Shown here piece after piece: positions 1 through 53,897 of a stretch of DNA of 53,897 bases. The notes under the pieces are model-generated. The model did no database searches and was not told where the DNA came from. It saw only the letters and a list, made by a program, of their open reading frames with translations. Position numbers and translations under genes: made by a program. Source of the stretch: a virus. Taxonomy: Duplodnaviria > Caudoviricetes. The stretch spans positions 1 through 53,897 of the IMG/VR virus record IMGVR_UViG_3300013094_000063. One strand, written 5' to 3'. Every line of letters begins with the position of its first letter. Positions within the stretch are counted from its first letter, which is position 1.

Positions 1-156
1 AGCGACACGAAAGAATTCGAAGTGATATTTGTAGGACTCAATGCTCCAGGTGAGGATTCTACTATATTTTATCAAAACATAGCAACCAAAGAAAGTTATA
101 GTTGTTGGGAAGGAGCATTCCTTTCTAGGTTTACAGAGATAAAGAATTATGGATAA
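1..156 (+). CDS. Hypothetical phage protein, 3' part only (truncated by window start)
   Basis: Frame 1 is open from base 1 (SDTKEFEV...YSCWEGAFLSRFTEIKNYG) to TAA at 154-156 and overlaps the next ATG at 149. Not in the ORF track. Confidence 0.7.
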   Translation, partial: SDTKEFEVIFVGLNAPGEDSTIFYQNIATKESYSCWEGAFLSRFTEIKNYG

Positions 157-550
157 TCAAATTTTTGCAGGTATACCCGACTGTCTCGAGGACAGTGATG
201 CTCCTTGGACCGAACTGATCAGTGAAGATTATCACGTGAAGGTTTTCGCGGACAAGTATCCTTGTACGCCGGGGCACCTACTCTACGTGCCTAAATATAA
301 TACATTAGGAGTATTAAGTGATGCGTTTGAAGATGCTGTTAGATACGGTAAAACAATGGTCTCGTCCGGTGAATGGGACGGTTTCAATATTGGATTTAAT
401 GCAGGCCAGGCTGCTGGTCAAACTGTCAACTGGCCTCACATACATCTTATCCCCCGTCGTAAAGGTGATGTTGAAGATCCGATCGGCGGCGTTAGGAATA
501 CAATCCCGGGCAAGGGTAACTATCGCTCGCCGAACTATAGAGCAGATTAA
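149..550 (+). CDS. HIT-family nucleotide hydrolase
   Basis: DKYPCTPGHLLYVPK, FNIGFNAGQAAGQTV and WPHIHLIPRRKGD (histidine-triad variant, first His replaced by Trp). Confidence 0.92.
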   Translation: MDNQIFAGIPDCLEDSDAPWTELISEDYHVKVFADKYPCTPGHLLYVPKYNTLGVLSDAFEDAVRYGKTMVSSGEWDGFNIGFNAGQAAGQTVNWPHIHLIPRRKGDVEDPIGGVRNTIPGKGNYRSPNYRAD

Positions 551-986
551 ACCTATTGATTTCGAGTGGAGGACACCAGGCTGTAATAGTCAAGGATTCC
601 TGGCGCAGACAGTGGGCACTGTTCCTTTCAATGCTGGAACAGGATTAACCTATGCCGTTCCTACCAACGTTCCAAACACCATCACGTTCAACCAGAATAA
701 TAAACCTGTGCTAACCATAAAACAGGATGGTGATATAGAATGGACTGGCAAACCCAGCGAAGCCGCTGATGCCATAATGCGGGTCCTACAGATCCGGGTG
801 GAGGACAAGAAAGGTATAACCAAGGCCGCTCGACGTAGATACTATGCCATGGCCTGCCGTAATATTTTGGAGCAAGCAGAGAATATGGAATATGAAGAAT
901 TCCTTGCTTATCTAAATAGAGAAGTGTATAATAGAGAAAGTAAAGTAATAATGGATAGCCTAAAAGGAGAAGAAGATGCAGGTTAA
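318..986 (+). CDS. Hypothetical protein; true start probably downstream of ~540
   Basis: Open frame fills the gap between the HIT gene and the next gene, and its stop overlaps the next start. The first ~75 codons overlap HIT and are probably not translated. First in-frame GTG after HIT is at 612. Confidence 0.6.
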   Translation: MMRLKMLLDTVKQWSRPVNGTVSILDLMQARLLVKLSTGLTYILSPVVKVMLKIRSAALGIQSRARVTIARRTIEQIKPIDFEWRTPGCNSQGFLAQTVGTVPFNAGTGLTYAVPTNVPNTITFNQNNKPVLTIKQDGDIEWTGKPSEAADAIMRVLQIRVEDKKGITKAARRRYYAMACRNILEQAENMEYEEFLAYLNREVYNRESKVIMDSLKGEEDAG

Positions 987-1167
987 AGCAGATAAAGAAG
1001 TAGGTAGTTGTGGTTGCGGTCGTAGTCCAACAGGTCATTGTATAGGCTGGCACGCCTTGGGTGAAGATGAATATAGAGAGCGTTTGGCCTTATATGAAGA
1101 TACCCAAGCGGCACTGAACAAGATGCCGAACTATATGCCTCCAGGTGCAGGAGCAGGTGGTCAATGA
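976..1167 (+). CDS. Small CDGSH-like (3Cys-1His) iron-sulfur/zinc-binding protein
   Basis: CGCGRSPTGHCIGWH resembles the CDGSH motif C-x-C-x2-S-x5-C-D-G-S-H; AAGGAG RBS upstream. Confidence 0.7.
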   Translation: MQVKADKEVGSCGCGRSPTGHCIGWHALGEDEYRERLALYEDTQAALNKMPNYMPPGAGAGGQ

Positions 1168-1173
1168 TAAATA
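1166..1173 (+). promoter_or_regulatory. T4-late-type promoter box (GATAAATA) for the HNH gene
   Basis: ATAAATA at 1167-1173 overlaps the upstream TGA; same box precedes many structural genes in the window. Confidence 0.7.
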
Positions 1174-1245
1174 ATAGTGGGCGAACGGACTGATCCTCCT
1201 TCTGTGCCAGTAACGCAGATAGCCCCTTATTACTTTACTGGAGTA
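1172..1245 (+). ncRNA. Candidate structured leader RNA: three-way junction plus RBS hairpin, 7-bp kissing loop
   Basis: GGGC 1179-82/GCCC 1222-25; GGA 1187-89/TCC 1197-99; TCTGTG 1201-06/CGCAGA 1214-19 with loop CCAGTAA; TACT 1231-34/AGTA 1242-45 with loop TTACTGG, the exact complement of CCAGTAA. Confidence 0.6.
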
Positions 1246-1251
1246 TCTTAT

Positions 1252-2040
1252 ATGTCTAATGACATTAAACAATACCTTCTCAAAAATTCTGTTCTTCCTA
1301 AAGAACATATTATAGATCGATATCTAAAATTTATCGATTATTATAAAAATATTAAATTCGATGGCTATATCGAAAATCACCATATCATTCCTCGATCGTT
1401 CAAAGGTACTAATGATAAAAACAATCTAATTAAATTAGGTGCCAGACATCATTATATTGCCCACCTGTTATTAGCGAAGGCAACTAATAATCCTAAAATG
1501 ATTAAAGCATTACACAAAATGGTTTATTCAACAAAGGGCGATGTTCAACGTGATTACAAAATTACCAGCAAAATATATGCGTATCTTAGAGAAGAACACG
1601 CAAAGGTTGTTAGCGGTTATAGTAAAAATACAGTAGTCGCCAAACAAATTTATACAGAAGAAATTAAAAGAATTCCTAAAAAATTATTTAATATGTACAA
1701 TGGTATTTTATATGAAGCCTTGGCTAAAAATCGAAAAGATTCAGAAGAAACAAAAATTAAAAAACAAGCCGCTAGCAAAAGGCCGAGAGAGCCGTACAAA
1801 CAAGGATTACGAAGTAGAAGTTTAGCCGCATCTAAATATTCATACAGCACTCCCTTGGGATTTTGCGAGAACAGCAACGATTTATTAAAACTATATCCAA
1901 CATTTACCAAAAATACATTGACTGTATTAGATAATAATGCTATAATAACTAAACGATTTTGCTATTTTCATAAAGATTTTTTTCCGTATATCGGAAAGAC
2001 ATTCGAGGAATACGGCATTACTAAACAGAAAAGGATTTGA
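1252..2040 (+). CDS. Free-standing HNH homing endonuclease (Mob-like)
   Basis: ENHHIIPRSFKGTNDKNNLIKLGARHHYIAHLLL HNH motif, Lys-rich, AT-rich. Start moved from 1177 to ATG 1252 (GGAG at 1240-43). Stop directly abuts queE. Confidence 0.88.
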   Translation: MSNDIKQYLLKNSVLPKEHIIDRYLKFIDYYKNIKFDGYIENHHIIPRSFKGTNDKNNLIKLGARHHYIAHLLLAKATNNPKMIKALHKMVYSTKGDVQRDYKITSKIYAYLREEHAKVVSGYSKNTVVAKQIYTEEIKRIPKKLFNMYNGILYEALAKNRKDSEETKIKKQAASKRPREPYKQGLRSRSLAASKYSYSTPLGFCENSNDLLKLYPTFTKNTLTVLDNNAIITKRFCYFHKDFFPYIGKTFEEYGITKQKRI

Positions 2041-2916
2041 ATGTCAAAATTACATTATACAGAATTATTTTATAGCATACAGGGAGAGGGAAGATATATG
2101 GGAGTCCCAAGTGTCTTCTTGCGTACATTTGGTTGTAATTTCCGTTGCAAGAATTTTGGAAGATATGAAAAAGATATTCTCGGGGTTGATGAAACCCATA
2201 ATCCAGAAGTTGTTGAGTTTATTAAAAATATCGATCAATATAAAACATTCGGTGATTTACCGTTAGCTAAAACCGGATGTGACAGTTATAGTTCTATCTA
2301 TCCAGAATTTAAGAAATTTGTTATTAAAGAAAATTCTAACGAACTAGTAGCTCGAATCATGGAGATCCTGCCATTAGGTCATTGGAGTCAAGAGCATTTG
2401 GTCATAACAGGCGGTGAACCCCTACTAGGTTGGCAACGTGCTTATCCAGATTTACTAGATCATCCAGACATGCAGGATCTCAAAGAGATCACATTTGAAA
2501 CAAATGGTACCCAAAAACTAACTCCAGAATTCAAAGAAGCATTGAGCAAATGGAGGATTTCTAATCATCGGTTGAATAGAGAAATTACATTCAGTGTAAG
2601 TGCCAAACTTCCTTGCAGTGGTGAGAAGTGGGAAGATGCTATCAGACCAGATGTGGTATGTGATTACGAACAGTACGGTACAGCGTATCTCAAATTCGTA
2701 GTGGCTACAGAAGAAGATATCGCAGATGCCGAACGTGCTATAGACGAATTCCAACAGGCAGGATTCTCAGGACAGATTTACCTGATGCCGGTAGGAGGTG
2801 TAGAGAGCGTATATGCCTTAAATAATAAAGCAGTGGCCATGGCGGCTATGAAGCGTGGATTGAGATACAGTGATCGACTTCAAGTTCCCTTGTTCCGCAA
2901 CGCATGGGGAACGTAA
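2041..2916 (+). CDS. queE: 7-carboxy-7-deazaguanine synthase (radical SAM, QueE/NrdG family)
   Basis: ELFYSIQGEG..G.PSVFLRTFGCNFRC, CDS, VITGGEPLL, ITFETNGT, LKFVV, YLMP, RYSDRLQV motifs. Confidence 0.88.
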   Translation: MSKLHYTELFYSIQGEGRYMGVPSVFLRTFGCNFRCKNFGRYEKDILGVDETHNPEVVEFIKNIDQYKTFGDLPLAKTGCDSYSSIYPEFKKFVIKENSNELVARIMEILPLGHWSQEHLVITGGEPLLGWQRAYPDLLDHPDMQDLKEITFETNGTQKLTPEFKEALSKWRISNHRLNREITFSVSAKLPCSGEKWEDAIRPDVVCDYEQYGTAYLKFVVATEEDIADAERAIDEFQQAGFSGQIYLMPVGGVESVYALNNKAVAMAAMKRGLRYSDRLQVPLFRNAWGT

Positions 2917-2924
2917 TTAAAATA

Positions 2925-2970
2925 CCCCATTTATTTGTAAATAGTATAAATACTTTATAAACAAATGGGG
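2925..2970 (+). promoter_or_regulatory. RBS-sequestering hairpin with a late promoter (TATAAATA 2945-2952) in its loop
   Basis: CCCCATTT-a-TTTGTAAA (2925-41) pairs with TTTATAAA-c-AAATGGGG (2954-70); ATG at 2975. Same logic as T4 homing-endonuclease leaders. Confidence 0.8.
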
Positions 2971-2974
2971 AAGT

Positions 2975-3730
2975 ATGTCAAATCCAATAAACAAGAAAAC
3001 AAAAGAACAATTTATAAAAGAAATCCCAATGGAGTTAGGAATAACTATTACTGGTGATTATATCAATACTGATACAAAAATAGAGTATATATGCGAGCAC
3101 GGTACAAATTTATCGTTGCCGTGGCAAATTAAAAAAATGAAATTTTGTTGTCGCAAGGGGTACTATGCAAGTGGCAACATGTGGAAGTCTAACACCAATA
3201 CTATTGAAGATGCAAAAGAAAGAACATTGAGAGATCGCCCAGATACAGATGTATCAAATGTTTATTTTGAATGGGACGGGCGGTATAAAAGACTGTATGG
3301 TATTAGATGTACCATACACAATATTGAATATTCGAGTATATTAGGAAGTAAGGTAGGCATGTGTCCTACCTGTTACAAAGAACAAAATATAAAAAAGATT
3401 TTAGAAGCAGGACCAAAAGCATGGGCAAGTCAATCGACTGGCAGTTTTGTTTCTAAAGCAGAAACTAAATGGTTAGACGGATTAAACATAAAAGATAGAC
3501 AAGTGTGGCTGGAGGATGTAAAATATAAAGTAGATGGATACGATCCTATTACTAATACAGTATATTTGTATCATGGCAGATTCTGGCACGGATGCCCTAA
3601 AACTTTTGATCCAGAAATGATACATCCTATAGTAAAAATACCAATGAAAGATTTATACGAGAAAACTATGTATTACGAAAATAAAATTAAAGAAGCAGGA
3701 TATAATCTTATAGTAGAGTGGGGTACATAA
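2975..3730 (+). CDS. Putative homing endonuclease, Zn-ribbon repeats plus C-terminal Vsr/EDxHD-like nuclease domain
   Basis: ICEHG, CTIH and CPTC metal motifs; SKAETKWLD...VDGYDPITNTVYLYHGRFWHG...GYNLIVEW. Confidence 0.75.
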   Translation: MSNPINKKTKEQFIKEIPMELGITITGDYINTDTKIEYICEHGTNLSLPWQIKKMKFCCRKGYYASGNMWKSNTNTIEDAKERTLRDRPDTDVSNVYFEWDGRYKRLYGIRCTIHNIEYSSILGSKVGMCPTCYKEQNIKKILEAGPKAWASQSTGSFVSKAETKWLDGLNIKDRQVWLEDVKYKVDGYDPITNTVYLYHGRFWHGCPKTFDPEMIHPIVKIPMKDLYEKTMYYENKIKEAGYNLIVEWGT

Positions 3731-3978
3731 TGCCTATACCACAGCCACAATTCAGGACGCTTGGCGAGTTGACTGAACGGGCATTTCGTGAACGTGCAAA
3801 ATGGCAAGTGCGATATCTATGGTGGCCTAAACGCTGTAGCTTATCAGGTCAACGGCTGTGGTTCTGCCGGGCATACAAAGGCGTAGCCATGTGGACTGGC
3901 CCAGATGAACCTGTATATGAAACAAAATATCACGGTAGTGCTGAACACTTGATATGGTTATTAAAAGGAAACACATGA
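3730..3978 (+). CDS. Hypothetical protein (Trp-rich)
   Basis: TAATG coupling at 3728-3732 gives start MPIPQ; stop overlaps next ATG. Confidence 0.7.
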   Translation: MPIPQPQFRTLGELTERAFRERAKWQVRYLWWPKRCSLSGQRLWFCRAYKGVAMWTGPDEPVYETKYHGSAEHLIWLLKGNT

Positions 3979-4403
3979 TTAAAAAATTACTCAAAAAATG
4001 GATCGGATTAGATGAGATCGAAGCCGCTACCGAAATAGCCCAACAAAAATTCGTTGAAGCTACACAGGCCGCAGAAGAGGCTGTAGAAAAAGAACGATTG
4101 GCTAAACTGAGTCCAAAAGAACTAGCCACAGAGGCCAAAGAACCTTGGGTCAATGTCATACAGACACACGTTGCCAAAGATGATCTCAAGAATGGTTTTT
4201 TCGAACTTGACTGGAACGAGTATTTCGTGCTACAATTAAGAACTGCCGGATATAGTGGCACAACAGAAGAAGAAGTTGTAGATCAATGGTTCCAAGAACT
4301 CTGCAGAAACATAGGCGCTGAAGAAGGCGTTGACATGACTCGTAGAGGTAGTGGATTTGTTAATAGAGCCCTAAGAGACGATGGAAGAACTGAGGTTTAT
4401 TGA
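3975..4403 (+). CDS. Hypothetical phage protein
   Basis: ATGA overlap, AAGGA RBS; acidic protein with GFFELDWNEYF and VVDQWF; coupled to the RNase H gene. Confidence 0.8.
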   Translation: MIKKLLKKWIGLDEIEAATEIAQQKFVEATQAAEEAVEKERLAKLSPKELATEAKEPWVNVIQTHVAKDDLKNGFFELDWNEYFVLQLRTAGYSGTTEEEVVDQWFQELCRNIGAEEGVDMTRRGSGFVNRALRDDGRTEVY

Positions 4404-5395
4404 TGTCAAAGACATACATATTGGTTGATACAGCAAATTTATTCTTCCGAGCTCGTCACGTTATGCGTGGCGACCTAAATGACAAGATAGGTATCAGCAT
4501 ACACACGGTACTGAGCGGTGTTCGCAAGGCCTGGAGAGATTTCAAAGGTGATCATGTGGTATTCTGCCTAGAGGGTCGAAGTTGGCGTAAGGACTACTAC
4601 GCACCTTACAAGCGACAGCGTAGTGATGCCCGTGCCGCACAGAGCCCAAAAGAACAAGAAGAAGATCGTGTATTTTGGGAAACATTCGATCAGTTCAAAG
4701 ATTTCATCACCAACAAGACCAACTGTACTGTCTTACAGAATCCACAGTTAGAAGCAGATGATCTCATCGCTGGTTGGATACAGACGCATCCACAAGACAA
4801 TCACATCATCATATCAACTGACGGCGACTTCGCACAGCTGATAGCACCAAACGTAAAACAATACAATGGGGTCATGCAGGTCACTACTACCCACGAAGGC
4901 TATTTCGATGAAAAGGGTAAACCTGTGGTAGATAAGAAGACCAAAGAAGTGAAACCTGCTCCGGATCCAGAATGGTTGTTGTTCGAAAAATGTATGCGTG
5001 GTGATACCAGTGACAATATCTTTTCAGCCTATCCAGGCGTGAGAGAAAAAGGCACAAAAAATAAAGTTGGACTCCGTGAAGCGTTCGCCGATAGATCCAG
5101 CAAAGGCTATAATTGGAATAACATGATGCTACAGAAATGGGTAGATCACGAAGGAGTCGAACATCGTGTCCTAGATGACTATAGCCGCAATGTACGTCTC
5201 TGTGATCTTACTCAACAACCAGATGACATCAAGGAGATCATCAAGGAGACCATCTCAACCGCTACACAGGCAGAGAAATCAATTCCACAGGTAGGAGTGC
5301 GTTTCTTGAAGTTCTGTGCCGAATATGATCTACAGAAGATCAGTGAACAGATAGACAGCTATGTCCAACCATTAAATTCGAGGTATGTACTATAA
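4403..5395 (+). CDS. rnh: T4-type RNase H / 5'-3' exonuclease (FEN family)
   Basis: ILVDTANLFFRA, SWRK..Y..YK, LEADDLIA, STDGDFAQL, GDTSDNI motifs; TGATG coupling. Confidence 0.92.
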   Translation: MSKTYILVDTANLFFRARHVMRGDLNDKIGISIHTVLSGVRKAWRDFKGDHVVFCLEGRSWRKDYYAPYKRQRSDARAAQSPKEQEEDRVFWETFDQFKDFITNKTNCTVLQNPQLEADDLIAGWIQTHPQDNHIIISTDGDFAQLIAPNVKQYNGVMQVTTTHEGYFDEKGKPVVDKKTKEVKPAPDPEWLLFEKCMRGDTSDNIFSAYPGVREKGTKNKVGLREAFADRSSKGYNWNNMMLQKWVDHEGVEHRVLDDYSRNVRLCDLTQQPDDIKEIIKETISTATQAEKSIPQVGVRFLKFCAEYDLQKISEQIDSYVQPLNSRYVL

Positions 5396-5865
5396 TGTCA
5401 ACAACTAAAGTATTAGTTCCCAACAAGGAATGGTTAATTAAAAACGGTGAATTTAAGATCGGTAGTATAATCAAACAGAAAAAAGGTTATACCTTCAATC
5501 GTAATGGACAGAGTATTCCATTTGACGACTTAGATGAAGTCAAATCACAATTGGGAATTATTAAACTAGCCGAACCTATCAAGAAATCAACAGATACCAT
5601 AACTAATAAAGCGATCTATGATTATCCCTGCTCGAGCAAACCATACGAACCTGTCTACAGTGTCAAGGATAAATTGCCTCTATTTGCCAAGAGCTCAAAG
5701 AGCAAGAGCCAATACTGCGCCGGCTACTATGTGATCAAATTCCGTAAAGGTTGGGTTAAAAGTTTCTGTCCGAAATTAATCACATTGGAAAGATATCCTT
5801 ATCACGGACCTTTCAAGACCGAAGCAGAAATGAAGAGCATGTTAAACACGGTTAATAAATTATGA
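5395..5865 (+). CDS. Hypothetical phage protein
   Basis: TAATG-coupled ORF, 156 aa. Confidence 0.8.
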   Translation: MSTTKVLVPNKEWLIKNGEFKIGSIIKQKKGYTFNRNGQSIPFDDLDEVKSQLGIIKLAEPIKKSTDTITNKAIYDYPCSSKPYEPVYSVKDKLPLFAKSSKSKSQYCAGYYVIKFRKGWVKSFCPKLITLERYPYHGPFKTEAEMKSMLNTVNKL

Positions 5866-6083
5866 AACAGCTAAACACCTTACCTATCGAATCTTTCCTA
5901 GAAAAAGCCCGTATCGCTATACGCAGTAATCAACGCAATCTTACCTTAACCATAGATGAAGTTACCAATCTGCAGAACAGCCTAAGTGTGGTTATGACAC
6001 GTTTAACCGGAGAAATGGATCAGATAGTGGCATCTGCACAGCAGGGTCCAACAGAGGTTAAAATAGACGGTGGTGGTTTCTAA
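5862..6083 (+). CDS. Hypothetical phage protein
   Basis: ATGA overlap; 73 aa ending IDGGGF. Confidence 0.75.
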   Translation: MKQLNTLPIESFLEKARIAIRSNQRNLTLTIDEVTNLQNSLSVVMTRLTGEMDQIVASAQQGPTEVKIDGGGF

Positions 6084-6090
6084 ATTTTTG

Positions 6091-6098
6091 GATAAATA
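6091..6098 (+). promoter_or_regulatory. Late-type promoter box GATAAATA
   Basis: Intergenic, ~30 nt before GTG 6127. Confidence 0.65.
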
Positions 6099-6126
6099 TA
6101 TACGTACATTTAAGAGAGCGTATATC

Positions 6127-6426
6127 GTGAGTCGTCCAAAACCAAAAGTATTATTAGAAATCACTAACAAAAAAACCTATAAAACCGAACAGGTATTAGA
6201 AGCAGAGGCTATCTGGGCTGTGTTCTATCAGGATCAACCCATTAATCTAAAAACCAGTAGTGTGATAGTCAATCAGTTGGGTCCAAAATATAAAAAGGTT
6301 AGTTTTTCAAACTCAGGTCATGCTCTTAATCTCGCTGAAAAACTCAATAAACTATTCCAAACCCAGGACTTTTCTGTGTATAAACTTACCACGGGAGAGA
6401 AGATAACCGATGGGTCTAAAGACTGA
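6127..6426 (+). CDS. Hypothetical phage protein (MSRPKPKVLLE...)
   Basis: In-frame GTG at 6127 after a promoter box and AGAGAG; preferred over the track start at 6070. Confidence 0.75.
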   Translation: MSRPKPKVLLEITNKKTYKTEQVLEAEAIWAVFYQDQPINLKTSSVIVNQLGPKYKKVSFSNSGHALNLAEKLNKLFQTQDFSVYKLTTGEKITDGSKD

Positions 6427-6775
6427 ACTCACCCAAAAAGTAGCGGCACATCACGGACTAGAAGATAAACTTTCACAATGCCGCGTGGCATGGTGGCAGG
6501 ACCCACGTGATCAAGATTACGGATTCCAACTGACCACTGAAGGGTTTATAGCGTTGACAGATGCTGATATCAAGAGCTATCCCATAAAGTTCGAAGAAGA
6601 ACTCTATATAACCAATCAGTTGACTATTTGGTTAAACAGGCACATGCCCTGCCCATTTTTCCTAACTCGAGACAGAATCTATGTATTCAGCGAACATATG
6701 GCTGTACAACTGGTGTTGTTTTCTGGCAACCTAGAGCGTTATATACGGGCTAAAATAGATAAATTAAAAGACTGA
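6410..6775 (+). CDS. Hypothetical phage protein
   Basis: 121-aa ORF overlapping the previous gene, purine-rich RBS. Confidence 0.75.
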   Translation: MGLKTELTQKVAAHHGLEDKLSQCRVAWWQDPRDQDYGFQLTTEGFIALTDADIKSYPIKFEEELYITNQLTIWLNRHMPCPFFLTRDRIYVFSEHMAVQLVLFSGNLERYIRAKIDKLKD

Positions 6776-6804
6776 TTGATCTTTTCCAGAAATTCCTGTA
6801 TAAT
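6776..6804 (+). promoter_or_regulatory. Sigma70-type early promoter
   Basis: TTGATC-17 nt-TATAAT upstream of the MoxR gene. Confidence 0.8.
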
Positions 6805-6853
6805 AATATTATTGTAGCAACAAAATATTACCAACACACTAACAAGGAATATC

Positions 6854-7936
6854 ATGGCAGAAAAGATCAGTAGCAATCGTACAGTCACTCCAAACGAAGC
6901 CAAACGCAGTATCCGTAAATGTATCAAGGTACAGCGTCCTGTATTCATGTGGGGTCCTCCAGGTATCGGTAAAAGCGATATCGTTAAACAGATTGGCGAA
7001 GAACAAAATCGTGAAGTAATCGATGTACGTTTAAGTCTTTGGGAACCTACAGACATCAAAGGTATTCCCTATTACAACAGTAATTCAAATACTATGACAT
7101 GGGCACCTCCAGCAGAACTGCCTACTGATCCAAATTCTACTGCTATCTTATTCCTTGATGAGTTGAACTCAGCGGCTCCTGCTACACAGGCGGCGGCTTT
7201 CCAGTTGGTATTGAATCGCCGTGTTGGTACTTATGTGCTTCCAAAAGGTGTGTCAATCGTTGCCGCGGGTAATAGAGAAGCTGACAAAGGTGTTACATAT
7301 CGTATGCCAAGTCCGTTGGCCAATCGTTTCGTACACGTCGAATTGAAAAGTGATTACGAAGATTGGTTAGAGTGGGCCGTCAATAACAAGGTGCATGAGC
7401 AGGTCGTAGGTTATATTGGTTTCGCCAAAAACGACTTATATGATTTCGATCCAAAATCTAGTTCACGTGCTTTTGCCACTCCACGTTCATGGTCATTCGT
7501 AAGTGAATTGCTCAAAGATGATGACTTAGACGAAGGTACGCTGACTGATTTAGTAGCAGGTTCCGTTGGTGAAGGGCTGGCTGTGAAGTTTATGGCACAC
7601 CGCAAGGTAGCTAAACAGATGCCTAAGCCAGAAGACATCCTGTCAGGTAAAGTGGCCAAATGCGATATCAAAGAGATCTCCGCTATGTATTCGTTGACTG
7701 TGAGTATGTGTTATGAGCTCCAGACAGCTAATCAGAAAAAGGTCAAGAACTGGGATGGTATGGCAGATAACTTCTTCCAGTTTATGATGGATAATTTTCC
7801 GACTGAATTGGTAGTGATGGGAGCGAAAGTGGCTCTCACATCCTATCAGTTACCGTTCGATGCCAGCAAGTTAAAGAACTTCGATCGTTTCCATCAGCAG
7901 TATGGAAAATACATCATACAGGCGATGGAAAATTAA
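6854..7936 (+). CDS. MoxR-like AAA+ ATPase (AAA_5 type)
   Basis: Walker A GPPGIGKS, Walker B ILFLDE, AAGN sensor, LANRF arginine finger, TPRSW. Confidence 0.92.
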   Translation: MAEKISSNRTVTPNEAKRSIRKCIKVQRPVFMWGPPGIGKSDIVKQIGEEQNREVIDVRLSLWEPTDIKGIPYYNSNSNTMTWAPPAELPTDPNSTAILFLDELNSAAPATQAAAFQLVLNRRVGTYVLPKGVSIVAAGNREADKGVTYRMPSPLANRFVHVELKSDYEDWLEWAVNNKVHEQVVGYIGFAKNDLYDFDPKSSSRAFATPRSWSFVSELLKDDDLDEGTLTDLVAGSVGEGLAVKFMAHRKVAKQMPKPEDILSGKVAKCDIKEISAMYSLTVSMCYELQTANQKKVKNWDGMADNFFQFMMDNFPTELVVMGAKVALTSYQLPFDASKLKNFDRFHQQYGKYIIQAMEN

Positions 7937-8568
7937 ATAGAGCCCGAAAGGGCTCTTTTGTTTTCCCAATATAATCGTCTTTTCTCTGCCATCTTTGCCC
8001 GGGTCTCGGGGCTTTGAACTCTTCCACGCAAACCTGCAGATATTTTAGCTCGTGTTTCGTCCGATGATTTAGTACCAGACCTTATTTGGGACATAAGTTT
8101 TTTTTGAGCCTCAAACATAGGCTTGCCCTTATTGTGAGCTGGTTGTCCTTTTCTAGCCGCTGATATATTTCGCTTGCCTTGTTCAGAATGCGGTTTTTTC
8201 TTTTTACCTGTTTGAGCTAAAGATACATTCCTCCTATGCTCCTCAGTCAGATGATCCTTGGTAACAAAATATTTCCCGCCAATATTTTCATTAAACCAAT
8301 GTTCGTTATTAACTACATCCAATCTCTTCAATACACGATGTTCCCACTCTATAGCAGATGCCTTGTCACTAAATGTCTTTCGGATCTCGAATATGAAACT
8401 GTCGACCCCATGTTCTGTTATCAATCTTTTGATCTTTTTAGATGATGTGAAATAGTTGGTCCAGAGTTCTCCAGGATGGCATCCTCGGCGAGTTCGAACT
8501 CCGTAGTAGTGTTGCCCTGTGAGCTTAAATGTAATACGATAGGTAAATGGTGTATAAATATTATCCAC
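7933..8568 (-). CDS. GIY-YIG (Seg-like) homing endonuclease with NUMOD3 repeats
   Basis: FTYRITFKLTGQHYYG...YFTSS...EHRVL...FNEN, then HSEQGKRNIS, SDETRAKIS, SPETRAKMA repeats. Start placed at GTG 8568 (GAGGAG 7 nt upstream) rather than ATG 8583. Confidence 0.88.
   Translation of the reverse strand: MDNIYTPFTYRITFKLTGQHYYGVRTRRGCHPGELWTNYFTSSKKIKRLITEHGVDSFIFEIRKTFSDKASAIEWEHRVLKRLDVVNNEHWFNENIGGKYFVTKDHLTEEHRRNVSLAQTGKKKKPHSEQGKRNISAARKGQPAHNKGKPMFEAQKKLMSQIRSGTKSSDETRAKISAGLRGRVQSPETRAKMAEKRRLYWENKRALSGSI
7939..7964 (+). terminator. Rho-independent terminator after MoxR
   Basis: AGAGCCC-GAAA-GGGCTCT followed by TTTGTTTT. Confidence 0.85.
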
Positions 8569-8635
8569 GCTGTAACTCCTCATAGTTATAGAGCTCCTGG
8601 ATGTTGACGCATCGCGAGGGGCATTTTTATTTATA
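8569..8635 (-). ncRNA. Late promoter plus conserved structured leader (copy A)
   Basis: Minus strand reads TATAAATA AAAAT GCCCCT CGC GATG cgtcaa CATC C AGGAGC TCT A TAACT atgagg AGTTA CAGC; aligns with 53260-53327. Confidence 0.7.
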
Positions 8636-8653
8636 CCAATTTTGCCATATTTC

Positions 8654-8681
8654 TTGAATCTTTTTATAGATTATGTATAAT
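8654..8681 (+). promoter_or_regulatory. Possible sigma70-type promoter for the ParB-like gene
   Basis: TTGAAT-16 nt-TATAAT. Confidence 0.5.
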
Positions 8682-8688
8682 TAAATGA

Positions 8689-8754
8689 GTATCACATTTT
8701 TGCGATACACTATAAAATATTTTATAGAAAAACCGCCGAACTTTTTGAAGTCGG
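8689..8754. repeat. Cluster of three inverted repeats
   Basis: GTATCACA-tttt-TGCGATAC (8689-8708, one mismatch); perfect 18-bp palindrome CTATAAAATATTTTATAG (8710-8727); CCGA-a-CTT-tttg-AAG-TCGG (8736-8754). Confidence 0.7.
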
Positions 8755-8783
8755 TACCTTAACATTTATATAAAGGAAAAAGT

Positions 8784-9740
8784 ATGTTAAATCTATTAAG
8801 TCAATCTGCCTCTAAAGGCGTCTCAGCAGTTGAATTACCCAAAAGTCTACAACATTTAATCAATGGTCCTGCCATTGGTGTTCCCGCTCCTGGAGATAGA
8901 ATTTCTGTAGATACTCCGATGAGTATTGTTCAACGACCATTACATAAATCTTATGTTATACAGCATATTGAAAAAAGCCAGTGTGTTGATTGGAATTTAT
9001 TTGGATATGTAACTGCTGTTCGAAATCAAGAAGGTAATTTAGAAATGATAAATGGCCAGCATCGAACCAGTTTAGTTAAAACACTGTTGCCTGGCTGTAA
9101 AGAAATTCCGGCACATATTATCGACAGTAATGATTCAGAGTATGTGGCAAAATTATTTGGGCTCATGAACGGAGGTGCTACCAGAAATGTAACCCGAGAA
9201 GAGAGATTATGGGCAGACGTTTTAGCTAAAGATCCAAAAGCTCTTCATGTTAAAGCAGTATTAGAAAAGTGCGATTTAGCCTGCGGTATGGTAAATGCCG
9301 CAGAAGGACGCATTGATGTTAAGTTGGCCAATTTTGAAAAATGTATTAGTTTTGGATCAGAAGAAGCACTAGTAAGAGCAATCAATCTAATAAGACAGGC
9401 ATGGCCAGGAAAAACAGCCATTGATAATTTATTATCTGGTCTAACAAGACTATTCGCTTTGCCACAATATAAAGATTTGTCCAACAATAAAATTGCTACC
9501 GGTAAGCATTTTGAAAAATGGTTTGTTGATATTGTTCCGGCAGTGTTAAGTTGGAATCAATTACAATTTAAGGTTTATCGAAATAATCCCCGCTGGTATG
9601 AAGGCATAGCTTATGGTATTGCTAAACAATTTAGGACCTACATGGTTGGTCAAGGACTTGTTAGTCCTGCTTTGAAAACTATTAAAGATATCTACACAAA
9701 AGGTATCGACGGGTCGATTAGTGACGACGACGAAGAGTAA
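8784..9740 (+). CDS. ParB/Srx-superfamily (DGQHR-type) protein
   Basis: VQRPL...DWNLFG...MINGQHR...AKLFGLMN motif order typical of ParB-like N-terminal domains; acidic tail; AAGGA RBS. Confidence 0.7.
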   Translation: MLNLLSQSASKGVSAVELPKSLQHLINGPAIGVPAPGDRISVDTPMSIVQRPLHKSYVIQHIEKSQCVDWNLFGYVTAVRNQEGNLEMINGQHRTSLVKTLLPGCKEIPAHIIDSNDSEYVAKLFGLMNGGATRNVTREERLWADVLAKDPKALHVKAVLEKCDLACGMVNAAEGRIDVKLANFEKCISFGSEEALVRAINLIRQAWPGKTAIDNLLSGLTRLFALPQYKDLSNNKIATGKHFEKWFVDIVPAVLSWNQLQFKVYRNNPRWYEGIAYGIAKQFRTYMVGQGLVSPALKTIKDIYTKGIDGSISDDDEE

Positions 9741-9748
9741 TTAAGAAG

Positions 9749-9764
9749 GGGCCCTGCGGGGCCT
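9749..9764 (+). terminator. GC hairpin, possible weak terminator or processing site
   Basis: GGCCC-TGCG-GGGCC just after the stop; no U tract. Confidence 0.4.
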
Positions 9765-9801
9765 ACTCTCACCTCACTAAAAATTACAAGGAAAAATAAC
9801 A

Positions 9802-10212
9802 ATGAATAAAAAGAAGCCAATAAGAAACTATAGATCCATCAGCGAGATGTTAGATGGTATAGGTGGTCACAAGCACAAAAAGAGTAACGAAGAACAACCA
9901 TATACCGGCTTACGAAGACCTGGCAACGAAAATAAACCATCAGATCCGTCGAAAACAGAAGATATAATAAGAATGATAAGGGAGAGGCATGAACAGGCCA
10001 AAGAACAACAGGCTAGTTTTCACGAGTTCAAAGAGTTGGAACCCGCTACCAATGCCATGGGACTCTACTTACAGATCGTCGAAGCTGTTCAAGGTGAAAA
10101 GGATCCAGAAAAGATCCGAGGTCATTTCGAATATATGCTACAGATGATTTTGGAAGATGTGCCCGACGACATGGCTTCATATATCAGTGATAAGATCTGG
10201 GGATTACCTTGA
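9802..10212 (+). CDS. Hypothetical protein
   Basis: 136-aa ORF with AAGGA RBS. Confidence 0.75.
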   Translation: MNKKKPIRNYRSISEMLDGIGGHKHKKSNEEQPYTGLRRPGNENKPSDPSKTEDIIRMIRERHEQAKEQQASFHEFKELEPATNAMGLYLQIVEAVQGEKDPEKIRGHFEYMLQMILEDVPDDMASYISDKIWGLP

Positions 10213-10237
10213 TATTTTCCAAAATATCTGTTATAAT
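10209..10237 (+). promoter_or_regulatory. Sigma70-type early promoter, extended -10
   Basis: TTGATA-17 nt-TATAAT with TG at 10229-30. Confidence 0.82.
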
Positions 10238-10270
10238 AGTGTATTACTAACACACACAAGGAAAAACAAA

Positions 10271-10447
10271 ATGGCCGTAAAATCATGGTATCTATCGGTA
10301 GTAGAAAAAGGCACTAACAAGGCAGTCGAAGGACTCAAGAGCAAGATGTTCTTCACCGCTCCGGATATGAACAAATGGGTTAAAGAACAAGAATTACAAG
10401 AAAAATATCCGCCAGAACAATACTATTACATCAAAGAAAACTATTGA
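10271..10447 (+). CDS. Small hypothetical protein (58 aa)
   Basis: ATG 10271 after promoter and AAGGA; track start 10157 lies upstream of the promoter. Confidence 0.75.
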   Translation: MAVKSWYLSVVEKGTNKAVEGLKSKMFFTAPDMNKWVKEQELQEKYPPEQYYYIKENY

Positions 10448-10472
10448 CCTTTTGGTAAAAAGAAGCTATAAT
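10444..10472 (+). promoter_or_regulatory. Sigma70-type early promoter
   Basis: TTGACC-17 nt-TATAAT. Confidence 0.82.
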
Positions 10473-10503
10473 AGTATATATATACAGTTAAAAAGGAGCC
10501 CAG

Positions 10504-11757
10504 ATGTCGTCAGTGATGAAAGCAGAGAAAACAGCTAAACCTAAAAAAACTCGTGAGTTTACTGCTGTTGAAAAGAACAAGATCGTAGAAAAACTAGTCA
10601 CTGCTCGTGTAGGCCTACTACTGCGACATCCATTCTTCGGCAATCTGGCTACTCGTTTAGAATTAGTTGATGCTAGTGATTGGTGCTCAACATTGGCTAC
10701 AGATGGTCGTAAATTTTATTACTCAAATGAATTTGTCAACAAGCTGACTCCAAAACAGGCAGAGTTTGGATTCGCACACGAAGTGCTACATAATGTATTC
10801 GATCACATGGGACGCCGAGATGGCAGAGATCCAACATTGTCAAACATCGCCGCTGACTATGCGGCTAATCAGATCCTCAAAGATGAACGTATCGGTGAAG
10901 TTCCCGAGTTTATCAAGATCTTCCAAGATAACAAATACCGTGGTTGGAGTTATGAGCAGATCTATAACGAGCTTTATGATAAAGCAGAGAAGATCGACAT
11001 CAGTGAGTTAGGTGAACTCTTAGACGAACATCTAGATGGTGAAGGTGATGAAGATGGGGATGGAGAAGGTGACGGCAAAGATGGCACAGGTCGTCCTAGA
11101 CTCTCCGCAGAAGAAAAGAAAAAGATACGCGATGAGATCAAAGAAGCCATGGTAGCCGCGGCACAGGCCGCAGGTGCCGGACGTATTCCAGCAGGTGTAG
11201 CACGCATGATCAGTGATTTCACAGAACCAAAGATGGATTGGCGTCAACTGTTACGTATGAGCATACAGAGCATCCTAAAGAGCAACTTCAGCTTCAGCCG
11301 TCCAAACCGTAAATCACAACACTCAGGTGCTGTGTTGCCAGGTATGATGAATGAAGAAACTATCGATGTATCTATCGCTATCGACATGTCAGGCAGTATC
11401 AGCGATAAACAGGCCAAAGACTTCTTATCAGAAGTCAAAGGCATTATGGACGAATATGTAGACTTCAAGTTAGATATCTGGTGCTTTGATACCCAGGTAT
11501 ACAATTATGCCAAATTCACCGGTGACACCGCTGATGAGATCATGAGCTATGAGGTCAAAGGCGGCGGCGGTACTGACTTCGATGTCAATTGGAAGTTTAT
11601 GCAAGATGAAGACATCGTTCCTAAGAAGTTTATCATGTTTACAGACGGATATCCCTGCGGTAGTTGGGGTGATGAGGACTACTGCGATACCCTGTTTATC
11701 ATACATGGCGACGAAACCATAAATGCGCCATTTGGCCAGACCGCTCATTATAAATAA
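10504..11757 (+). CDS. Metallopeptidase-like (HExxH) plus VWA domain protein (DUF2201 type), MoxR partner
   Basis: TLATDG, AHEVLH, NIAAD..N; acidic Gly linker; MIDAS DMSGS, GGGGTDF, FTDG. Confidence 0.9.
   Translation: MSSVMKAEKTAKPKKTREFTAVEKNKIVEKLVTARVGLLLRHPFFGNLATRLELVDASDWCSTLATDGRKFYYSNEFVNKLTPKQAEFGFAHEVLHNVFDHMGRRDGRDPTLSNIAADYAANQILKDERIGEVPEFIKIFQDNKYRGWSYEQIYNELYDKAEKIDISELGELLDEHLDGEGDEDGDGEGDGKDGTGRPRLSAEEKKKIRDEIKEAMVAAAQAAGAGRIPAGVARMISDFTEPKMDWRQLLRMSIQSILKSNFSFSRPNRKSQHSGAVLPGMMNEETIDVSIAIDMSGSISDKQAKDFLSEVKGIMDEYVDFKLDIWCFDTQVYNYAKFTGDTADEIMSYEVKGGGGTDFDVNWKFMQDEDIVPKKFIMFTDGYPCGSWGDEDYCDTLFIIHGDETINAPFGQTAHYK
11749..11756 (+). promoter_or_regulatory. Late promoter TATAAATA
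   Basis: Exact T4 late consensus overlapping the VWA gene stop, 12 nt before ATG 11769. Confidence 0.7.
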
Positions 11758-11768
11758 GTGAGTATATA

Positions 11769-12065
11769 ATGTCGCTTAGTCGTCAGGAAGTTAATCCTCT
11801 AGGTATTTTAGGTCTGCGTAAATTGAATTTTATTCCGGCTCATTTTACCAAGATTTCGGTAGATGTATCTGTGGATATCAAACTTCTAGATCGCTGGATT
11901 GGCTATAACTTAAATAGTAGGTATGCTATTAGACAAGGTTACAGTTTAGATTCAGATAATAAACTAATAGATGTTATAGAAATAGGTATAGAGGATCCAA
12001 AAGAAATATTAATGTTATCTCTAGGATGCCCTTATATACACTCAAACAACAAGGAAAAGAATTAA
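11769..12065 (+). CDS. Hypothetical phage protein
   Basis: 98-aa ORF after late promoter. Confidence 0.75.
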   Translation: MSLSRQEVNPLGILGLRKLNFIPAHFTKISVDVSVDIKLLDRWIGYNLNSRYAIRQGYSLDSDNKLIDVIEIGIEDPKEILMLSLGCPYIHSNNKEKN

Positions 12066-12066
12066 A

Positions 12067-12333
12067 ATGGAAAATCAAGAACAAGCTCAGACAACAACTC
12101 CAGAAGGAGTAGCACCACAGGCTCCAGCACAGCCAGAGTTCAGCATCGCTGATCTACAGAATCTACGTGCTATCGTTGACCTATCAGCCAAGCGTGGAAC
12201 ATTTACAGGTGCCGAACTGTCATCAGTAGGACAGGTATTTGATCGCTTAAATGCTTTCTTAAATGCTGTAGCACCTCCACAGCAGACTGCACAGACACCT
12301 GCTGATACTACAACGGACGCACCAGCAGCCTAA
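12067..12333 (+). CDS. Hypothetical phage protein
   Basis: 88 aa; helical core (IADLQNLRAIVDLSAKRGTF) with Pro/Ala/Gln-rich tails. Confidence 0.8.
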   Translation: MENQEQAQTTTPEGVAPQAPAQPEFSIADLQNLRAIVDLSAKRGTFTGAELSSVGQVFDRLNAFLNAVAPPQQTAQTPADTTTDAPAA

Positions 12334-12345
12334 TAGGAGACCGAG

Positions 12346-12942
12346 ATGAAACACATAGCAAAAATGAAAAACAATTCTGCTCGAGTTGTGGTAGCTTATA
12401 GAACTATCCCCGGAGATGCAGGAAGTGCTCTTGTAGTTGGAACACAGGGCCTACCAGATGCTTATCACGACAGTTTGATGCAGTTGGTACAGGAAGATGC
12501 CGGACAACAGACCAATGAACTAGCAGATGTCCTAGCGGTCCGTAAATTCCCAGATGGTACGAATATGTTGGAATTTTTGCATACACGTGGTCATCTCAAA
12601 AAGGTTCCTACCAATCTAGTTCTGATGACTCCTAACACTCAAACAACTATCCAGTTAGATGAGTTAAACAAGATGATCGCTGAACAAAAAGGCCTTACTG
12701 TAGATGACCTAGCTGTCAGTGAAGGCGTAGATGTTCCAGTTAAGAAATCTTCTAGTCAAGAAGAAGTAGTAGTCAGTGATGTACCTGCTGTTCAACCACA
12801 GGCTCCAACACCGGCTTCACTGCGTTCTAAAGCAGATGAATTATTGGCAGAAGCCAAGGCTCTACGTGAACTAGCAGACTCATTAGATAAACCAAAAGCC
12901 AAGGCAGCACCTAAAACTAAAAAGACCACGGTCACAGTTTAA
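12346..12942 (+). CDS. Hypothetical phage protein
   Basis: AGGAG RBS; 198 aa with coiled-coil and basic tail. Confidence 0.82.
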   Translation: MKHIAKMKNNSARVVVAYRTIPGDAGSALVVGTQGLPDAYHDSLMQLVQEDAGQQTNELADVLAVRKFPDGTNMLEFLHTRGHLKKVPTNLVLMTPNTQTTIQLDELNKMIAEQKGLTVDDLAVSEGVDVPVKKSSSQEEVVVSDVPAVQPQAPTPASLRSKADELLAEAKALRELADSLDKPKAKAAPKTKKTTVTV

Positions 12943-12963
12943 CGGGCCTAGAGTATTATCACG

Positions 12964-12991
12964 ATAGGGGCCTAGGCCCCTATATCTTTTT
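12964..12991 (+). terminator. Rho-independent terminator before thyA
   Basis: Perfect 20-bp palindrome ATAGGGGCCTAGGCCCCTAT (12964-83) followed by ATCTTTTT. Confidence 0.7.
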
Positions 12992-13001
12992 AAGGAATAA
13001 G

Positions 13002-13883
13002 ATGTTAAACGCAGATCATACATATACAAATGCACTCCACGAGATATTAGAAACAGGAGAACACAGAGAGGATCGAACAGGAACCGGTACTATCGGTGTC
13101 TTTGGAATGAATCTTAAATTTGATCTAGGCAAAGTATTTCCAGCCATAACCACTAAAAAATTAGCCTGGAGATCTGTAGTATCAGAACTGCTTTGGTTTA
13201 TCAGTGGCAGTGGCGATGAGCGCAGATTAAAAGAATTACTCTATGGCGATGCAAATTCAGACAAGAAAACCATCTGGTCAGATAATGAATCAGCTGACTA
13301 TTGGCAACGCCGTAAAAAGTTCAAAGGTGACCTAGGAAGGGTCTATGGAGTACAATGGCGTACCTGGCGTGCTCCGGTATTTGGTGCCAATCGAATGGGA
13401 GTAAAGCACATAGATCAGTTGATAGATCTGATCAACAATATCAAAAAGGATCCCTATAGCCGACGCCATATACTGTCAGCTTGGAATCCAGGTGAACTAG
13501 AATTGATGGCTCTGCCCCCTTGCCATATGATGGCACAGTTCTATGTTAGCAAGGATAACAAACTAAGCTGCCAAATGTATCAGCGTTCAGCAGATATGTT
13601 CTTGGGATTGCCATTTAATATCGCCAGCTATGCTCTATTGACACATATGATAGCCCAGGTATGCGGATTAGGTGTAGGATCGCTGACTATCTGTATCGGA
13701 GACGCCCATATCTATTCTAATCACGTAGATCAGGTAAAAGAACAGTTGTCAAGGAAACCATTTCCTCTACCAAAATTGATGTTGAGCCCAGGAATAGATA
13801 ATATATTAGATTTTACTATGGACGACATCGTCTTAGCAGACTATCAGTGCCACGATGCTATAAGAGCACCAATGGCTGTCTAG
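13002..13883 (+). CDS. thyA: Thymidylate synthase
   Basis: DRTGTGT, ELLWF, LG.VYG.QWR, SRR, MALPPCH, YQRSAD.FLGLPFNIASY, GDAHIY.NH; uninterrupted. Confidence 0.97.
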   Translation: MLNADHTYTNALHEILETGEHREDRTGTGTIGVFGMNLKFDLGKVFPAITTKKLAWRSVVSELLWFISGSGDERRLKELLYGDANSDKKTIWSDNESADYWQRRKKFKGDLGRVYGVQWRTWRAPVFGANRMGVKHIDQLIDLINNIKKDPYSRRHILSAWNPGELELMALPPCHMMAQFYVSKDNKLSCQMYQRSADMFLGLPFNIASYALLTHMIAQVCGLGVGSLTICIGDAHIYSNHVDQVKEQLSRKPFPLPKLMLSPGIDNILDFTMDDIVLADYQCHDAIRAPMAV

Positions 13884-15115
13884 ACTACCAGTACTTCTAT
13901 CACTCCAAAGCCCTGGTCTTGACTGCCTAGGGCTTTCGCTATTACAGCGTTTGGACTATGATCTTCGGTTATAGCCTGGGCATATCCGGCTGTGGTGCTG
14001 GTGACTAGTAGATCACCTCGTTGTACACGACCCACTACCTTGCAAGGTACACGACCTTTTAAGGCAATATAGGGGTGAGTTTCGTCGGTTCCTGCTTCGG
14101 AATTCATCTGATATGCTGGATTTTTGCTGACAATTCCAATGACTTTTACATCACCTGGAATATATGTAGTAGTAACTTCAGCTTCACCACCTATGACTAA
14201 TACAGTGCCTTCTTCATATAGATCATCTGCTTCATAGCGTTCTGCTAGGTCAGCAAATTGAGCCGATGAAGCCACAGTGTTCAGCACACCGTTGGCATAG
14301 GTAATACCACTATCTGTAACTAAACTAGTGCCGCCTGTACTGGTACTGGCCAATGGAACGTAGTAGGGACTAGTTACTGTGGTAGGTGTCACTGTAACGC
14401 CGGCAGCTGTTACGGCTGATAATGATTCTGCGGCAGTTCCCCAGAAGTAATAATCACTACCTCGGGTACTGCCCAAAGGTACATCTGGATTAACCAAATA
14501 TCCTGTGTTGGGATCTATGCTGTTGGCACCAGACAGTGTGATTCCTCTAACCACAACAGGGAAACGTGCAGGATCTAGATCTGTACTTTGATAAGGTATA
14601 AAACTAGGATCAGTTTCACTCATCACAGCGATAATCTTATTACCGATGGTACCTTTAAGGATGGTTATGGCAGGACTGCTGACATTAGAATATTCATCAT
14701 TAGGCAACCAATTGGCTTTGGTACTTAGGCTAGGTCCTATGATCTGATATGCGGATCCGTCGAAGGTTTTTAACAGTTGATTCTGGGTATCCCACCACAG
14801 GTCTCCTACTACACTATAAACAGGAATAGTAGATTGTATGCGGATGGTAGCTAGACCTTTGAAACTAGATCCATCATAGACTTTTAGTTTACTCTGGGTA
14901 GGATTCGTATCGAACCAGGTTTGGCCGATGATAGGTTTAGCTGGTTGAGAAGTATTGGCGAAATTTTCCAATAGATAGACGAAATTTTCGTTTATAGCCA
15001 GTCCATATCCTGCATAGTTCTTACCTACTAGATTTAGGCTGGTACTGATATCTACATTAGAATCATCTACTGTGGTTAATACTTTTCCGTCGGTTTTATA
15101 TATTAAGTATGGCAT
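13880..15115 (-). CDS. Tail fibre/baseplate-appendage protein with C-terminal chaperone-like domain
   Basis: N-terminal LNLVGKNYAGYG..INENF..LLENFA...GQ.WFD module; C-terminal ADLAERYEAD..Y..GTVLVIGG...IALKGRVPCKV. Confidence 0.8.
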   Translation of the reverse strand: MPYLIYKTDGKVLTTVDDSNVDISTSLNLVGKNYAGYGLAINENFVYLLENFANTSQPAKPIIGQTWFDTNPTQSKLKVYDGSSFKGLATIRIQSTIPVYSVVGDLWWDTQNQLLKTFDGSAYQIIGPSLSTKANWLPNDEYSNVSSPAITILKGTIGNKIIAVMSETDPSFIPYQSTDLDPARFPVVVRGITLSGANSIDPNTGYLVNPDVPLGSTRGSDYYFWGTAAESLSAVTAAGVTVTPTTVTSPYYVPLASTSTGGTSLVTDSGITYANGVLNTVASSAQFADLAERYEADDLYEEGTVLVIGGEAEVTTTYIPGDVKVIGIVSKNPAYQMNSEAGTDETHPYIALKGRVPCKVVGRVQRGDLLVTSTTAGYAQAITEDHSPNAVIAKALGSQDQGFGVIEVLVV

Positions 15116-15117
15116 AG

Positions 15118-16236
15118 TTATTCAGGGACGTTGATCCAGTTTTGTAGGGTTTGATTTGGGCTGTATTCTGGTACTACGTTGCTCAATGATTGATAATATG
15201 AAGTGACATTACCAGTAATATCCCTAGTTTGAGGAATAGGATATACCATTACGGCATCCCAGCGATTCTGTCCTATACTGTTGTCATAGATTATCCTAAA
15301 TCTACGGACATGTTGATCATCTCCTGCCAGCTGAGGATTTGGCAATCCGGAAGGAGTATATACCATCACACTGACTTCGCTGCCTACAGAGAATCCCGAT
15401 TGATCTATAAGGTCAACAAACGGAACCTGCTGGGCATTTACTGGAGGAAAAGCCATGGTCAATAGTCGCTGTATAGCAGGATTCTGAGATGTTATCAATT
15501 GATTATAATCATAAGGATTGATAGGATCACCAGGAACCGGAGCATACTGCGGAAATAATGACGCTAGATTTACTGATAAGCTGAGACCTTTGTTCACTAT
15601 GCTACCACTATAGTGGATGTCTTTGAATATTGTTAATCCTGCTACTACAGACTGCTGAGTACTGGTACCAAAATAGGTTAAAGAATCAGAACTGCTCATA
15701 AGGAAAGGCGTACTACTGATCAGGCCAATCACCGTACCGTAGTTTTCTAGTAATGTCACGTTCTGTGTTATTCCGTTGACATCTTTGACTGGAGCTGTAG
15801 GTAATACCCAACCTTCTCCGCCTATCGATGCACTGAAAGCAGGACCTATGATCCAGGTAGCTGTGCTGGCATTGGGTTTGATATGTAGTTGTTTATTGAT
15901 CTGATCGAACCAAAAATCACCTATTCCTAGATTGGTAGGCAGATTAGGATTGATTTCTGCTCCTATGACATTTCTCCAACCGAGGGCAGTGTCGAATATG
16001 TTCAACTGGCTGTTTACAGTATCATACCAAAGTTGACCAGGAAGAGGATTGATTGGTTTATCTTGGGGAGTACTAGAGCTATTACTCAGTACCGTGACGA
16101 AATTTTCATTGATATATTGCCCATAACTGGCAACATTTTTACCTACTAGGGTAAGATTGGTTGTAACCTTATCAACAGTGCCATCTGCTATGATTGATAA
16201 TATGGTGCCGTCGGAGTTGTATATTGTATATGACAT
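15118..16236 (-). CDS. Tail fibre/baseplate-appendage protein (paralogous N-terminal module)
   Basis: LTLVGKNVASYGQYINENF...GQLWYD...GDFWFD. Confidence 0.78.
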   Translation of the reverse strand: MSYTIYNSDGTILSIIADGTVDKVTTNLTLVGKNVASYGQYINENFVTVLSNSSSTPQDKPINPLPGQLWYDTVNSQLNIFDTALGWRNVIGAEINPNLPTNLGIGDFWFDQINKQLHIKPNASTATWIIGPAFSASIGGEGWVLPTAPVKDVNGITQNVTLLENYGTVIGLISSTPFLMSSSDSLTYFGTSTQQSVVAGLTIFKDIHYSGSIVNKGLSLSVNLASLFPQYAPVPGDPINPYDYNQLITSQNPAIQRLLTMAFPPVNAQQVPFVDLIDQSGFSVGSEVSVMVYTPSGLPNPQLAGDDQHVRRFRIIYDNSIGQNRWDAVMVYPIPQTRDITGNVTSYYQSLSNVVPEYSPNQTLQNWINVPE

Positions 16237-16243
16237 AGTTTAA

Positions 16244-16251
16244 TATTTATC
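16244..16251 (-). promoter_or_regulatory. Late-type promoter box GATAAATA
   Basis: Intergenic TATTTATC on + strand, 7 nt upstream of ATG 16236. Confidence 0.7.
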
Positions 16252-16254
16252 CAG

Positions 16255-18024
16255 CTACCAGGTTCCTTGTACGACCACTATGCCAGGATATCCATTACCT
16301 GCACAGCCATCGGCTCCGTCTTGATTACTTCCCCCTCCACCGCCACCGGAACCGTAATAAGAAGCTGATTTGCCGTTGCTTCCGCCGCCTCCTACCCCCC
16401 CGACATTACCGCTGATCCCGGCATGACGTCCACCAGCACCGCCTGCGGCCACTGACTGTTGTAAAATTGCACTCAGTATTCCGTCCCCGCCTCGGCCAGA
16501 ACGCGAATTAGATGCAGGTGGACTGTTGGCATTTTGTCCTGGAGCACCAGCTCCGCCGCCTCCACCACCCGAATCATATGAAGCGCCATTAGTAGATCCA
16601 GATCCTCCGGGATTACCTTGAGGACCTCCAGGAGCTCCTGATTGAGTACCTGTATCACCGCCGGCTGCCCCACCACCACCGCTGGCATTGGTAGGGACAG
16701 GACCTTGGTAGATGCCACCTCCACCTCCGCCGCCATAGGCTGTATACCCGAATGCTGAAGAGCAACCACCTGTGGCTCCTCGATTGCCGGTGCTTTTGCC
16801 AGAACCACCACCGCCGGCTCCTACGGTAATAGTATAGGGAGTATTTGGAGTCACGCTGAAACACAGCAGTTCTACCACTCCGGCAGCACCGCCACCACCC
16901 CCACCTCCTTGATTGTCGCCACTACAGCTACCGGTTCCACCGCCTCCGCCGCCACCTACTATCAGGATATTGACCTTTCCAACTAGTGATGGAGGTGCTG
17001 TCCAGGTATCACTGCTGGTAAATTTCAAGGTCTGTGTCACAGGAAAATAAGCGTGAGCACCGTAGAATTCTTTTAGGCTGATAGGCCTATTCCTACAATG
17101 CGGTGGTCCACAAGGTGTCCACGGATGTGGATATGTACTGTAGGGGTTGGCATCACTTCCTCCTACCCAATAGGCTCTGAGATTAGAATCAGCTCCTTGG
17201 AATTCTGCCTGTATCTGTTTCAAAGATATGGTTCCGGTAGTCTGTAGTGCAGGTCCTTTATATAGCGGAGTAAGTGTGCCAGGGGCTGTGAATACGTGTA
17301 CAGTTTTTCCACCATGGCTGGTGGCATTACCACCTGAAAATAAACTAGATCCGGAATAGGCTACAGCTACGATTCCGGATCCGCCTGCACTGTAAGCACC
17401 GCCTCCGCCACCTGTTCCGGGAGTTCCAGAAGTTCCTGCAGGTCCACCTCCACCAGATCCTCCCGATCCAGGATAACTACCACCATGACCGTTCCAAGTT
17501 CCTATCCCGCCACCGCCTCCACCTACTGTGAATACATAGCCGCTACAGCCTAGATCGACTGATACTCCGTCACCCCCAGCACCGCCATAGAACCCATTTC
17601 CCCAAGAACCGCCACAACCGCCGGCTCCACCGCCGCCTCCACCGGCCCATACACAACCCCAACGCCCGTGTCCTGTACCTCCCGGATTACCTTGCCCGGC
17701 TGTACCGCAGCCTCCACTCCAACAATTAGATGCACCTTCATCGCCTATCTGGGCCCATCCGCCGCCCCCACCAGAAGCACCGGGATTTCCATTCTGTAAT
17801 GTTCCGCCCCCATTGCCGCCGCCGGATGCTGTGATGCCAAAAACAGAACTAGATCCGGCAGCAGTGCCGCCAGATGCTCCATTTCCTACCGAGATATTAA
17901 ATGCCTGAGTGCTACAGATGACAGTACACCCATGGATGACTCCACCAGCTCCACCGCCGCCAGCACTGCCGGCTCCGCCACCGCCTACTATGAGATAATA
18001 AACTTTCGTTGATACAGCGGTCAT
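16255..18024 (-). CDS. Glycine-rich tail adhesin-like protein (two polyglycine domains)
   Basis: Two domains each starting YLIVGGGG/ILIVGGGG and ending GSGIVAV/YPGIVVV, joined by TGTISLKQIQAEF...PISLKEFYG. Confidence 0.78.
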   Translation of the reverse strand: MTAVSTKVYYLIVGGGGAGSAGGGGAGGVIHGCTVICSTQAFNISVGNGASGGTAAGSSSVFGITASGGGNGGGTLQNGNPGASGGGGGWAQIGDEGASNCWSGGCGTAGQGNPGGTGHGRWGCVWAGGGGGGAGGCGGSWGNGFYGGAGGDGVSVDLGCSGYVFTVGGGGGGIGTWNGHGGSYPGSGGSGGGGPAGTSGTPGTGGGGGAYSAGGSGIVAVAYSGSSLFSGGNATSHGGKTVHVFTAPGTLTPLYKGPALQTTGTISLKQIQAEFQGADSNLRAYWVGGSDANPYSTYPHPWTPCGPPHCRNRPISLKEFYGAHAYFPVTQTLKFTSSDTWTAPPSLVGKVNILIVGGGGGGGTGSCSGDNQGGGGGGGAAGVVELLCFSVTPNTPYTITVGAGGGGSGKSTGNRGATGGCSSAFGYTAYGGGGGGGIYQGPVPTNASGGGGAAGGDTGTQSGAPGGPQGNPGGSGSTNGASYDSGGGGGGAGAPGQNANSPPASNSRSGRGGDGILSAILQQSVAAGGAGGRHAGISGNVGGVGGGGSNGKSASYYGSGGGGGGSNQDGADGCAGNGYPGIVVVQGTW

Positions 18025-18027
18025 AGA

Positions 18028-20349
18028 TTATCCTATACGACGTTTTAATTCGTCTATCTGTAGTTGTTGTTCTTTAATAGCTTCAACTAATAGACCTATT
18101 AGAGCATTATACCCAATACCTAAAAATCCTGTAGCATCATTGACTGATACTATTTCAGGAATCACAGCCTCTACTTCCTGTGCGATCAATCCCAGGCTGG
18201 CCTTGCCGCCTTTTTTATAATTGAAACTCACTCCACGCAGGGCTAGAGTTTTAGCCAGTGCATCGGTGATGGTCTCTATGTTGTCTTTTATCTCACGATC
18301 TGATCCGGCTACCACATCACCCGATAAGGTAAGAGTTTGATTGAGATAGTTATAGGTCATACCTGTATCGCCTGCGAGTTCAGAACCTGCACCTTGACCA
18401 TAGGCTACCTGACCTGCTGTTAAACCTACAGCACTGTCCCATTCTGGAGTCGTGCCATTTGATTTTAGGTATTTGCCTGTGGTACCGATCGATAAGAACG
18501 TGGTAACACCACTGGCTGACTGATACGCTAGACTACCTCCAGCACCCCCTGAGAGATTTGAAGCGGTACTGACTGATAGAGTATTTCCATTCTTGAACCC
18601 TGTCTGTCCTGCTCCGGTCTGCACTACAAAATATCCAGCTGATCCACCGGCGATATTAGTAGCAGTATTCACTGATATCTGGCTAGCAGTTAAAAATCCT
18701 GTCTGATTGATTCCTATCTGGTAAGGGAATGTGTTGATCGGTCCTATTAAATTGCCAGCATAGGTAGCAGTGGCAACACTTAGATTGGTACCATTGACAA
18801 ATCCTGTTTGATTAGCATTGATCTGTACGACAAATTGACCAGCTGATCCACCTATAATGTTATTGGTATTGTCACTGTAGCCTACACGAGTAGAACTGGT
18901 AGTTTGGAAATAGGGAGCTTGATTACCTCCACTGATCAATAGGCTTGACCCAGTCGATGCTGTAGAAACAAATCCAGTAGTGCCTGTCGATATCTGATAT
19001 ACCAATTGACCAGGAGCTCCTCCATAGATGTTGTCTGTTGAACCGGCTACGAATAATTCATAGTGAATAGATCCACCCACATATAAATTGCCGCCGATTC
19101 CAACACCGCCTTTTACTATCAATGCACCTGTCTGTGTAGACACCGACGGTGCTGATGAATTGATCTGAACACTGCCTTTGCCTAGTCTGGTATTCAACTG
19201 TATATTGCCATAACCGTAATCTGGATTGCGATCGTTAAGCAATATTAGATCGTTGTTTGATTTGTAAATCTGTATCTTGCCCTTGCTGGTTCCATAGGTA
19301 TCATCGCTGGATGTCAGCACTATGCCATCAGTATTTTGGAAGAACACACGACCTGTGATGACCTGACCTTGGCCTGGAATATCTCCACCCGCTACATCAT
19401 CTTTGATAAGGAATCGATCAGTTGGTACTCTCAGTGTCAGTGCACCTGGATATAGATTTAGTGCGTCTGCTGAAAAAGCAGTTCCCCAGAATTTACCCAG
19501 GGTAGTCATATTGGTACCGGTATTCAATAGGGAATTAAAATTAGGTATTACAGGATTAGGATAGAAACTATCAGCGGTATCTATAGAGACAGTGACATTT
19601 TCTATCTTATGCTCTATTATCCAATGTAGATTGCCTGCACTGTCTGAAACTAATTTTGGAAAACTTCCTGTAGTTACAGCAGGGTTGATGGGAGCATAGA
19701 AAGAATATACACCGCCCGGAGCAAGAGAATTTAAAGGCTGACTTAGTTGTACAGCACCGCTAGATGCTGTAGATAATACCACAGTTTCTGGAGACACCGC
19801 AGGTCCTACGCAGAGATCTAATCTAGATATAGATCCTATCACAGAAGGAGATACATATAAGGTACTGGTTCCGGCTATGGGAGTGATCGTGGTTGATGTG
19901 CTGGGATTGATATTATACTGAGCCTGTGTTCCGCCTATCTGTTCCCAAGTACCATTGCTGGCATATAGACTTAAGAGATTATTATGTGTATCCACCCATA
20001 AATCACCGGGCTGGACATTGGTATTAGTTGACAAGCTGGGATCTGTGCCCTGTTGCCATACTCCGTTCGTTGGGGACCATCGTTGTCCACCTGTCACGGT
20101 ATTGACTTTTAATTTGTTATTGGCATTGTCATACCAGAGCTGACCTCGGATGGCATGAGATGGTGGATTTGAGTTAGAGAAGTTTTCTAATAGATGTAGG
20201 AAATTTTCTGCTATCTTCTGTCCATAATTAGGATAACCACGACCTACTAGACTTAGGTCAGTATCAGTGGTATTGATACCAGGCGGCATATCTGGTACTG
20301 TGATAAATGTGCTTGTAGTAGGATCAGAAAATTTTATCGTATATGACAT
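18028..20349 (-). CDS. Tail fibre with C-terminal S74-type intramolecular chaperone
   Basis: Shared N-terminal module; GALIVKGGVGIGGNLYVGG; C-terminal SDREIKDNI...LRGVSF...GLIAQEVE..IPEIV...LVEAIKEQ. Confidence 0.88.
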   Translation of the reverse strand: MSYTIKFSDPTTSTFITVPDMPPGINTTDTDLSLVGRGYPNYGQKIAENFLHLLENFSNSNPPSHAIRGQLWYDNANNKLKVNTVTGGQRWSPTNGVWQQGTDPSLSTNTNVQPGDLWVDTHNNLLSLYASNGTWEQIGGTQAQYNINPSTSTTITPIAGTSTLYVSPSVIGSISRLDLCVGPAVSPETVVLSTASSGAVQLSQPLNSLAPGGVYSFYAPINPAVTTGSFPKLVSDSAGNLHWIIEHKIENVTVSIDTADSFYPNPVIPNFNSLLNTGTNMTTLGKFWGTAFSADALNLYPGALTLRVPTDRFLIKDDVAGGDIPGQGQVITGRVFFQNTDGIVLTSSDDTYGTSKGKIQIYKSNNDLILLNDRNPDYGYGNIQLNTRLGKGSVQINSSAPSVSTQTGALIVKGGVGIGGNLYVGGSIHYELFVAGSTDNIYGGAPGQLVYQISTGTTGFVSTASTGSSLLISGGNQAPYFQTTSSTRVGYSDNTNNIIGGSAGQFVVQINANQTGFVNGTNLSVATATYAGNLIGPINTFPYQIGINQTGFLTASQISVNTATNIAGGSAGYFVVQTGAGQTGFKNGNTLSVSTASNLSGGAGGSLAYQSASGVTTFLSIGTTGKYLKSNGTTPEWDSAVGLTAGQVAYGQGAGSELAGDTGMTYNYLNQTLTLSGDVVAGSDREIKDNIETITDALAKTLALRGVSFNYKKGGKASLGLIAQEVEAVIPEIVSVNDATGFLGIGYNALIGLLVEAIKEQQLQIDELKRRIG
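18496..19035 (-). repeat. Five degenerate intragenic repeats N(I/L)xGGxAGxxxxQxxxxxTGF
   Basis: NIYGGAPGQLVYQ, NIIGGSAGQFVVQ, NLIGPINTFPYQ, NIAGGSAGYFVVQ, NLSGGAGGSLAYQ in the translation. Confidence 0.8.
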
Positions 20350-20351
20350 CG

Positions 20352-20978
20352 TTAGATTCCAGCTGTTAGACTTTGTATTCTTATCGTATAATCAATCTGT
20401 ATCATTCGATTCAATGATTTCTGCACAGGATGGAATATGACATGGGTCAATAGATTTCCCATATCAGCTCCGTCTGGGCTATAGGCTTTGAGACCTAATT
20501 CATCAAAGACAAATTGTCCATCTGTGGTTGTAGCATTATCATAGGCCTGCTGACCATTCGGTTCGCCAAAATCTAGCAAACAGCTGATCAATACATCACT
20601 GTAAGGAGCTCCTGCTATGTGTCGTACCTGCATAAAATTGCGAGCAGGATCTAGATCTGCCGGGCTTGCGGCATCTACATTCTTATAGTAGGTTTCGTTG
20701 TATAGACTAGCACCTGTGCCTATGACATTGGGAGTGAGATAAGTTATGATACCTGTTTGATCTATGCGTGTTCCGCCATTGCCGAATACCATTTCTGATA
20801 TAAATCCCTGTCCTTGATTACTGACAGCATTGGCCAATGCTATAGAAAAATTCTCGTGATGTATGGCATTGGGTTTATCTATATAGACTTCTTTTGTCTC
20901 GGGATCAAATATTTTTATATGTCCCCTGATGTTTACTCCGCCTAGTTCGTTTGGTTTATTCATTTTATCCTGTTCCAT
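20352..20978 (-). CDS. Virion structural protein (baseplate/tail region)
   Basis: 208 aa within the structural block, behind a late promoter; FDELGL...LTHVIFHPVQKSLNR.IQIDYTIRI. Confidence 0.75.
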   Translation of the reverse strand: MEQDKMNKPNELGGVNIRGHIKIFDPETKEVYIDKPNAIHHENFSIALANAVSNQGQGFISEMVFGNGGTRIDQTGIITYLTPNVIGTGASLYNETYYKNVDAASPADLDPARNFMQVRHIAGAPYSDVLISCLLDFGEPNGQQAYDNATTTDGQFVFDELGLKAYSPDGADMGNLLTHVIFHPVQKSLNRMIQIDYTIRIQSLTAGI

Positions 20979-20983
20979 AGCAA

Positions 20984-20991
20984 TATTTATA
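20984..20991 (-). promoter_or_regulatory. Late promoter TATAAATA
   Basis: TATTTATA on + strand, intergenic. Confidence 0.75.
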
Positions 20992-20997
20992 CGGCTA

Positions 20998-23900
20998 TTA
21001 TAGCCCTAGTTTAGACTTGAGCAGTGCGATATCTGCAGCCATCTGATCGATAATAGCCTGCTGTTCTTTGACAGCTTCGATCAGCAAAGGCGTCAATTTC
21101 TCATATCGGATAGCTAGATAGCCATCGCCCTTGTCGTAGACTACTTCGGGCAATATCGCCTGGACATCCTGTGCAATAAGTCCTATATCATTTGGCAAGG
21201 CTGAAGCGGTGATCTTTGACAGATAATCTGCTGTCCAATCATAGGTCACGCCTGTCAAGGCCTTTACAGTACCTAGAGCACTCTGTATAGGTTGGATATT
21301 TTCCTTCAATCTCCTATCACTACTGCCATAGTATGCTGTGATATTGCCCACAGAGGAGATGTCATTGTTAAACTGCCATAATCCTGTACTATCAATTTTC
21401 AATGCCGCCCACTCGGCATTACCGGCCGTGTTGACTATCTGTAATCTAGCGAATCCAGTCGTAGCATTTCCATGGATTCTAACAGCACCAGTACTTCCAA
21501 TATTGGGTGTAGTTACATCAATAATTCCGTTAACCGTTAAACCGGCAAATGTCGGAGTGTCGCTTGTACCAACTGATTGACCGATACTGATCACACCGGT
21601 ACTGTTATTATAGCTAACTCCTGTTCCGGCACTTAGAGAACTCAGAGTTATATATGATGATAGGTTAGGGGGAGTAAATGTAAAGACTCCATTGCCGGTA
21701 TTATAACTTAGACTTCCGCTGCCGCTGGCCGAAGCTGTCGACACACTGAGCGAGCTGGATGTAATATAGTGAGCATCATTAGTAAACCCACTGACAGCTG
21801 AAGGAGTTGTATAACTGATGACCCCAGTACCAGAGTCATAACTCAGATTACCACTGACACTAATAGCACCTCTAGCCAAGGCATTAGAAAAATATTTATT
21901 AGTACTGCCCTGTTGCAACGAGTCTGTGTTATGATTAGCTATACTAGATATCTGTCCTGTAATAGTATTAACTGCTGTGAGACTAGTTCCATTAAAGGTT
22001 AAATTACTGCTGTCCTGCAATAGTCCACCTGCTCCCGCATAGGTGACTCTCCCAGAGGTCAGTGCAGAATCAGTTATATTTGTAGTGGTGAATGCACCAC
22101 TTATACGTATTCCGCTTCCAGCATTTATAGATCCCCCAACGTATAATGAACCGCCAATACCAGCACCGCCAGCAACCTGTAGATCGCCAGAAGTTGCATT
22201 TCCTTGATTAGCAGTATTGCCTGCTAGATAGACAGCACCTGTCTTGAATGTACCATAATTAGCACCATAGAATGTTCCAGTAGATGCTTCAGCTCCTGTA
22301 TTATACCATTCTAGATACTTAGTGTCATTGGCCAGGACCAATGCCGCATTTTCATCACCCATCCCATTGATATAGTAGTGGAATCGGAATCCTATATCTC
22401 TGCCATCGTCTATTGCCCAGTTTGAATAAACTCCACTAGGCGGGGTGTGTAGTTCTATAATGTTATCTGTATAATAGGAATTAGTACTTAAGACTGAAGT
22501 CGCTGTTCCGCTGACTGTTAGGCTACCATTGATAGTTACGTTACTTCTAATAGTTGTTTGGCCGCCCGTCTTTGCCATCTCGATCAAAGAAGCATTGCCA
22601 AAAGCACTGACTGTGGTGATGTTTGTATCGAATAGTGTCAGTGTTCCATTGTTGGTACTGGCCAAGGTTGGATTTGTACCATTTATATTTAAGTTGGTTC
22701 CATTGGTCAGCGTTAAGGTTGGATTAGCTATGGTCAATGAACCAGTGGCTGCTCCTATGCTAATAGCGGTTGCCGCACCAAAAGCACTCACTGATGTAGG
22801 AACTGTGTTCCATAGACTCTGAGTATATCTAACCCCTTCTACAGTAGGACTGGCTATGATAGTCTGTGATCCATTTGCTTGATTACCTATATTAACCGTT
22901 GTAGCATTGCCAAAGGCATTCACCGTCGTGGTAGGATTGGTATTGATTAGATTTACAGTAGATTGATCGCTAGTAATATTGCTACCGTGTATGTTTAGAT
23001 CACCATTGTCTTTCAACTGCAATAAGGTATTTAGATAAGCAGAATCGACTATCTGTAGAGACCCCACACTGTCTACTCGGAAGAATTTATTGGGATTAGT
23101 TGCTCCGACACCAGTATTCTGTACACGTAAAAAGTCTTGATAACCCGGCCCCCCTCTAGTATCTGATCCCGCAATCTGCAGTACTGAATCACTGGCTCCA
23201 CTATAAGTCAATTTTAACATATTACCGATAGTGGTTGTTCCGCTAGTTGATCCTATGTTTAATGTCGTAGACTCTCCTGCAAAATTCACAGTGGTAGCTG
23301 TGGTGTTGACCAACGAGAAGTTGGTATTCATGGTATTGATACCTGCTACAGTCAATACACCATCGAGCCTGAAATTGCCCCCTATCGTGAGATTGCCATT
23401 GGCATCTATAGTGAGGTTAGGAGTAAATGTTCCGCCTGTGCGATCAGTAAAACTAGTTCCAGTACCAATCCGGAACTGTCTATTGTTGCTCTGTATGACT
23501 ACAGGTCCGGCGGCACCCGGGCCATCGCTATTGCCCATGGTAATATAGCTGGTACCTGCACCCGCTACTACGCCCGAACCTGCTAGACTGAAACTGCCTG
23601 GATTGACAGAAGTACCCGCTTGTCTGATATTAAAATCACTGGCTCCGTCAATGCTACCGCCACCTGTGGTAATCTTTCCATCCCATTGCATCCACATTGC
23701 TAACTGCGGACTGATAGAACCAGTAGGAGTGGTAAAAAATCTCATAGCTGTAGCACCAGAAGAATCTGTGTAGGATTCTCCACTGATAGCATCTATTCTA
23801 GCTAGACCTGAAAGATACTGTGTCGTGCCGCGTCCTCCTGCTGATAGTGTCAATAGGATAGATCCTGCAGGTGTAGCAGATGGAGAACCAGCTGTGCCGC

Positions 23901-25068
23901 CTGCGTGTACGGCTCCCAAGATATTAGAATAATTCGCCGAGCCGAACGAATTCATCACTATGCGATTAGGCTGACTATCTGCTCCTATGATCTGTAGTGC
24001 GGCTGGTGCATAAGGAGCCACGTTGGCAGTGTTTGCATTAGCATTGACTGTTAAGAGACTGTTAGGACGAACCACATTGATACCAACGTTGCCGTTCTCT
24101 ATAATCGTCAGTCTCTGTGTCCAGACTCCTAAACCTGCCTGTGCTACAGGTGCATTATCGAAGCTGAAAACACCTCCGGTTTCTGAAGGATCTATGTCTC
24201 CAACTATTCTCGTACCAGCATACAAGACATTAGTAGGAGAAGAAACCGTAGCGGCATATCGCTGATTTTCCCAATAGAGTCTAGAATCATCTAGAGCATA
24301 GATTCTTGAATAACTCTTAGCAATAATATTAGGGCTTGATATACGCAGTTTTCCTGCAACATCTAGAGCTTCTGCAGGAGTATTGGTAAGAATACCTATG
24401 TTGCCATTTGGTGTCATGGCGAGCTTGTGTGAGCCAACCTGAGATATATAAAAATTAGATCCACCAGCACTATTGGTGGTATCAATGTCTAGGGTAAGAT
24501 TTCCACCCGAAGCACCTAATTTATGTAGTATGGGATTATCTGCTTCTTCGAAGTATACCTGAGGACTAGTAGCGTCCTTGAGGTGCAGTGTTCCCAGTGT
24601 AGAGATAGTACCAATACCTACCTGTCCCATCACGGTGTTAAACACTATAGGATTGGTCCGTGATACGATAGCAGTTTGAGAAGATCCTGCTTGACCTACT
24701 CCTACAAAATATTCTATCGCTCGTGTAGGATCGGTAGAATCTGGCAGTGTGCTGGCGTTGATTATGTTGTTAGGTCCTGGAGATCCAACAGTTCCAGCAC
24801 TACCTGTATAGCCACGATCAACAGCATACCCAGAACTACCTGTATAACCAAAAGATCCAATATAACCGTGACTACCTGTATATCCTGGAACAGTGCTAGG
24901 AAGTCCTCGACTGCCCGTATAACCTGTGCTGCCTGTATATCCTGAATTACCTCTTAGCTGACCAGCTCCAGGAAACGGTAGGCGTTTGGCCACTTCATTA
25001 TCTACAGCCAGTAGATAAGTTCCGTCTGTCGCTGAAGTTAGTATAGGTAATTTTGTTATATCTGCCAT
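20998..25068 (-). CDS. Long tail fibre with collagen-like N-terminus and S74-type chaperone
   Basis: GYTGS repeats, GNVGI...P...L fibre repeats, C-terminal SDRRLKENI...GLIAQDVQ..LPEVV...YEKLTPLLIEAVKEQ. Confidence 0.9.
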   Translation of the reverse strand: MADITKLPILTSATDGTYLLAVDNEVAKRLPFPGAGQLRGNSGYTGSTGYTGSRGLPSTVPGYTGSHGYIGSFGYTGSSGYAVDRGYTGSAGTVGSPGPNNIINASTLPDSTDPTRAIEYFVGVGQAGSSQTAIVSRTNPIVFNTVMGQVGIGTISTLGTLHLKDATSPQVYFEEADNPILHKLGASGGNLTLDIDTTNSAGGSNFYISQVGSHKLAMTPNGNIGILTNTPAEALDVAGKLRISSPNIIAKSYSRIYALDDSRLYWENQRYAATVSSPTNVLYAGTRIVGDIDPSETGGVFSFDNAPVAQAGLGVWTQRLTIIENGNVGINVVRPNSLLTVNANANTANVAPYAPAALQIIGADSQPNRIVMNSFGSANYSNILGAVHAGGTAGSPSATPAGSILLTLSAGGRGTTQYLSGLARIDAISGESYTDSSGATAMRFFTTPTGSISPQLAMWMQWDGKITTGGGSIDGASDFNIRQAGTSVNPGSFSLAGSGVVAGAGTSYITMGNSDGPGAAGPVVIQSNNRQFRIGTGTSFTDRTGGTFTPNLTIDANGNLTIGGNFRLDGVLTVAGINTMNTNFSLVNTTATTVNFAGESTTLNIGSTSGTTTIGNMLKLTYSGASDSVLQIAGSDTRGGPGYQDFLRVQNTGVGATNPNKFFRVDSVGSLQIVDSAYLNTLLQLKDNGDLNIHGSNITSDQSTVNLINTNPTTTVNAFGNATTVNIGNQANGSQTIIASPTVEGVRYTQSLWNTVPTSVSAFGAATAISIGAATGSLTIANPTLTLTNGTNLNINGTNPTLASTNNGTLTLFDTNITTVSAFGNASLIEMAKTGGQTTIRSNVTINGSLTVSGTATSVLSTNSYYTDNIIELHTPPSGVYSNWAIDDGRDIGFRFHYYINGMGDENAALVLANDTKYLEWYNTGAEASTGTFYGANYGTFKTGAVYLAGNTANQGNATSGDLQVAGGAGIGGSLYVGGSINAGSGIRISGAFTTTNITDSALTSGRVTYAGAGGLLQDSSNLTFNGTSLTAVNTITGQISSIANHNTDSLQQGSTNKYFSNALARGAISVSGNLSYDSGTGVISYTTPSAVSGFTNDAHYITSSSLSVSTASASGSGSLSYNTGNGVFTFTPPNLSSYITLSSLSAGTGVSYNNSTGVISIGQSVGTSDTPTFAGLTVNGIIDVTTPNIGSTGAVRIHGNATTGFARLQIVNTAGNAEWAALKIDSTGLWQFNNDISSVGNITAYYGSSDRRLKENIQPIQSALGTVKALTGVTYDWTADYLSKITASALPNDIGLIAQDVQAILPEVVYDKGDGYLAIRYEKLTPLLIEAVKEQQAIIDQMAADIALLKSKLGL
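24772..24951 (-). repeat. Collagen-like (GYTGSx)n repeat
   Basis: GNSGYTGSTGYTGSRG...GYTGSHGYIGSFGYTGSSG...GYTGSAGTVGSPGP. Confidence 0.85.
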
Positions 25069-25069
25069 T

Positions 25070-28000
25070 TTATTTGTCCTCTAATGGATCTCCGTTTGAT
25101 AGTGTCAGTGCAAATCCTGATTTGTCTGTTAGATCCGGATCTCCTCCATAATAGTATGCATCTGGCAATTCAGAGGGTTGATTCTGTAGGAACAGGGCCT
25201 GTGTTGACGTGCTCTGCATTAGGCTCAATGTATTACCAGGGTTCATAGGATCTCGATCATTCCATTCTGTTATGGCCGCATAGTCTCTTTTTACAATATC
25301 TACCCTAACAGGTAAGTGTGATTCCAGGGCTTCTGGTATATTTAGCGTAAGTTGCTGGGTCTCGAGATCCACAGTAAATTCTGGTGGTAAGTAGCTGAGT
25401 CCTTGATATTCATAGCCGAGATAACTGTCTAATCTATTAGATCTCGTGTATACCCATACTTGATTGGTATCTGTAGTTATATAGGCAGTATTCAATACAT
25501 TAGTGACGGGTAAATTAAACACTGAAGCCACAGTAGCAGTGGTAGAAGGTACGCTGGGGCTATCGTAGGCCTTGTTAGTATCTTGGTGGAATATTCCTGT
25601 TTTACGTAAGAGTCTGCCGCCATAGTAGACAGCTACTTGATCTTCTGCAGACAAAGGTATCGAACTGTCTACAGGCTGTGTCTGTAGAGTTATTCCATCA
25701 TTCCTAAAGATATAAGGTACACTGGTGCCTGGATCTCCTTGACCAATGAACCAGGCCTGTACCACGTAACTGCCATCATTAGGTTGGGCAGGAATGTCTA
25801 TTTCTATACTGCCGCTTCCTGTTTTGTAAGTTGTGAGATCTGCAGGATCGAAGGCTCCGGTCGCTGTTGATATGGCTACGGTTCCGTAATTTATCTGGAA
25901 ATCAACTTCTACTAGATTGTCATAAGGCGTCTGGCTCTGTATGCTGGCTCCGGTTCCGTTGGATAACTCTACTATCTTTGTATCATAATAGGTAGTAGTG
26001 CTGACAGTATTGATTATGTAGGTATTGGTGGTACCTATATTGATATAGGTCTGTCTATGGATATTTTCTGCATAAGATATAGTCTGGCTGATTCCTTGAT
26101 CGATGACCTTGGTATAGATCTGACTGTAGTGCTTAGGTGCAGTTCCTAGAGTACCTCTACGCAGTTGAGATAAGACATTGTTGCTAATTTTATAATATTC
26201 TATCCGTTCTCCATCGATGATCACGACACCGGGTATACGTTTACTTGGTATAGGACTGCTTAATACGGAAGAATCGTAAACATGTATTTCGGTATCATAG
26301 ACATAGAGAGGCTGTGTTAGATAGGTAGTGTGTTGTTTGCTTAATCTCTTAAACTGAGTGCGATTGAACATGTCAGTGAATATTCTATAGCCCAATACCG
26401 GATCGCCTTTAGAATTCACGCTGGTAATTATGACTTCTTTTACTTGATCTCCGGTGAACTGATCTGCGACCTGTACAGTGCGTAGGTCATCTAACACGAC
26501 AAAATCGATCTTGTTGATTAAAAATTCCCCGTTTACACTGACCCAAAGATAATTGCTGTTGATCACAGGTCGACTGACCTGATATGCTCCGCTTGTGTTG
26601 CCACTGAATATCTGGGTTTCCATCAATAGAGAATCTTGTTGATTAAATGTTATAACAGTGATCAAATCGCCCGGATTAAGCGGTGTTGCAGGAGTCTGTC
26701 CCGGATCAGTTGATAAGATCAAATTATTGCCCTTGACACGGAAATCATAATTTAGGGCATCATTCAGTGCATATGATATAATTGCCAGTGTATCGCCATA
26801 GGCCAACACCCCAGGAATCGCCACTATGGTCGAATCAGCAAGAGTATAATCATAGCCATAGGCCAATAGTTGACCATTTTTATATGCTCTTACATTTAAG
26901 TTTGTAAAGGGATCTCTATAAGTTCCAAAGCTAGTCGGAATATTGAACGTAGTAGTGACACCGGTATATTGATAATAGGCAATGTCCGGTGGCATGAGTC
27001 GTTTGGTACCTTGATCATTGATCACGTCAACTATCATATTACCTTCAGCAGGACCGGTAGTGCCTGGAGGATAAGTCATGATAAAAGAACTGGTAGATCC
27101 GTCATAGACAAATGACTGTTTCTGTATCTCATTGAAGGACTTGTAGTCACTGTCAAAGAACCATGCCTGTGCTAGATGAGCCGAAGCCGTGGATACATTA
27201 TATATATTCACTGCGGTTCTACGATTCGCGACTGCGTCAACTGTGGTTAATTCATAGTAGGGAGTTGAAGTAGACACTTCTTGAGATATTCCTACACCGT
27301 CTAGAGTCACATAGGCAGATTTCAATAGACTGTCATATGCTCCTAGACTACGTAGTTGTATGCTATCAGTTCCCACAGTGGTAGATTGGTAACTGTAGTC
27401 TACATATTCTGTTCCTTCGACTGTTATTATAGTATAACCAACCACTGCAATATAAGGTTGCGGAGCTACGATCAATAAAGAATTAGCCCAATCTATAGAA
27501 AATTGATTTGTAGAGGTCCAGTTAGTTGACGAATTATACTCAAGTACTGTGTTGTCAAATGTATTTTCTAAATTTACTATGACACCTATACTGTTGGAAT
27601 TAGGAGGTAAAATATCTAATTTAATGCTAATAGTGGTGTTGGCTGCCATACCAAAATATGACGAAAATACCAAAGGAGCACCCGTTGGCCCTTTGGTATA
27701 TACATTTATTCCCAGGCTGTCAGTCGCTTGCCCCGATATTAGTTCTTCTGGAATGAACCCTATATTGTCAGTATAAAACCCGTCCCCATCAACCATCAAG
27801 TTATTTGAATTGACATTTCCGCCTAATAGATATAAACCTGTAGCAGTGTTTAGAGCAAAATCATTCGGTTGGATACCTAGATATGTCATCCAGCTACTGG
27901 AGTTTGAATTATTCCACGATGTAGCTGACGTTGCGACATCTAGGATGCTAAAGTCAGTATTATTACTCCAGAATTCTATAGAAGTACCTGCTGGTATATC

Positions 28001-31000
28001 TCTCCTAGACCCTACCACAGAATTTATTGTAACAGTATTAGTCAAGGTATTGATACCTATAACCATAACCGATGATGTGGTAAATGGAGTAGTATCGTAT
28101 CCTATCACATTGGCATATTGATATAGCTTGATGCCGGCCACCGATGTTAACTCTACTGTAGTGACATTACCTATAGAACTAGAAGTTGTTATAGATGTAA
28201 TAACAGAATAATCAGATACTGCATCATTCCATGCAAATGTGTCGTATGCAGGATAGGGTTCAGTCCAGGCACTGGTATGATCAAATCTGGCACCTTGTAA
28301 TTGCATCCCAGTGTAGGTTAATCCGGAAGTAACTGTGCTAAAATCTGTAACAGAAGTAAAATATCCTATACGTTCAACAGCAGACATCAATTCTACATTT
28401 TTCTTATACCTGATCACAACTATTTGATCACGCTTGGGAATATAATTTAAGAAAACCAATTTACTGTATTTTTTATTATAACCGTTATAGCTACTAGTAT
28501 AATATTTGATCGTGTAATCAGCTATTAAAACTAGATCATTGTCTAATGTCACATCGATCGTCTGTTTATCTGCTTGTGCTAACCACGATAATACAAATTC
28601 AGAGTTGCTTCCATCGCAGTAAAATTCATCAACAACATCAACATTGCCTATTTGGCTCGCTGAAGAAATCCTATCAAATTTAATATCTATAGTATTGGTT
28701 CTGATCCGTCCATTGACTAGATTCAATGAAACTGTAGCTGTTGTTCCTGTGGTTCCTCCTACTATCGAAACAGTAGGCGTTTGTGTATAACCCGATCCAG
28801 GATCGACAACTTCGATGAGATATATTTTTCCACCACCGATATATGCCTGAGCAGTAGCAGTAGTTCCCGACGCTAGATCAGGACTGCTGATTTCTATCGC
28901 AGGTACCGAGGTATATTTTGATCCAGGGTTGATGACGTTGATCGCAGATACACTGTAAGAATAATTATCACTCCATGATTTCCAAGGATACACATTGGTC
29001 AGGGTACTATTGACTTCTACAGTTTCAAATGCTCCGTCTGTGAGGTTATAGTAAGAAGGTAAATCAAAATCTGTATTATAAGAATATTCAAGATCTAGTG
29101 TTGTTTGATTAGTGATAAAATTCCTAATCTGCGTATGATAAGGTTTGACTTCGTTGATATAGTCTTCAAAATAAGCACTATTGGTCAACTTGTATACAGG
29201 ACGTTGATCTAGATTGCCGGCATAGTTTACAACATTTATAAATGTAGTCTTGAATGCCCAGTCTAACAGTTTCTGTTCATATAAGGCATATTTGACTGCT
29301 GTGAAGAAAAACCGATTCCAATTGATTTTTAATTCATCGACAAATATATTATTTTTTAATGCTGATAAAATGTATTCTAATTCAAGATCAGGTGCTTGGT
29401 TATATAGAGTCGTATCAAAATTATTGTATTCGTCGAATCCCAATTGACTGTCTGGAACATCCCATAGGTTGTTACTTAGTTGTATAGTACCGTTCTGTTT
29501 CCATAGCAGATCATAATTATTGCTAAATGTACCATAAGTCGACGAAGTAGGAGTCACGATAGCTGACAGGCCATTTCCTATATTTTTGATCTTGATATAT
29601 TGACCAGGCACTGCCTCGACTAGTGTGCTTAATTCATAGGTCGAATCAACTGTATAGTCGATTATCTTGTATTGGTTGAACCCTGTACTGCTGTAGTCTA
29701 CATAGTCCCAATATAGGGTGGTATTATAGCTCTGTGTATGTATCCTCGCCCATCTATTATTATATGCGTCCCAGGTATGCTTAGACCAACGGCCACCAGC
29801 TTCGCTGTCGCTGAGCACTATGACTGTATAACCTCTCACGGTCAATTCAGGGGCAGAATAATAACCACTTCCTGCCTCAACTATGGTAGCAGATACGATC
29901 TGTCCTAGTTCGTTGATTTCTGTAGTGATCACTGCTGGAGTAGTTGAATCTCCTGTTATCTGTACAGTAGGAGATATCAAATAACCATAGCCGGGATTGA
30001 CGATATCAACCGAAACTACTTGACCATCATATATAGTAGCAGTTAGATTGGCTATGGTGTTAACCGTAAATGCCCGAGTATTGACAGCATCTCTATCTGA
30101 CAGTGTTTCGACAACTTGATCCCATTGGTGACTATATTGGTCAGGAACAGATTCTGATTTATTGAGATTTTCAAAACTATAGTTTCCTGTTATAGGCAAA
30201 TTGATAAGAATACCATTGGTAAAATCTAATAAATTTCTCAAGGCCTGGAATCTATCTACGAATAGACCTTGACGAGGACGGATGCCGACACCATGTGCCT
30301 GTCGAGGATTGAGAGCAGGATCGGGAACTAGATTTCCTTGACTATCGTGACCTATGAGACTGTCTAGCAATTTCTTTTCTAGCAGACTGTTAGGCAGACT
30401 GGTCTGGCTGTTTTCCTGCAACAACAACCATTCTGTATGTCTAGGAACATTGTCTGGATTTAGATCCATCGAGATATTGAGATTGATTCTCGTTCCTACT
30501 GGAGTAGAACCTATATTGGCTAGCGCCATGGCGTCTGCACTTATCGGAGTCGCATATTGTAGACCATAGGCTAGAGGATCTGCTATTATGCTGGCTACCT
30601 GATAAGCACTGATTCTGCGAGAATTAGTCGCAGGAACAACCACTGTGTTTTTTACCCAATAGTAGTAGTAATTACTTAGAGAATCTGTGATCGGATCATA
30701 GGTCTGTTTAACAGCTACAGAAGAATCATCCGGGTATTTAGGTTGTCCACTGATACCTTGGGTCAATCCTGTTACAGTGTCAGCTTGACTGCTCCATTGA
30801 CTAGGCAATAAACTACTGCCTACCCACTCATAAACATCTATACTAGATCCAGGGAATGTTGATCCCCAGTTATTTTTCCTATATTCTAGATCACCCTGTT
30901 CATACCATTGATATTTTACTGTGCTTAGATCCCACCATAGATCCCCTACATGATCATCAGTCCAGTTGGTCGAAGGATTAACCACTGTACCGGTTGATCC

Positions 31001-34000
31001 CACGGCATATACAGCAGGATCGAATAGAGATTTATATTTTATTTCTTGATCAGCTAGACCGGATATATAGCCTTTAGCAGGATCTATAGTTTCTAGATAG
31101 TTGATTACCTTTTCATTATAGGTGTCGATCAATACTAGTCTTTGTATAGTGCTGATGTCAACTAGGTCTTCTTGTGATCTGTAGGCTTCCCAACTGAGTG
31201 CGGCTGTGCTGGTGCTGAAATATTGATAGAAGAAGGATCCTGTTGACTGATTATCGATCGCAGGAGCTCCTACAAATATCGTGTTGTCTTGTGCAATCTG
31301 CAGACTGAAGCCATGGTCTAGTCCTTGATAGGCATCGTGTGGAGGTAGTTCCTCACTGAGGACAAATCTATTGTGCTTTCTATTGTATACATACACAGTT
31401 CCTGTGCGTTCAACTTCAGTAAAGAAATCAGTAGTGCCGCTGTCATCTATTGTAGACACAGTGCTGACTATTTTCTTTCCTCCGATATTTCTAATTTGAT
31501 TTTCGTCGAAGGTAGTGTTGATATAATCTGTACCCAATGCAGATATCACTAGTATGTCTAAAGAATCATTGATCACAATGTCATGACCAAACTTCATTTT
31601 AGAATTGACTAGAGGATTATCTAGGATCTGTACCGTAGCTGTGTTGAACGATCCATTGTTATTTTGGTAGATAGCCACACGACCATATGATTGATTGTTA
31701 TCCGAATAGCTGTATTCATCTAGGGCGCTGACGATTAGGTAACTGCCATCTGCACTGACTTCGACATGCGATCCAAACCCGCCTCCTGCTAAGAACGGCG
31801 ACTGTATGACCTGACTAGTTGCTGTTCCATTAAAGATATGAACTAATCCTGTTCGATCATTGTAACCAGGAGCACCCACGGCGATAACAGTGCCATCACT
31901 GGATCCGCTGATACTGTGTCCCCACTGCATACCGGGTGTAGAGGCTACCGTTGTTAGACTGTTGATATAATTTATGACCAGTGTGGTCGTAGATCCTGTG
32001 GTGAAACTTCCAACTCGATAAGCATATACAGAACCCACAGATGTGGTATCTCCAGGAGCACTGACCAATAATAATTTAGAACTGGTGTTTAACTGGACAT
32101 AGAGACCTGATCCAAAATGTTCTCGACTCTGTGGATAAGGGCTGATCAGAGTCAACAGTCTAGTTTCTTCGTTGCTGACAGGATCTATACTGCTGATAGT
32201 AACTAGACCTTGTTCGACATAACTAGAAGCCGAAGCACCTACCGTGGTTCTAACTACCGCAGAATTCACTGCTCCGACCATAGTGGCTGTAGAGTAGGCA
32301 TAACTGGTTTTAGGAGCACCAGCAAATATCAGTCCGCTGTTGGTTCCCGGATATTGATAATCATCGTATGCTACCGCAGACCCAAATCCAGTCGCAGTGG
32401 AAACTGTTTGATTATAGTAGGGCCTGTTTTCATCAGGATTTAGGAAATATCTAAACCTTGGTATAGGATTGCCATTTACCTTGACATAGGCAGTTACCTT
32501 ACCGTATCCAGCATAGTTCTTAATTGGATCAGGACAGGTAGGACTACCTACCATGAACAATCTATCACCGCCAATCTTACTGATACTATAGCCCAGCTGT
32601 TCATTATAGCCCTTGATACCGTTGGTAACCGGCATAGGATAATAGTTTTGTATTTTGTTGTATACCGTCCAGCGGCCCTTGCCATCTTCTAGATCGCTGT
32701 CGACCCAGAATAGAGAACCTTCAGGCAAAGACAACAATTCAGCATCATTGGGTAAGGTATCAAAGGTCTTGGCCCGTGCTGTAGAAAATTTATAGATCTG
32801 ACCAGCACCGATTGACAGCGTAGAATCTATCGTCTGTATAGTAGATGCTATGCTAAACTGATTGTTAGAAACTATAGACTGTACAATATAGACACCATTC
32901 AATTGGCTGGTATATTTGACTAGGGAAACTATATCACCGGCTGACAGGCCGTGAGGTTTATCAGTTGTAAAAATTATTTCTTGTCCATACACGCCGATCT
33001 CAGCATTGACAACACTGGATTGAGACAGACTATATCTTAGTATATCCCAATCTCCATTTTGTTTGAATCCCAGCCAGGCCGTGTCTCCTAGGTTGATCAT
33101 GTCATTATTTGTTATAGACAGTAGACTATTTTCATTATAGACAGTATAGGTTACATCATCAGATCTTGCATAACCTGCTGTGGGTAATATGTAGGTTCCG
33201 GTCGTAGTATAAAACGTATGTGCAGGATCATAGTTATCGGGTACGATGGCCCAATTGCTAGCTGTGCTGTAATATATTAGACTGTTGCCAGAGGGTAGAG
33301 AATCGACATAATTGATGATCTGCGGATTCTCAAAGAATGTTCCTTCTACTAGAGTAGTTTCTAATTCTTTGTAGGTAGAAAAACTACCGTATTCGCCTAT
33401 ACGGAATGCCCATTCTTCATTATAGTCGATAGTTCCTTGGAAATTTTGTACAGTGGCCTTGGACAACTTTTGAACGGCATTTCGAGTTCCTTTTTCACGG
33501 ATGAATCCTTGATAAAATTTATATTGAGCGATAGGATCTGTAAAAATATTATTTAGATAAACTCGAGGAGTATAGCCTGTGAGATGCTGAGCCATCTTCT
33601 GTTGAGAAGAATCGAAGTTATCAATATCTAAACTATAGAAATCCTGGAACTGATTTATTTTATAATCAAAATTAGGCAGTAGTCCACCTTGAGGTTTCTG
33701 TTCTAGTGCTATCCAATTAGTGACATCAAATGTCGATGCTGGCTCTAGATTTGCCTTGGCAGAATAATAAGTACCATTGTACTGTACTACCTGTGCAGAT
33801 TTATAAGCAGTATTGATCTTCCAATTGCTTATCTCGACATCGTCATAGACAAATCCAGGACTGTATAAATCTCCAGTCCAATCCTTAGTACGGAATCCGC
33901 TCAATTTCATACGCTGTTGCTGATAACCAGTTTCTATGTCATAGATAACATCATTGAAAATGGTCGCATTATTAAAGACCAGACTGTGTTCTTTCTGTAC

Positions 34001-37000
34001 TGAATTTAATCTAGCAAAATAAATTCCGTCGGTAGAAGTAGTAGCCGAGATAATACAGACACCCGCCTGTCTATTGACAAACAAATTATCTTTAGGGAAA
34101 GGTGTTCCGTTGGCCAGTAATAAACTGTATTCATAAAACGTATCAAATAGATTGTCTACAACGCTTTCTTTATAGGAATATTTTATCTGGTCGGCGAAAG
34201 GGCTCAGTGTGATGACATTATTGGCAGCCCAGTTCTGTGTGGTCCAATATAAAAATTCTTTTCCTGAAAATTCCCAATTGATAACATCATTGATCTTGCT
34301 GTTATATTCATCAAATATAAATCCTTGATCTTTCAACCAAGCGCCGTATCCCACTATGATATCATATACTGCCTGTATAGAACCGAATTCCATACCATAG
34401 GGAATCTCTTTTACCACACTGTCAAACTTGTTAGCTATCTGGACAGCGGCACCTCCTGTGGTAGGTAGACCCGGTAACATCTGATAGTAATCTGAATTAA
34501 AACTAGATTCTGCTTGATGACTGATTTTTACTCTATAGTAAGAACCGCCATATGATACGATCTGTCCAGCCTGATAAAACAGGCCACCAGCTCCAACAGC
34601 CGTGGTAGTTTCGACTCCGGTTAACAGACTTCCACCGGCAACAGAACCGTTGGTCCATACTACATAGGGTTCGCTGACACCTCCTACTGTGATAGAAGGA
34701 GTATTGGATGTGCGGATCGGAGTATAGACGCTGAAATAAGGAGACTGCGTGTCGTATCCCTTGATCACAAAAGTTCCATTAGGAGTCTTCTGTACCACCA
34801 TTCCTGATATGCTGGCAGAAATAATAGGATTGCTGACATTCAATCGCAGTGTATAATCTTCAATAGGCAATATAGCACCGGGACTGTTGCTGTTTGGTTC
34901 GTAAGCATCTATGGTAATCTGTAGTTTGTCTTTGCTGACGAATCCACCTACCTTATAAAATAGATTAAAATTAGCATAGCTTAGGTCACTGCGTAATTCT
35001 GAAATATAGTTCTTTGTACGGCGGCTACCTACTTCACTGATCAATTGACTGTATCCGCTGGTCAACTTAGCATTTTCGCCGTGTATGACTAGATCTGTAA
35101 AATTAAAAAATGCGTTGTTACTATAGGTCCACTGACCAGCAATGTTTTTACTGACTCTACTGAGATCATACATCAGTGCGGCGTAGGTAGCTGGTTTAGT
35201 CAGAGCCAATAGGCGTTGTACGGCAAAGGGATAATAACTGCTTCGTCTCCAGGCTGTTTCAACCGGTGCTTGATCTCCGAACTGCCAATTCTGTCTGCGG
35301 TTATATATAGTTACGTTCTGTATCAAAGTAGAAGGATCTACGAGATTTCCACTGATGTCAACGGGAACCAATCCATTTTCTATGATTCCAGGTCTAGCGT
35401 AGACGCTGTAGGTGCCAGCACGCGGGCCCTGACGTATGATTCCTGCTTCAACATCCTGCCATAGAGATTGATATTTTCCTGCATACTCACCTATCCACCA
35501 ATCTGGTTCTTCTGTAAAACCAAACATTTCCCAAGGATTGGTATGAGGGCGATCAGTATCGTATAGATATTTGTAGATACCTCTCCAATAACCTCCTACG
35601 TGTATCCCCAAGGAAGGAATATAACCTCCGAGATAATTCCAGGTAAATGGATCAGCTTCGTCAAATATGGTATTGGCAGTATAATCAACTCCGTTGAGAC
35701 CGGACCACTTGATGAATCCTGACTCCAGTATGTCGGTAGCTTCGCTGAAGCTATATTGACTATTCCTAAAAGCACCCGGAATAACCGAATTGATGTCAAA
35801 CAACTCTGCTCTATACTGTGATTTAATATTGTTATAGATACGTTTTTCAAATTCTAATAATACATCATCTCTGAAGTCATCAAATGCCACTGTGATACTA
35901 CCATCGTGACCTTGTATCACTGTCCTCGGAACCACATAGGTATCGTCTACATATTTTGTTGGATAAAAGCTCGGATATAGTCCCAATTTAGTCGGCGTTG
36001 GAGGCACATAGCAACCGCTGGTATTTGGATATTCTACTACAGTAACGACGTCTCCTTCAGACAACTGTACAAGTACTGTGACGAAAGAGTCGTGTTCTAC
36101 GAAGACATAATCTCGATTCAATACCAACTGTACTCCGTTTAGATAGACCAATACAGAACGTAGATTCAATTCTGTAGTAGAAAACGGACTGCTGATACTG
36201 AAGACATAGTTAGATCTCGTCACGGTATAGGAATTGACCGTCTTATCAGTACCGTGTCCTATCATATCTGATATGTAGTAGGAACTCTGAGGAGTTTTAT
36301 CTTGATTTATTACAGATAAGATTTCGTCGAGAAGAGCCGTTGGATCCTGTTGATCTGTTACTCTATTCATCTGTGCTATGATCTGACTCTTATATTGATT
36401 ATAGTCATTGGCAACAGAATTTATAGCATCAATGATGCTGTGTTCTTTTTTTCCTACGAACATGTCAGCAAAGGCAATAGGATTGATATTAGATATCAAT
36501 CGTGTACCATATTGACTTATATTGGTCAAATCTCTTAGATTACTGGCTCCTGGAAACGATCCCACAAACCCAGGAATCCGTTCAACCATAGTATGTACGT
36601 GATCGCTAAGTTCTGAAAGAGTAAACTGTGAGATCGGACCATTCAACGGATTATTTGTAAGACCTAGAGGTGGTTCATAATATCCGCTAGATGTGATAGA
36701 AGCAGTGGTATAGAATTTCAACAATACATTGGTGCCAGTGTTTAACGTGCTGTTGAAATTTATCTGATAGGTTCCAGAACTAACAGTAGTAAAGGTAGCA
36801 TCATTAGGTAATATTTTAGTGTCTAGATAAGCTTCATATTCAAAAGTCGCAGGAGTTTCTATTGCCGATACTGCGATAGAATTGGTAGCAGTGATTACAG
36901 TTTGGAACTGTATAATAGGTACACTATAGTCGGTTGATGTAGACCATACATTCACATATTGTTCGCCACCTGTGTGTACAAATTTCAAATAAGTCTGACT

Positions 37001-38512
37001 TGCGGGAATCACGGTGACATTCTGAGATCCTGCCACTACGGCGATGGTATCTGTCATAAAATAATTTGAAAACAGATAGTCGCCCTGTTCTACAGCATTG
37101 CGATATTTTAGAGGAAATCCTAGATACGGATCACTGGTTCCGGTCCCTAGAGTATATCCGAATATCTTCGATCCTAGGAAATTACTAGGAAGATTGATTT
37201 TATCGCTATAGCTTATACCTTGATCAGTAAACAGATCAAACAGGGGTGCTTGATTTAGCGAAGTGTGCTGTTGAGACAGCTGCCAATTGACGCCGTTGTA
37301 CCACCAATCAGTTCCGTTGTTTTCTACTCCAAGGTCGATAGTTACCTGAGATCCCACTGCTACTGTAGTTGACTCGACTAACTCTAATTGATAAGTTCCT
37401 GCTGTGACATTGACTTCGTAGATCATCTCGGGATTAGGAGAAGCATTGAATATTATCCTATTGCCCTTTTGTAACAATACTTGATCAATGTAGTAGCCAA
37501 AAGTACCATTGATCACAGAGGGGTCAACTATGGTATTGTCAATGAATTCGATATTGGGAATACCAATGGTTCCATGATTATATAATTTTAGATCCGCGGC
37601 AAATTCTATGATAGGACGCTGTGCTCTATATTCTGAAGGATATTCGACCAATCTACCCTGTGCCTCAGCAGTTATACGGATCACATCAGAATGTACCCAT
37701 CGATTATATCTGCTCCAGGAATTGATATCTCGACTGGCCCGATTGATAGTTATGTATTCCGGAATTAGAGGAAGCTTTTCTGTGTCATCAAATTTATAGT
37801 AGTCAAAATCGTATGTGCCAAATCTGTCCTTGAACTGACTAGCAATGGGTTCAGGCGTGATCAATGTTTCTACATCTACTAGTCTAATACCTTGATCTGT
37901 TCCCACACCTTCTACAAAATATGATTTTTGATAATACTGCGTACCTTCGAGCTCAGTATTGATAAATTTTAATCGTAATCCGTTGGTTAAGGTTAATCCA
38001 GTGCTGGGGTTGGTGTAGGTCTGTTGGCCTAAGATGTTTTCTACGATGGTAATTAGATCTTCGTTGACCGGAATCTCGTCTGGTCCTTCGACCAACCAAT
38101 AGTATTCTTGATAGTTGATCAATTTGTCCCAGTCGATCCAAGGATTATAACTATAGAAATCACTGCGTAGCAGTCTATCTAGATTATTGGTCTTTCCACC
38201 TTTGACTGCTATTTCGTCAATTAGATCATCGAGAGCTATAACATCCTGTATTTCATAAACAGCATTGTTGACCACCAGTGCAGGAGTTAGTTGATAGTCT
38301 CTGCGTAGGGGAAGACTTTCTGGTATGTAGACATCACTGGTAGAAACATAGTTAGGTGTATTTTTAGATCCTATATATCCGCTGATGCGTTCTAGCTGTG
38401 CTGGTCGAATCCATTGATCAAGAGTAGCGGATAAAAATTTAGAATTTTTATCAGTTCTTAGGTATTCAGGTAAAAAATTTATCGAACTTATTGTGCTGGT
38501 ACTAGCGGCCAT
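25070..38512 (-). CDS. Giant (4480 aa) virion structural protein, probable baseplate wedge (gp7-like position)
   Basis: 13.4-kb open frame directly after the gp6-like gene; starts FLPEYLRT..N.KFL..TLDQ; contains FG-GAP-like propeller repeats (FG..V, VGAPG), PG.GY...P.V.I repeats and YQAGQIVSYGGSYY-type modules. Confidence 0.85.
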   Translation of the reverse strand: MAASTSTISSINFLPEYLRTDKNSKFLSATLDQWIRPAQLERISGYIGSKNTPNYVSTSDVYIPESLPLRRDYQLTPALVVNNAVYEIQDVIALDDLIDEIAVKGGKTNNLDRLLRSDFYSYNPWIDWDKLINYQEYYWLVEGPDEIPVNEDLITIVENILGQQTYTNPSTGLTLTNGLRLKFINTELEGTQYYQKSYFVEGVGTDQGIRLVDVETLITPEPIASQFKDRFGTYDFDYYKFDDTEKLPLIPEYITINRASRDINSWSRYNRWVHSDVIRITAEAQGRLVEYPSEYRAQRPIIEFAADLKLYNHGTIGIPNIEFIDNTIVDPSVINGTFGYYIDQVLLQKGNRIIFNASPNPEMIYEVNVTAGTYQLELVESTTVAVGSQVTIDLGVENNGTDWWYNGVNWQLSQQHTSLNQAPLFDLFTDQGISYSDKINLPSNFLGSKIFGYTLGTGTSDPYLGFPLKYRNAVEQGDYLFSNYFMTDTIAVVAGSQNVTVIPASQTYLKFVHTGGEQYVNVWSTSTDYSVPIIQFQTVITATNSIAVSAIETPATFEYEAYLDTKILPNDATFTTVSSGTYQINFNSTLNTGTNVLLKFYTTASITSSGYYEPPLGLTNNPLNGPISQFTLSELSDHVHTMVERIPGFVGSFPGASNLRDLTNISQYGTRLISNINPIAFADMFVGKKEHSIIDAINSVANDYNQYKSQIIAQMNRVTDQQDPTALLDEILSVINQDKTPQSSYYISDMIGHGTDKTVNSYTVTRSNYVFSISSPFSTTELNLRSVLVYLNGVQLVLNRDYVFVEHDSFVTVLVQLSEGDVVTVVEYPNTSGCYVPPTPTKLGLYPSFYPTKYVDDTYVVPRTVIQGHDGSITVAFDDFRDDVLLEFEKRIYNNIKSQYRAELFDINSVIPGAFRNSQYSFSEATDILESGFIKWSGLNGVDYTANTIFDEADPFTWNYLGGYIPSLGIHVGGYWRGIYKYLYDTDRPHTNPWEMFGFTEEPDWWIGEYAGKYQSLWQDVEAGIIRQGPRAGTYSVYARPGIIENGLVPVDISGNLVDPSTLIQNVTIYNRRQNWQFGDQAPVETAWRRSSYYPFAVQRLLALTKPATYAALMYDLSRVSKNIAGQWTYSNNAFFNFTDLVIHGENAKLTSGYSQLISEVGSRRTKNYISELRSDLSYANFNLFYKVGGFVSKDKLQITIDAYEPNSNSPGAILPIEDYTLRLNVSNPIISASISGMVVQKTPNGTFVIKGYDTQSPYFSVYTPIRTSNTPSITVGGVSEPYVVWTNGSVAGGSLLTGVETTTAVGAGGLFYQAGQIVSYGGSYYRVKISHQAESSFNSDYYQMLPGLPTTGGAAVQIANKFDSVVKEIPYGMEFGSIQAVYDIIVGYGAWLKDQGFIFDEYNSKINDVINWEFSGKEFLYWTTQNWAANNVITLSPFADQIKYSYKESVVDNLFDTFYEYSLLLANGTPFPKDNLFVNRQAGVCIISATTSTDGIYFARLNSVQKEHSLVFNNATIFNDVIYDIETGYQQQRMKLSGFRTKDWTGDLYSPGFVYDDVEISNWKINTAYKSAQVVQYNGTYYSAKANLEPASTFDVTNWIALEQKPQGGLLPNFDYKINQFQDFYSLDIDNFDSSQQKMAQHLTGYTPRVYLNNIFTDPIAQYKFYQGFIREKGTRNAVQKLSKATVQNFQGTIDYNEEWAFRIGEYGSFSTYKELETTLVEGTFFENPQIINYVDSLPSGNSLIYYSTASNWAIVPDNYDPAHTFYTTTGTYILPTAGYARSDDVTYTVYNENSLLSITNNDMINLGDTAWLGFKQNGDWDILRYSLSQSSVVNAEIGVYGQEIIFTTDKPHGLSAGDIVSLVKYTSQLNGVYIVQSIVSNNQFSIASTIQTIDSTLSIGAGQIYKFSTARAKTFDTLPNDAELLSLPEGSLFWVDSDLEDGKGRWTVYNKIQNYYPMPVTNGIKGYNEQLGYSISKIGGDRLFMVGSPTCPDPIKNYAGYGKVTAYVKVNGNPIPRFRYFLNPDENRPYYNQTVSTATGFGSAVAYDDYQYPGTNSGLIFAGAPKTSYAYSTATMVGAVNSAVVRTTVGASASSYVEQGLVTISSIDPVSNEETRLLTLISPYPQSREHFGSGLYVQLNTSSKLLLVSAPGDTTSVGSVYAYRVGSFTTGSTTTLVINYINSLTTVASTPGMQWGHSISGSSDGTVIAVGAPGYNDRTGLVHIFNGTATSQVIQSPFLAGGGFGSHVEVSADGSYLIVSALDEYSYSDNNQSYGRVAIYQNNNGSFNTATVQILDNPLVNSKMKFGHDIVINDSLDILVISALGTDYINTTFDENQIRNIGGKKIVSTVSTIDDSGTTDFFTEVERTGTVYVYNRKHNRFVLSEELPPHDAYQGLDHGFSLQIAQDNTIFVGAPAIDNQSTGSFFYQYFSTSTAALSWEAYRSQEDLVDISTIQRLVLIDTYNEKVINYLETIDPAKGYISGLADQEIKYKSLFDPAVYAVGSTGTVVNPSTNWTDDHVGDLWWDLSTVKYQWYEQGDLEYRKNNWGSTFPGSSIDVYEWVGSSLLPSQWSSQADTVTGLTQGISGQPKYPDDSSVAVKQTYDPITDSLSNYYYYWVKNTVVVPATNSRRISAYQVASIIADPLAYGLQYATPISADAMALANIGSTPVGTRINLNISMDLNPDNVPRHTEWLLLQENSQTSLPNSLLEKKLLDSLIGHDSQGNLVPDPALNPRQAHGVGIRPRQGLFVDRFQALRNLLDFTNGILINLPITGNYSFENLNKSESVPDQYSHQWDQVVETLSDRDAVNTRAFTVNTIANLTATIYDGQVVSVDIVNPGYGYLISPTVQITGDSTTPAVITTEINELGQIVSATIVEAGSGYYSAPELTVRGYTVIVLSDSEAGGRWSKHTWDAYNNRWARIHTQSYNTTLYWDYVDYSSTGFNQYKIIDYTVDSTYELSTLVEAVPGQYIKIKNIGNGLSAIVTPTSSTYGTFSNNYDLLWKQNGTIQLSNNLWDVPDSQLGFDEYNNFDTTLYNQAPDLELEYILSALKNNIFVDELKINWNRFFFTAVKYALYEQKLLDWAFKTTFINVVNYAGNLDQRPVYKLTNSAYFEDYINEVKPYHTQIRNFITNQTTLDLEYSYNTDFDLPSYYNLTDGAFETVEVNSTLTNVYPWKSWSDNYSYSVSAINVINPGSKYTSVPAIEISSPDLASGTTATAQAYIGGGKIYLIEVVDPGSGYTQTPTVSIVGGTTGTTATVSLNLVNGRIRTNTIDIKFDRISSASQIGNVDVVDEFYCDGSNSEFVLSWLAQADKQTIDVTLDNDLVLIADYTIKYYTSSYNGYNKKYSKLVFLNYIPKRDQIVVIRYKKNVELMSAVERIGYFTSVTDFSTVTSGLTYTGMQLQGARFDHTSAWTEPYPAYDTFAWNDAVSDYSVITSITTSSSIGNVTTVELTSVAGIKLYQYANVIGYDTTPFTTSSVMVIGINTLTNTVTINSVVGSRRDIPAGTSIEFWSNNTDFSILDVATSATSWNNSNSSSWMTYLGIQPNDFALNTATGLYLLGGNVNSNNLMVDGDGFYTDNIGFIPEELISGQATDSLGINVYTKGPTGAPLVFSSYFGMAANTTISIKLDILPPNSNSIGVIVNLENTFDNTVLEYNSSTNWTSTNQFSIDWANSLLIVAPQPYIAVVGYTIITVEGTEYVDYSYQSTTVGTDSIQLRSLGAYDSLLKSAYVTLDGVGISQEVSTSTPYYELTTVDAVANRRTAVNIYNVSTASAHLAQAWFFDSDYKSFNEIQKQSFVYDGSTSSFIMTYPPGTTGPAEGNMIVDVINDQGTKRLMPPDIAYYQYTGVTTTFNIPTSFGTYRDPFTNLNVRAYKNGQLLAYGYDYTLADSTIVAIPGVLAYGDTLAIISYALNDALNYDFRVKGNNLILSTDPGQTPATPLNPGDLITVITFNQQDSLLMETQIFSGNTSGAYQVSRPVINSNYLWVSVNGEFLINKIDFVVLDDLRTVQVADQFTGDQVKEVIITSVNSKGDPVLGYRIFTDMFNRTQFKRLSKQHTTYLTQPLYVYDTEIHVYDSSVLSSPIPSKRIPGVVIIDGERIEYYKISNNVLSQLRRGTLGTAPKHYSQIYTKVIDQGISQTISYAENIHRQTYINIGTTNTYIINTVSTTTYYDTKIVELSNGTGASIQSQTPYDNLVEVDFQINYGTVAISTATGAFDPADLTTYKTGSGSIEIDIPAQPNDGSYVVQAWFIGQGDPGTSVPYIFRNDGITLQTQPVDSSIPLSAEDQVAVYYGGRLLRKTGIFHQDTNKAYDSPSVPSTTATVASVFNLPVTNVLNTAYITTDTNQVWVYTRSNRLDSYLGYEYQGLSYLPPEFTVDLETQQLTLNIPEALESHLPVRVDIVKRDYAAITEWNDRDPMNPGNTLSLMQSTSTQALFLQNQPSELPDAYYYGGDPDLTDKSGFALTLSNGDPLEDK

Positions 38513-38516
38513 TTAT

Positions 38517-41500
38517 TCAGCTTCCGTTGGTAATAATTGATTGTGTAGAATTTAGTTGACTGGCCGTAATCGCACTGATTACCTGTATATTGGCCGCTGT
38601 AGCTCCACTGATAAAAATCTCATTGCTTTGACAGGCTACTTCATATAAACTACCAAATCCATTATTTGAACTCAACGGAGTAATAATAAAATTAGTAATA
38701 TCCGGCGTCATTATGTTCATAACATAGGTGCTTAGTTCACTAAAATAAAAACTCTGACCAAAGTCCCAATTTTCTAATGCAAAGAAATTATTGATAGCGT
38801 TTAGTATTCTCGAGATGATATTGTTAGAACTAGCAGTGCTTGAGGGACTCTGTACAGCTTTGAATATAGCCTGCAGGCTTAAATCAGCAGTACTGCCAAA
38901 TAAGACTCGATAACTGACTGGCTGATAGACTATTTGATCACTGATAGATTTTACTGGTTCTAATTGACCGTTGTAGTTGCTTTCGAGACTAGCACTGGTA
39001 GGAAGGCTAGGCTTGGTACCTGTTCCAGATATTAACCAATTCCTAAATGCCGTGTCGTAATCAGCTGTTAGTATATAAATGTCTATGATATTACTCTTGG
39101 CAGGATCTATCCTTACTTCTTCTCCGGTGTTGTGGACATAGTGGAATTTTATTCCCGATCTACCCGGATAGGCCTTGTATCTATATTCATAGGTCCATGG
39201 GTCTAGGGAGTTGATGGCTGTGGGTGTATAGCTCTTAACCACATTATAACTGGGGTCATAGAAATAAAATAGATCTCCATATTGTGCAGATATCAATTCA
39301 TTATTGATAGCAAATGCGGCATCATTTGGAGTGGCATAATTGCCGTTTACTGTACCAGTATAGAGCTGATAGGTGATGCCATCACTGGCCAATTGGAAAT
39401 AGATGTAGTTGGGTATAAAAGCGAGACCGGCAGCGTCATAGACAGCATTGGTATTGGTTCCAACTATGTCTACAAAGGCATCTGGATTGTCTATCTGTTT
39501 GGTCTGAGAATTTTCGTAAAAACTGACCTTGACACGCTTAGGTTCAACGTAGCCATCTGGCTGTACGATGGAATCATCGATCTGCCAGATTAGATCTTGT
39601 CCTAGTCCTAGGGCATTGTTGTTGGGTTGTGTGTTGATTGATAAGACATCAATCTGATCTTTGATGACCTTGTTATCTGTAAAATCATAATTTGTCGTGG
39701 TTTTATCTACATAAAAAGCCGTTTGATTTTCACTTTCAAATATATAATCTATGAATCTATATCGTACCTTGTAGGCATCTCCAATCCAATTAAATGATAT
39801 CAACCAGCTGGCGTCGAGATTAAGATTTTCTAGATTCCTATGATAATCTAGACTGAAGGGACTAGATAGATCTAGATTGGTATCTGTGATTATAGCCCAG
39901 GTCCTACTGACGATGTCAAATGTCAAACCAAAGTTGCGTTGATTTAGACAGAGGCTTACCAACTGTGATTCAAAGGCATAGGTATAGTTGTTGACAAATA
40001 TCGGTATGATCTGTGTCAGCAGAGCACCGTCAGGTATCACCGAACTCAACACCAAAGGTCCTTGACCATTACTGAGATTACCTAGTCCTCCATTGGATCC
40101 GTCGCCTATGACCTGACTGATAGTGGTCCAGGTTCCATTGTCGAACTGTAATAGGGCACCCTGTATGGCATAGATTAGATTATTATTGGCATATGATCCT
40201 AGAGACTGAGGAGCGTTGTTGTTGTCGGCATCATATAGATAACCCTGGCTCTGTCCTGCAACACTGTTGCTTAGATGCCAGTGGAAATTAAAATCGCTCA
40301 TCAAGGCACGAGGCCATTTGTCTAGATAAAATGATCTCAACCCTGCGTTTAACAGTAGAGGTTCGATTTGTTTTTTAATAACAACAAATATGTCATTTTT
40401 ACTAGTAAATGTAAATTGGAAATTTTCTTCTTGTTGAGATTTATACAGTATCCCATCTGAAGCAAAGATATTGGTCGAACTGTATCTACCTGTTATGTCG
40501 CTAAGGTCAAAATATTTGCTCAGTCCGCTGGTGGTACGAGCCAGGCTTTTTATCCGCAGAATATCGGTACTGACTGTCAAGGGAGTTATGTTATAGTCCT
40601 CAGCTGTGATCATACGATTCTGTGTGTAGTAGGCCTGAGGAGCATTGGTCTGTATGCTGGCATTTGTCTCAGCGGCGGTGGCATTACTGACAGTATATTG
40701 TAGAGCCAGTGTCAGTGTCAGTGTTTGGGCTTGACCTGATTTGTTATAGTAAGGAACTTTCAATGCTATACCGCTCATCTGTGAAGGCGTGATAGAATAA
40801 CTCAGTCCGTTGCTGACACGATAGAACAATTGGAATTGACCTTTAGGAAGATTGCCGAAGCTACCATCAGCAAAATTTAGATCGATCTGATCTTGATCTC
40901 TAGTACGCACACTGTAGATGTTTCTAGTCTGTTGATTTAGATTGTTATAGATCACATTGTTGCCTGTGGTGTTGGGAACCTGTGTCCATAGATTAGAATA
41001 ATTGCCATTGGCGTCTAACTGCCATAACCACACGTCTGTATTGTTGATATTAGAAGCATTGACTCCGACGATTTCATTAGGTACCGGAGTATCTATGTTG
41101 AAGTTGACCGCATTCAACGATCCCTGCTTGAACAACAAGAAAAATCCTGTACCAGCACTGCCAGATCCATTGTTGTCATTCTGATACAGGAAGCTGAGAG
41201 GATTTCTTGGAACAGGTACCTGCTCATAGATATAGGTCTGTCCTAGAAATGTAGCAGGGATGATTTCAAATGCGGTGGCAACTCCGCCAACAGTTTTTGA
41301 AAAACTATAAGCAGGCACATCGGTATTACTGCTGTTGAAACTGTATTCTTCAGTGAGTATTCCACCTATGGTATCTCTGCCTTGCGGGTTTCCAAAAGCA
41401 TAACCACCGCTCATAGCAGAATTTAATAAGGTGATGAATTGGCTATACCAACCAGAATTAGTAGCATCATTCCACTGTATCTGTGTATTAGCTAAATTTG

Positions 41501-41903
41501 TTCCGTTGCTGTCAAAGACGTTGTCGGTGGTAGCGATACCTACTATTTTTAGTAGCCCTGTAGCGGGTGTATTTCTTTTAGGTACATAGCTGACTAGCTG
41601 TGCCAGTCGCAAGATGCTGTCACGACGCTGTGCTGTTTCGAGGAAATTTTCCCGGGCATTGAGATCAATACGGAAACTGAGATTCTGACCTAGATAGGCG
41701 ATCAATTCCACCAAGGCCATGTATTCGCTAGAATCTATGTAGTCATTGAAATCTTCTGGATATGTCTGCTGTAGATAATTGATCATGCTACGGCGCAGTG
41801 TTTCAAAGTCATAGCTCTGGAAGTCTGCGTTGCGGAAGGATTGGTATATCTTGACCCAATCTTCGGCCACTAGTAGTTTAGAATTGGTAGCTGGAATAGT
41901 CAT
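38517..41903 (-). CDS. gp6: Baseplate wedge subunit, T4 gp6-like
   Basis: YDFETLR..MINYL....PEDFNDYIDSSEY.AL...AY....LSFR.DLNARENFLETA.RR.SILRLA....Y.PKR; FADG.FG..P; QNRMITAEDY. Confidence 0.85.
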   Translation of the reverse strand: MTIPATNSKLLVAEDWVKIYQSFRNADFQSYDFETLRRSMINYLQQTYPEDFNDYIDSSEYMALVELIAYLGQNLSFRIDLNARENFLETAQRRDSILRLAQLVSYVPKRNTPATGLLKIVGIATTDNVFDSNGTNLANTQIQWNDATNSGWYSQFITLLNSAMSGGYAFGNPQGRDTIGGILTEEYSFNSSNTDVPAYSFSKTVGGVATAFEIIPATFLGQTYIYEQVPVPRNPLSFLYQNDNNGSGSAGTGFFLLFKQGSLNAVNFNIDTPVPNEIVGVNASNINNTDVWLWQLDANGNYSNLWTQVPNTTGNNVIYNNLNQQTRNIYSVRTRDQDQIDLNFADGSFGNLPKGQFQLFYRVSNGLSYSITPSQMSGIALKVPYYNKSGQAQTLTLTLALQYTVSNATAAETNASIQTNAPQAYYTQNRMITAEDYNITPLTVSTDILRIKSLARTTSGLSKYFDLSDITGRYSSTNIFASDGILYKSQQEENFQFTFTSKNDIFVVIKKQIEPLLLNAGLRSFYLDKWPRALMSDFNFHWHLSNSVAGQSQGYLYDADNNNAPQSLGSYANNNLIYAIQGALLQFDNGTWTTISQVIGDGSNGGLGNLSNGQGPLVLSSVIPDGALLTQIIPIFVNNYTYAFESQLVSLCLNQRNFGLTFDIVSRTWAIITDTNLDLSSPFSLDYHRNLENLNLDASWLISFNWIGDAYKVRYRFIDYIFESENQTAFYVDKTTTNYDFTDNKVIKDQIDVLSINTQPNNNALGLGQDLIWQIDDSIVQPDGYVEPKRVKVSFYENSQTKQIDNPDAFVDIVGTNTNAVYDAAGLAFIPNYIYFQLASDGITYQLYTGTVNGNYATPNDAAFAINNELISAQYGDLFYFYDPSYNVVKSYTPTAINSLDPWTYEYRYKAYPGRSGIKFHYVHNTGEEVRIDPAKSNIIDIYILTADYDTAFRNWLISGTGTKPSLPTSASLESNYNGQLEPVKSISDQIVYQPVSYRVLFGSTADLSLQAIFKAVQSPSSTASSNNIISRILNAINNFFALENWDFGQSFYFSELSTYVMNIMTPDITNFIITPLSSNNGFGSLYEVACQSNEIFISGATAANIQVISAITASQLNSTQSIITNGS

Positions 41904-41922
41904 GGTTTTCTTTTAGATAGCG

Positions 41923-41929
41923 TATTTAT
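41923..41929 (-). promoter_or_regulatory. Late-type promoter box ATAAATA
   Basis: Intergenic TATTTAT on + strand upstream of the gp6-like gene. Confidence 0.65.
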
Positions 41930-41936
41930 TAGTATA

Positions 41937-42410
41937 TTAACCTGGTGTATAATTACTACCGGTCACTGGAGTTTGTGATACTGAAAGGCCAATATTTTGA
42001 TCAAAGGTAAGTCTTAGATTGGAAGACTGGTCAGAGTTTACCAACTGTAGAGTTAATTCTAATAGATATCCCTGTTCATATTCTGTAATATCTATCTGTA
42101 AGGGAGTTACTCGAGGATCGCTGGTACATATCGAGGTTATGTCTTCTGACAATACCTGTCTAACATCTTCAGTCAATGGCTCCATCAAGAGGTCCCATAT
42201 GACACTACCGTAGGTGGGATTCATCAATCGCTCACCTCGACGAGTATTAAAATTATTGATTATATCCTGTTTGATGAGGTCAAAATCATAGAGACTAGAA
42301 TTCTTATTGCTATTATCGACACTGCTGAATCCTTTATAGAAATGGTCAGTTTTGACCGCAACCTCGTTGATGGCATTGGGTATATTAAGTTCGATATTTT
42401 TATATGGCAT
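41937..42410 (-). CDS. gp25: Baseplate wedge subunit, gp25-like
   Basis: LIKQDIINNFNTRRGERLMNPTYGS.IWDLLMEP...DPRV. Confidence 0.9.
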   Translation of the reverse strand: MPYKNIELNIPNAINEVAVKTDHFYKGFSSVDNSNKNSSLYDFDLIKQDIINNFNTRRGERLMNPTYGSVIWDLLMEPLTEDVRQVLSEDITSICTSDPRVTPLQIDITEYEQGYLLELTLQLVNSDQSSNLRLTFDQNIGLSVSQTPVTGSNYTPG

Positions 42411-42414
42411 GAGG

Positions 42415-42421
42415 TATTTAT
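42415..42421 (-). promoter_or_regulatory. Late-type promoter box ATAAATA
   Basis: Overlaps the TAA of the gp5-like gene, 4 nt before ATG 42410. Confidence 0.6.
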
Positions 42422-44658
42422 TTTCCTGTAGTTAGCGGTATTCCTGAGCTAGTGGTCACCGGTATTCCAGTTCCGGATACCACTTGATTAGTTGTGTTAG
42501 CAGTCGGCACGACTAAATCAGGACCTACACCGGCATTGGCCAGACATTGGAGAGCCGCACGTTTTTGTATTAGAGCGGCTTCTGCTACCATAGCAGGAGT
42601 GATATAACCTTTTTTAGGACTAGGATCAAATGCTGGATTGCCTTTATAATAAGCGGCAGTGGCTGGGTCACTAGCACTACACACTATCTGATCTGGGGCA
42701 TAGAATCTAAAAGCAGGTAAGAACACGGTCATATAGATATTTCCTATAGTGGGGTTTGGACATTTTTTATTTGGCCATCCCCAATATTTGAAGAATTTTT
42801 CTACATAATCCATCTGTCCTACACGAGTCATGGCGGCTAATGCGCTGGTAGTTGTTCTCAGTGTCTGCGCGGCTGGACCACCAAACTGTATCAGGCCATA
42901 ATATCCCTTACCATTAGGTTTAGCAGGATCCATGCTGGCTGCTGATTCTAGATACATGATACCTATCAGGTCTAGTGGATCAAATCCTAACCTACCACAC
43001 ACTTCTTTTATTTTAGTAAGAAATGGTTGATCAGTGGTCCACGAGAATGGGGCTCCTTGTACAGTGCCTCGATCACCAGCAGGACCATTTCTTGCAGGAT
43101 ATGGAGTATTAGCACTAGGCTGACCTTCAATCACAGCACCGTTGGTAGCCGTTTCTGTAGGAGTTATGGTGCTGTCAGTCCTTTCTAGACTAAACTGAGT
43201 TGGATTGATATTTTCGTGTTGATCCCATGGCTCATGGCTAGGGATTCTTTGCATTATAGAAACGATAGGATCCCCTTTGTAGAACTCACCGTTGCTCCAT
43301 GCAGTTCCGCCAACACGCTGTGGATTTTTGAACAGCGACAATCCTAAAGGAGCCACCGGGGAATCAGCTGTTGATGGACTATCGGCTGCAGGTCCATTTA
43401 GATCAATACGACCTGCGGATGCTACCAAACTAGCACCACTTACAGATAATTTGCCTTGAGCTCCTACGGTCACAGCGGCACCGGCTAGACTTAATTTTCC
43501 GCTTGCAGAAATTTTATTTTCTGCACCAGCCGACGAACTGATATTAGCGTTTGCAGCCATGATGATAGATCCAGTGACTCCTAGATTATAGTCCCCGGCT
43601 ACACTAATTTTGACAGTATCAGTTATTATGTTTGAATTCTGTCCAATGTTGAGATTAAAATCTTTAGTTGCGGCGATATTGAAATTACGACCAGCTTCTA
43701 GATTGAAATCCCTATCGGCACGCAGATTAAAATCTCCTTTGGTATGTATGCTGACACTATCTTCAGCATAGACATCTATCTTGCCGGCGCTGGTTAGTTC
43801 TATCCAGGCAGTACCTTTACTGTTGGCTATGTAGACCAAATCGCTTGAATTGTGTAAGAGTATCTGATGTCCTGTTCGAGTGCGGATCCTAACCAGTTCA
43901 TTCTGACCCGACTGATCACCGTCATCCATGACAAATGTCGATCCTCCTAGTCTGCTGACTGGGAATACTTTATTACCATCAAATCCAATCTTACCTTTAG
44001 GAGCACGGTCTGATGTATCTAAGGGACCAGGAGTGCTGATACCAAAGACCTGGCTGGGTATTTCCCTACGAGCACTGCTAGAAGTAACTCCCCGCACTGT
44101 ATCTAATAATAGACCCTGTTCTAGTAGTCTATCTGCAAACGGGTGTACAGGTTTAGGCAGTTTGGATATATTTTGATTGTTACCGTCATTGGTCTTTTTG
44201 TTGAATTCTGCTACAGGAAGATATCTAGTACCATATTTTTGTTCTTGTGCTGTGGTCATGGCCACATCTTGGCTAGCCGCAATACCTGGCATCATATGAT
44301 TTTGGAACGTGTCAGGGACACAACCTATCCAGAAACCGTATCCGAGGCCTACTGGAAAAACAACAACGACCTGAGTACCTACATCAGGAGGAACCATCCA
44401 CATGCCATAACTTTTTTGCACATCATTAAAGTCGCCGGAATTATTCCCCTGGAATTTGGCACTGGTTACTCCAGCAAAGGGACTCATATAGCGTACGATC
44501 CAGGTAGATGCCTGGGCCGATGTATCTACTGTAGGAATGTTACCCGTAAGAGCTACCTCAAGGAAACCCATATAGGTTTGATCTAGATGGTTAACAACTT
44601 CAGCCAACCACGGTCCAGGACCCGGTGTACTGCTTCTTTTGTATTGATCTATTCTCAT
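42418..44658 (-). CDS. gp5: Baseplate hub/spike, gp5-like, with C-terminal lysozyme-fold (transglycosylase-like) domain
   Basis: OB-fold SYGMWMVPPDVGTQVVV.F...GFWIGC; RIRTRTGHQI; beta-helix repeats ending IDLNG; then IMYLES...YYGLIQFG...QMDYVEKFF...YMTVFLPA. Confidence 0.82.
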   Translation of the reverse strand: MRIDQYKRSSTPGPGPWLAEVVNHLDQTYMGFLEVALTGNIPTVDTSAQASTWIVRYMSPFAGVTSAKFQGNNSGDFNDVQKSYGMWMVPPDVGTQVVVVFPVGLGYGFWIGCVPDTFQNHMMPGIAASQDVAMTTAQEQKYGTRYLPVAEFNKKTNDGNNQNISKLPKPVHPFADRLLEQGLLLDTVRGVTSSSARREIPSQVFGISTPGPLDTSDRAPKGKIGFDGNKVFPVSRLGGSTFVMDDGDQSGQNELVRIRTRTGHQILLHNSSDLVYIANSKGTAWIELTSAGKIDVYAEDSVSIHTKGDFNLRADRDFNLEAGRNFNIAATKDFNLNIGQNSNIITDTVKISVAGDYNLGVTGSIIMAANANISSSAGAENKISASGKLSLAGAAVTVGAQGKLSVSGASLVASAGRIDLNGPAADSPSTADSPVAPLGLSLFKNPQRVGGTAWSNGEFYKGDPIVSIMQRIPSHEPWDQHENINPTQFSLERTDSTITPTETATNGAVIEGQPSANTPYPARNGPAGDRGTVQGAPFSWTTDQPFLTKIKEVCGRLGFDPLDLIGIMYLESAASMDPAKPNGKGYYGLIQFGGPAAQTLRTTTSALAAMTRVGQMDYVEKFFKYWGWPNKKCPNPTIGNIYMTVFLPAFRFYAPDQIVCSASDPATAAYYKGNPAFDPSPKKGYITPAMVAEAALIQKRAALQCLANAGVGPDLVVPTANTTNQVVSGTGIPVTTSSGIPLTTGK

Positions 44659-44674
44659 AGAAATTACCTGTTAC

Positions 44675-47600
44675 CTATTTTATAAATGTTGTTCCGGACT
44701 TATTACCAGATTGGTATCTTTGATATGCCGCATCGAGAGTTGTTCGATCAGAGAGACTACTATTAGTTGCTAACGTAGTATCGTTAATAAATTTAGTCAA
44801 CAGACCGGTGCTATTGTTTGAGGCAAATATATCTGATGCTTCTTTTTTAAGACTAGCCGACAATTCTGAAGGACTAACTCCTCTGGCATCTGCTAGACCT
44901 TGTATACCACCTTTGGCTACTATCTGCTGTTCATCTATACTTAATAATGATTCCGGATTATCTGCTACTGTTTTTGGTTGGCCTGGGGGGATATTGTTTA
45001 AATTTTTCAGATTCCTAAAACTCAATCCATCTGATTGTAGTTGAGATAGGTTGATATTCGTCGGTACTGTATTCGACACCGCCTGTAGGTACGACTGGGC
45101 ATTACCAACAGCTCCTCCTGTCAATCCAGATAATCGTAAATCGGGATTAGGAATATAATTTGGAAATAATCGATTTGCATTTCCCTGTATGTTGGCTATT
45201 GTTGAATCTATTTTAGAAGATACTTGAGAAGGATAAAAATTTATTATAGGAGACGGTGTTCCCCCTAGGATGGCATTGCCGTATATATTAGCCCCTGCGG
45301 TAAGTTTCCCCGCGCCGTCTGTCACAGCACCAAAGGCCTGTGTCAAAGGACCTTGACCAAGTCCTCCGGAGATATTGGCGTAATTGCTAGATGGACTAAC
45401 CGCTCCTAATTTGAAGGCAGATATAGGAATACCCGTGTCTGGCACAGATGCTTTAGATTTATCTCTAGCATCTTGAGTCACTGCCATAGTAGGATCAGCT
45501 GTTCCTGTAGTTCCGCTGTCAGTATCTATAAATTGCACACTATTGGTAGGATCTTGTCCCGATACCTTGGTAAGTGATAATCGTTGTTTGAATACGCCAT
45601 CTTTGAAAGAACTAGAAGCAGACATGACTCTATAAGCACCATGGAACGGACTTCTAATTAGGTCATTATATTTCATAAACCCGTCGGCTCCTATGTCATC
45701 GGGATTGCGGAACACGATATCGATGATAACATCTCCTTCTTGATGAGATGCCTGGGTATTATCTACGGTGCTGGCCTTATTGGCTGTTTTTACCTGATTT
45801 CCTATTCCCCCAGTGACTAGATAAAAAGGATCTCCCATGATTTCAATATCAGCTACCAACATGTTAGATGCTGGGTCGACTAGTGCTTTATGAAGATTTG
45901 TGGCCAAGGCATAATATGGATTACCCGGTTGTGCCTGTACTGCCGCTCCTATGGATTGGGTCTTAGATTCTGGAATTGTCTTAGTGACAGGCGTTGGATT
46001 GATCTTAGTTCCTGCCTCTTGATTTGTCTTACCTAGATTAGCATCGTTGGCTTTTTCTGCAGGAACAGTTCCATTAGAAGGAGCTGCCTTGTCTTTGGTT
46101 TTTTCTGAATCATTGATCCCGGATCCTGCTGTGATTCCTTCAAAAAACAAGTTGTTATATTGTAGCTTGAACGAAATGATTTCTGTATTTTTTCCTGTAT
46201 AGATATAGCTGTAAGAACGTTGACTGTAATAGAGAAGATCTTTAAGAGGCTGCGTCAGTTTGGCAAATCCGGGAATCCTTCCACGCAATATCTTGTAGGG
46301 CGATACTCTAAAAGTATATCTCGTTAAAGGTGAATTTTTTAATTCATCTCTTCCGGGCAAGGATGTAGTGCTGGTGCGTACTAAAAAATATTTGACCATC
46401 CCTCCAGGTAGCAGGGATTCTCCGCCATTATTTTCGGTTAGATCTTTAAGCATTTTCCTAATGAACGTACTATTGACAATGATTTCTGCTATGGCATCTC
46501 GTAGATTGACATCATTGTTAAAGGTCAATTTTACTGTTTTATCAGTTCCTGCACTGACGATTTTATAGGTTTTAGCTTTGGATTCAGCAGTTGGATAATT
46601 CACTTGGCCAGCTCCTTGCCGTTGAGGATCTAGCATACCATACTGTTGAGCATCTGTGGTATCATAGAGGTCTGATTTGGCAATCTCAGAACTTAGATTA
46701 TATTTCCCCACTTCGGTGTTGGTATCTAATATAAAATTTCCGTTGTCGTCTATGTCGTCAAATTTTATATCGAATTGATCGTGTAGTTTTGCGGCTTCAC
46801 CACTATTGGGATGTGTCTTGGCTCTAATATCTGTCAGTTGCTGATTGTAATTGGTCACTAACGAAGATATCAGTTCTCCTACAGTTTTTCCGGTAGCAGA
46901 AACCGTGTCAGAGAATCTACCAGTGACCCCTTGGGCGATGTCATTGTAAGGGACACAGCTACATTTATACTGGGTACCTTTTTCTGTGATATCCATTTCC
47001 ATTCCTGAAAACTTTATTGTGAGGTATCTTTTTTCATCAAGTATTTTTGGACTGGTGAATTTGTCGTTGTCAGGATAGCCTATCCACTCGATCAACAATA
47101 TATAAGAAGCTTCCATGTAGTTGTCCCAGCCCGCTGACACTGCCGCGGTTCCTAGTGCTTCTAGAAATCCATTTACACTGTATGGTTCTATCACATCAAA
47201 ACTGATCTGTGTTGGGAGGGTCGCACTGGTATCTTCGGTAAAGGTCATAACGGTATCGATCTGCACATTTTCTATAAACATGTCAAATCGTCCAGCACTT
47301 GTTTGATTGAATCCGGCAGCTAGCTCTTTATAAGAAGAATTAGATTGTTCGATATTTTTTTTAGATTTGGCTATTTCTTCTGGAGTGACTTCGTAGGCGT
47401 TTACGAGGTTATTGTGAGCCGTCACTTGATCTACCGAAACAGATCCAGTCTTGATAGCATTGGCTCCTTTTCCTCCAGATTTCAATATGACAAAATTTAA
47501 ATTATTTGTTCCCTTGGTATAGGTGTCGGGGTCATTTAGTTGTTCAGCTGTTATACAGGCTAAGGTAAATCTATAGGTGTAAGATCTATATTTTGATAGC

Positions 47601-47824
47601 ACATTGGTTTTCTGTGTTGAGTAAACCGTGGTATTCACCGATGTACTTGTAGACTGATCCACAACTGCCTCTGGGGTCTTTCTTTCTACTTGATCCTTTC
47701 GGGCATTGGCAACATCTTCTTTAGTTGCACCTACAGGTATGTCTTTGGCCAGGCCTGATCCGCGACTGCCGTTTCCGGCGGCTTTCTGACTGGTTAAGAG
47801 ATTAAGTGAACTAACTCCGGGCAT
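44675..47824 (-). CDS. Baseplate hub-like protein
   Basis: Between the gp53-like and gp5-like genes; NVL..YRSYTY.FTLA, F.VIEPYS, IEIMGDPFYL, G.YRV...SSSF..G.F.Q.L.L. Confidence 0.7.
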   Translation of the reverse strand: MPGVSSLNLLTSQKAAGNGSRGSGLAKDIPVGATKEDVANARKDQVERKTPEAVVDQSTSTSVNTTVYSTQKTNVLSKYRSYTYRFTLACITAEQLNDPDTYTKGTNNLNFVILKSGGKGANAIKTGSVSVDQVTAHNNLVNAYEVTPEEIAKSKKNIEQSNSSYKELAAGFNQTSAGRFDMFIENVQIDTVMTFTEDTSATLPTQISFDVIEPYSVNGFLEALGTAAVSAGWDNYMEASYILLIEWIGYPDNDKFTSPKILDEKRYLTIKFSGMEMDITEKGTQYKCSCVPYNDIAQGVTGRFSDTVSATGKTVGELISSLVTNYNQQLTDIRAKTHPNSGEAAKLHDQFDIKFDDIDDNGNFILDTNTEVGKYNLSSEIAKSDLYDTTDAQQYGMLDPQRQGAGQVNYPTAESKAKTYKIVSAGTDKTVKLTFNNDVNLRDAIAEIIVNSTFIRKMLKDLTENNGGESLLPGGMVKYFLVRTSTTSLPGRDELKNSPLTRYTFRVSPYKILRGRIPGFAKLTQPLKDLLYYSQRSYSYIYTGKNTEIISFKLQYNNLFFEGITAGSGINDSEKTKDKAAPSNGTVPAEKANDANLGKTNQEAGTKINPTPVTKTIPESKTQSIGAAVQAQPGNPYYALATNLHKALVDPASNMLVADIEIMGDPFYLVTGGIGNQVKTANKASTVDNTQASHQEGDVIIDIVFRNPDDIGADGFMKYNDLIRSPFHGAYRVMSASSSFKDGVFKQRLSLTKVSGQDPTNSVQFIDTDSGTTGTADPTMAVTQDARDKSKASVPDTGIPISAFKLGAVSPSSNYANISGGLGQGPLTQAFGAVTDGAGKLTAGANIYGNAILGGTPSPIINFYPSQVSSKIDSTIANIQGNANRLFPNYIPNPDLRLSGLTGGAVGNAQSYLQAVSNTVPTNINLSQLQSDGLSFRNLKNLNNIPPGQPKTVADNPESLLSIDEQQIVAKGGIQGLADARGVSPSELSASLKKEASDIFASNNSTGLLTKFINDTTLATNSSLSDRTTLDAAYQRYQSGNKSGTTFIK

Positions 47825-48124
47825 CTAGATCCCCAATGCGGCTTGTAGACTTGGTAAACTAGGTAGATAGATTTTCAATCCGGCGACCATGTCAAAGACG
47901 GGGTCTTGAATTATACTCTTGTTCCGGACAGCAAATACCCACCACAGGTTGACATCTCCGTAGGCATCATAGGCCAACAATTCCGGTCTGTGCTCATATT
48001 TTTTATCCAGCTGATATAGAAGATCAGATGTCGTAGCAGGTATATCCCTAAATGTGGCAACGTCGAGATAACCCTTGTTTCGAGGTGTTGAGTAGTAGGG
48101 ACTTTTTAATCCATAGACTGCCAT
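47825..48124 (-). CDS. gp53: Baseplate wedge protein, gp53/LysM-like
   Basis: YEHRPELLAYDAYGDVNLWWVFAVRN..I.DP.FD...G.KIYLP; start at 48124 by TAATG coupling. Confidence 0.82.
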   Translation of the reverse strand: MAVYGLKSPYYSTPRNKGYLDVATFRDIPATTSDLLYQLDKKYEHRPELLAYDAYGDVNLWWVFAVRNKSIIQDPVFDMVAGLKIYLPSLPSLQAALGI

Positions 48125-48867
48125 TATAGATATCCTTTGGTATTTAGATCGCCGTTTAGCCATCCACTGACTGTAAATTTCTGCTGTTCGGCTCTACTGT
48201 ACATTGGCATCATGGTCACAGTGATAGACGACAGTGTGGGAACCATGGTGTCGTTTTTAAACGTAGCATTGTTGCTAGACAGAGCAAAATAATCTACCTT
48301 GTCTGGAAGATCAGCACGGAAACTGGTAATGGCTACAGGAACGTTTTCTAACATCCACTCTCCATAGGCAAATAGTCTACAGACAGGAGGAGGACTTCCG
48401 GAATTGACTTCACCGTTGGCTAGCATTTTAGTCAATGCCCTTAATAGATGCACAGTTGATAGATATATTTCAGCGTCACTGTCGTTCTGTATACTGAACT
48501 GTCCTGTGACTGTGATCGATCCTACACTGCTGTGTCTGTAAAAATTCTGTTGGAAGTTGCTGTGTGTGACCTGGGTAGAACTATAGTCTGCCTTGTGTTC
48601 TATGGTGATTGTTGGGGTATAAGGAAATACGATGCCTTTTAGATTGGTTAGAACCTTAGGTGGGATAGAACTGGTTCCACCGCCGGTATATTTTCCTGCC
48701 ACATAGCTATCGGGAACCTGTATACGTACTCTGTGATCACTTTTTAGTTCTGATCCCGTGCGATCATAGAAATTCACATTAGGCAACCTAGATGTGGATT
48801 TATCACCTCCTAAAAATCTCTGGAGTCCGGTTAATCCTGTTTTACCTACTAAGTCTAACAATGACAT
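48124..48867 (-). CDS. Baseplate/tail-tube junction protein (gp48/gp54-like position)
   Basis: GIVFPYTPTI....A.Y......HSN, LRALTKM, GSPPPVCRL.AYG..ML.NVPVAI.SF; first gene of the baseplate operon. Confidence 0.7.
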   Translation of the reverse strand: MSLLDLVGKTGLTGLQRFLGGDKSTSRLPNVNFYDRTGSELKSDHRVRIQVPDSYVAGKYTGGGTSSIPPKVLTNLKGIVFPYTPTITIEHKADYSSTQVTHSNFQQNFYRHSSVGSITVTGQFSIQNDSDAEIYLSTVHLLRALTKMLANGEVNSGSPPPVCRLFAYGEWMLENVPVAITSFRADLPDKVDYFALSSNNATFKNDTMVPTLSSITVTMMPMYSRAEQQKFTVSGWLNGDLNTKGYL

Positions 48868-48886
48868 TTATTTTCCTCTGATATAG

Positions 48887-48924
48887 TATTTACCCGATAA
48901 ATAAACTACTAGTTTTATTTACCC
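48887..48924. promoter_or_regulatory. Divergent late-promoter cluster
   Basis: GGGTAAATA twice on - strand (48887-95, 48916-24) facing the baseplate operon; GATAAATA on + strand (48896-903) facing the sigma gene. Confidence 0.6.
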
Positions 48925-48927
48925 AGG

Positions 48928-48955
48928 TTGACAACTGTATTTTTTATGCTACACT
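48928..48955 (+). promoter_or_regulatory. Sigma70-type promoter for the late sigma gene
   Basis: TTGACA-16 nt-TACACT with TG extended -10. Confidence 0.7.
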
Positions 48956-48981
48956 AAGCATATAAGGATAATAATAAAAAG

Positions 48982-49890
48982 ATGACAGCTCTTCCAATTT
49001 CAACAAGAAAAGTAAAATACCTCAATAATAGAGACCTCCTAGCAGAAATACATCGTAGCAAATGCTCATATTCCAGTTTTACCAAAGCCGAATACAGCCA
49101 GCACGATATCATCCTGACTAGTCTTGATAAGGTCAATATCCGCACCATAGCAGATGCCAAGCGTGCCCGTGCCAAACGCATAGGTCTACAGGCATTCGCC
49201 CAGGCTCGTGCCAGCGGAGACAAAAAGATCAAATTGGCAGAATGTACTCCTGCTTACCAAACCATACCAAAGACAGACATCGTGATTCGCATCATGACCT
49301 TCGATCACATACCCCTGGCACCGGGTCGCAAGAAAACCACCAAGACTCGTGCTGACAGCCACGACAAGGTCAACTTTCCTCCATTCCAACACTGGAAATT
49401 CAATGATGCAGACGAACTGATCTGTGTAGGCAAGAGCCACTGGCGGGGTGGAATGAAGACCGGCAAGTTCAGCAAGGATCACGGTCGTATTACAGAAAAT
49501 CTAGGCAAGATGTTTATCAAACTCAGCGAACGCTATGCCCAAAGATCCAACTGGCGTGGTTATACCTACATCGATGAAATGCGTGGACAGGCCATACTAC
49601 AGTTGAGCCAGATTGGTCTACAGTTTGATGAATCAAAATCAGAGAATCCATTTGCCTACTATACCGCCGCAGTGACTAACTCATTCACTCGCATATTGAA
49701 TCTGGAAAAGAAAAACCAGAATATCCGAGATGACATGCTGGAAGAACACGGGCTGACTCCTAGTATGACTCGACAGCATTCACAAGAGTACGCTGACGAA
49801 ATAGCTCGACAGGCCACGCTATATAAAAATATGCGTATGCCAAAGAGTGAAGACGATCTTTCGGATGATGTTGAAGAAACATCAGCTTGA
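48982..49890 (+). CDS. gp55: Late-transcription sigma factor, T4 gp55-like
   Basis: YLNNRDLL, LG.MF.KL.ERYA.R.NWRGYTY.DEM...A, FD..KS.NPFAYYT....NSF.R.L..EKK; sits before gp47/gp46 as in T4-like phages. Confidence 0.88.
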   Translation: MTALPISTRKVKYLNNRDLLAEIHRSKCSYSSFTKAEYSQHDIILTSLDKVNIRTIADAKRARAKRIGLQAFAQARASGDKKIKLAECTPAYQTIPKTDIVIRIMTFDHIPLAPGRKKTTKTRADSHDKVNFPPFQHWKFNDADELICVGKSHWRGGMKTGKFSKDHGRITENLGKMFIKLSERYAQRSNWRGYTYIDEMRGQAILQLSQIGLQFDESKSENPFAYYTAAVTNSFTRILNLEKKNQNIRDDMLEEHGLTPSMTRQHSQEYADEIARQATLYKNMRMPKSEDDLSDDVEETSA

Positions 49891-49915
49891 CTTCCTCCAA
49901 TCTAGCAGTTAAACT
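49887..49915 (+). promoter_or_regulatory. Sigma70-type promoter for gp47-gp46
   Basis: TTGACT-17 nt-TAAACT, then AAGGAG RBS. Confidence 0.7.
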
Positions 49916-49935
49916 CGTTGTAAGGAGAATTATAT

Positions 49936-50949
49936 ATGCCCTTGTTTAAAAAGGTAGCAGTGTTTACGGACCTCCATGTTGGCCTTAAGTCCAACAGCTT
50001 GGTTCATCTAAAAGATTGTGAAGAATATGTAGACTGGTTTATCGACGAGGCTAAAAAAGCCAACTGCGAAACCTGTATTTTTATGGGAGACTGGTCGCAT
50101 AATAGAAATAGTTTAAATCTATATACGCTGAATACATCCATAACTTTATTAGAAAAGCTAGGTGCTGCCTTTGACCAGTTCTTTTGGTTTCCGGGCAATC
50201 ACGATCTATTCTACAAGGACAAGCGTGATATTCATTCCAGTGCCTTCGGCAGGCACATTCCAGGAGTCACTGTCGTAGATGGTATCACGACTCTCGATGA
50301 TGTCACACTAGTTCCTTGGTTAGTAGGTGATGAGTGGCGTACTATGGACAAGATCAAGAGCCGCTATGTGTTTGGACATTTAGAATTACCCCTGTTCTTC
50401 ATGAACGCCATGGTACAGATGCCCGATCACGGTGAGCTACAGGCAGATGCCTTCAAAGGACCCGAATATGTGTTTTCGGGTCATTTCCATAAAAGACAGA
50501 ACAAGGGCAACATCTGGTACATAGGTAATGCCTTTCCTCACAACTTCGCAGATACCTGGGATGATGAGAGAGGTATGATGACCTTAGAGTGGGGTGGTAC
50601 TCCAGAATTCATCGATTGGTCTGACTGCCCTAAATATCGCACAGTCAAGTTATCAGAACTGATAGATCGCAAAGATGACATAATGAAAAGCAAGATGTAT
50701 ATCAAGGTCAATCTGGATATAGACATCAGCTTCGAAGAAGCCAACTTCATCAAAGAAACCTTTATACGAGATTATGACATCCGTGAGATCAGCCTCATAC
50801 AGGACAAGACCAGCTTAGACGGAACAATAGATGATAACCCAGATGCTAAATTTGAATCAGTGGATCAGATCGTCATGGAACAGCTGGTGAATATAGACAG
50901 CGAACAGTTTGATCGCACCACCTTATTGGAGATATACAATGGGCTTTGA
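49936..50949 (+). CDS. gp47: Recombination endonuclease subunit (Mre11/SbcD, T4 gp47-like)
   Basis: Metallophosphoesterase motifs DLH, GD, GNHD, GHLE, SGHFH. Confidence 0.93.
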   Translation: MPLFKKVAVFTDLHVGLKSNSLVHLKDCEEYVDWFIDEAKKANCETCIFMGDWSHNRNSLNLYTLNTSITLLEKLGAAFDQFFWFPGNHDLFYKDKRDIHSSAFGRHIPGVTVVDGITTLDDVTLVPWLVGDEWRTMDKIKSRYVFGHLELPLFFMNAMVQMPDHGELQADAFKGPEYVFSGHFHKRQNKGNIWYIGNAFPHNFADTWDDERGMMTLEWGGTPEFIDWSDCPKYRTVKLSELIDRKDDIMKSKMYIKVNLDIDISFEEANFIKETFIRDYDIREISLIQDKTSLDGTIDDNPDAKFESVDQIVMEQLVNIDSEQFDRTTLLEIYNGL

Positions 50950-51031
50950 AAATATATCTAAACATACAAAATCTTCAATAACATTAGAAGTACTCAAACA
51001 ACTTATACTCTTACACAATAATGATAATTAA
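50948..51031 (+). pseudogene. Probable 3' remnant of a deleted HNH endonuclease gene
   Basis: AT-rich spacer reads ENISKHTKSSITLEVLKQLILLHNNDN* with no start codon; its stop overlaps the gp46 start like a coupled gene. Confidence 0.5.
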
Positions 51032-52805
51032 ATCAATAACTGCAAAAAACTTTCTTTCAATCGGAAATCAAACACAAGGAATTGATTTCTGCGAGAATGA
51101 TCTCACACTGGTGTTAGGTGAAAATTTAGACCTCGGCGGCGGAGATAGTGGTTCAAGGAATGGAGTAGGAAAAACCGCATTGTTAAACGCTCTTAGCTAT
51201 GCCCTATATGGGCAGGCCCTGACCAATATACGCAGAGAAAATTTAATCAACAAGACCAACGGCAAGGCCATGCTGGTCACTGTGGAGTTTGAAAAAGAAG
51301 GTGTATTCTATCGCATCGAACGCGGCCGCAAGCCCAACATACTGAAACTCTATGTCAACGATCAGGAAATGGTAGATCCAAATTCTGCTGAAGATGACGC
51401 ACAGGGCGACAGCCGCGAAACACAGAAAGCCATCGAACAGATGTTGGGGCTTACTCATACCATGTTCAAGCATCTAGTAGCACTGAATACCTATACAGAA
51501 CCTTTCTTGAGTATGAAGCCTACAGAACAGCGTGAAGTCATCGAGCAGTTGTTAGGCATCACCATGCTGAGTGAAAAGGCAGAAGCACTGAAGGTTCAGA
51601 CCAAAGAGACCCGAGATGCCATCGCATTAGAAAATAACAAGATCGAAGCCATCAAGGCTGCCAATGAAAACGTGCAGAAAAGCATAGACAGCTTGATCAT
51701 CAAGAGTTCAGCCTGGGCCAACAAACAGGAAGCTGATATAGAAAGCATGGGCAAGGCCATAATGAAGTTGGAAAATGTCAATATCGAACAGGAGTTGACA
51801 CTACACCAAGAATTAAAAACCTGGACAGAAAAAAACAATCAACTGACCGGTCTGAGAAAACAAAAGGCCACCCTAGAATCTGCACAGATACAGGCCGATA
51901 AGACCGTGAAAAAATACACAAGAGAAATAGAGCAGTTGCTAGATAAGACCTGCCCAGCCTGTGAGCAGGACCTACACGATCACAAACACGAAGAAATGAC
52001 TTCGGCGGCTGAGAAAAATCTGTCTGACGCACTGGAATATCAAACGAAGATCAGCGATGAACTGTCAGCGACCAACAGGCTAATCGGCGATATTGGTGAT
52101 CTAGCACATCGTCCTCAGACATTCTATGACACAGAAGCAGAAGCACTGGGTCATAAAAACAATCTAGACACGCTGGAAAAGAGCCTAACCGCTCGAATAG
52201 ATGAACAGAATCCTTATGATGAACAAGTTGAAGAACTGAAAAAAACCGCTCTACAGGAGATATCTTGGGACACGGTTAACAGTTTGACCAGGTTGAAAGA
52301 TCATCAGGAGTTCTTATATAAATTGTTAACCAACAAAGATTCATTCATCCGTAAAAAGATCATCGATCAGAACCTCTTGTACTTAAACAAGCGTCTCAGC
52401 TACTATATAAACAAGCTGGGATTGCCACATCAGGTCGTGTTCCAAAATGATCTCAACGTGGAAATCACACAGCTGGGACAGGATCTAGACTTCGATAATC
52501 TGTCTAGAGGCGAGCGTAATCGCCTGATACTCAGCATGAGTTTTGCCTTCCGAGATGTATGGGAAGGGCTATATCAGAGCATAAACTTATTGTTTATAGA
52601 CGAGTTAGTCGATGCGGGTATGGATTCTGCAGGAGTTGAATCGGCTCTGGCAGTATTGAAAAAGATGGCTCGAGAGAGAAACAAGAACATATACCTAATA
52701 TCACACAAGGATGAACTGATAGGTCGTGTAAATAATGTTCTCCGTGTGATCAAGGAAAACGGATTTACTTCATACTCAAACAGTGCGGATTATGTCGAGG
52801 CCTAA
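51021..52805 (+). CDS. gp46: Recombination ATPase subunit (Rad50/SbcC, T4 gp46-like)
   Basis: KNFLSIGN, Walker A NGVGKT, coiled coil with CPAC zinc hook, LSRGE signature, LFIDE Walker B, ISH. Confidence 0.95.
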   Translation: MIIKSITAKNFLSIGNQTQGIDFCENDLTLVLGENLDLGGGDSGSRNGVGKTALLNALSYALYGQALTNIRRENLINKTNGKAMLVTVEFEKEGVFYRIERGRKPNILKLYVNDQEMVDPNSAEDDAQGDSRETQKAIEQMLGLTHTMFKHLVALNTYTEPFLSMKPTEQREVIEQLLGITMLSEKAEALKVQTKETRDAIALENNKIEAIKAANENVQKSIDSLIIKSSAWANKQEADIESMGKAIMKLENVNIEQELTLHQELKTWTEKNNQLTGLRKQKATLESAQIQADKTVKKYTREIEQLLDKTCPACEQDLHDHKHEEMTSAAEKNLSDALEYQTKISDELSATNRLIGDIGDLAHRPQTFYDTEAEALGHKNNLDTLEKSLTARIDEQNPYDEQVEELKKTALQEISWDTVNSLTRLKDHQEFLYKLLTNKDSFIRKKIIDQNLLYLNKRLSYYINKLGLPHQVVFQNDLNVEITQLGQDLDFDNLSRGERNRLILSMSFAFRDVWEGLYQSINLLFIDELVDAGMDSAGVESALAVLKKMARERNKNIYLISHKDELIGRVNNVLRVIKENGFTSYSNSADYVEA

Positions 52806-53178
52806 ACTAGAAGACTACAAACAAGAATATAGTCGATTGGTGAGCAAGATGGCAGAGCTCCACAATCGCAATAGAGATTTTGTCCTTACTCCTACTTCCA
52901 TGGCTAGAACCGATATAAGGAAAATGATCAACGAATTGAGAGAAATCTCTAGGATGTTGAGATATAAGATCATAGGGGTGGTTAACGAGGAGAAGCAGAT
53001 CCGCAAAGAGAACGCGGAGCGCAGAAAAATTGAACGGGCAGAAGAAGCATTAAAACCTAAAGTGTTGGGTCGCCCTAGGAAATATCCGCCAAGACCTCCC
53101 AAAGGAACACGCCCACTGGGTAGACCAAGGAAGTATCCTAAACCAGAATCACCAACAGAGGAGGGTGGCCAGGGATAA
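52792..53178 (+). CDS. Basic protein with two AT-hook-like motifs
   Basis: ATG 52792 (MSRPKL); helical N-terminus, then LGRPRKYP twice. Confidence 0.72.
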   Translation: MSRPKLEDYKQEYSRLVSKMAELHNRNRDFVLTPTSMARTDIRKMINELREISRMLRYKIIGVVNEEKQIRKENAERRKIERAEEALKPKVLGRPRKYPPRPPKGTRPLGRPRKYPKPESPTEEGGQG

Positions 53179-53182
53179 ACAC

Positions 53183-53251
53183 ATGACTATGTCATGGTAT
53201 TATCAAAACTCCCTAGTAGAAACGTTACCAGATGACTGTGTAGGCTTTGTT
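53183..53251 (+). pseudogene. N-terminal fragment of a GIY-YIG-like gene, interrupted by the endonuclease cassette
   Basis: MTMSWYYQNSLVETLPDDCVGFV resembles the start of phage Seg-like proteins (...GFVY.I.N) and breaks directly before the promoter/leader. Confidence 0.6.
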
Positions 53252-53259
53252 AGTAATCA

Positions 53260-53327
53260 GATAAATAAAAATGCCAGTCGCGATGTTGAAGCATCCACCG
53301 GCTCTAAAGTTTATGGAACTATCAGCA
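53260..53327 (+). ncRNA. Late promoter plus conserved structured leader (copy B)
   Basis: GATAAATA AAAAT GCCAGT CGC GATG ttgaag CATC C ACCGGC TCT AA AGTT tatgg AACT AT CAGC A; aligns with 8569-8635 (-). Confidence 0.7.
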
Positions 53328-53897
53328 ATGTATTTACAATACTATGTCTATGCCTATCTCAGGACAGACGGAACTCCTTATTATATAGGTAAAGGAAAAG
53401 GCAAAAGAGCAACTTCTAAAAGAAAAGGTGAAATTACCTGTCCAAAAAATCCTGCTCAAATTATAATGGTCGAACAAAATCTTAGTAATATAGGTGCGTT
53501 AGCAATAGAACGACGATTAATTCGTTGGTACGGGCGTAAAGACTTAGGCACAGGCATTTTAAGAAACTTAACCGACGGTGGCGATGGTACTGTAGGAGTT
53601 CGACGGACTGAAGAACAAAATAAAAAAAATAGGGAAAGACAGATTGGTATTAAAAAGCCTATCATTTCTGCAAAGAATAAAATATCTTTATTAGGAAATA
53701 CTAATGCCCGAGGAAATAAAGGAAAACCAAAGTCAGCAGAACATAAACTAAAAATGAGTTTGTCAGCAAAGGGTAAACCAAAGTCAGAAGCACAAAAGTT
53801 AAAACAATCACAAGCTATGTCCGGAAGGAAACAATCTGCCGAAGTTATTGCAAAAAGAACAGGTGCTACTATAGGAAATAAATGGTGGAGTAAGGAT
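53328..53897 (+). CDS. GIY-YIG homing endonuclease with NUMOD3-like repeats (runs off window end)
   Basis: Hand translation: [28 protein letters not shown]...[31 protein letters not shown]...[12 protein letters not shown]...[12 protein letters not shown]; no stop before the end. Not in the ORF track. Confidence 0.9.

Follow-up and report, generated by a model that had tools for sequence, protein, structure and literature searches.

The locus and its features

The stretch of DNA analysed here, referred to as the window, is 53,897 nt long and comes from an uncultured virus record; it is a fragment with an estimated completeness of 15%. Near its start, an ORF of 63 aa is followed by a leader, by the gene of a free-standing HNH homing endonuclease and by queE. 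The endonuclease ORF shows 34% identity to T4 mobE (tblastn), and its stop codon (2038-2040) abuts the queE ATG at 2041. On the upstream side, the stop codon of the 63-aa ORF (1165-1167) overlaps an ATAAATA box. The original prediction had described here a late box, four helices, a 7-nt complement between two loops, a GGAG and an ATG start, and direct reading of the sequence recovered every one of them. The features are as follows.

1167-1173, plus strand: late-type promoter box ATAAATA, read directly, 5 nt 5' of P1
1179-1182 and 1222-1225, plus strand: P1, read directly, with 5' arm GGGC and 3' arm GCCC
1183-1186, plus strand: junction strand J1/2, GAAC
1187-1199, plus strand: P2 hairpin, GGA (1187-1189) with TCC (1197-1199), loop CTGATCC
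1201-1219, plus strand: P3 hairpin, TCTGTG (1201-1206) with CGCAGA (1214-1219), including one G-U pair
1207-1213, plus strand: loop 1, the P3 loop and anti-SD loop, CCAGTAA
1220-1225, plus strand: J3/1 TA, then the P1 3' arm GCCC
1226-1230, plus strand: linker CTTAT from P1 to P4
1231-1245, plus strand: P4, the SD hairpin, TACT (1231-1234) with AGTA (1242-1245)
1235-1241, plus strand: loop 2, the P4 loop, TTACTGG, exact reverse complement of 1207-1213
1240-1243, plus strand: SD GGAG, straddling the border of loop 2 and the P4 3' arm
1252-1254, plus strand: ATG start of the endonuclease
1252-2040, plus strand: gene of a free-standing, MobE-like HNH homing endonuclease, 262 aa (phrog_655, E 1e-34)
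2041-2916, plus strand: queE (phrog_2076, QueE-like, E 4.5e-48)

Neither a T-run nor a terminator was seen on direct reading of 1167-1254.

Folding and statistics of the single sequence

The minimum-energy fold given by RNAfold is the same three-way junction that is read from the sequence. The fold energy of 1167-1260 has a z-score of -0.15, and 84 of 200 shuffled sequences fold equally well. The window contains 163 perfect 7-nt inverted pairs with 10-40 nt between the arms, against a mean of 123 in shuffled sequence. Judged from the window sequence alone, both the leader fold and the loop complement could be chance. In the partition function, P4 alone has a probability of 0.08 in the window, and nested partition functions are inconsistent across 32 leaders; the energies of ViennaRNA are nested, and a loop-loop helix lies outside its scoring. 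Thermodynamics was dropped as sole evidence, as the 1167-1260 fold is no better than its shuffles, and the case for a real structured RNA is made by comparison with homologues, not by single-sequence energy.

Some other signals in and around the leader were examined and set aside. A 13-nt complement between 939-951 and 1227-1239 is treated as chance, with a within-window E of about 0.13 and one arm in host-gene sequence outside the cassette. A hammerhead-like reading of CUGAUC in the P2 loop was discarded, since that loop is unconserved, with 9 sequence forms, and matches no Rfam ribozyme. The anti-SD-like CCTCC at 1195-1199 was likewise discarded as unconserved, with CATCC and others in its place in relatives.

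Search for homologous leaders

The comparison covers 34 leader copies from viral and metagenome contigs, with 32 different core sequences. A script parsed 32 leaders by position, and the two variants L402 and L412 were read by eye; loop 2 was defined as a stretch of n bases whose last two are the leading two purines of the SD. A search with the HNH protein led to three loci with the same leader, which stands there behind a homologue of the 63-aa ORF, a dCMP-deaminase-like gene and a HIT gene, respectively. Searches with DNA patterns derived from the leader returned true copies in 8 of 9 stretches, in 21 of 58, in 22 of 51 (metagenome contigs) and in 33 of 37; the remaining matches were unrelated sequence. 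The loose pattern GAACGGA..TCCTTCT gave mostly chance matches, and among the new loci listed, 3 of 78 carried the leader. A MobE-like protein profile, which is blind to the leader, found 21 loci, of which 20 had upstream DNA. The leader was present in 12 of these 20, including the new variants L402 and L412, and absent from 8, of which 7 are one locus type; the leader is therefore optional for MobE-like homologues. All homologues were reached via exact-word patterns or one protein family, which bounds the breadth of the family and the conservation of its junction strands as reported here.

Covariance models detected no second leader copy in the window or in 80 related loci, and all five larger records examined hold one copy per record. 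Among prokaryote genomes, 62 pattern matches were obtained, none of them convincing with model R2; the best was a partial match (E 0.033) with a loop that had no downstream complement. Named phages showed no DNA similarity to window positions 900-2100. Rfam 15 gave no match at the gathering score over the whole window, and at E up to 10 it gave just three chance-level matches (E 3-5) for 1100-1320. A full-text literature search found no paper on such a leader.

Compensatory changes in the leader

In all 34 leaders, every base of loop 1 has a Watson-Crick partner in loop 2 (6/6 or 7/7); the score of 7 of 9 for L004 is due solely to an A·C closing pair. Eleven alleles of loop 1 occur, each with a perfectly complementary loop 2 (given below as loop 1/loop 2).

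7-nt loops: CCAGTAA/TTACTGG, CTGTACT/AGTACAG, CCTTATT/AATAAGG, CCGTAAT/ATTACGG, CTCACGT/ACGTGAG
6-nt loops: CCAGTA/TACTGG, CCAATA/TATTGG, CCGAAT/ATTCGG, CCAACT/AGTTGG, CCACTA/TAGTGG, CTTACT/AGTAAG

When loop 2 was permuted among the alleles, none of 100000 runs gave 11 matches, and the maximum was 7. Loss of loop-loop complementarity in homologues, which the original prediction had named as evidence against itself, was looked for and is absent; both loops covary. In the alignment of nine six-nt-loop leaders (A5; 8 distinct, with L176 dropped as misaligned by MAFFT), 4 of the 6 pairs of the loop-loop helix are changed on both sides and 100% of the cells are paired. None of 500 shuffles reaches the observed covariation score, and no double changes are seen when the partner is slid by 1-3 columns.

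The other helices were counted in A9, a model-fitted alignment of all 34 leaders (32 distinct rows) that is fitted to the structure. In P1, 2 of 4 pairs are changed on both sides, with 100% of cells paired; in P3, the stem of which has 5-8 bp in relatives, 3 of 6 pairs are changed on both sides; and in P2 this holds for 2 of 3 pairs when L402 and L412 are counted. The covariation of P2 rests on these two variants, with AGA/TCT in L402 and AGG/CCT in L412, both of which were found through the protein. Over P1, P2 and P3 together, 99.8% of the cells of A9 are paired. P4 was left out of the A6 and A9 counts, as the model misaligns it. Both the MAFFT and the model alignments misplace loop 2 and P4 where loop length or linker differ, and the positional script was used instead. 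By this script, all 4 pairs of P4 form in 31 of the 32 leaders, and its arms occur in 11 combinations; in every one of the 32, the last two bases of loop 2 are the first two SD purines, and the rest of the SD is in the P4 3' arm.

Outside the helices, J1/2 reads GAAC in 21 of 22 leaders and GAAA in the other one, as counted with patterns that do not fix J1/2, and AAAC in L402. The search patterns prescribed some positions in P2, in P3 and in the junction strands, and the apparent conservation of the junction is largely imposed thereby. The linker between P1 and P4 varies in length and sequence (3-6 nt among 22 close leaders). The distance from P1 to the ATG ranges from 67 to 87 nt and covers all three frames, and in-frame stops are present in 17 of 30 leaders; the leader is non-coding.

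Compensatory changes are found in all five helices and show the structure to be under selection. This comparative evidence is decisive for the leader as a real structured RNA, in which a three-way junction would present an anti-SD loop to an SD hairpin. The claim of a multi-stem leader located 3' of a late-type box, with one of its loops pairing with the loop of the RBS hairpin, has thus held up in the homologues, which covary as it would require.

The endonuclease cassette and queE

The closely related locus L005 carries no endonuclease. By blastn, the window is 94.4% identical to it up to 1167, and the alignment resumes at 2347 with 93.5% identity; the upstream 63-aa ORF is 98% identical. 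In L005, and also in L006, which lacks the endonuclease as well, the 63-aa ORF runs directly into queE, with stop and start sharing an ATGA. The alignment being broken between these points, the following segment is an insertion or a replacement.

1168-2346, plus strand: segment unaligned to the endonuclease-less relative L005 (blastn)

The segment consists of the late box, the leader, the HNH gene and about 300 nt of the queE 5' end, which seem to have travelled along. In another locus, L085, the same cassette stands after codon 18 of the resident queE, and downstream of it lies a complete queE of the type seen in the window. This arrangement would fit an endonuclease that targets the conserved 5' region of queE, by analogy with the usual behaviour of free-standing homing endonucleases. 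We regard queE as a neighbour and probable homing target region, not as a regulated part of the leader.

The ORFs downstream of the leader match phrog_655 (homing endonuclease) in 23 of 30 cases and phrog_681 in 4 of 30. Among ten representatives that were scanned individually, nine match endonuclease families (HNH_3, NUMOD3 and phrog_314, 374, 681 and 1872), and L309 matches none. Two loci, L203 and L315, have no ORF of at least 40 aa starting near the leader. The neighbours of the leader differ between loci (dCMP-deaminase-like, HIT and others). From these gene contexts it is evident that the leader belongs to the mobile endonuclease, and that it travels with endonuclease genes of several families.

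Late promoter and transcripts

In the window, ATAAATA occurs at 13 sites, 10 of which are on the coding strand just upstream of ORF starts; its frequency is no higher than in shuffled sequence. A late-type box precedes 24 of the 34 leaders, at 5 nt from P1 in 20 of them, and the other 10 have none. A late sigma factor of the gp55 family is encoded in 4 of 5 larger leader-bearing records (E 1e-24 to 1e-26). T4-type late transcripts begin about six bases 3' of the box. The 5' end of the late transcript would lie at about G1179, and the P1 5' arm GGGC is probably at or near this end. The late box is upstream of the anti-SD loop, so that a transcript started from it would still contain the anti-SD.

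Contigs from RNA libraries cover 960-1190, 1041-1191, 1293-1443, 2056-2206 and 2212-2300 of the window; they show presence in metatranscriptome libraries and not transcript ends, strand or level, and the parts of the window that they leave uncovered carry no weight. Between upstream DNA and the SD region, pairing in the window does not exceed chance (z -0.10), and it reaches significance (z below -1.64) in just 9 of 32 leaders. Inhibition specific to read-through transcripts, in which the late box and upstream DNA would pair with the SD region, was therefore rejected as a family-wide feature.

Comparison with known systems

As two reviews describe, RNA structures that sequester the RBS limit the translation of I-TevI, I-TevII, I-TevIII, Aeh1 mobE and segB, and late transcripts of T4-type endonuclease genes have a free RBS, as their promoter is located within the hairpin (PMC2988022, PMC3014915). 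It is through these descriptions that the mobE hairpin was compared. The classical form is a single stable hairpin with the late promoter inside or at the 5' arm, so that late transcripts escape repression. Like the T4-type endonuclease and gene e hairpins, the leader has its own TATAAATA-type late promoter and an SD that is base-paired in an RNA structure, and the SD sequestration of the I-TevI/gene e paradigm is seen here in the covariation and in the endonuclease ORFs that follow. The promoter placement of that paradigm, by which late transcripts lack the inhibitory 5' arm, is not found, with the box at 1167-1173 and the anti-SD at 1207-1213. Unlike T4-type hairpins, the leader places its anti-SD 3' of the late box, in a hairpin loop of the three-way junction; a loop-loop helix and a 4-bp stem each take part of its SD, and the same leader serves several endonuclease families. 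The window also contains the classical T4-type form, before a second inserted endonuclease-like gene (2975-3730); this hairpin has an energy of -16.8 kcal/mol and a z-score of -3.85, its upper part contains TATAAATA and its 3' arm the SD, and positions 2918-3715 of the window are absent from L005. Phage homing endonuclease genes with an RNA structure covering the RBS are already known; what is new here is the architecture of the leader, its occurrence with several endonuclease families and where it lies with respect to the promoter.

Translational riboswitches with a pseudoknotted expression platform include preQ1-III and SAM-II. The leader resembles them in that a structured domain provides a loop that pairs with downstream RBS nucleotides; this domain covaries, and the expression platform overlaps the SD. 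It differs from them in that the gene context suggests no ligand, no Rfam family matches, and the regulated genes are selfish endonucleases. Kissing loops or loop-to-RBS pairing control plasmid replication in ColE1 RNA I/II, R1 CopA/CopT and the IncI-alpha repZ pseudoknot. As in these controls, fully complementary loops of 6-7 nt, or loop pairing beside the RBS, would set translation. The plasmid controls act in trans or activate translation, whereas the loop pairing of the leader is intramolecular and covers the SD itself. The P3 and P4 stems both covary, and their loops are complementary over their whole length, as in an intramolecular kissing loop. Finally, the leader is comparable with the PeSL cassettes of T4-type phages in being a short, conserved and mobile regulatory module that accompanies variable genes (PMC2839356, PMC4122927). 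PeSLs combine an early promoter with a stem-loop terminator; that combination is not seen in the leader, which consists of a late box and a translational leader tied to endonucleases.

Proposed mechanism and alternative explanations

On balance, we consider it fairly probable that 1179-1245 is a self-contained translational throttle or gate of the endonuclease cassette that is independent of the insertion site. The cassette would comprise a late promoter, a cis-acting 5' leader and a homing endonuclease gene, mobile as a unit. P1 would close P2 and P3, and the junction would present the 6-7 nt loop of P3 to the loop of P4; in this way it would keep loop 1 within a hairpin next to the SD hairpin. 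The first two bases of loop 1 would pair with the first two SD purines, and P4 would pair the rest. Part of the SD lies in loop 2 and part in the P4 3' arm, so that the whole SD would be buried by P4 and the loop-loop helix acting jointly, and since P4 alone is marginal, it is the loop-loop helix that would make this possible. As a result, translation initiation of the endonuclease would be held down or gated, and this would apply to read-through as well as late transcripts, as the anti-SD loop is downstream of the late box. We infer that the leader represses translation and that its helices form simultaneously as a kissing complex.

Some observations count against a throttle. It departs from the T4 logic, and a message that silences itself from a late promoter needs explaining. 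A weak SD would be simpler than four helices, which hints at a conditional role. Nested folding in the window is unsupportive (z -0.15 for the fold and 0.08 for P4). Given the departure from the T4 logic and the complexity of the fold, a conditional switch and a two-state fold are retained as less probable alternatives.

A conditional switch, either riboswitch-like or protein-responsive, would have the junction sense a signal (candidates are Mg2+, a metabolite and a late protein of phage or host) and decide whether loop 1 is presented to the SD hairpin, so that the endonuclease would be translated only when the signal is there. We think this unlikely, though it is the most probable of the alternatives. 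The architecture is that of an aptamer with an SD-pseudoknot platform, the fold is more elaborate than plain throttling requires, and with the anti-SD kept on late transcripts it would be reasonable to have some means of release. The junction strands (RAAM, U and UA) and the junction-proximal pairs are constant where the distal stems and loops vary, but this constancy is in large part a product of the search patterns. Rfam yields nothing above chance, whether the cutoff is the gathering score or E 10. The genes behind the leader encode selfish endonucleases, which come from several families and stand in unrelated neighbourhoods; they share no metabolic or transport pathway from which a ligand might be guessed. 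A conserved alternative pairing was looked for and not found. Upstream pairing is at chance in the window (z -0.10) and significant in only 9 of 32 leaders. That the leader is a new class of sensor RNA for homing endonucleases, riboswitch-like or protein-responsive, which would free the SD from the kissing loop only on a late-infection or co-infection signal, so that the enzyme is made when a target genome is present, is given an equally low probability. Less probable still is a two-state element, in which loop 1 and loop 2 would form a long-range helix with P1, P3 and P4 melted, the two folds being mutually exclusive. When the nested loop-loop helix is forced, its energy equals the unconstrained minimum in some members, such as L085 and L315 and, in short context, L004, L162, L313 and L316, and it comes within about 3 kcal/mol of the minimum in the window. 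Against mutually exclusive folds, P1, P3 and P4 covary together with the loop-loop helix, and in every allele the complementarity is confined exactly to the two hairpin loops, as in loop-loop docking.

The leader might instead be an element for stability or processing at the 5' end of the mRNA, through protection by a 5'-terminal P1 or through a nuclease site, with the SD pairing secondary. P1 follows the box by 5 nt in 20 of the 24 box-bearing leaders, which is about where a T4-type late transcript starts, and two RNA-library contigs from two studies stop at 1190 and 1191; this is a weak hint, as contigs cannot show RNA ends. We regard such an element as improbable: 10 of the 34 leaders have no box and lie inside longer transcripts, and stability does not need the strict rule that loop 2 ends in the SD. 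The original prediction had further suggested that the leader could control queE, which abuts the HNH stop, and had speculated about sensing of a 7-deazaguanine metabolite. Control of queE found no support, as leader and HNH gene are an insertion relative to the 94%-identical L005, where queE is joined by ATGA; the leader is absent where queE lacks the endonuclease, and it is present without an adjacent queE. Sensing of 7-deazaguanine fared no better, as the same leader precedes endonuclease genes behind other neighbours. Nor is it plausible that no RNA element exists, i.e., that the sequence is a chance fold, a coding extension from GTG 1177, from which the frame is open in the window, or a DNA site of the endonuclease. 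All three frames and stops in 17 of 30 leaders argue against coding, and the compensatory changes are of RNA type, including G-U; as the leader is common to unrelated endonuclease families, it is not the DNA site of one enzyme. The comparative data contradict a queE or 7-deazaguanine role, a coding extension and chance, and leave them hardly any probability.

Significance of the leader

Homing endonucleases must be expressed strongly enough to spread and at a level low enough to spare the phage, and the known solution is a hairpin together with the placement of the promoter. The leader, read as a translational throttle, would be a second and portable solution, self-contained and common to several unrelated endonuclease families in uncultured lake phages. 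It adds a well-supported RNA motif without a match in Rfam 15, and it would be a rare natural case of an intramolecular kissing loop over the SD. As a compact translation module that is apparently independent of context, it may be reusable. Should the junction prove to be a sensor, this would be the first case of one linked to a selfish element.

The cassette and the 5' end of queE

The first ~300 nt of queE (window 2041-2346) do not align to the close relative that has no endonuclease, and the remainder of the gene is 93.5% identical. In a related locus, L085 (2045-2135, minus strand), 18 codons of the resident queE are followed by the cassette, that is, the late box, the kissing-loop leader and the MobE-like HNH homing endonuclease gene, and then by a full queE of the window type. 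This arrangement resembles a co-conversion tract and would place the homing target within the conserved 5' end of queE.

Near the leader, two short contigs, 960-1190 and 1041-1191, which come from RNA libraries made in two studies, end one base apart, both in the P2 loop; their ends at 1190-1191 faintly hint at an RNA end or a reverse transcriptase stop, and may be accidental. Bases 939-951 of the upstream host gene are perfectly complementary, over 13 nt, to 1227-1239 in the linker and P4 (E about 0.13 within the window); this match is probably due to chance because its upstream arm falls outside the cassette.

Other genes and leader designs

Further genes considered in the window
2975-3730: second endonuclease-like ORF (phrog_681/559, E about 1e-6)
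10504-11757: third endonuclease gene (phrog_1314 HNH endonuclease, E 1e-107)
25070-38512, minus strand: 4480-aa ORF among a run of large ORFs

Comparison with the endonuclease-less relative L005 shows that the second endonuclease-like ORF, within 2918-3730, is also an insertion. The sequence ahead of this ORF, at 2925-2970, forms a hairpin that is stable (-16.8 kcal/mol, z -3.85) and holds TATAAATA (2945-2952) in its upper part and the SD in the 3' arm, which matches the classical T4-type layout for late-only expression. The window thus carries this design and the kissing-loop leader side by side. The third endonuclease gene is preceded by a sigma-70-like promoter (TTGACC...TATAAT), and neither a kissing-loop leader nor a classical hairpin was found in front of it. 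ATAAATA also occurs ahead of several ORFs in the large minus-strand run that includes the 4480-aa ORF; this run presumably encodes structural or fibre proteins of a jumbo phage.

In three loci of the HNH_3 subgroup (L093, L168 and L194), sequence on the 5' side of the late box, some 25 nt before P1, base-pairs with the SD region, with z scores of -3.7 to -5.2 when the upstream sequence is shuffled for comparison. In these predicted folds, the kissing-loop leader is joined to the classical promoter-in-hairpin logic. The MobE-like homologues L403-L409 and L399 (62-76% identical) have no such leader and are preceded only by a plain SD or an upstream-ORF overlap; therefore, the leader is optional as a module, even inside a single endonuclease family.

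Follow-up and report, generated by a model that had tools for sequence, protein, structure and literature searches.

A two-hairpin element ahead of homing-endonuclease genes in uncultured jumbo phages from freshwater probably encodes a small antisense RNA

What is the structured stretch of DNA that two divergent homing-endonuclease genes of one uncultured phage carry directly before their start codons, and which of its two strands is put to use? Homing endonucleases are toxic selfish genes, and their control in phages is known mainly from hairpins in T4 mRNAs. The stretch of DNA analyzed here, termed the window, comprises 53,897 nt of IMG/VR record IMGVR_UViG_3300013094_000063, a record with a CheckV completeness estimate of 15%. 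An earlier note, made from the letters of the window alone, had described two copies of a leader in the nuclease mRNAs, more conserved than the proteins encoded behind it. Both copies lie where that note placed them and read as written there. Copy A, on the − strand, runs from a promoter-like box (8635–8628) through a first hairpin (8622–8593), TCTAT, a second hairpin, and CAGC (8572–8569) to GTG (8568–8566). Copy B, on the + strand, has the same order, with a box at 53260–53267, a first hairpin at 53273–53302, TCTAA, a second hairpin, CAGC at 53323–53326, and ATG at 53328. The stems are paired in both copies apart from a single A-C mismatch each. When a 25-nt pattern over the box and first stem was searched for, the window gave these two sites alone and 100 shuffles gave none, and no third copy was found in this IMG/VR record. 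The downstream proteins do differ more than the leaders: the latter are about 75% identical, whereas proteins A and B align only in the NUMOD3-repeat part, with 35% identity over 85 aa (BLASTP, 27.7 bits).

In the following list of features, SL2 is the first hairpin of the earlier note and SL1 is its second hairpin together with the flanking "linkers."

7933–8568, − strand: gene A, a GIY-YIG (SegE-type) plus NUMOD3 endonuclease of 211 aa with a GTG start, assigned by Pfam
8553–8560, + strand: copy A opposite-strand box, TATAAATA, predicted promoter of the antisense RNA, within codons 3–6 of gene A
8566–8632, + strand: copy A predicted antisense RNA, about 65–70 nt, with putative ends and a start placed by box spacing
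8570–8591, + strand: copy A SL1, an 8-bp stem, from folding
8593–8622, + strand: copy A SL2, from covariation and folding
8628–8635, − strand: copy A nuclease-strand box, TATAAATA, predicted promoter of gene A
53260–53267, + strand: copy B nuclease-strand box, GATAAATA, predicted promoter of gene B
53262–53326, − strand: copy B predicted antisense RNA, with putative ends
53273–53302, − strand: copy B SL2, followed by AUUUUUAUUUAUC on the − strand
53304–53325, − strand: copy B SL1, with stems CUGA/UUAG and AGUU/AACU, one bulged U, and the loop CCAUA
53331–53338, − strand: copy B opposite-strand box, TGTAAATA (TATTTACA on the gene strand, codons 2–4), predicted antisense promoter
53328–53897, + strand: gene B, a nuclease-like ORF running off the window end, with an N-terminus that is GIY-YIG-like by eye

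Gene A matches PF19835 (6.6e-6) and PF07460 (1.1e-10). Its start is the GTG at 8568–8566, as in relatives that read CAGC-GTG, and the ATG at 8583 sits in a hairpin loop. SL2 of copy A consists of an outer helix of 6 bp and an inner helix of 4–5 bp with two bulged G on the + strand, where it is followed by AUUUUUAUUUAUA (8623–8635) to give a terminator-like hairpin; this tract, the complement of the nuclease-strand box and its A-rich spacer, would be the U-tract of a putative antisense terminator. The SL1 loop of copy A, CCUCAU, is complementary to the Shine-Dalgarno sequence of gene A, GAGGAG. The element had been drawn from the box to the start codon. That part stands as written, but the element reaches further, to a TATTTAY box inside the coding sequence (8560–8553 in A; 53331–53338 in B).

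The two copies belong to a large family. An exact search of IMG/VR with the pattern TCGCGATG-N6-CATCCA-N3-GCTCTA (scan 1) returned 84 stretches, which together with the two window copies make 86 occurrences, comprising 63 distinct 97-nt elements and 58 distinct 75-nt elements. A second pattern, which left out the common inner helix (scan 2), returned at least 120 further IMG/VR stretches with at least 112 distinct elements, and both scans pooled hold at least 183 distinct modules. The members are related, so these counts are not numbers of independent events. Because both patterns fixed TCGCG, CCA, and CTCTA, the constancy of these letters is partly by construction, and members with other letters there lie outside the sample; CAGC was fixed in scan 2 only and was free in scan 1, yet is at least 90% conserved. 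A covariance model, R1, finds one to two copies per contig in five long contigs, among them two copies in a 317-kb contig rated 89% complete. It is a genuine element, and a very common one among uncultured lake phages.

Matches elsewhere are scarce. R1 found no match in the cultured phages PA5oct, Phosso, and Atu_ph07, jumbo phages whose gp46-like proteins are 44.7–49% identical to that of the window. Against 50,697 GenBank phage records, blastn gave no match for a 361-nt query and only seven 22-nt chance matches (E = 2) for a 76-nt query. Among 185,579 species genomes, the scan 1 pattern occurs only in two small MAG contigs. The earlier note had recognized no named family, and a comparison with Rfam bears this out: nothing matched on either strand, the whole window gave 0 matches to Rfam 15 at the gathering score, and at E ≤ 10 around both copies only weak unrelated matches appeared, none of them on the element. 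This RNA family is well defined, backed by covariation, and absent from Rfam. Likenesses to the K-turn, preQ1, guanidine-II, and hammerhead/pistol motifs, considered by eye, were rejected, as there was no matching core and no Rfam match. A literature search that took in the main text of PMC10690425 found no description of the element. That text, on an IMG/VR-wide catalogue of 8,495 unnamed RNA candidates, has no nuclease-linked motif; the candidate list of the catalogue may already contain the motif of this element.

The element had been proposed to be a portable promoter-plus-RNA module of selfish nucleases, and many covarying homologues indeed stand before GIY-YIG, HNH, and NUMOD3-bearing ORFs. 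A pooled Pfam scan of 58 downstream ORFs, gene B among them, found NUMOD3 (23), GIY-YIG (8), SegE_GIY-YIG (4), HNH (8), HNH_5 (6), and HNH_3 (4); these figures are family counts rather than exclusive classes, with per-protein families listed for the first member only. When 10 downstream ORFs were scanned singly, 4 were without any family, and two (L018 and L062) had only weak matches that were either unrelated to nucleases or below the curated cut-off. Some nuclease genes lack the cassette; a 297-kb contig has one model match and several NUMOD3/HNH matches elsewhere.

Covariation supports both helices of SL2. In 57 distinct rows, 7 of its 11 pairs change on both sides, and its covariation score was reached by 0 of 500 shuffles and collapsed in slid controls. 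Copies found by the model carry compensatory changes at the very pairs that scan 1 had fixed, such as GTCGGT/ACCGAC, GTAGTT/AACTAC, GATA/TATC, and GGGA/TCCC. The second set placed no constraint on the inner-helix letters; there, 74 of the 75 listed rows have a Watson-Crick pair 3, with four pair types, and 66 of 75 a Watson-Crick pair 4, with three. The homologues thus form a large family in which both helices covary strongly.

The exceptions to Watson-Crick pairing point to the strand that folds. Read on the gene strand, the outer helix in 60 sequences (360 cells) has 333 Watson-Crick pairs, 26 A·C, 0 G·U, and 1 other; in 75 listed sequences of the second set (375 cells), the corresponding figures are 363, 11, 0, and 1, which makes 37 A·C versus 0 G·U over both sets among the matches listed. 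The loop-closing pair of the first hairpin is C·A in 46 cases, T·G in 8, T-A in 4, and T·C in 2. Because an A·C on the gene strand is a G·U on the other strand, the share of paired cells in the first hairpin is 98.4% on the antisense strand versus 88.7% on the sense strand. SL2 averages −12.2 kcal/mol in its antisense form versus −9.6 kcal/mol in its sense form, and of 52 distinct sequences 48 are more stable when read antisense. SL1, scored inward from the C-G pair of CTAA and TCAG in 151 distinct listed segments, behaves likewise, with 849 Watson-Crick pairs, 217 A·C, and 1 G·U. One constant pair accounts for 148 of the 217 A·C, and the other 69 fall at positions fixed by no pattern. Its mean minimum free energy (MFE) is −5.55 kcal/mol antisense versus −2.33 kcal/mol sense, and the antisense value is lower in 139 of these 151 listed segments.

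Consensus folding agrees. For the antisense strand, RNAalifold yields 18 pairs at −15.55 kcal/mol, with CUGA paired to UUAG, whereas the sense strand yields 11 pairs at −13.12 kcal/mol and the first hairpin only. TCTA(A) and (T)CAGC, which had been taken for unpaired linkers, are therefore paired on the antisense strand, as the base of a hairpin. In the window, the antisense RNAs of copy A (−21.2 kcal/mol, z −2.75) and copy B (−15.5 kcal/mol, z −1.53) each fold into two hairpins and a U-tail, while the sense leaders are no more stable than shuffles (z +0.21 and −0.68, respectively), and the sense MFE structure of copy B is a different fold from the one proposed. Strand-symmetric mutation cannot yield wobbles as one-sided as these, so the fold was selected on the strand opposite the nuclease gene and, judged from the aligned sequences, belongs to that strand. 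The constancy of the two bulged G of SL2 and of the SL1 base is a separate observation that plain antisense pairing does not account for.

These results run against the idea of a structured 5ʹ leader of the nuclease mRNA, in which sense hairpins would act as a protein operator, a riboswitch, a ribozyme, or a 5ʹ-terminal stabilizer. The mRNA is predicted to start at the foot of hairpin 1 (5-nt spacer in 132 of the 183 listed modules), where a 5ʹ stem could protect it; the Shine-Dalgarno sequence sits in hairpin 2; and sense hairpin 1 still has a mean MFE of −9.6 kcal/mol. Nevertheless, such a leader is unlikely given the one-sided wobbles in both hairpins of the listed matches (37 versus 0 in the outer helix, 217 versus 1 in hairpin 2), a mean of only −2.3 kcal/mol for sense hairpin 2, the shuffle-like folding of the sense leaders in the window, and the lack of any Rfam match. 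Nothing specific speaks for the riboswitch, ribozyme, or nuclease-cofactor roles that the earlier note had offered.

Promoter-like boxes flank the fold on both strands. The forward TAAATA box is present in 171 of the 183 listed modules, and in 132 of the 183 it lies 5 nt before the stem base. The TATTTAY box that closely follows the start codon reads TAAATA in reverse complement. Among the 183 listed modules, a box of the form TA[T/C/A][T/A]TA follows CAGC at 3–9 nt in 176 and at 4–6 nt in 167, and the 176 listed boxes read TATTTA (149), TACTTA (20), TATATA (5), or TAATTA (2). Relative to the predicted start, TATTTAY is found in three frames (43, 11, and 5 of 59), which gives protein N-termini such as MNIY, MYLQ, and MIFI. 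Its distance from CAGC is kept where ATG precedes CAGC (L006 and L045), and it also occurs ahead of HNH proteins. Three frames, a fixed distance from CAGC, and its presence on HNH genes mark the box as a signal at the nucleotide level rather than a protein motif, and a structured leader of the mRNA leaves it unexplained. Its reverse complement, (A)TAAATA-N5-GC, mirrors the forward arrangement, (G/T)ATAAATA-AAAGT-GC.

The same core precedes other genes of these phages. Upstream of 529 non-module ORFs, no hexamer is more enriched than TAAATA, with 90 occurrences versus 14.1 expected and 30 for its complement. Within −50 to −12 of 527 non-module ORFs, it occurs 76 times versus 8.2 expected, and each of its single-base variants in that stretch is at most 2.8-fold enriched. 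The enrichment of the core upstream of other ORFs is thus 6–9-fold and strand-specific, and the core lies a median of 25 nt ahead of the ATG. TAAGTA, the form of 20 of the 176 listed antisense boxes, is only 2-fold enriched upstream of ORFs. In T4, late promoters occur throughout the genome and depend on gp55 and gp33, and transcription starts about 6 nt after the box. The earlier note had called the forward box a late box. The full T4 octamer TATAAATA is not enriched in three records (10 matches versus 18 control matches in the 317-kb contig), so the label of a putative "late promoter" rests on the shorter TAAATA core.

On the antisense strand, SL2 is followed by ACUUUUAUUUA, the complement of the forward box and A-rich spacer, and at least 5 T occur in the 8 nt right after SL2 in 170 of the 183 listed modules. 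A U-rich antisense tail would also follow from the A-richness of the forward box by itself. A simple terminator scan did not flag SL2, because its stem is interrupted. Of 106 scored SL1 hairpins, 100 have a loop that in the antisense RNA is complementary to the Shine-Dalgarno core. Two features of a cis-antisense small RNA gene can therefore be recognized in predicted form: an opposite-strand promoter at a fixed distance from the RNA 5ʹ end (GCUG) and an intrinsic terminator of its own, made up of a G+C-rich hairpin and a U-tract.

Could the element be a terminator or insulator only? SL2 and the U-tract would then stop backward transcripts through the nuclease gene, there would be no antisense promoter, and TATTTAY would have some other use. 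The terminator features of the 170 listed modules would suit this role, as would the flanking genes of copy A, which lie on the strand opposite the nuclease gene, and the opposite orientation of the upstream neighbor in 26 of 59 scored loci. However, the upstream gene is on the same strand as the nuclease gene in the other 33 of 59, a count made by a crude ORF rule (besides the 59, one locus had no upstream gene and 10 had too little flank), and this mixed orientation does not discriminate between the readings. A terminator alone would also leave unexplained both SL1 with its anti-Shine-Dalgarno loop and a box that lies 4–6 nt from the SL1 5ʹ end in 167 of 183 listed modules and falls in three frames. 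A role confined to termination is accordingly rather unlikely.

Since the boxes are complementary in nearly all listed members, a read-through transcript might instead form a helix between them (AUAAAUA with UAUUUAU), closing a three-way junction that hides the start region. This is the principle of T4 lysozyme and I-TevI. Some lineages do extend the pairing to 10–15 bp at −11 kcal/mol, and T4 offers a precedent (PMC3014915), but many members, copy B included, reach only about −2 kcal/mol, and the AUG would remain unpaired in the junction. Cognate flanks average −5.04 versus −4.73 ± 0.23 for permuted flanks, with 185 of 2,000 permutations as good, and box-to-box pairing is very improbable.

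The antisense RNA gene remains the reading that best joins these parts, and at a probability of roughly 0.6 the element holds two convergent promoters about 60 nt apart, of which the antisense one makes an RNA of about 65–70 nt with an anti-Shine-Dalgarno hairpin and a terminator hairpin. As proposed, an expression cassette of about 100 bp would travel with free-standing homing-endonuclease genes in an uncultured clade of freshwater jumbo phages. Both of its promoters would be of the TAAATA type. The gene-strand promoter would start the nuclease mRNA at the foot of SL2, giving a 5ʹ UTR of about 60 nt, and the opposite-strand promoter, inside nuclease codons 2–4, would start the antisense RNA at GCUGA. 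That RNA would be built, in order, of one unpaired 5ʹ G, SL1, SL2, and the U-tract. SL1 would be a hairpin of 8–9 bp whose loop shows CCU as an anti-Shine-Dalgarno sequence, and the G+C-rich SL2 with its two bulged G would, together with the U-tract, act as an intrinsic terminator, the U-tract being the complement of the nuclease promoter and A-rich spacer. Because complementarity between the antisense RNA and the nuclease 5ʹ UTR would be complete and take in the ribosome-binding site, the RNA would be expected to hold down translation or to lead to decay of the duplex. Collision of the convergent polymerases may aid repression. The outcome would be a toxic selfish nuclease kept at a low level; most likely, the element encodes a small antisense RNA by which selfish nucleases are reined in. 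Production of the RNA, its ends, and the direction of its effect are inferred from these signals. Thirteen lake-water RNA runs share parts of window positions 4000–13900 (best word share, 0.28); contigs from 4 of the 13 are sparse, unstranded, and absent over 8026–8719, and are uninformative on expression or strand.

Action beyond the RNA's own gene is conceivable, because hundreds of phages share almost the same stem bases and bulges, with covariation in the remainder. The RNA could act in trans on the leaders of other members, silencing rival nucleases, or a shared phage protein could bind it; either version is improbable. If the first were true, it would amount to RNA-based immunity between selfish elements in the same or a co-infecting phage, and under the second the RNA would be part of the homing machinery.

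Least probable of all are two readings that give the stretch a role other than as a structured RNA: a bottom-strand single-stranded DNA structure for recombination or homing, like integron attC, and a short leader peptide. DNA hairpins do tolerate G·T, but no sign of a recombinase context appeared, and the promoter and terminator signals are those expected of an RNA. In both window copies an ATG opens a similar 12-codon frame (MPLAMRQHPGAL in one), but stem changes are compensatory rather than synonymous. The leader peptide was rejected: its "start" is GTG, TTG, ATA, or GTA in relatives, and GTG-TAG in a second subgroup.

Control by cis-antisense RNA is already known in phages, and the present cassette would be a variant of it by analogy with P22 sar, lambda OOP, and S-PM2 CfrI. 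At about 70 nt, the sar RNA spans the ribosome-binding site of ant. Both sar and OOP are described as phage cis-antisense small RNAs in PMC5415839. Like the RNA predicted here, they are short, have a target-facing promoter and a terminator of their own, and are complementary to the target mRNA. However, they are single-copy regulators of lysis-lysogeny genes in temperate phages, whereas the present element is a portable cassette on many unrelated nuclease genes and is known from sequence alone. Furthermore, unlike in sar and OOP, a single type of box, TAAATA, marks both predicted promoters, and the U-tract of the terminator is at the same time the complement of the sense promoter. CfrI is an antisense RNA of the T4-like cyanophage S-PM2 that overlaps a free-standing homing-endonuclease gene (Millard et al. 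2010, ISME J, as described in PMC2984593). It is about 225 nt and links the nuclease gene to psbA, whereas the predicted RNA is about 70 nt and would be confined to the 5ʹ UTR.

Two T4-type arrangements resemble the cassette in other ways. In the masking of I-TevI, segB, Aeh1 mobE, and gene e, the ribosome-binding site is concealed by a sense hairpin within which late transcription starts, so that the late mRNA lacks the 5ʹ arm (PMC3014915). As described there, the nuclease is silent except from the promoter right before it, and a TATAAATA-like box adjoins the structure, features that the cassette would share. Unlike in T4 masking, the predicted start here precedes both hairpin arms, and selection has kept the fold on the opposite strand. 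A T4-type masking hairpin was therefore rejected: its arms would all lie downstream of the box, the sense hairpin around the Shine-Dalgarno sequence has a mean of only −2.3 kcal/mol, and box pairing is nonsignificant. PeSLs, the promoter-terminator cassettes of T4-like phages (Arbiol 2010; Comeau 2014; PMC4122927), are, as described there, likewise short, conserved, and repeated promoter-plus-stem-loop units tied to mobile or plastic genes. In that account they have sigma-70-like early (or Mot middle) promoters and a same-strand terminator and are a proposed driver of recombination; unlike PeSLs, the cassette described here combines a covarying two-hairpin RNA with a TAAATA box on each strand.

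The element offers a clear example of a functional strand read from one-sided wobble pairs, and it comes with a proposed promoter core, TAAATA, for an unstudied clade of jumbo phages. A promoter that overlaps the terminator of its own antisense RNA would be a neat design. The cassette is compact, portable across GIY-YIG, SegE-type, and three HNH types of nuclease, and common in lake phages without a cultured member. For the biology of these selfish genes, it suggests that, besides the mRNA hairpins of T4, there may be a second way of checking homing nucleases in phages, one that sets RNA against RNA.

At many loci carrying the module, the roughly 100-bp element that precedes nuclease genes, an upstream ORF in the same orientation stops within the promoter box, only 4-14 nt short of the first, box-proximal stem of the module. 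Examples include L011, L020, L036, L047, L052, L057 and L094. As the upstream ORF ends inside the promoter box at these loci, the cassette is inserted flush against the stop codon of the preceding gene. In the window and in loci L003-L086, the dominant hexamer upstream of ORFs is TAAATA rather than the full T4 TATAAATA, and its median position is 25 nt before start codons. TAAATA is a candidate promoter core of an unstudied jumbo-phage group.

Locus L061 contains a tandem duplication of approximately 95 bp (700-960, - strand), in which a complete module is immediately preceded by a truncated copy that has the box and the first hairpin and then runs into unrelated sequence; the covariance model search scored the match at this locus at 36 bits. 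At L007, a full module (2925-3001) is followed by a frame of only eight codons and is without the TATTTAY box that in most modules lies inside the early nuclease codons. This copy may be what remains of a nuclease gene that was lost. A second module on its contig, at 7813-7888, is intact.

In the window, the 3ʹ end of nuclease gene A, which encodes a GIY-YIG (SegE-type) endonuclease with NUMOD3, faces that of a gene on the opposite strand, and a hairpin lies exactly at the junction of the two gene ends:

7936, + strand: stop of the MoxR-like ATPase gene
7939-7956: perfect hairpin, 7 bp, G+C-rich, with T-runs on either side
7933-8568, - strand: nuclease gene A

From sequence, the hairpin looks like a two-way terminator. 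Unstranded RNA contigs from three lake metatranscriptome runs share an end at 8025/8026, approximately 70 nt past it. Elsewhere in the window, a weak HNH-like match (1357-1434, + strand; 19.6 bits, below the cut-off) falls within a 289-aa open frame; the related contig G004 likewise has such a match.

Among cellular genome assemblies, module matches were found in only two contigs, both small and each probably a piece of phage DNA that was binned into a MAG:

L096: contig labelled as a Woesearchaeota MAG, 6,084 bases
L097: Gammaproteobacteria MAG contig, 682 bases

The 297-kb contig G002 encodes further NUMOD3/HNH nuclease-like genes (54.4-54.7 kb, 102.0 kb, 157.4-157.9 kb and 181.8 kb) that had no adjoining match in the covariance model search; therefore, only some of the nuclease genes in a genome use the cassette.
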